Shown: positions 1-64,000 of the stretch, piece by piece
How positions within the stretch are numbered: the first letter of the stretch is position 1
How the letters are laid out: each line of letters opens with the position of its first letter
Assembly (NCBI GenBank): GCA_017654855.1
Contig: CM030332.1
Coordinates: forward strand, 6,448,001 to 6,512,000
Source: Podospora anserina
Lineage: Eukaryota
Direction of reading: 5' to 3'
DNA: 64,000 nt
Notes under the pieces: model-generated
The model's input: the letters and a program-made list of their open reading frames with translations, nothing else
What the model was told of the DNA's origin: nothing
Database searches by the model: none
Position numbers and translations under genes: made by a program

Positions 1-2550
1 ACTGTAGGTAGGCTCGGTGATGCAAAGGCATATAAGTGAGCGTTCAACGGTGCTTATTCCATGGAGCCAATATGTGTTGAGAATGTTCGTGGTTGTGAGT
101 CAGTGTTCTCAATGCTGCGTCGGTTGATACGGACTATCGATTAAAAGTGATCCATGAAAGTTAGAGCTCATGTGTCAATACCATGGGCTTACCACCTGAC
201 TTTGTTTCACGCTGCAAATATGCTTCCACGTGATGATCTGCTTATCAAGATTATATGTGTCGTGGCTCAAAAGCTGGCTACACTTAGCTTGTCGTCCGAA
301 CTTTCGTCCCAGACTTGCCGTTTAGTCATCTATTTCTATCCCTGAAGGCTTGGAGATTATAGATTCATGGACGTTAGTTGTCTTTGTGCTCGCCGGTGTG
401 GCAAAGATATGTATTCAGTCAACCGTCCCAGCTTGCACTGCGAAGCACGGTGTATGGGGGTGCAAACTGTAGTTCACGGCTTAGAGATGTGATAATCACA
501 GTTACAGCCTTTACCGAGTACTACTTCCAAGAAATCGCTTACAGTTTCCCTTGTTTAAAGCAGTCTTTTCTTGCTTTCAGATGCGGAAAGCAAACACCGG
601 AGAGGAACCGGGGCCGGGCACCAGTGACACGGAAGGAAGCACGAGCCCCGGTCCCGCTCCGGTCCGGCATCGGCCGTCAGGCACAGTTTCAACCCAACCC
701 ACAAACCGGAGCCTAGGCCCCAACCCCATGTGACTCTGAAACTTGAACAAGCCTGTGTTTGTGATCAGCAAAACCGCCGACAGATGAGACAAGATCGAAT
801 ACACACGAAAATAGGGACTCATCTATAATCACGCCACAAAAGGGTTGCAGCCAAGTTCTACTACAGTTTGTGGCAACTTACGGGCAGTGTTGTGCTACAT
901 TCTCTTGTCATTCTTAGGTTCTATCGGAGGGTTTACTTCGCGCCTGGCCATTTAGGATGATCGCCTCTGTCGTAGGGGCGATATTCAGAGATGATTGACA
1001 GGGGAAATCGCTTACACCATCCCACCACAGCAAGTCACGAACAAAAAAGGGGTCTAGCCCAGAGTATGACTTGAGTGAGGTTGCTTTCGCCACTCCCAAC
1101 CTTGAAACGCTGCTTCTGGGCCTCTTGAATGCAAGACCAAGTCCGTTTTTCGAGGTTCAAGTCCGCAACTTCAAGATACTTCCTCTCGCTCGGTCCGTTT
1201 ACTCCTCCTTAAATGCATACATCCTATTATCTGAACCCCCTCTCCACCTTGGACCCAAACATCGGGATGGGATGAGACGATAGACGGGACCTAAACTCAA
1301 TTCTATCCTAACCATCATCCGAACCTTGAAAACGAGCTCCCATTCGAAACAGCAACTCTACCTAGTCTCTTGGTAAACTGTCTAGTCTATACCAACAGAA
1401 GCAACACGGTCAAAAAACTCCGAAACTAGCACAAGACCAAGCTAATGCTGCATGCCTCTCTGCCCAAAGTAGGTATATGCTGTCAAGCTTAGCCTGGGTA
1501 CGGGTTCCATAACGTGCGATAGGCTGGACGAGTAGGAATCCATGCCCAGTTTCCTCTTTTTCTTGTCGTCAACTCGCTGTCAGCAGATTCCTCCTCTCGC
1601 TTATGATCATAACATCGACAGAGCTTCAGTCATGTTGCACTCGCGCTTTTGCGCCGGTGCTACATAACCTGTCTTTCAACCATCTATGTAGGTCTAGTCG
1701 AATACTTGTGCGCCTACAATCCACACATAATACGATCTGGAGTTCCAGACCCGGGCCATTCCGTCCCACTCGAAAGGAGCGCCAGCACCAGAGTGGTATT
1801 TCATGATGGCAAAACGCAGTTTCCCGTCTCACATTGATGTCAACACCATACACAAGGAGTAAACAGACATCAAGAAACCAAAATCCACAGTGGCAAACCC
1901 CCCGAGCAGGTAAAGCAAGTCGTCATCCATGTTAGCCACATTTAGTGCCTAATCTCTTCCTAAATAAAGCATAAAAATCAATAAAGCCATTCCACTTACC
2001 AACGCTCTCCATCAAAACCAAGAAATCTCAAACGAAAATATCACGGAACTTCCAACCAAACCCAACGAACTCCTCCTCTGTGCCTATGAAACGTCCCCGT
2101 CTCTCCCCAAAGAAATGACAAAAGCCATGCAAAACTCACAAAATAGTAAGGCCAAAAATGCCTAAGGGCAATGACCAGACTGTTCAGACCAGATGAATCT
2201 GCTTTATTGCAACATGATAACTCCTGTCGCACAACGCCCCTTTCCCCGTCCTCTCTCCCAACCATTCAATGACCGCTTCAAACATTTTCTCCCGCCTCAA
2301 AACTTTCCACATGGGCATTTTTCTCAAAGCAGCATCCCAAAAATCTCACGATACCCGCGCCTCCCCCACCCCATCTGACCATATAACCCCCCCTTGCCTT
2401 TAGGTTCATCCAATACCGATTACAGTATGCACTCTGCACCTCCGTGGCAAGGACTGCCGAAACGACAAGGCCATACCAGTGGTTGTTGTTGTTCGGTACC
2501 TTTATACAATGTAAATCGCGCCCATCTACCAAGAAACCCAATTGTCCACT

Positions 2551-2566
2551 CTTTTTTTTTTTTTTT
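2551..2566. repeat. poly(T) tract, about 16 nt
   Basis: Read directly from the sequence. Confidence 0.9.
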
Positions 2567-2930
2567 TCTCAACAGCCGCCCTCGCCGCCACCTACCACCA
2601 CTGCTCATCGTCTGTGTATCAGGGTCTCGTCCCCTCAGATCACAGCATATCCTCATTGTATGGTCTGTCCGGACTCAATCAATTATCGCGTGATCCAACA
2701 ATTGTGATTATAACGGCTTGCCACCTATCCAAAAGGGAATCCTAAAACACAAAACTCCAGAAGCAAACCCCCTGAGGATATCCAACTGTCCAGTAAACCA
2801 ACCCAGCAAACCTCCCATTTCCCTCCAAGCAACACCAAAATCACAAGGCAAAAAGAGACACAAACCTCCTCCATTTACTAGTCCCACTCCCCCGCCTTCG
2901 CCCTGTCCCGACTTTGTACCACTCTCCATC

Positions 2931-5304
2931 TCACTTCTTCTTCTGATTCTCCGGGTTGTACTTGTCCTTCCAAATCCTAAAAAAACTCGCCGTCAGCTCT
3001 CCAGTCTCCCCCAAACCAAAACCAAACCAGAAAATCTGCCCAACCGATTCCCGCTTCCCTTGAGTAACCGTACCACACCACAAATTACACAGCATCCATC
3101 CGCATCTTACGGGCCCGCGATACAAAAATGCGGTGATAAGTAAACACAGCAAGAGGGCAACACACCACGGGTGGGCGTACCACCGGCACTTGGCTCCAGC
3201 AAAAAGAAACGGAGACCTGCACCACCCACCCTCACACCACGCCCCCTCCATAAAAACAACCCAATCGGACAAAGGTACATATCAAAGGATATCAACCTCT
3301 CAGAATCCAAGACGGTGGAGGGGGTGTGGTGAGAGAACAAAAAGTAGGGCGGACAGAAAAACGTACGGCTATCGAGACAGAAAGAGCAGTTTTGCTCAAC
3401 CTATCACGCAAACAAGACGCAAGTCATATCTGCAACATTGTTCTGCCGTTGCATAAACCACCACACACTGCGTAACTGCAGTCTTGTGTGGGAAAGAAGA
3501 GAAGGAGAAAAAAAAGCCGGATATGTGCTTACCAGGTGTTTCCAATAATCTTGTTTCCGTTTTCTTCGGCTCTCCGGTAGTACTTCGCTGCCGTAAACTG
3601 TTGTGTTCATGCAGTTCAACTGTCAGCCTCATGTGATGGACCTTAAAAAGAGTGTGGTGCTTCCCCCCCTCACTGAAAGAAGCTTGCGAATTGTGATTCG
3701 TCCTTTTCAGGCAAAAAAGCCCCGTTGATGCCCAACTGCTCCTGATTCGACAGGAAAGCCACACTTCCAACCGGCATCACTTGTTGACAGACCGACCGGA
3801 AAGTGTGAACGTGGGAAGTCTGCCGCTGCTGCTTGTCCAGCTGGCATGGTCACGCCCAGGCAATCTCGATGCCGGCCTTCATGTGTGTACAAGCGACCAA
3901 AAAAAAAAGTTGACATCTGAGAAAATGTGAGACAATATTTACTGACCTTGTCCTTCTTAGTGCCGAACCCCTCAAGATAGCACCATGCGACTTCGTTCAT
4001 CGCGTCTGTAAACAACAAAAGATGAGCTGGTTAGCTTGCTCTCCACGGGCGTAGTCCAGAAATGGACGGCCAACATACCAGTATCGCCGAGATTCGCTGC
4101 CGTTTCGTAGTACTGAGATGCATTGTCAGTATCAACAAAAGATGTGTTCAACCCACGACCCTTCAGGAGGAGCTCTCTCGAGCACACTTGTGCAAAACTC
4201 GATATGCATACCAGCCACACGTTGAGACGTCACCGTTAACCGTTCGCCGTTGCATTCAAATCAACAAGCAGCAGCAAGAAAAACAAACCTACCTGCTTCG
4301 CAGCAATGGGGTCCTTGGCAATACCCCATCCGTGTCGGAAGCAATTGGCCAATTCGAATATGGCCAGAACCAGCTCGCCCTTGGCTGCTCCTCCTTTCTT
4401 GAGTCCTGCTTGGAGGGCCATCTGCTCAATCTCGGCGGCGTTGGATGCTGCCGCGGAGAGATAGTTGACGGCGGCAGCAGTGTTCGGTTGGCAACCCCAT
4501 CCGTGTCTGATATCCGTTAGCTTACGAACATAACCATCATTGGACCAGCCGCCATTTTGTTGATGCTTTGCGATATGGACACTTCTGTCTCTAGTGCAGG
4601 CATGGCAGAGGCACATACCTGAGGGCGAGACCATAGAGAACCTGGCTAAGGGGGTTGTTGGCCCCCTTAGGATCCGCTAACCGGCCAAACAACGCCGTCG
4701 ACTCTTCCAGTTTTCCTGCCTCATGCAACCTGATAGCCTCCTGGATATCCTCGTCGATGGCCTTCGATGACACCACCTTGACCCTGGGATCTGGCGCCTC
4801 GTCCGCGGACGCATCGCCTAAGCGCAACTGAGGTAGAGTCGGGGGAGAACTTCCGTGATCGGGGGTCCCTGGCCGGCTGCGATGCTTCTCGTTCTCGCGA
4901 GCAAGCAGAGTGGCTCGCTTCTCCCATTGCGACTCGGTCCCGTCCTTGTCCTCGACGCCCCCCTCCGGAACCACGATCTCCGGCAGATCTTGCGGTACGA
5001 TCTCGCTACTGGCTGGACTGCGGCTCAGGTGTAGCCGTTGCGATAGGCGCTTGTGGCCACCGCCTTGGTTGCTCGATGCAGATGCGCTTCGGCTGCGGTT
5101 ACTTCGGAAGACGTCGAGGCTTCGGCGGGACTTTTGGGGTGTTTGCGGGCCTGGACTGAGGAACCCGTCGTTACTGGCACCAACGGGTTCTCCTGGAGGC
5201 TGGATCACCTCGGCACTATGGGTATCGGATCGCACAAACGTGAAATCGAGGGTGCTGTTTCCCTCCTCCTCCTCCTTCTTCCTGAACTTGTCGCGGAAAC
5301 CCAT
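2931..5304 (-). CDS. Sel1-like repeat protein (Nif1/Dsf2-like), 6 exons: 5304-4619, 4506-4293, 4112-4079, 4005-3947, 3597-3533, 2976-2931
   Basis: The spliced frame is continuous through GT-AG introns with CTRAC branch sites. It gives SLR motifs LYGLALRHGWGC, ELANCFRHGWGIAKD, AWCYLEGFGTKKD and FTAAKYYRRAEENGNKIIGNTWIWKDKY. Confidence 0.85.
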
Positions 5305-6184
5305 CTTGGTAACGATTTGTCGACACGAGGCAAGCTAACGTCAGGTTTGGCACCGGGATATGTTTGCGATTTGAGTCCTACGGTAAAACAAAATGAAAGT
5401 CGAAGAGTTGGTTTCTTGGGAAGCCGAGGTGTCCGGCAAGGTGGGTTGGGTTATGCTGGGTACGTGTGATTGCCTATAATATTGCCAAATTCACGATGCG
5501 ACAGCCACACCTGGTACAGATATCGACGTGGTTGAGGCCGGCAAAGGAGAAGGAAGGATTGTGGTATTAAAAGAAGAGCAAAACGAAGGAGAGGCTGACT
5601 ATGTATTGGGACAGTGGTTAAGGTATGTTCTCAGTTGCACTTGGCGCCATGTTTGAAGTCCTCAGCCCGACGGCATTCTTCCTGGAGATTGGATGTCGTC
5701 TGTTTGAGATTCAGGCCTTGGGGCGGGGCGGAGTCTCCAACGCGGCGGAGGCTGCGGAGCGGGCTGTGGCACACCCGTGGACCCCTCATCGTCCCCAAGA
5801 CAAGGGGGAGAAGGGTTCAGCGGGCCGCCATAGCATGCCATTGGTACATCAGGTAATTGACTGCGGTGATGCTGGTATGTGATCGGACATATGATTATAT
5901 ACCTAGACGCCATGTAGAAAGCGAAACTGTGAGAACCGTTACAAGCTGCCTCTCGCAAATCCAATATAGAATAAGGAAAGATGACGGCTGCAAGAAGAGG
6001 TCTGTTTCAGTGCTTCTTGACAGCTGATGTCAGAGTCGAAAAGCTGAAGTGGCTGACAACCGGAAGTTACCAACGCGAGGCAGCAACTATTCCTGTATGG
6101 CCTGTGCTTCTCTCATCATAATGCCTTGATTGTTTTGGGCCGTCGTGTACCCAAAACGCGTCCCCATTTTCAACAAATCATCAA

Positions 6185-6280
6185 GCCCGATTAGCTCAGC
6201 TGGTTAGAGCGTCGTACTAATACTGGTACACACCTGTAAATGGTATGCGAAGGTCAACAGTTCAATCCTGTTATTGGGCA
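6185..6280 (+). tRNA. tRNA-Ile (anticodon AAT) with a 22-nt intron (6223-6244)
   Basis: Acceptor stem GCCCGAT/ATTGGGC, D-arm TAGCTCAGCTGGTTAGAGC, anticodon stem TCGTA/TGCGA with loop CT-AAT-A^A, T-loop GTTCAATCC. The intron is at the canonical position one base 3' of the anticodon. Confidence 0.93.
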
Positions 6281-6629
6281 TATGCTTATGTATGTTTTTA
6301 TTGTGAGCCTGCTCACTACTTTCCTTCTCCTTTTGCTTGCCTCAAAATCCACGGCCACTTTTTTGTCGGATATGGTGGTTTGGGATGTCATGCTGTCAAT
6401 GTAGCCATGTGGAGCAAAGCCCATATTTGGCAGACTCTAACCAGGTCTGGAGGAGGCTGTTCTTGCTCACAATAAATTCGGCGCCAGCACGGACCTCATG
6501 TTCACGACCCTGAGCTCAATTGACAATTGGACAAGAGACCGATAGCGTCACAATTGGTTTTCGTCTCATGGCCGATTCTGTTGGATTTGGCCGAGGCAGC
6601 GCGTCGGCATTGCCTCCCACGGAACCACC

Positions 6630-8927
6630 ATGGCTCCCACGCCAAAAACTACGCCAATTCGCCGGCCCCTGACCGTGAAAGGAGTCGAGAGAAAGAAGCC
6701 TGGGCCAGCGCCGAAACCCTTGTCCGAGAAGCTCAAGGCGAAGGCCCTCAAGCAGATCAAACGCGTCGAACGAAGCTACACCCGTGAGCGCAAGATCGAA
6801 GTATTGCTTTATCTCCTTACCCACCGCGTCCCGGACTCTGGCCCCCGAAAAACACCACGCCGCCGGATTGGCCAGCCCCAAGAAGATTGCTCAACACAAC
6901 CGGTTGTCGAGAATGAGAATGGAGAACTTGTTTGGTACAGAGCACCCACGTACGCCGAAGCTTCGGATTTTTGGAAGATTCCTACGCCAACGATTCAGGG
7001 ATGGTGGGATTCACGGGACAAACTACTCGAGGGGACGGGTATTGAAGTCCACAAGGTCGGGCCAGGAGGTGTTCCAAAGGCGTTGGGAGGCTGGAAACCA
7101 CTGAGCCAGCGTTCAACATTTCGAACCAAAGAAGGAATGCAGCAAGAGGAACCAGTGGTGACGGTTGTGAACCCAAATACGAACGGTGCCACTCCAACTC
7201 CCTCGTCATCTGCTGGGGCTTTGTCTGCTGTACCGATAACAACAGCACCGATGACCCCGTCCGTTCGAATCATAGGTCGTGTGAATCCACAACCGCATTA
7301 CAAACCACCTCCGCCAGCACCTCGACCACCTGCCCCATTAGCCCCCGCTCCGGCACAGCAAATGCCACCGGCTCAAAATAGGCCAGTGGCACAGGCCCCT
7401 CCGGTTCAGACCCCTCCCGTCGCGCCAGCAAATCGGCCGGCAGCCCAACCAGCTCCGCATCATGCTCCGCAACCCGGAAAACCTGGCCTCCAACCCGCCG
7501 CACACCAGGCTCCGGCGTATCCACAAATACCGCCGGCTTTTGACCCTTCAAACTATGTTGTGCTATACACTGGGCCTCATCCCGGACCTTGGAGCTATCC
7601 TGGGCAGCATTGCATACCGCCTGGCACGGTGCTGCCCATTGTTTACGCCGGGCAACCAGTCGAGCTCGGGCCGCCATGTTTTGTGACTGTATATCCCGGC
7701 CCACCTTCGTCTGCGCTTACGCCGCCAGCTCCGAGTGGCATGCACAACCGGCCTCCACAACCGGCCCCGCAAACCGGTCAACATTCGGCAGGTCAAGCCC
7801 AAGGCCCACCACAAGCTCCGCATCCCGGACAACAGCAAACTCCACCACCACCACCCGGTTATCGTCCGCCACACGTATCAAATGGACCTCCGCCTAATGC
7901 CCAACCTCCACAAGGGCAAAGACCAACTGGACCGTCGCCGCCAGTTCCATATGTAGGACCGTCAGGATACATCGGCCCATATGCACCACCTGGGTTCGCA
8001 CCAGCTAACCAAGCCGGTCCACCCCCGCAACCACAGAACGCCGTATCCCAAGGCCGGTCCTCATTACGGACACCAGGTGCGAACACCGGACGTGCCAGCA
8101 AGCCGAAGTTTCGAGTCCAGCCGCCTCCGGCCGTGCCCAACGGTGTCAGTACCCAGCTTGAGTCCGGAAATAATGGTCAAACTCCCGTTGCAGCCCAAGA
8201 CCCATCTGCGGCCGGTTCTACTTCTAGCTCTGATGCGTCTGTCTCTACACCTGCGGAAACTCAGGTAACTGGTTCGGTCGATGTACAACATCAAGACGCC
8301 AGCAACGACAAAGATCGGCCCGACAGTCATGTTCACGATCAGGCCGGTGAACCGACGCCCAGCACTCAGGCGCCGATGTCGCCAAGTGGTGATCAAGATG
8401 GGGTGGTGCCAGCAAATACTGTCTCAGGGGAGTCAACAGCAATAGATCGAGATTCCTCGTCTGCGGAGACTGATTCAGAAAAGGCTGCGGCAACGACCCT
8501 AGAAGAAACTATGCAAGACGCCACACCACAAGAAGAGACGAACGTCACTCCCACAACGGCTGAAGACGATACCGCGATGGAGGAGGCGCTGGAGCATGTC
8601 ATGGAGGAGGCGATGAAGCAAGAGGCGATGCTGGAAGACTCGGCTGGTGGTGAGACACCTGCTTCTTTGTCGGTGTTGTCCTCGCCTAATGATGGCGCGG
8701 ATGAGACGCGGATGGAAGTCGACAGTGAAGAGGCAAAGTCCTCGTCACCGTCACAGAGCGGGGAGGCGTATGAGACACCGTATGAAACGCCTGCTGTTGT
8801 TGAGACTGACGGTGGTGATGAGGGTGATGAGGGTGATGAGGATGATGTCATGGTTGATACACCGCCCGAAGACAATGCACAACCTGCTTCGTCAGAGGCG
8901 GAGGCAGTGGAGAGTGAAGAGGAGTAG
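6630..8927 (+). CDS. 765-aa protein: basic N-terminus with a putative HTH DNA-binding domain, Pro/Gln-rich middle and acidic tail
   Basis: Long single-exon ORF with ATG in CACCATGG context. RSYTRERKIEVL and PTYAEASDFWKIPTPTIQGWW resemble Brinker/CENP-B/pogo-type HTH elements. Confidence 0.75.
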   Translation: MAPTPKTTPIRRPLTVKGVERKKPGPAPKPLSEKLKAKALKQIKRVERSYTRERKIEVLLYLLTHRVPDSGPRKTPRRRIGQPQEDCSTQPVVENENGELVWYRAPTYAEASDFWKIPTPTIQGWWDSRDKLLEGTGIEVHKVGPGGVPKALGGWKPLSQRSTFRTKEGMQQEEPVVTVVNPNTNGATPTPSSSAGALSAVPITTAPMTPSVRIIGRVNPQPHYKPPPPAPRPPAPLAPAPAQQMPPAQNRPVAQAPPVQTPPVAPANRPAAQPAPHHAPQPGKPGLQPAAHQAPAYPQIPPAFDPSNYVVLYTGPHPGPWSYPGQHCIPPGTVLPIVYAGQPVELGPPCFVTVYPGPPSSALTPPAPSGMHNRPPQPAPQTGQHSAGQAQGPPQAPHPGQQQTPPPPPGYRPPHVSNGPPPNAQPPQGQRPTGPSPPVPYVGPSGYIGPYAPPGFAPANQAGPPPQPQNAVSQGRSSLRTPGANTGRASKPKFRVQPPPAVPNGVSTQLESGNNGQTPVAAQDPSAAGSTSSSDASVSTPAETQVTGSVDVQHQDASNDKDRPDSHVHDQAGEPTPSTQAPMSPSGDQDGVVPANTVSGESTAIDRDSSSAETDSEKAAATTLEETMQDATPQEETNVTPTTAEDDTAMEEALEHVMEEAMKQEAMLEDSAGGETPASLSVLSSPNDGADETRMEVDSEEAKSSSPSQSGEAYETPYETPAVVETDGGDEGDEGDEDDVMVDTPPEDNAQPASSEAEAVESEEE

Positions 8928-9272
8928 TGGTCCTGATTAATTTGTAAATAATGTGCTGGATGTGGGTGGTATTTGTTGTCGTGGAAACACAACAAGTTTA
9001 GCGTTGATATTCACTAAAGCGAAAGTGATTCAAGGGGGACTGGGAAAAGGGTAGGGGGAAAGATACCATGGACTGAGTCGCAAAATAATCATAATGACAA
9101 AAACTGCCAGAGCAGTACAAAGTATCACAAAACTTCAAAGATGTTGAACTTGACATTTTACTCAAATTCAGAAACACCATCTCTATCTACCATGCCATTT
9201 AACAAGCCATCAGAAAGCTCCCCACTCGCTTTTCTTCACCACACATTTGCCCCAAACCATCCATTACCAAGT

Positions 9273-12213
9273 CTAAGAAAGACTAGCAAAAGCCCTCTTC
9301 CTCACCTCCTTCTTCTGCTTCTCCTCCTCCTCCCAATTCTCATCCACGAACCCCTTGACACTCCTCTCCTCAATCTGCATCCCCACCACCCTCAACGCCG
9401 CAATATTATACCCCATCTCATCCTTCTGCTTCCTCAGCGCCTGCCTCAGATTGACTCTGATCCCGTCCAGCATCTGGCGCATCGTCCTGCTGCTGACAAT
9501 CTGCTTGTGGTGGGTTTTGAGCATGAAAAACAAGATCCTGCAGGTGAGAGGGATGTTCATGCTCCGTAGCGCGAAGAGGTTCAAAAAGGTGAACAGCATC
9601 GGCACTGACGCAAAGGGAAGAACCAGAAGCGCATCGTGGAGCGCGGACGCTTTGATCTTGGAGAGGGTGTTCATCACGTATTGCTCCGCCGTGATGTTCC
9701 CCAGCGCCATGAAGATGGCGTGCCGTTGCGGCGGCGCAAGGTTGGGGTTGGAAGCCTTGGCTACTTCCCACTCTTTCACCACGTTGAGGTCTGACAGGCC
9801 GAGCTCGAGGGCCTCGGCTATTCTCTCTCCTGCCATCAACGTCTCAACCGTCTGTTTTGATGCTGCGGCAACCTCGCGGTTTTCATCCTGGGCGTCGGCG
9901 TCTTGCTCCAGGGAGGTGGTGAGCGTAGATTCGTAAAGCTCTTCCAGTTCCTTTTCGCGCTCTTCCTCGAGGAAGATCTGCTCGTCCGTTTCCTCCCATA
10001 CACGAATAGACTTGTCGTGAGAGGCGGACACGAGGAAGTTACCCGCGTGGGAGATGGCAAGGGCCCAGATCTCCCCGTGGTGGCCGTCGATACGTTGGAT
10101 TTGCTCGAATTTATCCCCGTCCCAGTATTTTATCGTGCGGTCTTTGGACGCGGAAAAGAAGTGATGTCCGTTGCCGTCCGAGTTGTGGGGGATGAAGGCT
10201 ACTTGGAGGATCGAGTCTTGGTGACCAAACAAGGCTTTGTGGCAGTCGCCGAAATCGAGACCCCATATTCTGATGTTCTTGTCGGCGGAGGAGGTGATGA
10301 TTAGTTTGCTGTCGAAGGAGATGTCCATGCTTAAGACGGGGAGTTTGTGGCCGTAGAGGTTGAGGTAGAGTTTGAGGGAGTCGACAAAGAAGACCTTGAC
10401 TGTGCTGTCGAGGAGAGACACAGCCAGGAGCTTGGAGTCGGGGGAGAATTTCAGACTGAGAATGTCGTCAGATACCTTGAGTATCCTCGACTGGACCAGC
10501 TTGAGTTTTGGTGTGGTTCTCGTGGTGCCAAGAACTTGCTCCTGGACAATCTTGAAGTCCCAGAATTTGGCTGCTTTGTCGGCACCTCCTGACACCACAG
10601 ACTTGCCATCTGGGTGGACTTGTAGCGCCCAGATAGCATGGCCCTCGTGTGCATTCACGCTCTCCAGCAACGCCGCGGAAGCCACATCGTACAGTTGGAG
10701 CTCTCCCTCCTTGGTTCCCACCACTACCACCTTGTCACCTGGCAAAAATGCGCAGCAGAGCGCATAACCACACTCAAATGTTCTGATGCAGGCTTGTGTC
10801 TTTACGTTCCAAATCTTGAGCGAACCATTGGCAGCAGATGCCAGCATTTTGTCGTCCGAGCTGAGTGATAGCGAGCGGATGTCTGTGCGATGGCCTGGGA
10901 GATCAACACCCAGTGCCTTGTTGTAATCTGCGACATCGGTCTTGGACTTGAGCTTGTCCTTTCCAACAATCGTATAGAGCTCCAACAAGTTGTTTGTGGA
11001 CCCTACAAGTAATTGCAGGTCCTTGCTCCCTTGTTGTATCGCCCAGTCGACTGATCTGACCTTGCCCGTGGTTCGTACGATAACGTGCTGCGCAAACACA
11101 TCAGAAATCTCGGCCTTGTTGATGTCGTCGGCGCCCTCATCCTCCATGTCAACATCGGCGCCCTTCTTATCTTTTGCCAGCTTCTCCTTTCTTCTCTTCT
11201 TTTTCCTGGCCAAGCTCTTCTTGACCTCTGATTCCGTCCGTATCCTCCAAATTTCAACGTTCTTCTCGACTCCGTGTACGGCGAAGTAATCCCGGCGGGG
11301 GTGGAAAATAACCTCGACTGCACGCTCTTTGCTCGATCGGTGTAATGTGCCTCTGTTGTGGAGGAAGTTTACTGATTGTGAAAGGTCGACTCGTTGCGCC
11401 GAGGCAGCCAGTGCCACGACATCCAATGCCCACACCTTCATTTCGCCATCGTTCCCAGCAGTCACGCAGCCGCTCAGATCCGGCGAAACTCCTAGCGCCC
11501 AGCATTCGCCATTGCTTTGCGCAACGTGTGTCTCGATACAGTGGCGGGATGAAAGATCCCAGAGCTTAATCAGCGAATCTTTTCCTGTCGTAAGAAGGAA
11601 TCCCTCTGCGCCCTCGTTGTCCACCGCCATCAACGCCTGCTCTCCATCTTCTTCCTGCACCACCGGCTCCGGCTCAATGAACCTCAGGCCGGTAACCTGA
11701 TCTTTGTGTCCTCTCAGCTTGTACTGTCCCACCTCGGCCACCAGATCCCAAACAATAACGTCGGTATCCTTCGAACCGGAGGCCAGGCGCACACCAGTCT
11801 TGTCGAAAGCGAGAATAGTGACGGCCGACTTGTGGCCGTTGAAGCTCACTACGGAGGTGGCGATCTTGCTGTCCCAAATGCGAATACTGCCATTTTCGTA
11901 GCCGACAGCGAACAGATCCGGGTCGGTCTTGCTTTGCGCGATTGCGGTTACCAGAGCTCTGTTGTTCTCTTCTTTCCAGCGGCTGAGGAGTTCGCCCTTC
12001 TTGATATCCCAGACTAGCACCTCCTCATTGGCGGCGACGACAGCTTGGCCGGCGCTGCTTTTCGTCTTGTCCTTGGACGACCAGACAATGTTGGAGCTGC
12101 TGGATGCGACGACGCCGAAGGACTTTGATGGCTCAAATTTTCTGAGACGGTTAGGGGTGTTATCAAACAGAGCGATGGTTCCAGACAAATACTTACAGGT
12201 AGGACTTGACCAT
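9273..12213 (-). CDS. UTP12: U3 snoRNP WD40 protein Utp12/Dip2; exons 12213-12197 and 12141-9273
   Basis: The spliced N-terminus is MVKSYLKFEP. It has many WD40 repeats (LYGHKLPVLSMDIS, WGLDFGDCHKALFGHQDS) and a C-terminal Utp12-like region. The ORF-track start at 12236 reads through the intron. Confidence 0.95.
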
Positions 12214-12563
12214 ATTTGCGACTCGAGATTATCCAATGCAGGCGCACCTCTCAGTCGTTGTGGAATGTCCTTGCGCTTCGAGGGAAGTGCTTGTCTTGCC
12301 CAGGACTTTTTTTTGGCAGCGATAAGATAAGAATTGCAAAGGTGAAAACACCGACACTAGCCACACCCGTCGGCAGGGGTTCAGTGGCTGCGGCTCCAGG
12401 AATTGCGGGGCAGTAGCTTCAGGGGAGGGGCCTGGTCCGCAGCTTGTCGCAAGCCGAGCAACGTCAGCCTTCCCAGTTGCAACTGACAGGCCCCACTAAA
12501 GCTTTCCCCCAACTTCATCATCAACACCATAGCTACCCGTCGAAGCCGAAACCAGGGGACAAG

Positions 12564-13715
12564 ATGTTGCTGCTCGATTACCAGAATGTGCTGATACAAA
12601 CGGTGCTCACGGAGCGTTTCTCCGGGTGAGTGTTGTCTTGTCTCTACCAATCTCACCGCCAAGCCCCCCCTGACCATCACCGCCATAGCTAACCAACAAT
12701 GCGCCCAACACAGAGCACCCCCCGTGTCCATCGACCAGACCGTGTCCGACTTTGACGGCGTCATCTTCCACATCTCCACCCCCGACACCAAGACGAAGAT
12801 TGTTGTGTCTATGCAAATCCGCTGCTACAAGGACCTTGTTCGTTACGGCGCTGAGGAGCTCCTGGCTGAGGAATATGGCCCGTATGTTATCCCGCCCGAG
12901 CCAGGTTATGACTTTTCCCTCCAGATCGACCTCGAGAATCTCCCAGAGGACAAGGAAGCCCGCGATGCGTTGATCATGAAGATTGCTCTGTTGAAGCGCA
13001 ATGCCATGGCTGCCCCTTTTAAGCAGGCGTACGAGGAGCACTACCACCTGAAGGCCGAGGCCGCCAAGTTCACATCCGAAGAAGCGCCACAGGGTGTCAA
13101 GGAGGGCGGGTCCGTGAAGGCTATTCAGTACCGTGAGGAGGAGGCGATCTATGTCAAGGCCAGTCATGATCGCGTCACTGTTATTTTCAGTACCGTGTTC
13201 AGGGAGGAGACGGATCGCGTGTTTGGAAAGGTGTTCATCCAGGAGTTTGTGGATGCCCGCCGGAGAGCTATTCAGAACGCGCCTCAGGTGCTGTTCAGGA
13301 ATGATCCACCATTGGAGTTGCAGGGTGTGCCGGGTGTGAAGAATACCGGCACCGGGGAGATTGGTTATGTTACTTTTGGTATGTCTCGACATAACCGGCG
13401 TGGGATGACATGTGCTAACATACAAACTAGTTTTGTTCCCTCGCCACTTGACCCCTCAGCGTATGAATGATGTTATTTCACATATTCAGACCTTCCGCGA
13501 TTACTTCCACTACCATATCAAGGCCTCCAAGGCTTATATCCACACTCGGATGAGAAGGCGGACGGCAGACTTCCTCCAGGGTATGTTCGTTCCCTACCAC
13601 TGTTCCCTGAGTATCATCCTAACGCTTTATATCAGTCCTCCGGAGAGCGAGACCAGAGAACGAAGAAAAGGAGCGCAAGACAGCGAGCGGGAGAACCTTC
13701 AAGGCTGGAAACTAG
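12564..13715 (+). CDS. ARC35: Arp2/3 complex 34-kDa subunit (ARPC2); exons 12564-12625, 12714-13378, 13431-13580, 13636-13715
   Basis: Motifs [30 protein letters not shown] and [21 protein letters not shown]; canonical introns. Confidence 0.96.
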
Positions 13716-16700
13716 TTTGTTTGGGGCGTGTTTTGGAGTTGAGCGTCTTTTATGGATGTTGTGTATAGGGTAGAGCAACGCAAGCAACGGTCGGGTGACT
13801 AATTTACAGACAAGACCATGGATCGCTGCTCCTTCCCACATCACTGCGTTACCGCATCAACCACTGCCACATCAACACGTTACCCCTTCATCATGTCAAC
13901 ACACTACCCCTTGGCCACAGTAATCCATTACCCTTTATAGAATTGGCGCATTGCCCCTTCGCCATCTTATCATACCACTAGTTCTAGTCGCTTTGAAGAC
14001 CCTCACTTGTTTCTTTTTGACATATTGACATATCAATACAGGGTAGCGTACCTTGGACATCTTACCTTGTCTTGTCAGGGGCACTTCAACCGTCAGCTGC
14101 ACTTTCCCTTCTTTTCATATCCGGCACTGTAAAATTTGCAAACCCACCAACGCTCTTCGTTTACTCCTCCTTCCGTCTTCGGAATCCCCTCATTTTCACT
14201 CATCTAGCCATACCCCTTGACCCAGAGGGCCAGGTTTCACAGCATCCACCTGGCGTGTTACAGCTTCAAGTCGTGCCCACCGCCGGAGCCGCATGTCCGG
14301 TATCTCTTCGTTTAGGGTTTTTTCCTTTCCTTTTTCTTACCTACCTACCTAGGTACACGCCCCTCCCACAGTCCCGTCCGCCCCGCCTCGTACTGCCCGT
14401 TGCTGCTTGATGCGGTGTTTGCTTTTTTTCTGGTGAGCACGGCATACCCTAGCGGTGGTGGGTGGGGGGCGGACACGACATGCGCCCTTCCCCTTCCCTG
14501 GCTGACCTATGCTGTGATCCCTTCATGACTGGAAACCTACCTACCCACCTTGTCGGTTTCGCCCGTACTTTTTGGGCTTGTGGTCGGCGGTCTCCGCGTG
14601 AGGTATGGGGTTGTGGGTTACAAAAGAGGGAGGACAAAAAGTTGAGAAAATAGATTAATCTGACCCGGGAGTTTGGGGAGGTTGAAAGGGGGGAAAGTCT
14701 CGGTGGACGGATTGGGAAGGGGATGGTGGTAATATGACGGGATTGTAGAACCATCTGTTTGATAGGTGGCATGGTGAGGTCATGTTTGGGGTTGTGGATT
14801 TGTTTACCTCTATGACAAGAGGTGTGTGTAGAGGGGTGACGTGATGGATAAGATGAAGCTTTTGATCACGTTATTGACAATTGGTAGTCGATCCGGGCCG
14901 ATCCTCCCGGTTGCCGTCCTCTCTCTCGGTCATTCGAAGAACGTTTGGGGGTCATGTCAGCTCCCCTCTCAAGTTTCAGCCCCCAAACTCCCCCCCATTC
15001 CGGAGTGCATTTCATCTGCCGAAACGTGCATCCCCAGGTTTTGATACTGTCTTGCAACGTCACCAGGTGTGAGTGGGCTCTTTTGCAGCTACCATCTCGA
15101 TGTCAGGCAGGTGCCCCGGGCTCTGGTGTGTTCAGGTGTGTTCCAGAAGGGTGGTGTGATCGCTATGGTGCCCAATTACCTCACCACTTTCTCTCTCTCA
15201 CACAAACCAGTGGGTTGGGTATCTGGTGTCCTAGGTTTCGGTCCGGCTAAATCGCTTGATTGCACACACTTCCCGACCAAAGTCTGCCGTCCCCAGGTAT
15301 TTTTTGTCCAGTCCGGTAGTTTACTGCGTGCAATATAGATTACAGCTGGAAAAACGGCTGGGTCTCGTTGGAAGATTCTGAGACTTCCTTTCGGTCCCGA
15401 GCAATATATGGTCGACAGAAGGGGTTGCAGCTGAGGCAGTGCAAAATACTACAGGTCAATAAACCAGCTTGAAGCAAAAAGATTATGCTGTGTCTGAAAC
15501 TAGCAAGTTTGAGAATTCGAGTCTCCTCGTATCTTTTCGTGGGGGATGGAAAGTGAAGGCGGGGGAAAGTTTCACTTGACTGGTGGAAAATGCATCATCG
15601 TGAGGGGATACATAAGCAGATAAAAAAAAATGGTGCAATCATTTGCTTGCTCACCCTCACACACACACCAACTTGCCCTGTTTGTGTGTGGGCGAGAAGA
15701 AAAGCAGGCTCAGTTGCGTGACCAACCTATTGGACTTACGTCAATCTTATGCCTCGCTCAGCATCCCGCTCTTGAAGCTTGTGATGAGTAGGCACCTTAT
15801 GTCTCGGACTCGGGAGAATACTCTTATCGAGCCAGTTACAGGTGCCCTTCTTCCCCTCTTCAGCCCTTTTCGTCACGAGCCTTGGCTGGCTAGCTATCAA
15901 CCTACCCAACTCCATCCAACAGGCTGAACTTCTCTTCCCCATCCCGTGAATGACTCTGACTCGAACCAACCCCCACCGGCCCGCATCCCGACAGGCAGAC
16001 TGTCAGACTCCGTACCCGGAGCATCGCCCTGAAAATAACCAAGCGCTGACTTCCACAGCGGCCGACAAGGCAGGTCCGTTGGGTGGTTGGTAACTACCCA
16101 CCTAGGTAGATAGCCAGCCCGAAATCCAGCGAACCCGAGAAGAATCAGAACTCGTCATCAGCTCGGTCGGTCGCATCCCTTTGGGACTAATGCATGAGCT
16201 CAAGTCTCGGAAGAGGCCTCCACGGGAACAGTCACTGCAAAAGATGAAGCTACTGCGAAGAATATCACGAATGCAAAAAAGACCAAGGCACAGAGCAGTG
16301 TAAAAGTATGTAAAAGGTGTACTGAAAATTTAATTCGCTGTCCTAGCTACAAGAAATATTCCAAGAGAGTATCGATCGCGGTATCCATATGGTTGGGCGT
16401 TCCAGCAACAACCGGACCATGTCCGAAAGAAATGTCTCTCCCCCTTCTTCCCCCCCCCTCCTCCTCTCACTGTTCAATTCCATATATGTCTGGTGGCCGT
16501 GAAAAGTATATCCAAAAACGAAAAAAAATAATGTATAGAAGAAAAGAAAAACCGAAATCCACAATATGTACCCAAATCCGTCAAATCAAGTCCCCGTTTT
16601 CTGGCATCGCAAGGAGGGGGTGACTGCTTGTGGGCGATGGTGAACAGGGTCGGGCGTGTACTTCTTGATGCGACCATAAAAAAAAGAAGACTGCCCTTTT

Positions 16701-17577
16701 CTGTCACTCCTACCCAATTAGAGTCGCCCTCCTGCGAGGGATGCAAAGTCAGTTGAGCCATCGCCGTGTTACCGGCGACTCGCTCAGATATGACTCCCAT
16801 CCCTTGCCGCTGTGTTCCGACCCATTTTCCTCCTCGGGGGGCGCTGCGAAGTCCGGCGGTGTGTGAAAGACAACCGCGGGGAGGGCAGGCCCAAAACATG
16901 TTTGTGAAAAGCTGGCGAGTGAAGGTGTTGAAGACATAAGAAAATAAAAATCGTTCATGAAGATGGTGTCGTCGTGACTGTGGTGTCCAGGTCGCAGCAC
17001 GGCTCTGCGTTGCCGGGGCTCTTCCTCCCCGCAAGGGGCTTCCCGCGCAATGTTGACAAGGACAAATGCTCGCCGTTTTCCTTCTCAACCCCAATTTTGT
17101 TGTGTAAATTGTGTTGCCAGTCTGACTGTCTGCGAGAGATTTCTCCGCATCGCTGACAGGCCCGCGACGGCGATCCTCCAGTGTACAAAGGAGAAGGAAT
17201 GATGTCGTAACAAAATAATCAATCCAAATCCGCCAATGTTCGCCGTGTTCCGCCCGCCGACCTCGCAGCAAAAAGCTCTGCTGGAAACAACCCAATACCA
17301 AGCGCCATAGGAAATACCATATGAAAAGAGAAGCCGTGTCCGAAGTAGTAGGAGAGTAAAGAACATTAATCGTAGAGATGCGTCCAAGAAAAATCAAAAA
17401 AGCCAATGCTCGCTTGCTAATTTTGCCAATCGAAAAGACCAAATACAAGGACAACGCAGAAAATCAGGCTGGGAAAATGTCCAAAAGAGAAGAAAAAAAA
17501 GGCGGGCAACTCCTGTTCGCACAAGAGCGCAAAGAAGCAACAAATGTCGGAGAGCGTGAGCTGGTAGATATCTGTTT

Positions 17578-17599
17578 TTGTGTGTGTGTGTGTGTGTGT
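17578..17599. repeat. (TG)n microsatellite, about 11 units, downstream of the bZIP gene
   Basis: Read directly from the sequence. Confidence 0.85.
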
Positions 17600-17784
17600 C
17601 GCGGGAGCGGAAGAATTGTATGTGTGGTGGGTTTGAGAAAAAGTCATCCCCGAGGAAAAAAAAAACCGAAAATGCTGAAAGCGCCCAACGCTATGCATGT
17701 CGTGTGTGTTTCATGCAGTGTCATTCGTAGGCCGTGAACCTCGTCTCTCGTGTCGTGTAGTCGTCATCAAAGGTGTTCCATAGC

Positions 17785-19689
17785 TTATGACCGGTCGTTG
17801 CCGCTGGAGGCTTGAGCAGAGTTGCTCTCAGCAATCATCTTGGCAAACGATCGGACGACGTCGCTTGGAACCTGGTCCCAGAGCAGCGACCGAGTGTAGA
17901 CCTCGGCAGCCGACTGCTTATTGGCATTGCGCATGTTGGCGAGAGCCTCGGCGAGATTGCGTCTGCCCTGGCTCGTAGTCCTTTCGGCACCAGCACTAGG
18001 GAGGAAATCTTGCGAGGTCAAGTCATTATATTGCGCAGCCGTAAGCGAGAAGATCTGCTCGTTGGTCTGCTGTTCGGTGGGCTGCGTCAGGGCATCGGCC
18101 ATCTCACCGAGCATCGATGGTGCGACGTTGTCCACCATCGGCGTGGCAAGCGGGAGCGATGAGCCTGAGGCCTGGGTCCAGCTGGTGCCGGATGGCTGAG
18201 GAGCCATCGCAGCGACCCCCGAGGGGGCCTGGCCGCTGACGCCGGCATCCTTGAGCACGTTCTCGAGGAGGGTCGCGGACGCGGCGCGGACATCCTCGGA
18301 CACGCGGGGAATGCTGGGGGTCGAGCGGCTCGAGAGGACGAAAGCGCCGACGAGGAAGAGCATGAAGAGGAGGCCGCCAGGCTGGGCGGGCTTCTCGGAG
18401 TCGGTCGGCAGAGCGATCTCGGGCTTCTTGGTGGAGACGAGCTGCATCTCCTGCTTGACCTCGGCAGTCTGCTCCAAGGGGAACTCGCCAAAGACGGGCA
18501 TGTTCTCCCAGGAACCATCCATGGTGATGCCGTCCATCTCGTTAAAAGCGCCGGGGAAGCCCGGTGCGTTAGAGGTGGCACCCTCCATGGACTGCACGTG
18601 GTTGGTTAGGACGCCGATCTTCTTCCGCAGCTCGCCCGATTCGATCGTGTGCTTGCTGATCAACTCGTCACGCTCTCTCTCGAGGTTGTGGGCATAGGTC
18701 TGGTAGTCCTGCTTCTCCATCGAGAGCTTCTCAAGCTCCCTCTGCAGATCGGCGATGGTGTCCTCCAGGGAGGAGATCACCTCGGTGAAATGCTTCTTCT
18801 CATCCTCAAGACGCTCAGTGTGAAGCTTCTTGCGTTGTCTGGAATCAAGGCTGTGAAGATGGTTAGTCATTGTTCGCTTGCATGGGGATCAAGGTACATA
18901 CGCAGCCTGTCTGTTGCGAAGGAGTCGTTTCTGCTGCTTGAGCTCCTTGATCTCTTGCTCATCGGTGGACTGGGCAATCAACTGATCGATGTTGGTCAAG
19001 TTGCGCTCAGCGGGGATGTCGAAGCGTGCGTTCTTCTTCCGGATGCCATCACCCCTCCGCAAGTCGTTGTGAGAGCGGATCAAGGGGCTGGCGGGCCGCG
19101 GTCGCTTCAAGGCCTGGCTCTTGACATCCTGGGCCATCCACACGTCCTTGTGGGGGGAGGTGGGCATGGACTGAGGGAGCTGCTGAAACATGGCGGGCTG
19201 AGGTCCGGGGTTGCCAAAGGGCGTCGCTTGCACCTGGAAAGGGCTGGGCTTGGGGAACATGTTCATGGGAGCCGAGTCGTATTCCGCTGGGAGGCCGTCG
19301 AATGTCTGCATCTGAGGGGTGGCGGATCCAGAGCTGGTCATGGGCCAGGTCTGGTTCGCGTAAACGGCGTGCTGGCCTCGGTCCATCTGCAGGAAGGGGT
19401 TGTTGCTCTGAGCGTCAAAGAAGGGGTTGTTCGACGGGACGGCCTGCATGTCCACTTGCTGCCAGCTCTCGGTTTTTGGCGAGAAGAGCGAGGGGGCGAC
19501 TGCGAAGGAATCCCTTCTGCTATCCGTCATAGAAGGGGAGTTCTCGAAGCCCGAGTCAATGCCGCTCTGGTCAAGAATGTTGTCGTCGAGTATGCTGTCA
19601 GCCTCCTCCTCAAAGTATTTTTGAGCATGGTTGGTGTCGACTGATAACGGTCCTCTGTAGAAGTTGTCCATTGGGAATGCTGAGACCAT
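17785..19689 (-). CDS. bZIP transcription factor with a downstream hydrophobic segment (possibly the Neurospora ada-1 / Fusarium Zif1 group); exons 19689-18902 and 18850-17785
   Basis: The basic region KQQKRLLRNRQAA^LDSRQRKK is joined across a GTATGT..CAG intron and followed by a coiled coil. The orthologue name is from recollection and is unverified. Confidence 0.9.
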
Positions 19690-19758
19690 GATGGGCCACA
19701 GGTGTGATTTGTGATTTGTGTGTTGGGTGTTGATATTAAGAAGTGTGTGGACCAATTC

Positions 19759-19956
19759 CTATTATATGTTTGTGTTAGTTGTTGAGCGGACCGGGGAGCG
19801 GTGAGGGCGAAGCCACCGCTTTTTATTTCGGGGAGGTGTTGGGGGTCTGAGAGCAAGGGAGGCTCAGGGCGGCATGGATATGCGGAGAAAAAGAAACCAG
19901 GAAAAAATCCCGCTCAGGATCATGCATACCGGGTAGAATTTTCAGACTTCTGACAT
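19759..19956 (-). promoter_or_regulatory. 5'-UTR intron (19929-19759) and 4-codon uORF (19956-19942, MSEV*) of the bZIP gene
   Basis: Donor GTATGC at 19929, branch ACTAAC near 19775-19780, acceptor TAG at 19761-19759. ATG TCA GAA GTC TGA lies just upstream of the donor. Confidence 0.6.
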
Positions 19957-22900
19957 TCAAGCGGAACTGTTGGGGTGGTTGTGTGAAGAGGGCTTGGAGG
20001 GAGTGTTAGGTGGTGTTGTTGTTGTAGGAGGTCGAGAAGAAAGGTGAGAAGATATGAGAGAGAAGATCAAGTGGAGGAGGATTGATACTGGCTTTGTGGG
20101 GGATGTGCTAGAAGAAGAGCGGGAGGCAGGGGTGGGCAGGTTTAAGAGAACCAAGAATTCATGTTGTGATCCATGGAGGGGTCGGAGGAGGGGGGGCCTT
20201 TGGGTGAGAGAGAAGCCGAAATGTCACTCACTCTTTGGGATCCAAGTCACACTGTCGTTTTTCTGGAAGGAGGGGTTATCAGACTTTGACTGGCAGTCTG
20301 CTGGCGATGATGGTTGGTGGTGTGGGTGTGTAAACGATGGTAGAGATCCTCGATCTTGCTTTCTGTGAAGACGAGGAGAGCATACAATGTTCAATGATGA
20401 CAATGAGGATTGTGGATGGAGAGTGGGATGAAGTGGGTTGTCCTTCCCTCTATGTTATGTACTTGAAGGTGATCAGGGCCCGACTCTCTGCGAGCGCCGA
20501 AACAGAGCAGCCCAGGGTACGTACCCGACTTTGCCCAATTGAAGAGTGATGGGAGTGCAGACGGCTGTGGTACATGGGAGTGGATGTTGCGGAGAGGGGG
20601 GCATGTGCATGGGGGAGACTTTTTTCGGAGAGGGGGAAGGGAGGGGAGGGGGGTGGTGCATTGTGGGGGTGTGTGTTCGAGGCTGGGGAGTGTAGCGAAG
20701 AGAGATCCGATTTGAAGGACCACCCAAACGTGCCGGGGGGTCCAAAGTACTCTCTCTGAAAACTCCCGGAAACGCAACCAGGAAAAAGGCAGACTGAGCG
20801 TCGGACAAGAAACCTGCCTGGCGGGAAGCGCAACGGCGCAAACCAGGGAAGAAGCTCACCAGACCAACCGGCCTTGCGATTGACTGATGGTGATGCCCTC
20901 TGCCCCTCTCACAGTCCGTTTCGGAAGGGTACCTCTTGTGACCGCCCCGGTACTTGCATTCTGGAACGGCAAAGCAGATGCTAACGGTTTACAGGAACGA
21001 ACGAGAGGAAGGCTAGAGTGGAGATGTGGACCAGTCGAACGGAGCCAGGGAACCTCCCAAATAGGACTGTATGAAAAGAGGAAGATATCAAGTGGGGATA
21101 GCGGCCAGTCTCGGGCACGCAAACCGTAGCATCTGATATCAAATCAGTGATCGCTTGCCGGACCCGGGCTTCTTCCTGGGAAGCCGCCCCAGCTTTGTCC
21201 AGCCTGGCTGGTTCTGTCAGCCGATGTTCCAGCGGGGGCTTTGCCGGAGCCGAGTGATAGGTCGATTTTCACGGCATGGGCATCCAAAGTGCTGGAAGGA
21301 CGCTGTAAAGGGAGCGCAAAAAAGGGAACAGGACTCAGCACTGCTGAGTACCCGGGGAGAGGGCCGCTGAAGGGTGGGCGGCAGAGACGCTGTTCTCATG
21401 ATTGGATTGGGCGAACGAGTGGTTGTGAAGGACCGCCTCGACAGGTTGGGCAGCGATGGCCATATGGCATCGATACCCAAAGTGCTTGCAGAACCAGTCG
21501 TCTGCCGCAGACATGCAGCTTCTCCCACACCCCCAAAACGGGTTTGCCAGGGCTCGCTCGAACCTCGTGAGCAGAGAGTGTGCCCCCGTGAGAGTGACCC
21601 CCCGTTTTCTGGGCATCACCATCTGATGGCTCCGGCAAGGCGGACTATCCTATTGCTCGGAGGGGTCAGAGGTGGGGTGATGCCATGACAGTAGCGCTGA
21701 AGATGATGGCGACGGCGACTGTGATCAAGACATCGAGATATGAAATCTGGAACGACATGGCGCCGCGGAGGTTCTGGCCTAGCGGTACTAGTAGCTAGCA
21801 CGCATTGAGAACCCTTGAGGCTATTCTTGCGCGGGGTGTTGGTGATACACACAGTAGGCCGTGGTGGTGCTTTCGCGGGGGACAAGTAAATATCGCAGCG
21901 CCTACACTACAAACAATTCGTCAATGGCGTCAGGGTACTGTCACCAGGCATGGGATTCCTTCGTGCGACTGCGAACAGGTTCTCGTCATCGTCTTCAGCT
22001 TCAAGGGGTGCCGCCAAGCTCTTTGCTCCGCGGCAGAAGCATGAGGGCCACGAGGCGTGGATGCCGTCTTCTGTCTGGAGAATCTGAAGGCTAGAGAAAA
22101 AGAGACCATTTTGGACGAACGGTTGTGGATAAACGGGAAGTAGCGAGAACGGAAGTCTCTGGGTCCCTTTGCGGCACCATCTGTGAAGCTCCGCGGTTCC
22201 AATCATGGTCAGTCGCTTACAACGTCTGTCTGATAACGGTACGGTCACCTGACCTGCCAGGGTGCACTTGTGCCGACAGCCTGCCTGCCTGGCCGAGATT
22301 CGAGAAGGCATGCTCATTTCCCCGGTTTTCTCACCTTCGATTCTTCCATTCAGCATCCTAAAACGCGCCCCTCGCCGCTACACAGCATCTCCACGCCCCG
22401 ACTGACACTTCACAGTCCAATTGTGTGCTCTGTATCACCTCGAACGGTCTCCACGCGCCCTGCTTCGATGGCCAGCATCTGATATCGAAGCATATCGTTC
22501 TATCCGCGCCCGAGTCGCGGCCCGCAGCCTACAGCCTGGCGGCAGTCCAAACGCAAATAGAAAGACACCAGGCCAAAACGGATGGATGGATGGATGGATG
22601 GAATGGTAAAAAGTCGGTGGCTGGTATTTTGGAGTTTGGTTTGGATTGCAGCGCGTCGTCTCCACTAGACGGCGAGCCCGCAGGTGCGGAAGGGAAGCTG
22701 GCCACTCACGAGAGCTGCCCAGATGCATTTGTGCACCCGGCCGCATATCTCGAGGCCCGCGCCATCTCGACCCAAAACAAAGAGTCCTTCGTCTCTGCCC
22801 AACCGTCGGCCTGTTTCTATTCTCTAACGCGCGGAGGAGCGCGTCTATCGGATCCAGAGCCTGTCGCGAACGATGCACGAAAACCCACCCTATTCACACT

Positions 22901-25900
22901 TTTGCTCACTTGTGCTCTCGAGCCTCAGTGGTTGACTGTCAGGTGTCAGCAGCGTTTCGCGTCTCAGAGCATCATCGGCAGCCAGCCGGCAGGCATGGCA
23001 CCCAATCGATTGTCTGCAGTGGTGACGGCGACACTTCACTTCACTTTACAGGCTCTTGGTCGGCTGCCATGAAAACATGAACCCCGAACCAAGTGATGAG
23101 CCATCAGCTAACTGTGAGATCAACACAACTAGGCGGATTGGAGGGCTTCCCCGGCGAGCTACTGCAAGAGCAGTCCCCGCCGTGCCCTTCCTGAGGTGCC
23201 ATCAGCACTTGGTCTTTGCTCTGGCTCTATCAGTCTGCCTATGCTTTGCCCGCACACATGTGCGGTTCGAGATGATAGGCAGATTTCTCGGTGTTTTGAT
23301 TCCTGCCCTGCTATCGGGACGACGAGTGTGGGACGACAGCAGCGTTCCGGAGCGGAAGCGCCTGCTGCGGGCCCGTTGAGAGATGCGGCAGCGGACCGGA
23401 CACGGCCAATCACCACCTTGAGGCGATCGTGCAGTTCTGGGGGCTCATTATCTTCCCACTAAGCCACCGTCCCGACGTTGTGGGAAGTGCCCCTCATAAT
23501 CCTTTAGGGGCCCAGGCCATGCAGAGACGAAGGACTCTTTGTTTTTGTCACGAGCAAAGCTATCATTTGTTGATTTTCAGCTTCGGGTCCCACGCCCAGC
23601 TCTGGTTTGAGAGACCATGGGATTTGCCCGTCAGACCTGCCCGCAATTCGTCCATATGACGGGACTGTCAGGAGCGGACACGCTCCCGGCTTGCTTGAGC
23701 ATCTGCAGCCGTCGTTATGCAGGCAATATCTTGCGTTGCGATGAAAGAAGGCCCAATATGCAACCTAGCGAGGCGGTCCCTTTGTGTCGGATCGATATCT
23801 CAACATATGCACTCCCACAAGCAAGCAGTTGACGATCACTGCCCAACGTCTGTCCGGTCTGCCCATACGAGCCCATCAGGATACTGGTTTTGAGCAGGTC
23901 TGCACGCATGCCTGTGGCAAGTTGACTATCTAGGCCCCTTTTCGGGGACCGTAGCAACCATCCTATTCGTCGTCGATATCTGGGGCAGGTTTTCTCTCGC
24001 CAGTCGCGGAAAAGACCCCTCAGCAAAAAACGTGACTGACTCATAGGTTGATCTCGCCGATGGCAGAACATCATCAACTTCCTGCCCCAGTCGCACACTG
24101 TTTCGTGTTGCTCCTCTATCTCCTACACAAAATCTGCTACGCCATAACCAGAATTGAGTCTTTCTGCCTTGCCTATCACCAACACGCGCATCCGTTCCGC
24201 TCTCGGCCAGTGTTCTGGATGGTTGAAAATCTTGAAGATATTCACAGTCGCACGATACATGACGCCAAAGTGGCACGTTCCCTGTTCCCTCTGCTCTGCT
24301 CCACCGCGTCTCCGTCGGATTACCCATTCTGTTACTAGAAGCAGCAGAGAATGCCTCCAGACAAGCAAGGTGCAGCCATTCCGAAGACGCCAAGAGTTGG
24401 GATATTGCACAGTTGAGCGGTGAAAAGGTCACGATGCTGCCTCGGCGTTGCAGAGAAGAGAGATTTTCCAAAACATACCCCGCCGCTCCGAGGCATTATT
24501 ATTCCTCCCTTCCGCATGGTTCGGGATCCGACGACTGAGGGCCGTACGGACGGGCTCATTCTCGGCCGGCATCGCTGAGAAGGGAATGGCATAATGCAGC
24601 TATCACGGTCAAGACTTTCGAGAGCTGCATCGTCTTGGAGATTTCTGGTGGAACCTGGTGCTTCAAGAGGCGGATGCTGGACCTCGATCCGGAAGTCTGG
24701 GTCACTCGATGTGTGCAGGGTGCAGTAATCCACAGGCTCTATCAGGACTATCAGGACATTTTGGGTCCGCCGCCACTGCTTGGTCCGGGTTGCTGCATCA
24801 TAGTAGCACGCAACATGGGCACGAGACGCGAGACTAAGGTGGTGTAAGCAGCGGTGTTGCTTGGTCTCTGTTTTGCATTACATCACATTAGGGGGGTAAA
24901 GAGGGGGAGACCGGCTGATGTTTTGGAGGGGTAAAAGAGGGACAGAGGCGGTGTCTAATTTTTATTTTTTTGGGTCGGCGTCTTTCTCGCGGTGTCAAGG
25001 GCGGTGTTGAAGTTCAGCTTCATCGTCCTAGTGAAAGCACCTACTCTATCCTACATCACAGATGCAGGGCCAAGCTGTTGATCTAGGCCACGGGAAAAAC
25101 CTGCTACGGAGTTTTTGTTCACCGAAAATTGTGCAGAAACGGAGACATTACGACATTCTGCCTGGAAGACGTTTGAAAATCCCCTTTTAGATGCATTTGA
25201 GATCCAGGAAAACGGAAATCTACAGCCAGAATCTCAGCAGACAATGAGTAGCGGTGAGGAGGTCGGCACGTTTTACCCCTGGTCGCCAAGGAACCCGCGA
25301 ATCGCAAATCCCCCTGCCCGCCCGGACTGTGGATTTTTGACTATGGGCTTTTGCACACCCTACCCATATCGCCGATCTTGGTGCGGCTGCGAACAGGCCG
25401 ACCGTGCGGCGATATCACGAGTTTCCTGGAGCGGGCGTTCTTGAAGTCTTTTGTGTCGGTCGATGTTTGTAACACGAGTCAGAGTTTGAAGCCACCGGAT
25501 TGGAGTTTTTTCGGTCTCAGGGCAGTCTCCGGGTGAAGAACGGCACCCCGCAGGCCTTCGCGAAGAATCACGGAGAAGACGGGATCGATCGATAAACCAT
25601 GCGAATTTTCATACACACCGCCGGTGCAGAGACCGGGGATCAAAACGGTTACCAACACGCTACTCGCAGAGAGCCGAACCAGACTCTCGGTTTTTCTAGT
25701 CAACGAGGTCCCCATGCCTGTGTCCGGGGGAGCAAACTTTTTTTTCTCCTGCCTCCTTGTCCCCGTTTGAGTTCTGTGGGTATGATGGGAAAGCTTGGTA
25801 GGGAGCGTCATCCATGTCTAGTATTTGGGAAGCATGACTTTGCCCCTGGCAAACATGGCCTTTGCTCGCTATCGGTGTCAGCACAGCGTCGTCGCGGCTC

Positions 25901-28613
25901 TCTGAAACAGCCGCGCATCCGATGGATTCCTCCCTCGGCGTGTTGTTGACCGCTAGATCCGAATGACGTTCTCCTGGACGGAGGACTCTGGTGGGCTGGC
26001 GGGCAGGAGACGAAGTGAGCTGAGATGAGCTGAGCGGGTCATAGAGTGGCTTCACACTCAGATGTCGGAGGTTTGATGGATGGCGCAGCACATATCTCGA
26101 TGCCGGCGTATGCTCTTTTGGGAGGTATTTCAGTCATGGATTTCCACCAACAGTATACCATACTGTCGAAAAAGCGAGTCAGGTACTATCTCTGCAGGCG
26201 TCAGCCCAGAGTAAGGTGATGAAGATGGCAGCCTGTTGCGTGAAAAGATCTCATATCTATAAACATATCAGAAGGATAGGATGACATCGCTCGTGCAGCG
26301 GGAGGAACCATTCACAGCCATGTCAGACCGCCCAACGACCCATCCCATGCAAGTTGGCTTGAGAGAAGAACTCGGACAGGTAGACAGGTCCTGGCGCTTA
26401 CTTACATGCATGCAGACTTCAGAGCCTCCTTTGACCATCGTGCAACGCGGCCATCAGCTTAGCCTCAGCGCTTGTGCGGTTTTTCAAGTAAAGGAGAAGA
26501 TGGAATGGAACTCGATACTATCAAGGGCTGCTAACACACACACAGCCTCCTCATGGTAAGTCAAACTAGCGAGCAGTTGGCGTTTGTACACAGCCTTAAG
26601 GGTCAATCGGTCAACTTCATGATAGGATGTGCTCCTGACTTTCCCCTCCCTAAGCTAGTTCTTGTGGTCAGTGAGCAGTGATCAATCAATCTCACAGCAC
26701 GAGGTGAAACCAACCCAGGCAGCCCCAGACCAAAGGAGCTCTTACACTGTGACCGCATGAGCAGCTGCCACAACGCTTCCCCGATCCTGATGACATTTTA
26801 CCACCAGACCACAACAGTTACATGTGTGGATTACACGGTTCTGGTTTCCCATAATCAGGACCATCCAATCTTCTCGACTCGATATTAAAGGGGGCGTACT
26901 GAGGTCTACATCCCGAGAACAGATTGGCTGCTCGCCTGCCATGATCGTCCGGCGTCGGGATGTTTTGACCGGTTTGGATTGCAACCTGTTGTGGTATATT
27001 CTCCTTTTTGGGGTTCTCTTGTGGCTATGTTTGGGATGGGGGCAGGTCTACCGTTTTTGTTTTTGCCTGCCACAACCCATCACGATGAAAGACGGGAAAT
27101 AGTCTGTGGAACTTGCACGCCGGTTTGGTTTGCTTGGCCTTGTAAGGTTGAGATCTAGACTCCGATTTGCGCTCTTCGCCGTTTTTAGTTTGTAGGCGCA
27201 CACCTGGCACAAGCTTTCCCTGGTTGCTTGTGTGATGATGATAGAGGGACGCCACTCAGGAAAGGCTCCGGATCCAATAACTCCTAGGATAAAAAGGAAG
27301 GAATTTGAGATACCTGCCAAAGCATACTGTCAGCTCTATCTTCATTTCTGGACACCACCTGACAAAGATATTTCTGACAGAACACTTGTCTGCAGTCCTA
27401 AGTGGGAACGAGAATATAGCTCTGTGTTCACGTTGATCATCAAGTCACACAACCTCGGTCTGTTGTCACCCCCTTACCTTAGCCAGGGGGTTACTGGTCC
27501 ACCGCTATCCGTCCCATGGCTGACAAGCGCTCATGCTTGCTTGCAGCAATGACCTTCACACGCTGTGACTGAACCACTCTTTCTCCTTAGTATAGTTGGT
27601 TTAACCTACCTAGCCTGTGTCATATTTGCACTTTGAGCCTGGCTTGTATCTTTTGATATCCTTTCCATGTGTAACTCAAACATGGTTGAAGAACATCCAT
27701 ATGAGGTAGGATTGGCAAGTGGCAGCTGGTAGACGCGTGTGACATCCATTCTTATTTACGGAGAATTTTTTTTTTCATCGTGTCGTAGTGGTGAGAGCCG
27801 GCAACCGAGGTAGGCTAAGGTTTGCTGTGTATCACCTCATCGCGAAGAGGTCTTTCGAAAGCAAAAGAGGGAGGATAGTGGTTTAAGTGATCTTCCAGGT
27901 TGCATAGGATACCTCTGCTCCGTCTTTCAGCTCGGGGAAACATACCACAGCATCACAACTGTGGCTCGATGATAAGAATCCCGACCACACGAATATCGAG
28001 CAGAAGACAAGCTGCAGTGGGATTTCAGGTCACGACTTGATCACTTGATTATTGGTCCTTTACCCGTGAAAACCCGCCGTCTGAGCTAATGTCCACATTC
28101 CAAGCCCAGAAACTGGCTTTACACACATCCTAACAAACAAACCTTCTCAATGGTTGATTGTCTACACCAACTTATCCCTGCATCTCCCCCCACCAGAGTG
28201 AAGTAATAATGTACAACCAAACCCGTGCAAAGACGGGAACCGCGAATACGACTGTCATTCATCTTTTTGTCCGCCCGTCTCTTCACCCCTATCACAACAG
28301 GCTCGCACAAACGGGCCGGACGACGCCCATTTCCCCTCCGCTGTTGATGTATCCTCCCTCCCGAGCAACCCCTTCCCATCGTCTCGTCTTACACAAACAA
28401 GGATGATATGACGTCCTCACGTTGCTTCATCAGCCCATCATGGATAACCACCCCTGCCAAGGGTAAAAATCCGTGATGCGAGTAAGGTAGGAATAACAAT
28501 AAGCAAATGAACGCTCGGAACCAATAGTAACCTGCTAAATTACTACCTCTCAAGTATGGTATCTTCATCGTGATGGTATCTCGAACCTAGCAACAGCCTC
28601 ACATCTCGCCCAT

Positions 28614-30343
28614 CTACGCCGTCCCAAAATCCCACAACCCCACCACCAGCGAATCCTTCAGCCCCTGTTTCTCCTCCTCCTCCGTAACTTTTGTAAACAC
28701 CCTCTTCGGGATCATAAACTCCACCACCGGCGGCTTCTTGATCTCCTTGCCCATCTCCGCCTCGAACAACTGTTACCCAAATATGTTAGCATCTTTACCC
28801 CATTTTCCCACAACCACCCCCAAATCAAGAAAAAGACACTTACACTCCCATAACTATGATCCAAAAAGTCCTCCATATTGTACGCCTGCTTGGTAAACTG
28901 CTCACTGATAATCTTCGCAATCGTCGCCACATTCGGATGCCAATGCCCCTGCAGCTGCACCACCTCCCAAAGACAACTCTCAATCGCCCTCGTCTCCATC
29001 GGATCCCTCTCCCAAGCCAAAAACACATCCTCCACCCCTCCCTCCTCAATCTTCTGCTTCTCCTCCTCCGTCCTCGGCACCCTGTGCATCATGAATGTTG
29101 TCAGGGGGTGCTTCTTGAACAAGTTGTAAAACCAAGGCACAATAGCCACAATCGCACTCGGGGGCGCGTTGAGTGCCAACCTGGCCAGCTTCTTGATAAA
29201 ACTCGCCACCATTACCGCTGGCAAATGTGATGAGCCGAGGAAGGTATCAAGCAACCGCAAAAAGCGGGAGCGGTGCTTGGAGTGGAGCATGTCTGCGTCT
29301 AGCAGGGAGTAGAGCTTGGTGTAAAACTCTGGGTAGTCGAGGTTTCGTTCCTGGATGAGGTAAAAGACACCAGAGAGGGCCAGTAGAGAGATGGACCCGC
29401 CGGCGTTGTAGCAGTCTGTTAGGAAATCCATCAGGAGTTCTGGATTGGTGAACCAGGGCGCGATAGAGTTGGACATGACGCTGAGGATCTTCTTGCGCTG
29501 GTCTTTGCTCAGACCGAGTTGCATCAGGGCTAGCCAGGCGTCTTGGGCTTGACTTTTGTGTTGGGAGAGGGAGCGGACGGGGTGCCTTTTCTTGGTGGTT
29601 GGGGGTTCGATGTAGAAGGTGTCGAGATCTTTGTTGGAGGAGGGGACATCATCGATGTTGAGGAGGAGGTTGAAGATTATGGCGCGGACTGTTTCGTCGA
29701 GGTCGGCGGAGGGGTCTCTAAGGAATTCACTGATGGCTGCGAAGGTGTAGAATCTAATGTCGTCAAACTCGTCGATGAACTTCTCGGTAAACTCTTCCCG
29801 TAGTTGCTCGACTGGTGACTGGATGATGAAGTATATGACTTGGGTGAAGAAGTATCGTGGGAAGGCGGGTTGGTCCCGGCCGTCAAGGTGCTGAGCTTCG
29901 ACTTTGAGGAGAGACATGGCCAACAACAAAGCTGGGAGTGCCAACTTCTCATTGTTGAACATGCGTAACAAGACTTCTCTAAAGTCTGCTAGGCGCTCCC
30001 GAAGCCATTTTGTGACTGTCGCATCCTTCTCTGACGCTTCCTTTCTCTCCACCAAGCAGCCCATGGCAAGTAACCGCACGAGGACGCGGCATAGTGTCTC
30101 TGAGGCGGCGATGGCGGTGGGGCGATCCTCGTCGTTCTTTTGCGCAAGTTCGAGGAGAGTAGCGATGTTGTTGTAGTGTTTTCTGGACTCGAGGATCTCG
30201 GCTTCGAGCTGTTTGAGTTGGGCCTTGAGATCGACACCCTCGTCGCCGCCGGATTTCCTCCGTTTCTTGCTCTTGTCTCCATTCTCTTGACGCTTCCTCT
30301 TCCCGGCCGAGGCCGACGACGGTTCCTTGGTAGCTGCTGCCAT
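28614..30343 (-). CDS. NOC4: Nucleolar complex protein 4 (CBF/Mak21 domain); exons 30343-28844 and 28769-28614
   Basis: Motifs LMDFLTDCYN, NLDYPEFYTKLYSLL, HWHPNVATIAKI and YNMEDFLDHSY; the intron restores the LFEAEMGKEIKKPP C-terminus. Confidence 0.95.
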
Positions 30344-30688
30344 CTTTTATGTGGTTCAATCGCAATATTTCCCGCTCTTGTTGCTTGTTTCCTCCAAATT
30401 CCCTGCTCAGTGCTGCTTCGCGGTCATGTCCTCCAGAAAATTTAAGTGGGGCTGTCGCAATGGAGCAGTGGGTTGTTGGAAAATGGAAATTTCACAGCAG
30501 GGATCCGGAGCACCGGGTCTTGGCAAGGCCAAACTTAGAATTCAACATCAGCTGCGCTGGCACGTGACCCCGAGCTCTACGGCAAAGAGCCGGGAAGTAC
30601 GCATTTCGTTAAAACCTCAATTCGCACTTGGCACTTGAGAGCTCCGTCAACGTCGAGCCGTCACCCACCCGATATTCCCATATTCACA

Positions 30689-31619
30689 ATGGCCTCCCGC
30701 TTGGCGAGAAGTGCTCTCGGTGAGTTCGAGACCGGCCAACAGTTGCCTGCGAGGCGCCAATTGAGACGGCAATGACAAAGTGACTGACCACCGAGCGCCG
30801 CAGGGGCTGCCCGTCTCCGACCTAGCATCGCTCCCCGCGCTCTGCCCGCCCTCTCGACCGCCATCGCGGCGCGCAACAGCTCCGGTGTCCCCGCCCAGGA
30901 CCCCAAGTCCAAGGCCCAGTCCCTCATCGATGCGCTTCCCGGCAGCAACCTCCTCTCCAAGTCGGCCATCCTCTCGTCCTTCACCGGCCTCTCGATCTAT
31001 GCCCTGAGCAACGAGTACTATGTCGTCAACGAGGAGACCGTCGTCGCCTTCTGCCTTCTCAGCGTCTGGGCTGCCCTGATCAAGTTCGGCGGTCCCGCTT
31101 ACAAGGAGTGGGCTGAGGGTCAGAACAGGAAGATCCTCGATATCCTCAACTCGGCCCGCGCCGACCACACCCAGGCCGTCAAGACCCGCATCGAGGACGT
31201 CCAGCAGATGTCCGGCGTCATTGACGTCACGAAGAGCCTCTTCGCCGTCTCCAAGGTAGGATAGCTGGGTTATGTTTGCAGGGAAGAGCTGGAATGGGTG
31301 CTGATGCCGTGTACAGGAGACTGCCAAGCTCGAGGCTGAGGCTTATGAGCTCGAGCAGCGCACTGCCCTTGCCGCTGAGGCCAAGACTGTTCTCGACTCG
31401 TGGGTGCGTTACGAGAGCCAGGTCAAGCAGCGCCAGCAGAAGGAGCTTGCTGCCACCATCATCGCCAAGGTCCAGAAGGAGCTTGAGAATCCCAAGACCC
31501 TCCAGCAGATTCTCCAGCAGAGCGTTGCCGATGTTGAGAGTGAGTTGGCTCAGATCTCCGTGCTTGGAACGAGCTGTTGCTAACAACATATTGCAGAGAT
31601 CGTTTCCGCCAAGCAATAA
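30689..31619 (+). CDS. ATP4: Mitochondrial ATP synthase subunit b (subunit 4); exons 30689-30719, 30804-31255, 31317-31539, 31597-31619
   Basis: Absent as a single ORF from the track. The spliced product has an Arg-rich presequence, SNEYYVVNEETVVAF and KTVLDSWVRYESQVKQRQQ. Confidence 0.96.
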
Positions 31620-32535
31620 ACAGCTAAATAGCTACCCCAGTCGAGTTTTGACCCAGATCGAGATTCCCTTTGTTGTACCAGTGTCCATACACACCCCTGT
31701 GCATTAGCCAATTCAAAACTTTTGACTTGTTCTTTTTTTGATGGCCTCGAGGTGCGCTTTTCGCTTATCATGAGCTTTTGTAGCTGTGGAAGAAGCTAGG
31801 AAAGGGTCGGCAGGTCCCTAAGGGTTGAGACCTCACAACTGCAAAACTGCAAGTCCATGTATTATTATGCTGGAACGCTGTCTCTAGTTGCACAGGGTCG
31901 GGTTAGATCAGACTTCTAGCTTTCGTTTCTAGAGATGTATGAGACTGCCCCTCACAGCACGATTTACATGGGATATGCGGGGGTTTTGCCCTCCATGTGT
32001 GATGTTTTGGAAAATAATGACTTCGTCCCAATTCAAACTACTTTGCAACCAAAGCTTGAGATTCCCATGAGATCAATGAGCTGTTCCTGAGCTCTTGAAG
32101 CTTGTGCCGGTAGTGCCCGTTACAAAACATGGGATTTGCCTTGCAGTCGGGTTGTTCAAGGTGGGGCTCTATGGCCCAGCAATTGATGACGGGGTCCTAG
32201 CACCGGCCAGCCAATCAGCTTCCAGAAGATTTTATTTTTCTGACTTCTTCAAAGTCCAAGCCGAATTGCGCCGTCTTCGAAAAAAGTTTGAGCCCACCCA
32301 CCTCCACGACGCCCACGACAAGCACGCCACGATAAACCAATTTCTGGATCGGAGACACCAGCACGACATTGCTTAAGCACTTCTCTACGGCGAAAAGCTC
32401 TCCAAAGCCCTATTCAGGCCATACGTCGTCGAACTCACTCAATGCCGTGCCGCATGTCGTAGACAGCGCGAGCTTCCTGCGACGGGTCTCTTCCCAGAGA
32501 TTGCGACGACTTACCATGCGATCTCCGCAGTCTCC

Positions 32536-34236
32536 GTGAACACCGGCAACCTGTATCTCCTTTTGGGCACCCGCCCGCAGCTGCGGGTGTTTGCGCAAAT
32601 ATCCTGCAGACACACACCATGGTTTCTCAATAACCATTTGGCGGGCCGGGGGGCCAGCCCACGGTTACGGAGAGGGGCATCGTCAAAGTCCCCGCCTGGG
32701 CGAGGATTTGAGCCCGATACAGACCACAGACGACGCCCAGCGCCTTTTTCTTCGGAACCGCCACCACGTTATGCGAAGCGTGCTGTTCTCCCAACACATC
32801 TTGGAATGCGGCCCGGCCCTTTCGCCGCCGGAAGACTGAAAATACCTCCAGCAGCGAAGCCTTTCAAACCGAGCGAGATGGAGGAACCCTCTGCGACTGT
32901 TGTCGAAACGGAAAAGGCCGACATTGAGGAACACAAAGAACCAACTAGCCAGACAACCGACCATGACGAGAACATAAAGGAGGCCGAGGTTAGAGTGGCA
33001 CCTACGGATCAAGAGGTCCAAGAACAAGACGTGGTAGCAGAGTCGAACCGAATCCTATCTCGAATAGCGATGTGGGACCAACAAGAACAAGCCGTGCCGG
33101 AATTTACGCCTGTGCCGGCAGACGATCTAGCACCGTCAGAACACATCCATGTTATGGGACTTGACCCTGTTGGCCGCTACATCACGCATATTTTGGCCAG
33201 CTGCGACCACATCCCTCCGGTGCGCTATGTGATGCACACCCCTGGTGTACACAATGTTTTCAAGCAGAATGATCGAAAGTTGACGCTTTACCGTGGCGAC
33301 CAGATGGTCACCACCAATCGGATCATCGCTGTGAATTTCAACCAAGGCGGCGATTATACGAGTCCGAAGCAATATGCGCTACCAAGCCTCATCAGTAATC
33401 TGATAATCACCACTCCAGCCGCTGACGTTGTTCGGATTTTGGAGCCGATCAAGCACAGGCTCGATCACAGGTCCACCATTGTCCTGATTAATGATGGCTT
33501 GGGTGTCGTCGAGGACCTCATCAAGACGTATTATCCTTCGTCCATTACTCGCCCAACTTTTATTCTTGGACAATTCACTGGAAAGTTGGGCTATACGGGC
33601 GAGCAATTCTCGGTGGAGGAAGTCGAGCTGGGCAGACTTCGCATGTCAATTTACCCCCAGCAGATTCAGCAGTCCGGTGTCCGCATCGTTCGCCACCCGC
33701 CGATCGAGCACACGTTGAAGCCAACGCGCCTCCTGAGGACACTGACTGTGATACCCGACTTGCGGGCGGCAGGCTTCCCCATGGATGACTTCTTCAAGAA
33801 GGCGTTGCCAACCATTGTCTTCCGATCCATTGTGGACCCTCTGACGGTTGTTCTCGACAGCACCTACGATAAGCTGCCGAAGAATGCGTACGCGAGGCTG
33901 GTCATGGACCAGCTTCTTAGTGAGCTCTGTGGGGTAATCTCCAGACTCCCAGAGGTCAGAGACTCTCCAGACTTCTCTCGGTTGACTGTCACACAGAGGT
34001 TGAGGAAGGAGATTTATCACAAGCTGGTGAGACAGCAGACTTCCAGCTCGAGGATGCGGTCGAATGTGGCTCGGGGCTGGGCTACCGATATCGATTACCA
34101 GACTGGCTACTTTGTCGAGCGTGGTCGGCAGCTGGGGTTGCGGGTCGAGAATCTCAACTCGCTCATTGCCGAGGTCAAGGCCAAGCAAAAGATCCAGATG
34201 GACAGGCAGAACATGCAGATACCTTTTCAACTGTGA
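32536..34236 (+). CDS. Ketopantoate-reductase-like (PanE/ApbA fold; Cbs2-like) protein, probably mitochondrial; start uncertain (first in-frame ATG at 32806)
   Basis: Degenerate Rossmann motif IHVMGLDPVGRYITH, STIVLINDGLG, and C-terminal SSRMRSNVARGWATDIDYQTGYFV, resembling the ApbA_C SSM..D...GR.TEID..NG motif. Confidence 0.75.
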   Translation: MNTGNLYLLLGTRPQLRVFAQISCRHTPWFLNNHLAGRGASPRLRRGASSKSPPGRGFEPDTDHRRRPAPFSSEPPPRYAKRAVLPTHLGMRPGPFAAGRLKIPPAAKPFKPSEMEEPSATVVETEKADIEEHKEPTSQTTDHDENIKEAEVRVAPTDQEVQEQDVVAESNRILSRIAMWDQQEQAVPEFTPVPADDLAPSEHIHVMGLDPVGRYITHILASCDHIPPVRYVMHTPGVHNVFKQNDRKLTLYRGDQMVTTNRIIAVNFNQGGDYTSPKQYALPSLISNLIITTPAADVVRILEPIKHRLDHRSTIVLINDGLGVVEDLIKTYYPSSITRPTFILGQFTGKLGYTGEQFSVEEVELGRLRMSIYPQQIQQSGVRIVRHPPIEHTLKPTRLLRTLTVIPDLRAAGFPMDDFFKKALPTIVFRSIVDPLTVVLDSTYDKLPKNAYARLVMDQLLSELCGVISRLPEVRDSPDFSRLTVTQRLRKEIYHKLVRQQTSSSRMRSNVARGWATDIDYQTGYFVERGRQLGLRVENLNSLIAEVKAKQKIQMDRQNMQIPFQL

Positions 34237-34704
34237 GTTCGCTCTTAGGTTTGAAGGGTAGTAGGGCGTCAAAAGGGGGTCATGTACAAATTATTAAAAT
34301 GTATATTATTGCATTGTATATTGGGTATAACTGTGTGCACATACACAACAATTGGGAGGTTAGATGTTAAAACGGGGAAAGGGGTTTACACACTGCATAT
34401 AGGGGGGTTTAAATAGCAATGAATTGGGTTTCTACTGGTTAAAACCTTGCAATACCTTAGAGTTGTTTCATAAGGTGCCTCAACTGCACAGCTGTTGGGA
34501 GCAACTGGTATACCTAATTGACTTTTACGTATTAATGGCTTGGGTGATTGAACCCCACCAAAATCTTTTGACCCCGCGATCGCGATAAACTGCTACGCTG
34601 CTACCACCCCCCCAAACCCTGGCATCATACCATTCGCATCCTTGCCCGCTCTACATACCTACAGCTTCATAACCAACCCGAATCCATATCAAACCACTGC
34701 CGAA

Positions 34705-35170
34705 ATGGAAGACGCCGAGCTCGAAAAGGTACCCTTTTATCCCTTTCTCCCACCATCGCATCAACCGACTAACCCCCCTACCCGTCAAACAGATCCGTAA
34801 GGCTCGCCTCGAACAGCTCAAATCCCAAAGCGGCGGCCCCTCCTCCCTCGGCAAAGCTGGCGGTGGTGGTAACGCAGGTCCCAGCAAAGAAGTCGAAGCC
34901 GAAGCCCGCAAGTCCATCCTCAACCAGATCCTCCACCCCGAAGCGGCCGACCGGCTGGGGCGAATCAGACTAGTCAAAGAGCAGCGCGCGACCGACGTCG
35001 AGAACAGGCTCATCATGCTCGCTCAGACGGGGCAGTTGCGGTCCAAGGTGACGGAAGAACAACTGAAGGAGCTGTTGAATGCGGTGGCGGACACGGAGAA
35101 GGAGGAGAAGATTGTTGTTGCGAGGAGGAAGGGGTGGGAGGATGATGATGATGACTTGTTTGATCTTTAA
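34705..35170 (+). CDS. PDCD5/TFAR19-family dsDNA-binding protein (Sdd2-like); exons 34705-34728 and 34793-35170
   Basis: MEDAELEK^IRKARLEQLK ... ILNQILHPEAADRLGRIRLVK ... VENRLIMLAQTGQLRSKV; missed by the ORF track. Confidence 0.92.
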
Positions 35171-35340
35171 GGGGGGACAAGGAGAGAGAGACGGCGGGGG
35201 GTGATGATAATGATATCCATTCGGTTTTGCCTCGACGGCATTGTTTGCGAATTCAACAAAAATTGATGATGATTTGAATCTCACAATGCTCATACAGTCA
35301 TATATATACAATCACACAAAAACACCATAATAGTACACAT

Positions 35341-36246
35341 CTACCCCCTCGCCGCCGCCTCCCGTCTCTTCTTCTCCTCCCTCTCCCGTCTCCTCATCTC
35401 CCTCAGATCAGCCGGCACCTCCACCCCCAACTCCTTCCTCAGCTCCCCCACATCCTTCTCGAGAACCTCCTCCCAATAAACATTAATCACCTCCTTCGCC
35501 CTCAGTCCATTCCTCACCGCCCAAGGCCCATACACGCCCCAGAACCTCTCCCGTTCCTTCTTCTTCATCCCCACAAGACTAAACACGCTCAGGCCCGTCA
35601 TCGGCAGCAACGTATTCGCAAACTCGAACGCCTTTAGCGCCACCTCACCCTCCCTCACAACGGGGAGTCCTGTCAAGGCGTGGTAAAAGTCGTGACATTC
35701 CCTGTATCGCTGCATGACATAGGCGCATTCCTCGTCGTCAATGTAGCGAACTGGCGAGCGGGTGTCGGGGGAGACGCCCTCGCGGTCAAGCCAGGAGATG
35801 TACGTGTGGCCGACTGTGTTGGGGGGCAAGGAGCGGAGGTAGGGGAGGTTGAGGGAGGTGGAGGTTATGCGGGGGCGGTCGCGGAGGATGCGGCGCCCGG
35901 TGGGGGAGGAGAGCATGGCGTCGCGGAGGCGGTAGATGAAGTAGGGAGTCGAGGTTGTCTCGGCGAAGGTGGCGATCAGGTCGCCTCGGCGGGGGTTCTT
36001 GAGGGAGATGAGGCCTGAGCCGATGGCCAGGGCGGTTTTCTCGACGAAGGAGAGGGGGACATGGCCTGGGTAGTTTGGTGGTGGGCGGGTTAGGGAGGAA
36101 AAGAGGGAGTATGGGCGGCGTTGCTGGGGGGTGGGGTTGTTGTTGTTGTTGTTGTTGGAGGGGTAGGTTGCGACGGGTCGGAGGGGTCGGAGGAGGGGAG
36201 TGGTTTGGCGGGCGAGGGCCGCGGATCGTTTGAGTGTCACCTCCAT
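35341..36246 (-). CDS. COQ4: Ubiquinone biosynthesis protein Coq4
   Basis: [27 protein letters not shown] motif, [12 protein letters not shown], and a mitochondrial presequence from the ATG at 36246. Confidence 0.96.
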
Positions 36247-36703
36247 GGCGGGTTGAAGGTGTAGAACCAAATGCGCATACTGGACTCCAGCCGGCGCAAT
36301 CGGTGAGGTCGGGGACGGGTGGTTCGATATCGGGAGCTGTCCGAAGCTCTCCGGAAAGTAGGACAGGGGTGTCTTTATCGATAAGGATCCAAGTGGTGAT
36401 AGCGATAAGGTTTTGCTAACATGTGGACTTGTGGAGCGATTCTGGGTGACTTCCGGACTGAGACAAGACCCCCCGAATTCATGGTTGAACCGGCGATTCT
36501 AGGCCGTAAGGTATTGACGAAAAGAGCAAAGGGATATGGAAATGTGTTCGGTGCTAGTCGGGAAAACCCAGGTGCATGTTTATGTGATTGTTTCACGTTC
36601 CCTTTCTTTTCGCTAGTTTGTTAGCATCAATGCAAAAAGCATTTCAGCCCCTGGCATTCCAAACTTTCTCACTTACACGTTGTAGCCATCGCAATTCATC
36701 AAC

Positions 36704-38120
36704 ATGGAGGCCTACGACGAACTTCTCCGCTGGACCAGCAAGCAAGGGATCGAGGTTCACGGTATCGAGGCCAAGAGGATACCCGGCAGAGGAATTGGCA
36801 TTGTGGCTTCGAAAGACCTGAAGGTACTATTCACTGACCTCCTAACATCATGGCTGAGAAGACAAAGGTGTAACAGCCATACGGGTCGATTGGTTTCTAA
36901 GCATTGTCGATTGGCATGTAGCATTTGAGCCCAGTCGACTATCTTCAGACGTGTTACCATTTTTCAGGCCCTCACATAAGCAAACAGTTTTCCTCCTCAC
37001 GTCTACGCATTTTACCTCCCTTTATACACACCAGGCTAACCTCTCCTAGGCCAATGAACGCCTCATATACGTTCCCGCCGCCTCCCTCCGCACCCTCACA
37101 ACCGTCCGCCCCGAAATCCGCAAGGCCCTCCCTCCACCAGCCCCCAAATACAAAGGAACCCCCGTCCATGCGCTCCTCGCAGCAGAGCTACTCCTCGAGA
37201 CCCCCACCATCAAGAAGAAATACGCCCCCTGGCACGCCGTGGTCCCAACTCGTGACGATATCCTGTCCACCCTCCCACTAGCCTGGCCAACATCCGACCA
37301 TGAGAAACTACACTCCCTCCTCCCCTACGCAGCCCGCGCTCACTTGACCAAGCAAAAAGCCAAATTCGAAAAGGATTGGCAGTTGACACGTGATGTCCTC
37401 CTTCCAAAACTGTCTCTCTCTCCCAAGGGTCGATATTCCAAGCAGGAGTTCCTGTATCATTGGCTGCTTGTCAACACGAGAACGTTTTACCATGAAACCC
37501 CCGCGACGGAGCGGCTGACAAAGGATGACAAGATGGCTCTGCAGCCGGTGGCGGATTTGCTCAATCATTCTGATGAGGGGTGTGAAGTGGTGTTTGATAC
37601 GGGGTGTTATACCATTTCGGCGGATAGGGAGTATAAACAGGGGGAGGAGGTGTATATTTGCTACGGGACGCACTCGAACGACTTTTTGATGGTGGAATAT
37701 GGGTTTTGTCCGGAGGAGAATAAGTGGGATGAGGTTTGTATTGATGAGGTGGTCCTGGAAGAAATGTCAACCGCAAGAAAGAAGTGGTTGGACGGGAGGG
37801 ACTTTTTGGGCAAGTATTTGATTGATGAGAGGAATTTGACGGGGTGTTATAGGACCAGAGTGGCATTGATGCTACTGTGCACGTCGAGGGGTCAATGGGA
37901 GAGGTGGGTTGATGAGGGAGAGGATGGGGGGGAGGAGGTGCAAAAAATGGTGGATCGGATTATGGTAAGGGTGTTGGAGAAGTATCTGAAAAGGTGTATG
38001 GAGGCGATTGGGGAGTTGGAGGGCTGTGGGCCGTCGGGGGAGATGGTGTTGAAGAGGTGGAGACAGATTGAGAGGTTGGTCGAGAAGTCTTTGGAGGAAT
38101 TAAAGGTTGAGGACAACTAA
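36704..38120 (+). CDS. SET-domain protein lysine methyltransferase (Rkm/Set11-like); exons 36704-36823 and 37050-38120
   Basis: Motifs GRGIGIVA, WLLVNTRTFY, PVADLLNHS and YICYGTHSNDFLMVEYGF. Confidence 0.9.
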
Positions 38121-38364
38121 TAGAAAGGCAACTCTGATGTATATAGTCTACCTAACACGCAGTGTTGCGGGTACGGTACCCTTTAGACAGCAGTTCAATA
38201 TGAGTTCAAGGGAATGGTTGAAGGTTCATTCATGCATTCAAGGTGAAATTCACATGTATTACGGACTACCAAAAGCAGATTTAAAGAGTCAGTCAAGTGA
38301 CCCCCCGAGGACTTTGTCTTTCAGAATGCTTTCTTCATATAGCCGAATACTAACCAAACTAAGC

Positions 38365-38483
38365 ACATACGACCATATGGCGCAGAAAGCTCGGGATCCC
38401 GTCCGCTCTCCCCTAGATAAGCTGCGCACAGCCGGACTAGTACTCAGGTGGGTGACCACTGGGGAATCCCCGGTGTTGTATGT
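38365..38483 (+). rRNA. Dispersed 5S rRNA gene
   Basis: About 119 nt, ACATACGACCATA...CCCGTCCGCTC...GGGTGACCAC...GAATCCC...GTTGTATGT, with a complementary terminal helix, a T-run downstream and CATATAG about 25-30 nt upstream. Confidence 0.93.
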
Positions 38484-39602
38484 TTTGCATCTTTTAATAA
38501 CTTCTTTTTCTATATTCTCAAAGAAATCAGCGTTTTGTTTTCGTTGGACACCTGCTCTTACGTTTTGGTGAACTCCTGGTGGCATCAAAGCAGTCATCTG
38601 TAGGACACAGACCAATCCCATACCCGGCCAGGGGGGAATCTCAGGGGCAATCGTACTTTACTCAACATTCAGTCCACAATAGAAAGGTCTTTCATTAGGT
38701 ATGCATTGGTAGTAAACGTGTGGGAGGTAATACTCCTGCGGGATTGGGCAGCCAGGTTGCTCCAGGGCCTTGGCCCTGGGCCAACGCATCTGGGAAAGGA
38801 TAAGGAAAGGATTTTGCTCTCCGGAGTTGTTTGTTTGAGTACTTAATAATATCATCAACTATTACAAATCCTCGCTGCCGTACAACAAAACGTGTATGAA
38901 TACTTGATTCATTTGACTGTGTGACTGTTTGACCTCCATAACATCATGATTTCCGCAGATAAATAGCAGATGGGCATTAACTCAGTACTGGACTTTACAT
39001 GCAGCACATATTAAATCAAACTGTTAGCTCAGGAATCTCAACTGAATCGAAGCAAAGTTCATCTCTTTAAGCCAAATAGCTGAAGAGAGGGCTCAGCAGA
39101 CAGGTAGATTTGTTGATTGTAGGCTACCATTGGATCTCTGTACGGCACAGCCCGCATGGCAAGGTGTAAAGCAGGCACATCAAAATAGAGAAACTCGATA
39201 TCGTAAAGAGCTAGTCAATGGGAATTTACCCGCAGGTTGGTAGAATAACACTGGCTCGTGATGATTTATTCCCTAGTCCCAAACTTCGTTCAGTTCCCTA
39301 GTAGTCACCTGGGAGGGAACGGCAAATACCACGATGACGATGGGACCTTCCCAAACAAGAACCGAGTGGTGGCAAATAGGTATCTACTCCCAGAAACAGA
39401 ATCGCCAAAATTGTAGGTAAATTTAGAGAAAAGATACAGCCCAGTCCACCTAGGTAGGTACCTATCTGGGGTATTTATAATGAGGCAAACTCCATGGAAA
39501 AGAACACCTCCTTAATTTACATATATTATCATCCAGCTAGCTCTGATACTCTTTTCAGAGCGGAGTCTCGATATTACAGCACTACTCAAAAAGCTGCCCA
39601 TC

Positions 39603-40125
39603 ATGGTAAGAGCAACCTCTAATGGCCCTCTATGTAGAACGCTAACAAACCACTTCAACACCCCAGAAGATCACTCCGATCATAACCTTCCTCGCGGCCA
39701 TTACCCCTGGCACCATGTCCGCTCCGGCAACAAACAGAACCGCCGAGGGCATCAACGCACTCGAATTTCTCACCAAACGGCAAGCCGTCAGAGGCGACTG
39801 GACGTGCCAATTCTTCTTCGATGGTCCAGGCCATGACGCTCTCAGAGCCGATCACGCAGCCTTCAACAGACTGTTTGGCGGCCCTCGCCTTACCGCTCGT
39901 GGCGGACAGTGCTATGTTGGGAGGTGCAACGGACGCGACTTTGCGTGGTGCAACATTGCTTCAAACACACGTTCTGAGTACTCCAATCAGAGGAACCTCG
40001 TTGCGGATACAAACCCTTATAGCGGGATCAACTGCGTGTATGACTATATGCCTGCTTATGAGTACTACTGGTGGGGATGGGAGGGCGCTTTGCGGTTTGA
40101 TAACAGTGACATTCGCAGATGCTGA
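39603..40125 (+). CDS. Small secreted Cys-rich protein (~153 aa); ATG-only first exon 39603-39605, exon 2 39667-40125
   Basis: ATG^GTAAGA..GCTAAC..CAG^AAG gives MKITPIITFLAAITPGTMSAPA (signal-peptide-like), a pro-region ending LTKR, and a mature part with 6 Cys. Confidence 0.8.
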
Positions 40126-40245
40126 AGGATGGTCTGTGGTTGACTTGTAGCTGGTGTTGTTTTGATGCTGAGTAGCCTAGGTGCAACTTGCCGCCAGAGA
40201 AATGAAGACTCCCCCCTAAACCCATTAGCTCCCCTCAGGTATCCT

Positions 40246-42354
40246 TCATGTGCTTCTCGCATCCGTCAAACAGTCCGCCAACAACCCCCTCGCCTCCTTC
40301 TCCCCTATAACTCCCACCTTCGGCATCCCCTTACCCAACCCCCCCTGCCCCGGCCACTCCTCCATCTCCCGTTCAAACTCCGTCATCCTCCTCCAAACAG
40401 TATCTCCATCCGCCTTAGAAAATCCTAGATCCACCCGGTACAAAAACCCCTCCAAATCAACAATCTCCACATCTCTCTCCTTTATTTCCCAATCCTGATC
40501 AAGCTTTACCCCCCCAGGTTTGACCACCCTAACAAGCGCATACCTCACCCAAGCAGCCTTCAAATCCGGCATCCAACTCATCCCCTCCCCTTCCGGCCCT
40601 TTATTCCCGACATCAACATGTATCCCTCTCTCCACGATCACGTTCCAACTCTCCTCTGGTAGTTCCCTCACTTTTGGTGGGTCAGGAGTATAGAAAGGGA
40701 GAGGGTCAACCTCCACCCTTGTTTTCTGGTCGACGGTTAGGGTGGGAGGACAGCAGGCGAAGCCCCATAGGGAAGTGCGACTATGGTGTTGTATATCGGT
40801 GGAGGTGAGCAAAGAGCGGAGATACATCAACAACCCAGCCGCAAACTTTTCAGGGGTGAGGAGGAGTGGGTTGAGGAAGTGGACTTGGGAAATGGGGGGT
40901 TGGCGGGGATGGTGTTGGGTTCGTTGGCGGAGGAAAAGATATTGGAGAGGATAGGGTGAATGAAGCCATGGGCGAGATACAACAGGGAGGAAAGGTTCGC
41001 CGATGAAAGGGGAGGAGTAAAGGCCGGAAATGTGTAATTTCTTAAAATGGGCTAGGGGTTTGCCTGGGTGGGTGGCGAGGGCGGAAAGGAAGGTCCTGTT
41101 GGGGGTGTCGGAAGTGCGGGTGGGTGATTGGAGAAGGTAGAGAGATTTGAGGGTTGGTCTTGTGAGGAGGGCGTCGATGATGGTGGTTGAGCTGTCGTGA
41201 AGGGTGTCAACGTTGAGACTGAGGGATACAGGTGGCGCCGGGGTGGTTTCGAGAGCAGCGATGACAGAGAGGGAGGAGAGCTTGTTAAAAGATACTAGAT
41301 CGAGATGTAGTTCGTTGGTAAAGGCAAGTCCGAGTAGTTGGCCTGTTTTGGGTAAGTGGCCTATGTCTTGGGAGCGCTTCTGTAGGTGTTGGCGAAGTAT
41401 AAACTTGGTGTGCGCTGTTCCGGTAAGTTGGGTAAGAAGAGTCTCGGATATTATATCAAGGTTTTGACTTTCAAGCAAAGCGTCGATGAGAGCGGTCAAC
41501 TCAGCGTCTTTCTCGGCCGGAAATAGGGAAAGGGCAGGCAAGACAGCGGTGGTCAGCGGCCATATCAGGTCCAAGACTGTCGGATCAATAAGTTCAACTT
41601 CGTCGAGCTTCTTCACCAGGTCATCGCAAGCCTCGTACTCAAATTTAGTCAGATACCCAGCGGCGGAAAGGGGTTCGCGTGTCCTATTTTCTTCTAGACG
41701 AAGCTCGCGCGGCCCTGAAGGGTCACTGTCTCCCCAGTCGTTGTATTCATCCACTTCTCGAGGGCGTTCTGATACGTGAATCATTACGGTTGACCGAAAG
41801 GCAATGATCCCATACCGGATTGCGTTCAACTCAGTGATGTCCACCACAGCCATCGCATACTCCATGTTTGTGTTGCTAAACATAGTACCCAGTGGTGCAG
41901 GCAGGACAGACAAGCCTACTCCGCGTTCCCTGTCAAAAGCCACGCCGAGCACAAGACATGTCGAGATAAACGGGAACTCGCGCACACCGCATTCCCACTG
42001 CGGAGAAATGGACTGCCTCATCCATGTTGGTGTGTTGGAGAGCTCTGTTCGATGCAGCCCATTTCTGGGATCTTGGTAGAACTGGGCGGCGAGCGAGAGT
42101 TCAGACTGGATACCGATGTGGTTCGATGGGTCAGAAAAGACAGTGACAGCACCCAGAATGGCTGAAAGGACATCTCTGCCTTGAACGGCATCCAAATCTA
42201 CTAGGCCGCCTTCGCGTTTGACGACTGCCAGAGGATAGTGTTGGCCTGTGCCGTTGAGGCCGAGTTTTGCGACGATGTAGACGACCAACGCATCTGGTGC
42301 TGCTGGCGTCTGGCTGTTGGCTTTCACCCAGTACGGTGTGAAGTTGGATGACAT
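40246..42354 (-). CDS. 702-aa uncharacterised intracellular protein; possible LRR-like middle region
   Basis: Long single-exon ORF with no signal peptide. Blocks FPFISTCLVLG and AVVDITELNAIRYG look conserved; LHLDLVSF..LSLNV..LKSLYLLQ spacing is LRR-like. Confidence 0.8.
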   Translation of the reverse strand: MSSNFTPYWVKANSQTPAAPDALVVYIVAKLGLNGTGQHYPLAVVKREGGLVDLDAVQGRDVLSAILGAVTVFSDPSNHIGIQSELSLAAQFYQDPRNGLHRTELSNTPTWMRQSISPQWECGVREFPFISTCLVLGVAFDRERGVGLSVLPAPLGTMFSNTNMEYAMAVVDITELNAIRYGIIAFRSTVMIHVSERPREVDEYNDWGDSDPSGPRELRLEENRTREPLSAAGYLTKFEYEACDDLVKKLDEVELIDPTVLDLIWPLTTAVLPALSLFPAEKDAELTALIDALLESQNLDIISETLLTQLTGTAHTKFILRQHLQKRSQDIGHLPKTGQLLGLAFTNELHLDLVSFNKLSSLSVIAALETTPAPPVSLSLNVDTLHDSSTTIIDALLTRPTLKSLYLLQSPTRTSDTPNRTFLSALATHPGKPLAHFKKLHISGLYSSPFIGEPFLPVVSRPWLHSPYPLQYLFLRQRTQHHPRQPPISQVHFLNPLLLTPEKFAAGLLMYLRSLLTSTDIQHHSRTSLWGFACCPPTLTVDQKTRVEVDPLPFYTPDPPKVRELPEESWNVIVERGIHVDVGNKGPEGEGMSWMPDLKAAWVRYALVRVVKPGGVKLDQDWEIKERDVEIVDLEGFLYRVDLGFSKADGDTVWRRMTEFEREMEEWPGQGGLGKGMPKVGVIGEKEARGLLADCLTDARST

Positions 42355-42664
42355 GGTCGATAACGCAGCAGTTTCATAAACACTTGCAAGGTAAATAGTG
42401 CAGACACACTATTTCGGGCTGATGAAATCGTGGGGTATTGAAGTGGGCGTCACATGAGCAGTCGTTGGTTGTTGGCAAACAAACTGCACAAGGAAGGCGC
42501 GAAACAAACATGGAATTTTATCAAGCAAGGTAAGGTACAAAAAAGCAGCAGCGCCTGAGTCGAATGAGTCGAAAGGCAGAAATACACAAAAAAGCCCTGA
42601 TTTTCCTCGTCCGTTCATCCTCTTCGTCACCACCACTGATACACTGGCAATACAGCCTCCTTCC

Positions 42665-43237
42665 TCACTGGCCGCTCGACACAACCTTGATGACGATTCC
42701 GGTGGGCGTGTAACGATTGCTGACATAGGCAGTCGAATTATACATGGGGTTGGTTCTGTTAACCCTGACACCCAGCGAGCCACCGTCAGACAAGCACCCA
42801 ATAATGGCTTTCGCCTTTTGAGCATCCGTCGCTCCCACGCCGCCGTCGATCGTGGTGGCGACATCTTCGAAAAGGACGGCCGAATTGGCCGTATCGTTGA
42901 GGTGCTTGGCCGTGACCATGACGGAGCCACGTTGGTAAAGCGTCCATTCGTCACAAGTGCCGAGCTCAGCCGGGCCCATTGTCAAGAGCCGGCCAGCGCG
43001 GACCTGCCGACCATACGAGCGGAGGTAGGAGGCGACATATTTGATATCGTCTTCTGACACCTCTTGAGGGATGCCGCCGTTTTCCTCGGTGTAGCAGTAG
43101 AGGTTGGTGGTTTCACCTTCGTAGCAGACACGCCGATGAAGAGTTGGCTTGTTGCTGGGTGGGAGGGAGGCTACCATGGTGCCGCTGGCAGTGAGAAGAG
43201 CCAGGCTCAACTTAAGAAGAGTGGTGACAGTGAACAT
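42665..43237 (-). CDS. Small secreted protein (~190 aa, 4 Cys) with a dibasic HRR processing site
   Basis: ATG at 43237 gives MFTVTTLLKLSLALLTASGTMVAS (signal peptide), then PTLHRR^VCY; strong coding-like codon usage. Confidence 0.85.
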   Translation of the reverse strand: MFTVTTLLKLSLALLTASGTMVASLPPSNKPTLHRRVCYEGETTNLYCYTEENGGIPQEVSEDDIKYVASYLRSYGRQVRAGRLLTMGPAELGTCDEWTLYQRGSVMVTAKHLNDTANSAVLFEDVATTIDGGVGATDAQKAKAIIGCLSDGGSLGVRVNRTNPMYNSTAYVSNRYTPTGIVIKVVSSGQ

Positions 43238-44273
43238 TGTCGTGATTGAGGAGACAGTACTAAGCACAATAGCGAGTGTTTGGAAGGTGATGAGGTGGAT
43301 AGGATGATTCGAGTGCTTCAATGGCGCTTCTTCACGGTCATCTTATACCCACTCATTCACCAGTCAAATCACCATATAAGGTAACCCAGCACAAGTACAT
43401 TGTAATAAGGGAGGGTAATTTCTGCCTTGAGTGTTCTCTAATCGGTTCGAGCCATCAACGAGGCCATCGTCAATTTGCCATGACCTCCTGGGTGCCTGTT
43501 GCCACTCGGATCTTCCACCTAAAAGAGACTCTATTTTCAAGCGTTGGTCATTCATTCTAGTTATTTACGAGCTGTTGGGACATGGTTAAGTTCAAGATTT
43601 CAGCCCCGAATAAAATCCTATCAAATTGGTTTCCATACTAGGTGGGTTCTTTAGTCTTTCTGGAGGTCATCCATGCATGGACAGCTGCGGTCGTCTTGAC
43701 GCAGGAACATGGCGCAGACGGCCAGTATGTGAGGCCAACAAAAAGAGGCCCATAGTTTCGTCCGAACTTCAGAAATTGTAGTTGAATCAAGCATTGTAGA
43801 TTGCTTGGAAGATCTATTCACCTACCGGGTATATGACTACGGTCAGGTGGCCAGGCCGTTGGTAGCCCAGGGCATGAAGCAGCAATTTGCCACAACAACT
43901 GATAATGACGGTTAGATGGACTTTTTTGAAGTTGGTGATGGTCTGAGAAGCCATTGGGTGATAGACTCAACTGAATCTAGGGCGCCATTGGGCCAGAATA
44001 CGTTCAAGGCAAGCCATCTCATCTAGCCACGAAAGATGTATACCGAATCAGTATACACCGGCCGAAGACCTTGTGGCAGGATCATGATAGCCCAAGGCAG
44101 TTTCTTGTGAGGTCGTGATGGTGCTAACCATTATTTGGCCTGGGAAGAGTTGAGCGTCAAGATATCCCATTGCGTGCCACTTATAAGGAGCTCTTGTCCC
44201 TATACGATGATGTTGTGGAGTCTTCTTGGTCACCGCAACTCTCTTCACCTGTCACTCCTTTACAACGGTGAAG

Positions 44274-47200
44274 ATGCTGCTCTGCACGCTCTTTTCTCTG
44301 TTTCTTTACTTCAGATGTCTGAAAGCAGAATGGACCTATGCGGATCCAGAACGCTTTCCACATGTACCTGAATACGGACCCCAGGTGAGGGCTACCATTC
44401 TTGACAGTTTTGAAGCCTCTGACTAACCACTTCAGGCCAACTTTCCTTATATGGTTGACAACCAAAAGAACTATTATGGAGTAGCACCAGACAAGGGCAA
44501 ACAAAATGGCCCAGTCTGGAGATACAGCGAGAGCTTTGCCAAATACATGTCCAACCTCCGAGCCAACAAAGTCATTCGAGGTGGTTATGGTAAAGGACTA
44601 ACACCCGGAGCCGGGGACCGCCCTCAAAATCACCTCAATGGCACTCTAGGTTCAAATAGCACCCTATATCTCAACAACACCCGGACTCTGTTGAGCCGTG
44701 GCTCGGCCCCACTTCACAAGCGGGCTTCCGATTACTGGCTTACCACACTTGGTCCCTTGGGAATACAACCGCATGCTGGCGGAAGCAACTACAAGTTCTA
44801 CCGTGATGTTGTTGCTGATTACGGTGCTGACAACACTGGTGAGAGCGATGCTTCAGAGGCCATAAATGCCGCCGTAGAGGATGGCAACCGCTGTGGGCTG
44901 GAGTGTGGCAACACTTTCACTCAGGGAGCCATCATCTACTTTCCCGTGAGTACCTCGACTTCACCACTGATATCAGAAGATGGGAGACTGACACAACACA
45001 GCCGGGCACGTACAAAATCTGCAGCCCCGTTGTCCAGCTATACTACTCACAGTTCATTGGTGATCCGCACGATCCACCAACCATCAAGGGATGCAGGTCG
45101 TTCAAAGGAATTGCCCTCTTCGATGCTGATCCGTATATTCCCGGAGGGTATGTTGATATCTTTGACTCTTCGCTCCCAGCACATGAACTGACCGCCATAT
45201 AGGGGCGGCCAAAACTGGTACATCAACCAAAACCAATTCTTCCGTCAGATCCGGAACTTCATCTTTGACCTGACGGAGATGCCCATCTCCACGGCCGACA
45301 ATGACCAGCCCCTGGTTCCCACTGGTATTCATTGGCAGGTGTCGCAGGCAACTTCGTTGGAGAACTTGGTCTTCAACATGCCCAAAGCCACGGATGATGA
45401 AACGACAACTGCCGTGGGAATCTTTACCGAGAACGGGTCTGGTGGTTTTGTTGCTGATCTGGTATGTTTCGTTTGCAATGATTTCGGGGTGACAAAGCTG
45501 ACACCACTTTTTTAGACCTTCAATGGAGGAGCTATTGGTTGGCGTGCTGGGTCTCAGCAATACACGGCACGCAACCTGAAGTTTAACGGCTGCCTGACAG
45601 CCGTTCAGATGATTTGGGATTGGGGGTTTAACTGGCAAGGGGTAAGGCTCCCTCCTTTCTCAAGGCTCATTCCAGACATTCTCCAACTAACATTGCCCAC
45701 CTCAGATTGAAGTCAAAGACAGCGCCATTGCCTTCAACATCAGCGGCCGTGGAGGAGCCACAGGACAAGGCATTGGCTCCATCTCGGTAATCGATTCCTC
45801 CATTACCAACACTCCAATCGGCATCCTGACAAACTCCCACGAACAATCCCCCAACATCGTTCTCGATAATGTCAAGATCTCCAACGTCGCCCAAGTCGTT
45901 CAAGTGGACAACGGTCCCTCCCTTCTCTCCGGCACATCTGACACCGCAACCATTGACCTCTGGGCCCACGGCCGTCGCTACAATGGGGACAAGGGGTCAT
46001 CCGAGACCGGACCCGTGAAAGCCCCTTCTAAAGCCGCCGGGTTGTTGGGAGACGACAAGAAGCTGTTCACCAAGTCTCGCCCTCGATACGCCGACTTTAG
46101 CCCCGAAAACTTCCTTGTTGCTACCAAAGAAGGCATCAAGAACGATGGCACCGGCGATCAGACCCTCGCTATCAACGCCTTCTTGCTCAAAGCCAAGGCC
46201 AACAGCCAGATTGCCTATTTCCCGGCAGGTATTTACCAGGTGGGCGGGACAGTGTTTATCCCCACGGGCAGCAGAGTGGTTGGTTCCAGTTGGTCGCAGA
46301 TACAAGGGAGCGGGTTTTACTTTGCTGATATGAACGCCCCGCGGGTGATGGTTAGGGTTGGAAACAGGGGAGACTTGGGAACGATGGAGATTACGGACAT
46401 GCTGTTCACGGTCAAGGGGGCGACGGCGGGTGCAATTTTGGTGGAATGGAATGTTGCTGGGGATGAGCAAGGAGCTGGTGAGGATTCCTCCTTTTCTACC
46501 TGGCGATGTCCGTACTAATCTAAACTTGGTATGCTGATAGCTGGCATGTGGGATTCGCATGTGCGTGTGGGAGGCGGCATAGGGACTGACCTTGACATCG
46601 ACAACTGTCCCAAGGGTGGTTTCAACGATCAATGCATATGCGCGTCTATGCTCCTCCATGTGACTGCACAGGCCTCGGGGTACTTTGAGAACGTCTGGGT
46701 TTGGGTAGCAGACCAGTGAGTACTGATCTATTTTCGGATGGACACTTCAAGACTAACCGACGTGCAGTGACAATGACATGGTTGTCTATGACTCTCCTGA
46801 CAAGCTCATCAACCAGATCAGTCTTTATGCCGCGAGATGTACCTTGATTGAGTCCCAAGAGCCGACATGGTTCTATGGCACTGGATCAGAACACTGCGTC
46901 ATGTATCAGTACCAGTTGAACAAGGCGAAGAACGTCTACCTCGGCCATATTCAATCGGAGACGCCTTACTATCAGCCCAACCCTGTGGCACCTTACCCAT
47001 TCGATGGCGCGAGGCCCATGGCGGCAGACCCGTCGTTTTTGGAATGCACCACGGACAGCTGTAAAGCTGGCTGGGGTCTGCGCATCATTGACTCGGAGAA
47101 CATCACTATTCACGGGTCTGGGTTGTACAGCTTCTTCCAGGACTACTATCAGGACTGTCTCGAGACGTTTGACTGCCAGGACAAGATTCTGGAAGTCAAA

Positions 47201-50200
47201 GGATCGAAAAATGTGGCCATCTTCAACCTCTTCACTGTAGGGACGGTCAATATTGCCTCGGGTATTGAGTGAGTCTGTTGGACCTGATGTTGCGGTCGAG
47301 CTTCATACTGATGCCACTCACCTAGCGACACGAATATCTTTAGGAATGAATCTAACCAACGGTAAGTCAAATTCGTCGGCTACCCAACAAGAAGGAAATA
47401 TCAGCAGGCTAACAAGAGATAGCGGTTTCACCACCGAGGTCAGTGTTTGGCTTCCCTTGGACGGCTCTGACAATATCAGTGTTGTATATGTCGGTCCGGA
47501 GATCTGGGACAGACCAACGGCTGCCTGCTCGCCGCCTTGCGTTCTCGTATTACCCACGAGCACCCTGGGCCAAGACACCACCATATCTCCGTCTGAATAC
47601 ACCACATCGCTGGAATACGGTCGCCAGGGCTCTTCAACCGGCCCCGGGGGACAGGTTATCACGACTTTTTATACCACTACAACCACCATTACTATCACTG
47701 TACCGCCCATTACCATCCCGAAAAATAGTGGCCTGCCTTACTCCAATGTCAACGTCACGCGAGGGCAGGGCGGAGGCGGCTTCATAGCGACCCCCAGAGT
47801 TGAGATCCCGCCCATTGGAGTTCCTCTCCCTGATGGCAATGGCGGCACCACCACCCGTCAAGTATTCCTTCCGCCCTGGCCTGATGTCAACCGCGGTCCG
47901 CCAGAGGACTGGGAGTATGATGGACCATGGGGTAATCCTAGCCCTATCCCGAGTGGCGGCGTCGGCCAGGCTTTCCACACCCCGTGGTCGACGATGGTAA
48001 CGGCCTCCGCGGCTACGGTCACGACCTTGACATTTCCGGCCATTGTACACCCACAGACATACCAGTGTCCTCCGTCAAGCGAGATATCCTTCAACACACC
48101 TCGCATGACTCTCACGGTAGACTGTCCTACTCCGACAGAGTTCAAGTTTGGGTTCTCGTGCCCAACAACAAAGGTGGTGACGTTTCTGGGACCGTCTGCG
48201 GGTGTGTTTACAGTTGACTGCACTGTATCATCAGTTTGGGACTTTCCTCGATTCCCGGAGCCAACACCTGGCCCTTCGGAATCAACAACCAGTGACGAGC
48301 CTCTCCCAGTGTGGACTACGTGGCCGCCTGGAGAGATCACGCCCGTGGAGAGAGAAGTCGAAGAGTCAGAGCCCGAGGATGACGGTACTTTCACATCTTG
48401 CAAGCTTTGGTTTTTCTTTTTCTGCATTCGCTGGGATAATATCAAGATTGGGGGGTGGAAGTGGACGTTGCCGCCTGGTATCTATCCTCCGTAAGTTGCT
48501 TCTTCATATCGAATCTCTAGACGAGATCTGAGAACTAACATGGCAAAACAGAGGGCCTCCGCCGCCCTTCATAAAGTTTCCCTTCAAGGTTGAAGGCACA
48601 CTGCCGCCATGGCCAGAAATCACCATTGGCCGTGACAGGAAACTTACATACTCCAACGAACCTACGAGCTGCACCACCAAGTCGGCATCGCTCTGCACTA
48701 CAACAACCATCTTCTCTGTGACCAAGATTGCAGAAGACTCAACCCGGACAACAGCAACCGCCACCTCGCGACAGTGCGAGACGGTCAGGGGCTGCGATGT
48801 GACGGACCAGAACACGAGGACTGTGTCGACTGCGATAGAGTCGTGCACGCCAAAGCCGAGAGTAAAAGCCCGAGACGGCGATGATCCCAGTCTTTTGAAC
48901 CCACGACAGAACGGCAACGGCAATAGCTGCGGCAAGAATGCCATTGTGTATCCCAAGGATCCCAAGAGCGCGGGCGATATTCCGTCCTTGCTCAGCGCGT
49001 ATGCCGGAAAATACGAGACGATCGGCGTCCCGGAGTTGAACATTGTCGGTTACTGGTGGGTGCCTCTGTTAGACGAGGAGACCATGAAGAGGTTGAAGAG
49101 TTCACCCTTTGTGAACGACGCCTACTATTACCAAGACTGGAACAATGCTGGCAATGGGCCAGACAGGTCAGGGAATATCAACGGTGAGATGGCGCTACCC
49201 GCTCATTCCGAGGGTATTACTCACGATGATGACGGTTGGACGTCGCTCGCGTCTCCTCTGTTCAAAAGAGCCCGCACGACTACGGCCACGAATTTTTGGG
49301 CGTCATCTATCGTGTCGCTCCCCAAAGGCTGGAACTGGCGAGAAGCGGGTACAGATTCATACGACTACAGCAATCTTGCCAATCCCTATCTGTATCAGTG
49401 GGATGACCAAGGAGGAAGCACGGAACACACCATCTACGTGACGGGCGAGGCGAGGGTGTGGACCGATCATCCCGAGTTCAAGGCATCCGAGGGATTTCAG
49501 GGTGAACTCGATATCGTGCTTCCAGGAGGCAAATACGACGTCGAAAACGACAAGGCAGATGCCTTTCATGGCACCTGTGTCGCTGCATATGCCATCGGAG
49601 CGAAGCTGGGTATCTGCAAGAAGTGTCGAGGTGTTTGGTTCGAGACGAAGCTATGGTCTACCGATGACCCCTATTTCAACCCGAACTTTGTACGCGAGCG
49701 CGGCATTGCCCATCTGATGGCCGCGTTTCGAGATATTCATCTCAGGGGAAACGCAAAGAAGGCAGTCATCAACATGTCGTGGTCGTACCCTCCGGGGAGG
49801 GCCATTCCGGCCACCCTCCAATCTACCCACTGGGTCTTGACCGAACTGGACAAAATGGGTGTTGTGCTTGTGGCTTCATCGGGTAACCACGCACACGATG
49901 AGGGCAGGGAAATCAGCCGGTTTCCAGCTCGCTTCGCCAGTTCAGACAAGAAAAGAAACCCTTACGGAGAGATAAAGAACCTCATTGTGGTCGGTGCCAC
50001 TCAAAACATCGGTATCGAATACACCAGGGGCCAGACATCCAATTACATGACCACCTTCGCCCCGGGCGAAAACGTCCCATGCACCAGCGACCCCAACGCC
50101 GCAGGCGACAAGTATTCCAGAAATATGGCGTCTGGCACCTCAGCAGCAGCGCCTCAGGTTGCGGGTTTGGCGGCCTACTGGCGCTCTCTTCCGTCTAAGT

Positions 50201-51438
50201 GGCAGACGCAGCTCGAGGAGCCAGCCAATGTCAAGAAACTGATTCGGCTTTTCCACCGAAGATATGGCTTTTGGAACGCTCAGAGGGCAAAGAACTTTCC
50301 CATCTTGGCTCAGAGTAAGCCGGTAATCTGGAACGGCCAAGTCAAAGACAAGAACTGTCTCGTTGATTATGACACTCGCCAAACTTGGGACACCACCAAG
50401 GCCTGTCCAGACATTCCTGACCGGCTCAGCACCCTCCCTGAGAACCCTGGTGAGTCGGTAAACTGCAACAATCCGGCACCTCCACCCAACAGCAAAAGAC
50501 AAGCCGGCAGCGGTGGTAGCTGTCCTTTTACCCCCGGCGGCTCCGGCGCAGAAAAGTCCATTGACTACCAGCCCAAACCCACACCCTCCCCAACCTGCCA
50601 GTCCAACAACTGCGGCGGCAAGCTCTGTACCGGGTTCTTCTGCCGACCAAAGCCATCCGGTATCCCGCCCGATTATATGGACCCCAAAGATCCCAACGCC
50701 GGCAACCCCGTCCCTGTCACCCACATCCCGGGTCCTAACAAACCGACCACCACCCGTGGCGGGGGTGGCACACCTACCCCTTCCCCGGAATGTGACGACA
50801 AGTGCAAGCTTGACCGTGGCAACCCCTGCCGATGCGGCGACACTGGTTGCGATGAACAGTCTCCTGCGTGCTGCCACAATGCCTCCTGTCCCAAGTGTGA
50901 CTGTCCCAAGAACGGGGATGGGTGCTCCAAGAACTCGCCAGCTTGTTGTGCGAGTGGGACTTGCCAGTGGCAGTATACCGGTGGCGGAGGGGGCCTGGAG
51001 CCAAACCCAGTTGATGAGCCCGACAGTGGCGCCAACAGAGTTGCTTCACCACCATCGTCGACGGAGACGGTGACGGAGGATCCCGAGCATGTTGATGCCG
51101 TGTATGAGATTTATTCGGAGAGGGATGCGAAGGGAGGGTTTGTGGTTAGTGGGTTTAGCGGGGATGTTAACGGGACGGTTGTTGGGATGGGCGGTGTGGA
51201 GCCGGATTGGGTGATGAGTGGGAATGGGACATCGGGATTGGAGACGAGCTATAAGGGGGTTGTGGCGTATGGGAGACGGTGTGACTTTTTGGCGGGGAGT
51301 GTGAATGGGTATGAGGGAATGGAGAGGCCAGGGATGGTGGTTGGGGCGCTGACTTGTGAGGGGGTCGCGCCGGCTGTTTGTGTCAGGGGAGAGGGAGGAG
51401 GGGAAGTGAGGGAGGAGTTGGTTTGTAGGTGGGAGTAG
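44274..51438 (+). CDS. Secreted multidomain protein, ~2196 aa, 11 exons: GH55 exo-beta-1,3-glucanase + Thr/Pro/Cys linker + S8 subtilase-like domain + Cys-rich C-terminus. Exons 44274-44384, 44436-44945, 45002-45147, 45203-45461, 45516-45641, 45706-46477, 46541-46715, 46768-47268, 47326-47361, 47423-48490, 48552-51438
   Basis: All 10 introns are GT-AG, most with recognisable branch sites, and phases join into one 6591-nt frame. GH55 motifs: NWYINQNQFFRQIRNF, GIHWQVSQATSL, MWDSHVRVGG, IQSETPYYQP. S8 motifs: HGTCVA, VINMSW, ASSGN, SGTSAAAPQVAG. Confidence 0.88.
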
Positions 51439-51756
51439 AGGGTGTATGATATTGCCAATCTGTATGATGTTGATGGAGATGGGGGAATTATATAGATTTA
51501 GATGTAGAAAGAATGGATATATAACTTTGGTTTGCTGAAATGGTTGTGAAAGGTGAAAAGAGGGGAATGTGATAATGTGATAATGTGCAAATGTGGGAAT
51601 CTGTCAAAGGGATGAGCCCAGGAGTGGACAGGGAAGGGGCTCGAGCAGAAAGGAAAGCATCAAAGAGGAAAGAGGAAGTAACCTAGAAGCAAGACGGGAA
51701 GGAGCGAGGGCATTGTATCAAAAACTAGGTGACAAGACAGTAGGTATGAACCACCC

Positions 51757-53835
51757 CTAATAGCTCCAAGGCCTCCTCCCCAACCTCTCGTTCTCCTCCG
51801 GCCTCCCCTCTTTGGGGATCTCAGTCTCATCCTCATTCAAATACCAACTCGGATCACCCCCTCTCTTCCCCTCCTCCGTTACAGTCTGGGTCACACTCCA
51901 CCCATTCCCCAACCACCCCAGTCTATTATTCCCATCTTCCAACCCCTCATAGTCATAGTCCTCCCACCTCGGACTCCTGAGCGTCTCCAAAGCATGGAGC
52001 GTGCTCCCCGGCCAGAGACCGACGATCCTATCCCCCCTCTTGTACCAGGAATGGCACTTGTCCATGTAGACCGTGTTCTTGAAGTACGCCTGGGTGTAGG
52101 ACTCGAAATCGGCGACGCGTTCGGGTTTGGGCTCGATGGAGGCGTAGTCTTCTTTTTGGAGCTTGCGGATGTAAGAGGTTAGGTAGTCGACTAGGGCTTC
52201 GAGGATTTTGGTGAGGGAGCCGAAGCCGATGGCGGAGTTGGGGCCGAAGAGGAAGAAGAGGTTGGGGAAGTTGTGGGTTGTGATTGAGAGGTAGGTTTCG
52301 GGGTGGTGGAACCAGTGTTGGGATAGGGTGAGGGAGTTGCGCCCTAAGAGGGGGAAGGGGGGTGCGGTGCCGACGTTGAAGCCGGTGGCGCAGATTATGG
52401 CGTCGAATTCATGGTGGGAAGAGGGAGAGGTGACGATGCCAGTGGGGGTGATGGATGTTATGGGGGAGGGGATCACGGTTACGTTTGGCTCGAGGAGGGA
52501 ATCCAGAAATCCGGGGCCGGGGGTTACGCGACGGCAGCCGGGGGCGAAGGTGGGGATTATGAGCCGGAGTAAATCGGGGCGGGAGGAGAGTTTGGCTGTC
52601 ATGGACGAGTGGAAGAAGGCTTGGGAAGAGATCTGGTCGGGGTGGGAGAGGAGGGTAGTTGACTGGATTGTGTTGCCTAGGTCTTCAAAGACTTTGCGGA
52701 ATTTGAGGAAGAGTTGAGGGTCGGAGCGGAGGGTGGATTTTTGCTCTTCAGAGACTGGAAACATATCAGATCTGGCCCAAAAGGGGGGAGGGATCGATGG
52801 ATATACATTTTGTGACCTTGGGGTCGAAGCCGAGTTCTGCCATGCCTTGGTCACCGAATTCCGGAGAAATCCACGTTGGCGAGCGCATGAAGCATTTCAG
52901 CTGGGTACCCGGGATCTTTTGGAGCTGGGGGATGATTTGAATAGCGGAGGAGCCGTTGCCTATGACTCCGATGCGTTTGTTGCTAAAGTCGTAGCTCGTG
53001 TCCCAGGCCCCAGAATGCATTATTTTGCCGGTGAAGGTGTCCAGGCCGGGGATGGAGGGCCAGGAGGGTTCGCTGAGCTGGCCGCGGGCTGTGACGAGGA
53101 TGTTGGCGCTGTCGGTGAAGGTCTCGCCGGTTGTTATATTGTGGACTTTGACGTTCCTTTGCCAAACGTTAGTAAGGTGATCGAACCGGAAGGGGAGGGC
53201 ATTTTGTCAATCTGCTGATGCGGCGAAAGGGCAATGTGTTAACGTGCTAATGTGGAAAAGGGGGCAAAAACACAAACCATTTTTTGGCCACGTTATCCCA
53301 TTCACCACCTTCCACTCGATGACTGAGTTTGATGAATCTCATTGCCCCAAAGCGGGTAGCTACATCTTCAAGATACTCCCGTATCTCGCCACCAGGGGCA
53401 TAAAGCGCGCTCCAGTTGGGGTTTGGGGCGAAGGTGTACTGATAGGAGTATGCTGTCTTTTGTTGGCTGCCATTCTTGGTGGTACGAGAGCAACTGACTT
53501 ACAAGGAACATCACAGGCCACCCCGGGATATCTATTCGCATGCCTGGACTTGTTGGACAACAGAACTTGAGATCAGGTATATGGAGGACTTACCACACTC
53601 CCCCAACACCATCCGCCTTCTCATACACCACCAATTCCACATTTCTCAGTCGCTCGGGGATCCTAATCGCAGCCAGTATCCCGGAGAATCCAGCGCCAAC
53701 AACGATAACTCGAAGCGGACGGAGATTTTCAACAGGTGTATCCTTCAAAACGAAAGGCCTAGGCTCATGACCATTGACGCCATTGCCATTGACGGCATGT
53801 CCATTCAACCCGTTAGGCTCCGCAGAGAGTGTCAT
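51757..53835 (-). CDS. Flavin-binding (Baeyer-Villiger-type) monooxygenase; exons 53835-53594, 53543-53503, 53452-53278, 53156-52807, 52754-51757
   Basis: Motifs VVGAGFSG, GGVWHANRYPGVACDVP, FTGKIMHSGAWD, IGNGSSAIQ, CRRVTPG and CATGF. Confidence 0.93.
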
Positions 53836-54578
53836 TGTATGATATAGAAGGTTTCAAAACAAACTAAGGTACCTTGAGTAGAGATCATCGACGAAAGCAA
53901 CAATACAATCAACAACGCACAAGACACCATCTATATAAACTAGACTTCCATCCTTTGAGTGGGTGTCCTCATATATCCCTACATATATCCACCACCAACA
54001 CCCAACACGCAGAAGCATATCCGACAGTTAGGTTCGGTACACAGGTTACACAACCGGTGACCCTCACATAAAACACGATCAAACTATTGATGCGTCCCCA
54101 TAACCAACATGGTGTGGCAACCAATGGAACTTGTGGGTGGTCCTATATGCTTGGGATACCAACGGCCCAAAATGCTTCCTCATCATTGTGCCGAACAGTG
54201 CGTGACAGGTGATATGTCACCACCACCTTCATAGTCGTGCGGAGTAATGAGGAGGTGAGGGGCCCTCGATCCATCAAAACTCGGCAGTCAATATCGTGCC
54301 GGCAACAGACAGCCGGGAATAAGCAAGCTTGCCACATGTAGTTGGAGACAAGGCTGGTACAAATATTCTTCAATTCCTCTCTAGCTATGTACTTTTGCTT
54401 TTTCTTGCTCTATAATCCAACATCGTCACGACTCGAGGTCGTTGACGGGTAACTCCAGGCTCTCCTGAACAGAACAAAAGAAACAAAAGGGTATCGATGC
54501 CTGCTAAGAACAAATTGCAAAGAAAAGAAATGGCGGGTCTAACGTATCAGTCAGAGCAGCGCAAGGCACGCATCGTCA

Positions 54579-56114
54579 TCATAGTTCGATGAAGTCCTTT
54601 TGCTCAGTGAAATCGAGACCACCAGTCTCATCCTCGCCAATGAACTCGTCAACCTCGTCCGAGTCCACATCGTAGTCATCGATAGACTCCCCATCATCGT
54701 CGCTTGAAACATCCTCCATCTCTACGTCTTCGCTCTTAAAGCTCGACGCTTTGCGAAGGACGCTTGCCCTCTCTCGGTGGGGGAGCTTACAACCCCGGAT
54801 CTTACACGTGCCTGTGTTGCTAAAATCGGGGCACTCAAACACATGCCGCTCGGGGCATTCTGCACCTCCTTCGCAGTAGCCGTAGAAGCCAAAGGAGCGA
54901 CATACGGGGGCAGCTGTAGACACTTTCACGTGAGCATACTTGCAATCAGACTTGGTGCAGCTATCTCGAGCATAGTGCAAACAGGCTGGGGTGCGCTCGG
55001 GGGTGGGGTCATGGGAGAGATCGCAGTCATCGCCGTTGGGGCAGCCGCCCAGCAAAAAGTCTTTGCAGATGGCAACCTTGTGGGGGTCGTGGGTATACCG
55101 GCACTGGGGGCCTTTGGCGCAGGAGCCTACAAGCATGTTAGATCGTTTCGCTGGGCTTACCGAACACCAATCAGGGTGACTTGGTCCACGGCGTCGGTCG
55201 AAGAATATAGAGTTACCCATCATCGAAAACTGTTTGCAAGGCACGTTGACTTTCTTCACGGTGCCAGATTGTCTGGATATGCTGTAAGTCAGCGGTCACA
55301 CTTGACGGCTCGGGAAGACATACCGCTGGGCTTTGACAACGCCATGCCGATACAGGTTGCCGTTCTTGCTTCTGTAAAACTTGACACCGCCAACCACGGC
55401 CATCCTGGGGGTTGCCTTTGCCGAGTTTCCATCGCCTGCGCTGGGATAAGTGACTTCTCCGTCTCCAGTTGAACGCGAGCTTGACGCACCGGGAACCTTG
55501 ACAAGCTTGCTGCCTTGTTTCGTCACGGTGAATTGGATGCCGTCAACGGTGATAACATATTTGCCGGCGGTTTTCTGATGGTTAGCTGTCTCATAGCCTC
55601 CATTGTTTGCCAATCGGTTGAGATGACTGATCAACTTGGCGCGCTCTTGTCTGTTTTTCGCGGCGAGTTGCTGTTGCCGAGTTTGTTCCATTGCCTGGCG
55701 ACGTGACGGTGCTTCCTGCTGGTAGACCGAGGAGTTGATGATCTGAAGATGGCGGTCATTCTTGTGGACCCAAGAACTGGTAGAGGTATCTGATGAAGCT
55801 CCGTGATCGTCGACAGATCTGCTTGACGGAGAGGCGCCATTCAAAACCAGAGTCCTGTTACGATGGACAGGCCTCGGGGCACCATGGTAACCACGGTACG
55901 GATGTCCGCGGTGGGATCCTCGGTAGTACCCTGTATCTTTGGGAACATCAATATCGGTGCGGCGGGCACTCTTCGAGTCGATGGACATACGGTGCTGGGC
56001 TCGGAAGGGCGGGGGAGGGATGAGGCCGGCCTGCTGATTCTTGTGTCGATTAACGCGACTGGCCAGGCGAGCGATCCTCTCCATGACCTCGCGGTCCTCG
56101 GTGGAGGTTGACAT
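54579..56114 (-). CDS. Tandem CCCH zinc-finger protein (ZC3H3/Red5-like), multi-exon
   Basis: Five C-x7/8-C-x4/5-C-x3-H fingers after splicing (introns about 55990-55931, 55323-55273, 55216-55127, possibly 55489-55436). Start MSTSTEDREVMERI. Confidence 0.85.
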
Positions 56115-56758
56115 GTTGTCGGTGGTATCACGTGTAGCGTATATTTCAAGGCTGTGATATCCGCGGCCAGTACCAGCAAGAGTCGAAAGTTGTACGCAAA
56201 AGCAAAGTTGCGGTGATGGTCGAGAATGCGAATTCAAGTGGGATGAAGAGGGAAAGAAATCGGTGCACAGGGCAAGCGGGGAATTGTGGCCCAGCCAAAT
56301 GGCGCTAAGAGCGACCAACGGGTTCTCGGGGTTTAGTGGCAACTGCCGCTGCCCTTGCGTCATCAACCGAGCGCGAGACTGATAAGAGCACGAAATATGA
56401 TGATAAGCCCTGGAAGTTTCAAAGAGTAGCCGTAGTAAACTTTGTTACGTGGGAGCTTTACTGCGATGTGAAAAAGGCTGTTGTTGGAGAGTTGAGGATA
56501 ACAAGGCTTGGAGCAACCCGATCCGTTGATCTCGGATCCGCATTTGTCCAGGGATTCCCAGCAGACAAAAGCCGCTAGAAACGCCCCACTTTCATCCCTA
56601 CCGCTACCACTACAGCAGCGCGTGCTTACCTCAGTGGCTGGCCAGGCAGGTCCTTGAATTCAAGCATCTTCTTTGTCTCGACATTCGAGACCATCAATTC
56701 TTGCGACATCTCACCGCAGGCAGCAAACACGATTATTCCAACTACATCATAAGAAGCC

Positions 56759-58003
56759 ATGGCTGGATTTATCAAGACCGAGGAGCAGAAGCCAGTCAAG
56801 GCTGAGCCCGACGCGGCCAACGGCTCGCCGTTCATGGAGGACCTGCTTGACGAGTCGGCCGATCTCGAGTTCTACGACAAGTTTAAAGACTCTGCCGACA
56901 CGTACGATAGGATGTACCTGGCGCGTCTCCCCAGTTATCTATGGGAAGCTTGGTCGAAATTGGATGACGATGACGAGATCGAAATTGGCAAGATTCGACA
57001 GTTCCAGGACAAGGACGGCAAAATGGTTGGTGTCCCTCTACTGCGCTGTCTCTCGCACTTTTACTGACATCTTGTGGTAACAGCAACTCCAGATGCTCCT
57101 TCACTCTAACATTCAGCCACATCAAGAACTTCCCAAGGAGTACAATCTCGATGTCCACAACCCCGATGTTCACAACACCTTCGTCTTCACCGAGCAGGAT
57201 CTAGGCAGCTACGCGGCCAAGAACAAGGAGAGGGCAAAGGCGTTGGCTGCCGGTATCCCGGCTCATCTTTTGCGTCAGCAACAGCAAAAGCAGTCAGGAG
57301 AGTCGTCGGACCGAGGGAGAAGAAGCGGCCCATATACGCGGAAGGCGATTCCAAGTGAGCAGCCCCGCTCTTTCCTTGTAGGGTTTTGTTTGCTAACCTT
57401 TGTTTGCAGAGAAAACCAGAATTGCTGGCAGAATCAAGCACGAAGTACTTTGCACGCCCGCCGCCAACCCCGAGACCGAAAGATTTCTGTTCTCTCGCAC
57501 GAAGAAGACGCAAGAAACGAAGAAGGAAGTCAAGGTGTACGAGGCTGGTACCAACCCTCGAGGCTTGTCTGGAGACAAGGAGTGGGCTGGATATCTCGTA
57601 TGTTTTCTTCGATGGCGCCCTTTAACTTGCCGCATCGCTAACAACCTCACAGAAAGTTACCGAGAAACCCACCAAGGCCAAGAAGATGGAGAACAAGACC
57701 GCGCGCTGGCCCGAGAACCAGCTCCTTGATGCCATCGCCGAATGCTTCGGCCGCCACAGATTCTGGTCTATCAAGGCTATCCGCGCCGTCATCCCACAGC
57801 CAGAGGTTTATTTGCGGGAGACCCTCGAGAAGATTGCTGTGCTTCATCGTTCTGGGTCTTTTGCCAACCACTGGGAGTTAAAGGCAGAGTACAAGAGCAT
57901 GCTCAAGACAGCGCAGCCGGAGGACGGTGCGGCAGCTCCACCACCCGATAACAACATTAGCGACGAAGAGGACGAGGACATCAAGATGGAGGATGTGATT
58001 TAG
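56759..58003 (+). CDS. TFG2: TFIIF beta subunit, 4 exons (introns about 57027-57082, 57354-57408, 57598-57652)
   Basis: Motifs YLARLPSYLWEAW, LPKEYNL, AIPKKTRIAGRIKHE, and winged helix QPEVYLRETLEKIA..WELKAEY. Confidence 0.9.
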
Positions 58004-58623
58004 GAAAGACATCAACGGTCAAGACGACACGGAGGATTTGTATAAACAGCCCTGGGAGATGGGAACTGGAGAAAGAGTTTTCGATCTTCAACGGCAGCAA
58101 AATCTCGCCGTCGCTGCCGCCTCAAGGACGCAAGGCGCCGTCCTTAGGCACGCAAGTATGGGTAGAGAAAAATGAAAACGAGTGATACCCCTGAGGTGAG
58201 GAGAAGGAGTGGGTCTGTTTTTTGTCTGCGTTGTACATTAATGCTGAAAGGGCGGGGGACGGTGACACTTGGGCGTTTGTTGGGTTTGGCAGCGAACAGC
58301 TGCATGCCTTTGAACAAGGCAGACACACAGAATAGAGATATCTGGCATGGATAACACCAAGCGTGTGTTATGAAAAGTAACCATGTAGTCCAAGTGGGGT
58401 CAAAGGTTTTTTGAGTGTGTCTATAAATTGATCAACCCGTTTCCCGCTTTACATGCAGGCCAGGTTTGATTCTGCCGTCATCTCGCATTTGCTGCACATA
58501 CAACGTCTCACTACTGACTACCTAAAACACTTTGTTTTTTGTTTTCGTTCTGAAACTTTTTCTCTTCACAATACCCAAGAAACTTTCACCGCAACCATAT
58601 ACCCCGCATTTTGTCTGGAGAAA

Positions 58624-59523
58624 ATGGCAGGCATAATCATCCTCGACTTTGACGGCACCATCACGACTGCTGACACGATCAACACCCTGGCTTCATTGCC
58701 GACATCTCACCACCCGGGGGAAGTGACGGAGGGGCATGAGAAGCTGTGGGAGGAGATTGTGGAGGGGTATGTGGCTGATCATGCGGAGCACACCAAGAAT
58801 TATGTGCCCGAGGCCAAAGGGAGGACCACGCTGGGGCAGGAGTTGGAGTATCTTGAGAGTTTGAGGGGGCCAGAGGGGGTGTCGATTGGGAGGGTTAGTC
58901 GGGGATCACTTTTTGCAAACCTTAGAGAGGAGGACTTTCGGGTGTTTGGGCAGAGGATCGTGGAGAATGGGCGGGGAGGGGAGGGAGAAGAGGAGAGGGT
59001 GGTTTTGAGGAGGGGGTTCAAGGAGTTTGTGGGACGGTGTCGAGAGAATGGCTGGGAGATTGGGGTTGTGAGTGTGAATTGGAGTCGGGATTTTATCATG
59101 GGGGTTATAAGTGAGCAGTGCGGCGGGTTGGATGGGGTTAAGGTGGTGGCGAATGGGATTAGATACCCAGAGGGGACGATTGAAGGGCCGAAGGAGCTGG
59201 GGAGGGAGGTGATGATGACGGCGGGGGATAAATTGAGGGGGATGGAGTTGTTGTCAAAGGAAGGAGGGGAGAGGAAACGGGTGGTGTATTTTGGGGACTC
59301 GACCACGGATTTGGCTTGTTTGGTGGAGGCGGATTTGGGGGTTGTGGTTGCTGATGAAGAGGAGGGGAAGTTGTTGGTTACGTTGAGGAGGATTGGGTAT
59401 GGGGTGCCGCATGTGGGGGGGGAGTATAGGAGAGAAAAAGATGGGAAGAAACAGGGGATGGTGTGGGCGAGGGATTTCGAGGAGCTCATGAGGAGTGGTG
59501 TGGTTGAGGGGCTGCGGAGGTGA
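58624..59523 (+). CDS. HAD-superfamily hydrolase (Cto1/UPF0655-like)
   Basis: Motif I LDFDGTIT, motif II VVSVNWS, motif IV YFGDSTTDLACL; likely ATG at 58624. Confidence 0.88.
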   Translation: MAGIIILDFDGTITTADTINTLASLPTSHHPGEVTEGHEKLWEEIVEGYVADHAEHTKNYVPEAKGRTTLGQELEYLESLRGPEGVSIGRVSRGSLFANLREEDFRVFGQRIVENGRGGEGEEERVVLRRGFKEFVGRCRENGWEIGVVSVNWSRDFIMGVISEQCGGLDGVKVVANGIRYPEGTIEGPKELGREVMMTAGDKLRGMELLSKEGGERKRVVYFGDSTTDLACLVEADLGVVVADEEEGKLLVTLRRIGYGVPHVGGEYRREKDGKKQGMVWARDFEELMRSGVVEGLRR

Positions 59524-60045
59524 GGTGGTGATGTTGAAGGTGAAGGTGTCAATAGATAAAATATTCGGCCGTGATGAAATGCGGGAACTGAATGTTGAAA
59601 ATGTGTCAATGTCTCACACCACACTTGGTGTTGAAGGCAACTGGAATGTGAGCCATCCAACTTCCATAATATCTCCCTGCTGCTTCCATGACAAGAAAAA
59701 CCCTTTCAATGCCTCCACAAAAAGTCCCACAACAACCAAAGAATCTCACCTCGCCATCTCCTTACGGGCTTAATTGTGGGCGTTTGCTCGCTCCTAACGC
59801 CGATAACCGACAAAGGGACCCTATCACTTATCACATCGTCCAACAGTCAGAACAGGCGAAACAACAAGAGCTTCAATGCCTCCCTTGGATTGACACATCA
59901 TCCATCCAGAATATTCCACCAAAAGCCACATGTTGATACCTCATACTGCTGCACCTTAATACCTGCCCACGACGCCAGCGCAGAAACAACCTTCAACTAG
60001 CCCACAGCCTCAACCAAACTCCCATATCTGGGGCAAATCCAACGG

Positions 60046-60046
<1 letters not shown>

Positions 60047-60087
<41 letters not shown>
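60047..60087. repeat. (CA)20 microsatellite
   Basis: Read directly from the sequence. Confidence 0.95.
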
Positions 60088-60089
<2 letters not shown>

Positions 60090-60161
60090 CGTCCGTCATC
60101 ACACCTTCTCACGTTTTTGTGGACTTCATGTCACCCCCACACATCACCACAACAAACGATA

Positions 60162-60881
60162 ATGTGCTTCCACAAACGCATCCTCTTCGCCTGCAGCCAC
60201 TACGCCTGGCTTACGACGCCCGAAGCGACGATTCCTTGCGAGGTCGAGAGGAGGTTTCTAAGGGGTGGGATGCCCGAGTCTGATAATGATAACGAGAATG
60301 AGACTATGAATGAGACTGGAGGTGGTTTTGACAAGCAAAATCTGCTGCCGGAGGAGGGGTGTAACCAAATGTGGTCTCATGGGTTTCACACCGTCAAGGT
60401 TGGGGAGGATTGCAGAAGTTGTGTGTACAAACGAAGGAAGAAGGAGTCGATGATCGGGGAGGTGAAAGAGGTTATCAAAAGCTTGAGGGTGAACTTGGAG
60501 AGGATAACGACGGGTGCGGAGCTGGGGCAGGAAATTGGTGATGAGGAGAACAACAGTTTTGACGAGGAAGATGATTGGGGTTTGACTGTGAGAAGTAAAA
60601 ATTCTGACTCGACGAGGAATTCAGCCGGGACGACGGGGTTGGAGTTGACGTCTTCGCCTGGGGGATCGAGTGAGACTACAGGTACGGGTGATACTTCACT
60701 GTCACTGGATGGTGAGAGGGATCATGGGTTGGTGAAAGAGCCTCTGCTGGGAAGTGATGACGGTGATGATGATGATGATGGTGAGAGTGAGCACGAAAGG
60801 ATGGAAGAGGTAAGCTTTGTGTTTGACCCCCAGCGGTGCGCCTTGGTGTTTTCTCCTGCTGTCGCTGCTGTTGGGGTGTGA
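60162..60881 (+). CDS. Hypothetical protein (~239 aa) with an N-terminal Cys/His cluster and acidic tail
   Basis: MCFHKRILFACSH...PC...GC...CRSC followed by a coiled-coil-like segment. Confidence 0.7.
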   Translation: MCFHKRILFACSHYAWLTTPEATIPCEVERRFLRGGMPESDNDNENETMNETGGGFDKQNLLPEEGCNQMWSHGFHTVKVGEDCRSCVYKRRKKESMIGEVKEVIKSLRVNLERITTGAELGQEIGDEENNSFDEEDDWGLTVRSKNSDSTRNSAGTTGLELTSSPGGSSETTGTGDTSLSLDGERDHGLVKEPLLGSDDGDDDDDGESEHERMEEVSFVFDPQRCALVFSPAVAAVGV

Positions 60882-61636
60882 GAGTTGAGAAAGGCTGCGG
60901 GTTTTTTTTTCGAGAGGACAGGAGGCTAAATGAACGGCAGGCAATCATGAAGAGAAGGGACCAGATGAGAAAGAGTGAGCTATTTGTTGACGGGATGGAG
61001 ATTGCGTCGACAATACCAGGAAATCTGAGGAGAGAGTGGAGAGAGAGGTGGCGCGAGACGGGTAGTTGTGGGTATGAGCATGATTACAATAGGAAGTTGA
61101 TGACAGGGAGGAGGGAGCCGCTTTTGCCCATGTTGGTTTCTATTCGACGACGGCGGCAGACATTGTTGGGAACTGGGTTTGATAGCTCGGTAAGAAGAGA
61201 ATAAGGCTTTGGGAGGTGGCGCAACATTGATCATGGTGTGCGCGAAGCGGTTTTGCATTGCTGGCGTTCGGTGGAGCGGGTTTTCGTGCTCGAGAAACCT
61301 GGATTCCTATATTTCCTATGGTAACTTTTTGGATTTACGGCGTACAAGGGAAAATTTGGCTCAAGCCCATGGACAGGGGAAGGTTGGCAATATATCGACA
61401 TTTTCAATGTCTAATGAAATAATCTTTTAAGAAGTGAAGCTATCGCCAAATTCCAAACAGGAAAACAGTAAATAATGTGGCCCGTGCACATCCCGCCAAA
61501 CCGGCGCTGATCTGCCGCTCCACCTGACAAAGCTCGGCACCCAGCTTAAGCTCCATCAACCCCGAGTCCGCTGCAACCTCCAACCCGCCACCACTGTTAT
61601 AACGCGGGGAAGATCACCAATTCGACCGGACTGACC

Positions 61637-62527
61637 ATGCCATGGAGTCCAGGGTCCTCTTCGGCGCCGTCAGGCGACAAAGACGACATTAAATCAAAAC
61701 TATCCTCGTGGACCAAACCTATACGCGATCACCTCAGCGAAGGCGGCAACTGGATCGCACCTATCATCGCCGCTGGCGCGACTATGGGATTTTGGAGCTT
61801 CTACAAGACCTACCTCCGGCGCATCCCCAACAGCGCCCATGTTTCCCCGCGATACTTTCACCGACGGAGCTTGTTTGGCAAGGTAACTAGTGTTGGGGAC
61901 GGTGATGGGTTCCACTTGTATCATACACCAGGTGGGCGTTTGGCTGGCTGGGGCTGGCTGAGGACGGTGCCGAAGCTGAAGAAGGAATTGAAGGGGCAGA
62001 CGGTACTTACTTCCTTTCAGAACGGGGTCTGAATATTTGGCTCATTCTGTGCGTCACAGATCCCCATCCGCATCGCCGGCGTCGACGCCCCCGAAGGCGG
62101 TCACTTTGGCCGAACCGCTCAGCCCTTTGCTGCCGAAGCACAAAAGTTTCTGGACAGCCACATCCTCAACCGCCGAGTCCGCGCCTATGTTTGGAGACGC
62201 GACCAATATGACAGAATCGTGGCCACCGTTTATGTCCGACGGCCGCCATTCTTTCAACGAAAAGACGTCTCGATGGAGCTGCTCAAGCAGGGATTCGCAA
62301 CTACGTACGAGGCCAAGACGGGCGCTGAGTTTGGCGGGCCGTCCAAGGAGATCGAATACAAAGTTGCCGAGGAGGTGGCAAGACAGAAAGGGAAGGGGAT
62401 GTGGTCCCTTGAGAAGGGAGGCGGGTTTTTCCATCCGAGCAAAAAAGCCCGGGCGATTGAGAGCCCGATGGCATACAAGAGGCGAGTGAAGCTAGCGGAG
62501 GAGCCGCAACGCAAGTTGGATTCGTGA
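61637..62527 (+). CDS. LCL3: Staphylococcal-nuclease-family endonuclease Lcl3; exons 61637-62002 and 62060-62527
   Basis: Motifs [30 protein letters not shown] and [12 protein letters not shown]-terminal hydrophobic anchor. Confidence 0.93.
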
Positions 62528-64000
62528 ATATAGCGGAAGGCATGATGGAACGTTTTGATACCCATAACGAAGATATGTTGGTTCTGTTTCGAACAGAGCT
62601 GTTCCGCACAGCGATCCCCGTGAACCTCTTGCCGTCACTCATCAGAGTGGATTGTGGTTGTTTGATTCTCGCGAAGAAACGGTTGCTACCTCGACCACAA
62701 CGAAGAGCAAAGCTGGACATGTAGTCAAGAGGTTGTCTTATGCCGGGCTATACTATGCCATCCATGGTTTTATGGCCAGAATCTCATGACAACTGGTAAT
62801 GTTTGTTTTAGTGCTGTTTATAGCACTGATGCTCCCCGCCCACAAATGGTAGGTTTGTGGTTGTAGTAGAAACGAATCGACAGGACCAGAGCTTGACATT
62901 GTTTTGCATAAGCCTCCCAATGCGCGTCCGCATCCCGGGTATCAGATCGTGCTTGACAGGCAACGCACGTGTGATCAGCACCGGAGATCTGTCAAGGCGA
63001 TGATGAGTGGTTCCGGACGACAGAGTACAGATCTGATAGAGGGGTATAGTAATAATGGTATGCTTATATTTCTGAGGTATAGAAACACTTCCCGCTTTCG
63101 ACTACCAGGTTGACGGCAGAACCACTCCGGTGGTCTACGACAGCTGCTGGGTTGCGGCGGTTGAGCTCACCGCCGAAACAACCCAGAAGCTTTCGGAAAC
63201 ACAAGTCGCGCACTAGCTGCCGGCGTGTGCGCAAGAGTTGAGGTGAAGCTTTCCAGATGAGATGACATCGAGCTCTGCAGCACAGTGGATCTTTCAAGAT
63301 GCAAATCAATACCAACTCATGCCATTTCGAACAAAGGCCATCAAAAAAGACTCCAAAACCACATCGCGATGATGCTCAGTTGTAGCTGAGGGACAAAGAA
63401 GTGGTTGGGTCAACCAACCCCTGCCAAGCCGCATCTTGATGCATGTCGGCCAATGAGATCAACGGTGCCATGTGGGAGCATCGAACGAACCCCGGGAACC
63501 CCCTGAGTCCGGCAGCGTGGAATGGCTCCAGTCGACGGCAGAGGACAAGCAGCGGTTTCCCCTCACCCATCCCGTTGGAATGTGAAAATCTTCCTTTTGT
63601 CTCCCAGGACGTAGAGGGGTTGAACAAACAAAACAAATCGGGGGGACACCTAGTGAGGACGACAGCGACACTCTTTTTCTCTGCGGCAAACTTCCGGCTT
63701 CCATTCGTTCTTTTCTTGTTACATGCAGCCGGTCGGCACCCGAAACTTCAACTGCTCAAGCGACTCCTCACCTCACATTCTTTCGACGTGTTTTTTCTGC
63801 GCTCTGTGTTTGCGTTGCCGCTCATTCTGCCCCAATCGAAACCTCACACAGTAAGGGTGCAACCCCTGATCACCACCACAAGACACAAGTCTCTGACAAG
63901 AGCACTCGCAACCCAGGACTTTGCAACCCACGGCCCTACCGTTCGTTTATACCTGGCCAAATTGTCGTCACACTCAATCGCGATCCGCAGTTACCGATAA

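What the first reader, a model, noticed from the sequence alone, without database searches (positions are those of the whole stretch)
44274..51438. Single ~2196-aa GH55 glucanase-subtilase fusion that the ORF track splits into many pieces
Exon phases join GH55 (catalytic-region motif QSETPYYQP intact) to a Thr/Pro/Cys-rich linker (CKLWFFFFCI..W..GGWKWTLPPGIYPPGPPP). An I9-like pro-segment, an S8 domain and a Cys-rich tail follow. Typical fungal GH55 enzymes are about 750-800-aa stand-alone proteins. Joining a glucanase and a protease suggests combined attack on glucan and wall protein.
Basis: partly seen in the sequence, partly recalled or inferred. Interest (0 to 1): 0.75.

Follow-up and report, generated by a model that had tools for sequence, protein, structure and literature searches.

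The report
Fungal glucanase-protease paired with toxin-fold gene
A real, very large secreted fungal protein that joins a wall-digesting glucanase to a protease; such fusions are common in moulds, and the less expected point is that the gene repeatedly sits head-to-head with a small gene shaped like a known antifungal killer toxin.

Summary
The gene model holds: 11 exons, 10 GT..AG introns, 2196 aa, no stop. RNA-like contigs of two studies splice the GH55 end to the linker, and a relative carries the fusion in one stop-free frame. It is Podospora anserina Pa_1_17690, already filed as one GH55 protein, and it is not rare: 35 of 44 long relatives carry GH55 plus S8. The same linker and S8 also follow GH18, GH71 and SGNH/FG-GAP heads. 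S8 His, Asn and Ser are kept, but Glu mostly replaces the catalytic Asp. A GH55-type gene faces its relatives in 11 of 13 distinct metagenome loci with room, with or without S8. Both genes are induced in vegetative incompatibility. Best reading: a processed wall-breaching precursor co-secreted with a KP4-fold antifungal protein, zymocin-like in logic but not a zymocin. No activity or binding is shown.

The parts
44274..51438 (+). GH55-linker-I9-like-S8-tail gene, 2196 aa. Exons 44274-44384, 44436-44945, 45002-45147, 45203-45461, 45516-45641, 45706-46477, 46541-46715, 46768-47268, 47326-47361, 47423-48490, 48552-51438
   Evidence: two junctions in RNA-like contigs; matches public PODANS_1_17690 cluster
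44274..44729 (+). Hydrophobic N-terminus (probable signal peptide, inferred; no signal predictor was run) and pro-region ending in KR at aa 132-133
   Evidence: hydropathy 1.33 over aa 1-19 and KR list; same exon 1 in P0358
44724..47450 (+). GH55 beta-1,3-glucanase domain, about aa 134-888; conserved Glu741 (46889-46891) and Glu764 (46958-46960)
   Evidence: near-identical P0358 aa 135-885 vs PDB 5m5z E 3e-179 and 3eqn E 1.4e-171; Glu columns. That these are the catalytic-site Glu of PcLam55A is recalled
47451..48850 (+). Conserved Thr/Pro/Cys-rich linker module, about aa 889-1335, shared with GH18-, GH71- and SGNH/FG-GAP-headed proteins; no Pfam family
   Evidence: 47-56% mean identity among GH55-headed relatives
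48925..49155 (+). I9-like pro-domain, about aa 1360-1436
   Evidence: AlphaFold model; span of 3qfh match; no Pfam hit
49264..49269 (+). Lys-Arg site before the mature protease (candidate Kex2 site)
   Evidence: KR/RR in the matching window in 35 of 44 rows
49270..50346 (+). Proteinase K-like S8 domain: Glu1534 (49447) at or one residue after the usual Asp, His1574 (49567), Asn1680 (49885), Ser1765 (50140)
   Evidence: fold Z 32.5, rmsd 2.4, 271 aligned to 5z6o; columns; profile alignment to 8gko and 5z6o
50494..51438 (+). Second Lys-Arg site, conserved Cys-rich segment, then a variable C-terminal Cys-containing domain
   Evidence: no Pfam hit
42665..43237 (-). Head-to-head neighbour, 190 aa, four invariant Cys, KP4/Ecp2-like fold (Pa_1_17685); 1036 bp between the two start codons
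   Evidence: RNA-like contigs cover part of it in all 4 runs
40246..42354 (-). About 700-aa gene without a signal-like start, downstream of the small gene; taken by gene order to be Pa_1_17680; possible third member
   Evidence: ORF; homolog in the same place in L013 and L040; only weak LRR-like leads

Best explanation
A two-gene secreted antifungal module. Shown: one large gene (GH55, conserved linker, pro-domain, S8, Cys-rich tail) facing a small KP4-fold gene across about 1 kb, the pairing kept across several fungal orders, both induced in the non-self cell-death reaction. Inferred: the two share a promoter region; the large precursor is secreted and cut at Lys-Arg sites by Kex2 into GH55+linker, protease and tail; GH55 opens the beta-1,3-glucan of a neighbouring fungal wall; the S8, using Glu-His-Ser, trims wall or precursor protein and is an optional helper; the KP4-fold protein then reaches the target cell and inhibits growth. 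The logic is that of killer-toxin chitinase clusters, with a glucanase in place of the chitinase and a KP4-fold protein in place of the ribonuclease.
For: Pairing: GH55-type gene upstream on the opposite strand in 17 of 20 metagenome loci with 1.9 kb or more upstream, 11 of 13 after merging near-identical loci; consecutive accessions or locus tags in Hypoxylon (2 species), Coniochaeta, Rhexocercosporidium, Xylaria (4 isolates), Colletotrichum cereale, Cordyceps javanica, Rosellinia, Pseudogymnoascus, Cercophora, Triangularia and Podospora species. Fold: the top four of 48,161 chains are Zt-KP4 (Z 8.4, rmsd 3.0, 101 aligned), Y3 (6.8), UmV-KP4 (6.3) and a mushroom lectin (5.9); Atlas 0.96 to Ecp2-like clusters. 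Zt-KP4-1 inhibits fungal growth (PMC12382754, passages). Expression: Pa_1_17685 28.5-fold and Pa_1_17690 7.9-fold in incompatibility; the only induced GH55 of 7. Module: same linker after GH18 heads, among them LysM/chitin-binding ones of the killer-toxin-like kind; GH18 heads at three places on the S8 tree. Dibasic site before S8 in 35 of 44 rows against 0-14% in 15 of 16 control windows.
Against: No activity of either protein was measured. The fold is shared with lectins (ranks 2 and 4), Z 8.4 is near the tool's chance ceiling of 7-8, identity is 11%, and Foldseek gave no match at E <= 0.001. The small protein is strongly conserved (mean column identity 48-52%), unlike a fast-evolving toxin. 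About a fifth of genes are induced in incompatibility (Table 6 passage) and 10 of 25 subtilisin-domain genes are; the GH18+S8 gene Pa_5_10820 is not. No Onygenales small-gene relative was listed (81 hits; 120 of 216 shown). The three other linker-S8 loci of this genome have no detectable copy of the small gene within the 20 kb fetched for each.
Confidence: 0.5

Rival explanations
1. Self-directed wall remodelling or recycling: the enzyme digests the fungus's own dying hyphae in incompatibility or autolysis, and the KP4-fold neighbour is a glycan-binding accessory or protector of the GH55, as LysM-only proteins are for group C chitinases.
For: Induction is in a self-lysis condition; little response to bacteria (one value, 1.74, for Pa_1_17690 and none for the small gene); lectins share the fold; the small gene tracks the GH55 head, not S8 (L022, L032 group, L041/42); a LysM-type gene faces the GH18 paralog in L007 (recognised by eye).
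Against: The best fold match is a growth-inhibiting KP4 protein; the gene sits in a patchy island-like locus; 6 of 7 GH55 genes are not induced.
Confidence: 0.25
2. One reading: a bifunctional digestive enzyme whose tethered glucanase and protease act together on glucan-protein wall material for food; the neighbour is incidental.
For: GH55 Glu residues and S8 His/Asn/Ser are conserved; all exchanged heads are hydrolases.
Against: Dibasic sites would untether the domains; S8 is absent from intact relatives such as L022; the neighbour is kept head-to-head in 11 of 13 distinct loci.
Confidence: 0.17
3. The S8 is a self-processing or dead domain that only releases or holds the variable C-terminal domain, which is the real effector (a polymorphic-toxin-like layout).
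For: The canonical Asp is lost in most rows; the C-terminal domain falls into one group of 19, small groups of 3 and 2, and 12 singletons among 36 tails clustered; L022 and P0034 share a different tail type.
Against: His, Asn and Ser are each kept in 43 of 44 rows and an acidic residue in 36 of 44 at the next column; the tails match no Pfam family; some singletons are truncated models.
Confidence: 0.06
4. Two separate genes or a modelling artefact.
For: Junction 48490>48552 was not seen in RNA-like contigs.
Against: Spliced GH55-to-linker contigs; stop-free fusion frame in L013 and no early in-frame ATG for a separate S8 gene; 35 of 44 relatives fused.
Confidence: 0.02

Closest known systems
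Fungal GH55 beta-1,3-glucanases (PDB 5m5z, 3eqn/PcLam55A)
   Same: Whole domain aligns at E 3e-179 and 1.4e-171 with the SEH and QxETPY motifs.
   Different: The solved chains are 752-758 aa; here about 1300 aa follow.
Proteinase K-like S8A subtilases (PDB 5z6o, 8gko, 2prk)
   Same: Fold Z 30-32.5; HGT, GN and GTS motifs; I9-like pro-domain.
   Different: Y-x-x-G/N-E instead of Y/I/L-D-T/S-G (motif from PMC5371821 passages); embedded in a multidomain precursor. It is not the DxExG subgroup of PMC5567314 (section 13).
Zymocin-like killer toxin clusters of Pezizomycotina (10.1101/2024.10.25.620242; PMC13556262)
   Same: Large wall-hydrolase precursor beside a small secreted gene, sometimes a third non-secreted gene; proteolytic processing.
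   Different: Head is GH55, not group C-II GH18; the small protein models as a KP4 fold, not an anticodon nuclease; an S8 is built in. Neither text holds 'glucanase' or 'protease'.
KP4/Ecp2 (Hce2) structural family (PMC12382754)
   Same: Fold match of the neighbour to Zt-KP4 and UmV-KP4; four Cys.
   Different: No PF14856 or PF09044 hit at E <= 1; 8-11% identity; longer; in described cases Hce2 is fused to GH18 chitinases, here it is a separate gene facing a GH55.

Membership tests
GH55 | Full-length homology to solved GH55 enzymes (two beta-helix halves) | tested here: met
   (on P0358, same 90% cluster); PF12708 stretches
GH55 | Conserved Glu in SEH and QxETPY motifs | tested here: met
   Glu741 and Glu764; Glu in 36 and 37 of 44 rows, 7 of which have other heads
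GH55 | Hydrolysis of beta-1,3-glucan | not testable with these tools
   needs assay
S8A subtilase | Subtilisin fold | tested here: met
   Z 32.5, rmsd 2.4, 271 aligned to 5z6o
S8A subtilase | Catalytic His, Ser and oxyanion Asn | tested here: met
   43 of 44 rows each
S8A subtilase | Catalytic Asp in a D-T/S-G motif | tested here: not met
   TGE here; Glu 31, Asp 5 of 44 at the next column; profile needs a one-residue gap against 8gko and 5z6o. Whether Glu contacts His was not measured
S8A subtilase | I9 pro-domain | tested here: inconclusive
   no Pfam hit; compatible model and one spanning match
Zymocin-like killer toxin cluster | GH18 group C chitinase as alpha/beta precursor | tested here: not met
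   head is GH55
Zymocin-like killer toxin cluster | Neighbouring gamma-toxin ribonuclease | tested here: inconclusive
   neighbour models as a KP4 fold; no gamma-toxin sequence was compared
Zymocin-like killer toxin cluster | Immunity gene | not tested
   the third gene was not compared with known immunity proteins; it recurs in 2 of 36 loci
KP4/Ecp2 structural family | KP4 fold | tested here: met
   pLDDT 85.9 model; Zt-KP4 Z 8.4 and UmV-KP4 Z 6.3, unrelated rows 4.0 or less; moderate strength
KP4/Ecp2 structural family | Pfam Hce2 (PF14856) or KP4 (PF09044) match | tested here: not met
   0 families at E <= 1
KP4/Ecp2 structural family | Inhibits fungal growth | not testable with these tools
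   needs assay

The most novel reading that the evidence does not exclude
An undescribed, widespread class of mould killer system: a glucanase-headed, Kex2-processed carrier built on an exchangeable-head linker, with a Glu-His-Ser subtilase and a polymorphic C-terminal domain, that delivers a separately encoded KP4-fold toxin, with the adjacent intracellular gene as immunity factor in some lineages.
Probability: 0.2. Interest if true: 0.8.

Novelty: new variant of a known kind. Interest (0 to 1): 0.52.

Why it matters
It gives a testable job to a 2000-aa protein family that databases file only as 'GH55' or 'pectin lyase-like', and to an unnamed KP4-fold family of 200 or more members. If right, killer-toxin logic in moulds is not limited to chitinases and ribonucleases. 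P. anserina is a tractable, harmless model with expression data, so the idea can be tested by two deletions. A working Glu-His-Ser fungal subtilase would be of separate enzymological interest. The fusion alone is ordinary enough: common and already recorded.

Tried and rejected
Complex prediction of the GH55 domain (P0358 aa 134-895) with the small protein (P0371 aa 36-190): no answer, score 0.00, alignments not used; no evidence either way. Only this one interface was tried. No run on record as RNA was listed; the contigs are shallow, and the lack of cover over 43656-46795 and across 48490/48552 is not read as evidence. Pfam names nothing for linker, pro-domain, tail or small protein. Foldseek alone gave no significant match for the small protein. 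The Atlas gave only unnamed clusters for the third gene. A profile of the small family found nothing in 60 kb around three paralogous loci; the genome search finds 1 copy. Earlier scan findings: nothing in 4 look-ups. Literature: ten searches, judged from listings, showed no paper on a GH55-S8 fusion or on this gene pair; gene names had 0 full-text hits and none in the PMC9801653 supplements. Muszewska et al. 2011 (MBE) is not held; I recall that it lists fungal subtilases with extra carbohydrate-active domains, so the architecture may be in print there. Rejected: two separate genes; membership of the DxExG subgroup; membership of zymocin clusters. A disulfide tie to a carrier looks unlikely because the small protein has an even four Cys (inference).

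Full report
Observation. The region is a fungal multi-exon gene. Ten GT..AG introns of 51-64 nt with branch sites join 44274-51438 into a 2196-aa frame, and keeping any intron gives an early stop. Of four runs laid, all shallow contigs whose RNA label is the tool's guess, X2 and X5 (two studies) skip 47269-47325 and 47362-47422, which joins the end of GH55 to the linker exon; the last junction was not bridged. Independent of any gene model, metagenome locus L013 carries the GH55, linker and S8 motifs in one stop-free frame of 1702 codons, and the first in-frame ATG of the last exon lies at 49084, inside the pro-domain. The single-gene reading is therefore secure.

Identity and spread. The last exon matches P0001 at 100%, a Podospora anserina protein named GH55 whose cluster holds PODANS_1_17690. 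Of 44 relatives of 1683 aa or more, 35 carry PF12708 plus PF00082, 2 only PF12708, 5 GH18 plus S8, 1 GH71 plus S8 and 1 SGNH/FG-GAP plus S8. A search with the linker exon gave 162 representatives; I scanned 43 long ones of the 150 listed and found 13 GH18, 8 PF12708, 3 GH71, 1 FG-GAP, 6 S8 only, 1 unrelated and 11 with no family. On a FastTree of 50 S8 domains, midpoint-rooted and not tested for monophyly, GH18 heads fall at three places, one as sister of a GH55 protein with support 1.0. This genome has three more linker-S8 loci, two with GH18 and one with GH55 heads. So the unit is a linker-S8-tail chassis with an exchangeable hydrolase head.

Catalytic anatomy. The GH55 domain spans about aa 134-888 with both motif Glu residues. 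The S8 model has pLDDT mostly above 90 over the domain and matches proteinase K-like enzymes at Z 30-32.5. His, Asn and Ser are each present in 43 of 44 alignment rows. The Asp column is mostly Gly or Asn, and the next column is Glu in 31 and Asp in 5; the profile aligns to 8gko and 5z6o with a one-residue gap there. I infer a Glu-His-Ser site; geometry was not measured. KR or RR stands before S8 in 35 of 44 rows and after it in 22; 15 of 16 control windows show 0-14% and one 52%. Kex2 cleavage is inferred from established knowledge of dibasic sites. The domain after the conserved Cys-rich segment varies.

The neighbour. A 190-aa gene with a hydrophobic start lies on the opposite strand, 1036 bp from the large gene. 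The Atlas places it with Ecp2-like clusters (0.96). Its model (pLDDT 85.9) matches Zt-KP4 (Z 8.4), Y3 (6.8), UmV-KP4 (6.3) and a lectin (5.9), with DUF26/Gnk2 domains below; the signal is moderate. Relatives have accession numbers or locus tags next to GH55-S8 proteins in fungi of several orders, but those pairs were largely chosen by matching contig length. The less biased test is the metagenome scan: 36 loci, 20 with at least 1.9 kb upstream (a cut chosen after seeing the table; three loci with 1.8 kb show no hit), of which 17 have a GH55-type gene upstream on the opposite strand; 11 of 13 after merging near-identical loci. S8 is seen in L013, L017/19 and L043; L022 has GH55, linker and tail in one 1517-codon frame without S8; L023/24 and L025/30 keep only the end of GH55 with the linker. 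The small gene thus tracks the GH55 side, and S8 is optional. A homolog of the third gene follows the small gene in L013 (33%) and L040 (62%) only.

Expression. In the supplement table of PMC3689799, Pa_1_17680, Pa_1_17685 and Pa_1_17690 are classed as induced in incompatibility, with maxima of 9.5, 28.5 and 7.9. Pa_1_17690 is the only induced GH55 of 7, and the table lists both its superfamily domains. Against over-reading: about a fifth of genes are induced, 10 of 25 subtilisin-domain genes are, and the GH18+S8 gene is not. With bacteria only one value, 1.74, is listed (PMC4835503 supplement).

Mechanism. Shown: gene structure, domain order, motif conservation, head exchange, conserved head-to-head pairing, co-induction. 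Inferred: secretion, Kex2 processing, protease activity through Glu, antifungal action of the small protein and cooperation of the two products. I put 0.5 on an antifungal wall-breach-plus-toxin module, 0.25 on self-remodelling with a lectin-like accessory, 0.17 on a plain digestive fusion, 0.06 on a tail-delivery device and 0.02 on an artefact.

Comparison and novelty. It works like the killer-toxin chitinase clusters but fails their membership test on the head domain. Papers seen: 10.1101/2024.10.25.620242 (first fifth of the text and passages); PMC13556262 (passages); PMC12382754 (passages); PMC3689799 (passages and supplement file 3; file 1 could not be searched); PMC4835503 (supplement rows only); PMC5567314 (passages and section 13); PMC5371821 (passages); PMC9801653 (supplement search only); others as listings only. 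Ten searches, named under Tried and rejected, showed no description of the fusion or the pair, but Muszewska 2011 was unavailable and domain-architecture supplements of the subtilase surveys were not read, so the fusion itself may be in print. Verdict: real, common and uncharacterised; new variant of a known kind; interest 0.52, carried mainly by the gene pair.

Noticed in passing
window 47996: G>A difference in contigs of X1 and X2 (depth under 3, one study), changing Met1069 to Ile; probably a strain variant or error.
   Followed up: no
window 44274-44435 and 47269-47422: Public P. anserina-group models start at Met43 and mis-splice exon 9, which would hide the signal-like start; the 2013 table lists no signal peptide for this gene.
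   Followed up: yes
window 39646-40125 (+): Short Cys-containing ORF with a KR site, converging on the 700-aa gene; no Pfam hit; may be another small secreted protein of this island.
   Followed up: no
window 51757-53853 (-): Convergent multi-exon gene that looks like a flavin monooxygenase (recognised by eye; the one exon scanned had no Pfam hit).
   Followed up: no
L006:3634-9999 and L007:1-4351 (G000:C6 about 546-557 kb): GH18 + LysM + linker + S8-like gene with a divergent LysM-like gene; its S8 Ser region looks altered or split over frames.
   Followed up: partly
L008:4576-9836 (G000:C1 about 180-185 kb): Second GH55 + linker + S8-like gene, with patchy matches in several frames; multi-intron or decayed.
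   Followed up: partly
L010:8770-9999 and L011:1-4866 (G000:C6 about 4.693-4.699 Mb): Chitin-binding + GH18 + linker + S8 gene with YLIESG at the acidic position and GTSFAAP intact.
   Followed up: partly
L022:4076-4468 and C-terminus of P0034: Alternative C-terminal domain starting C-F-x-E-x-D-F-P-G-H, shared by a GH55 without S8 and one with S8; no Pfam family.
   Followed up: partly
G000:C5:1008689-1010704 (L050, L051): One paralog of the 700-aa third gene, 28-34% identical.
   Followed up: no
window 28712-38120: Housekeeping-like genes left of the island (resembling NOC4, ATP synthase subunit b, COQ4, a SET-domain protein; names recalled by eye).
   Followed up: no
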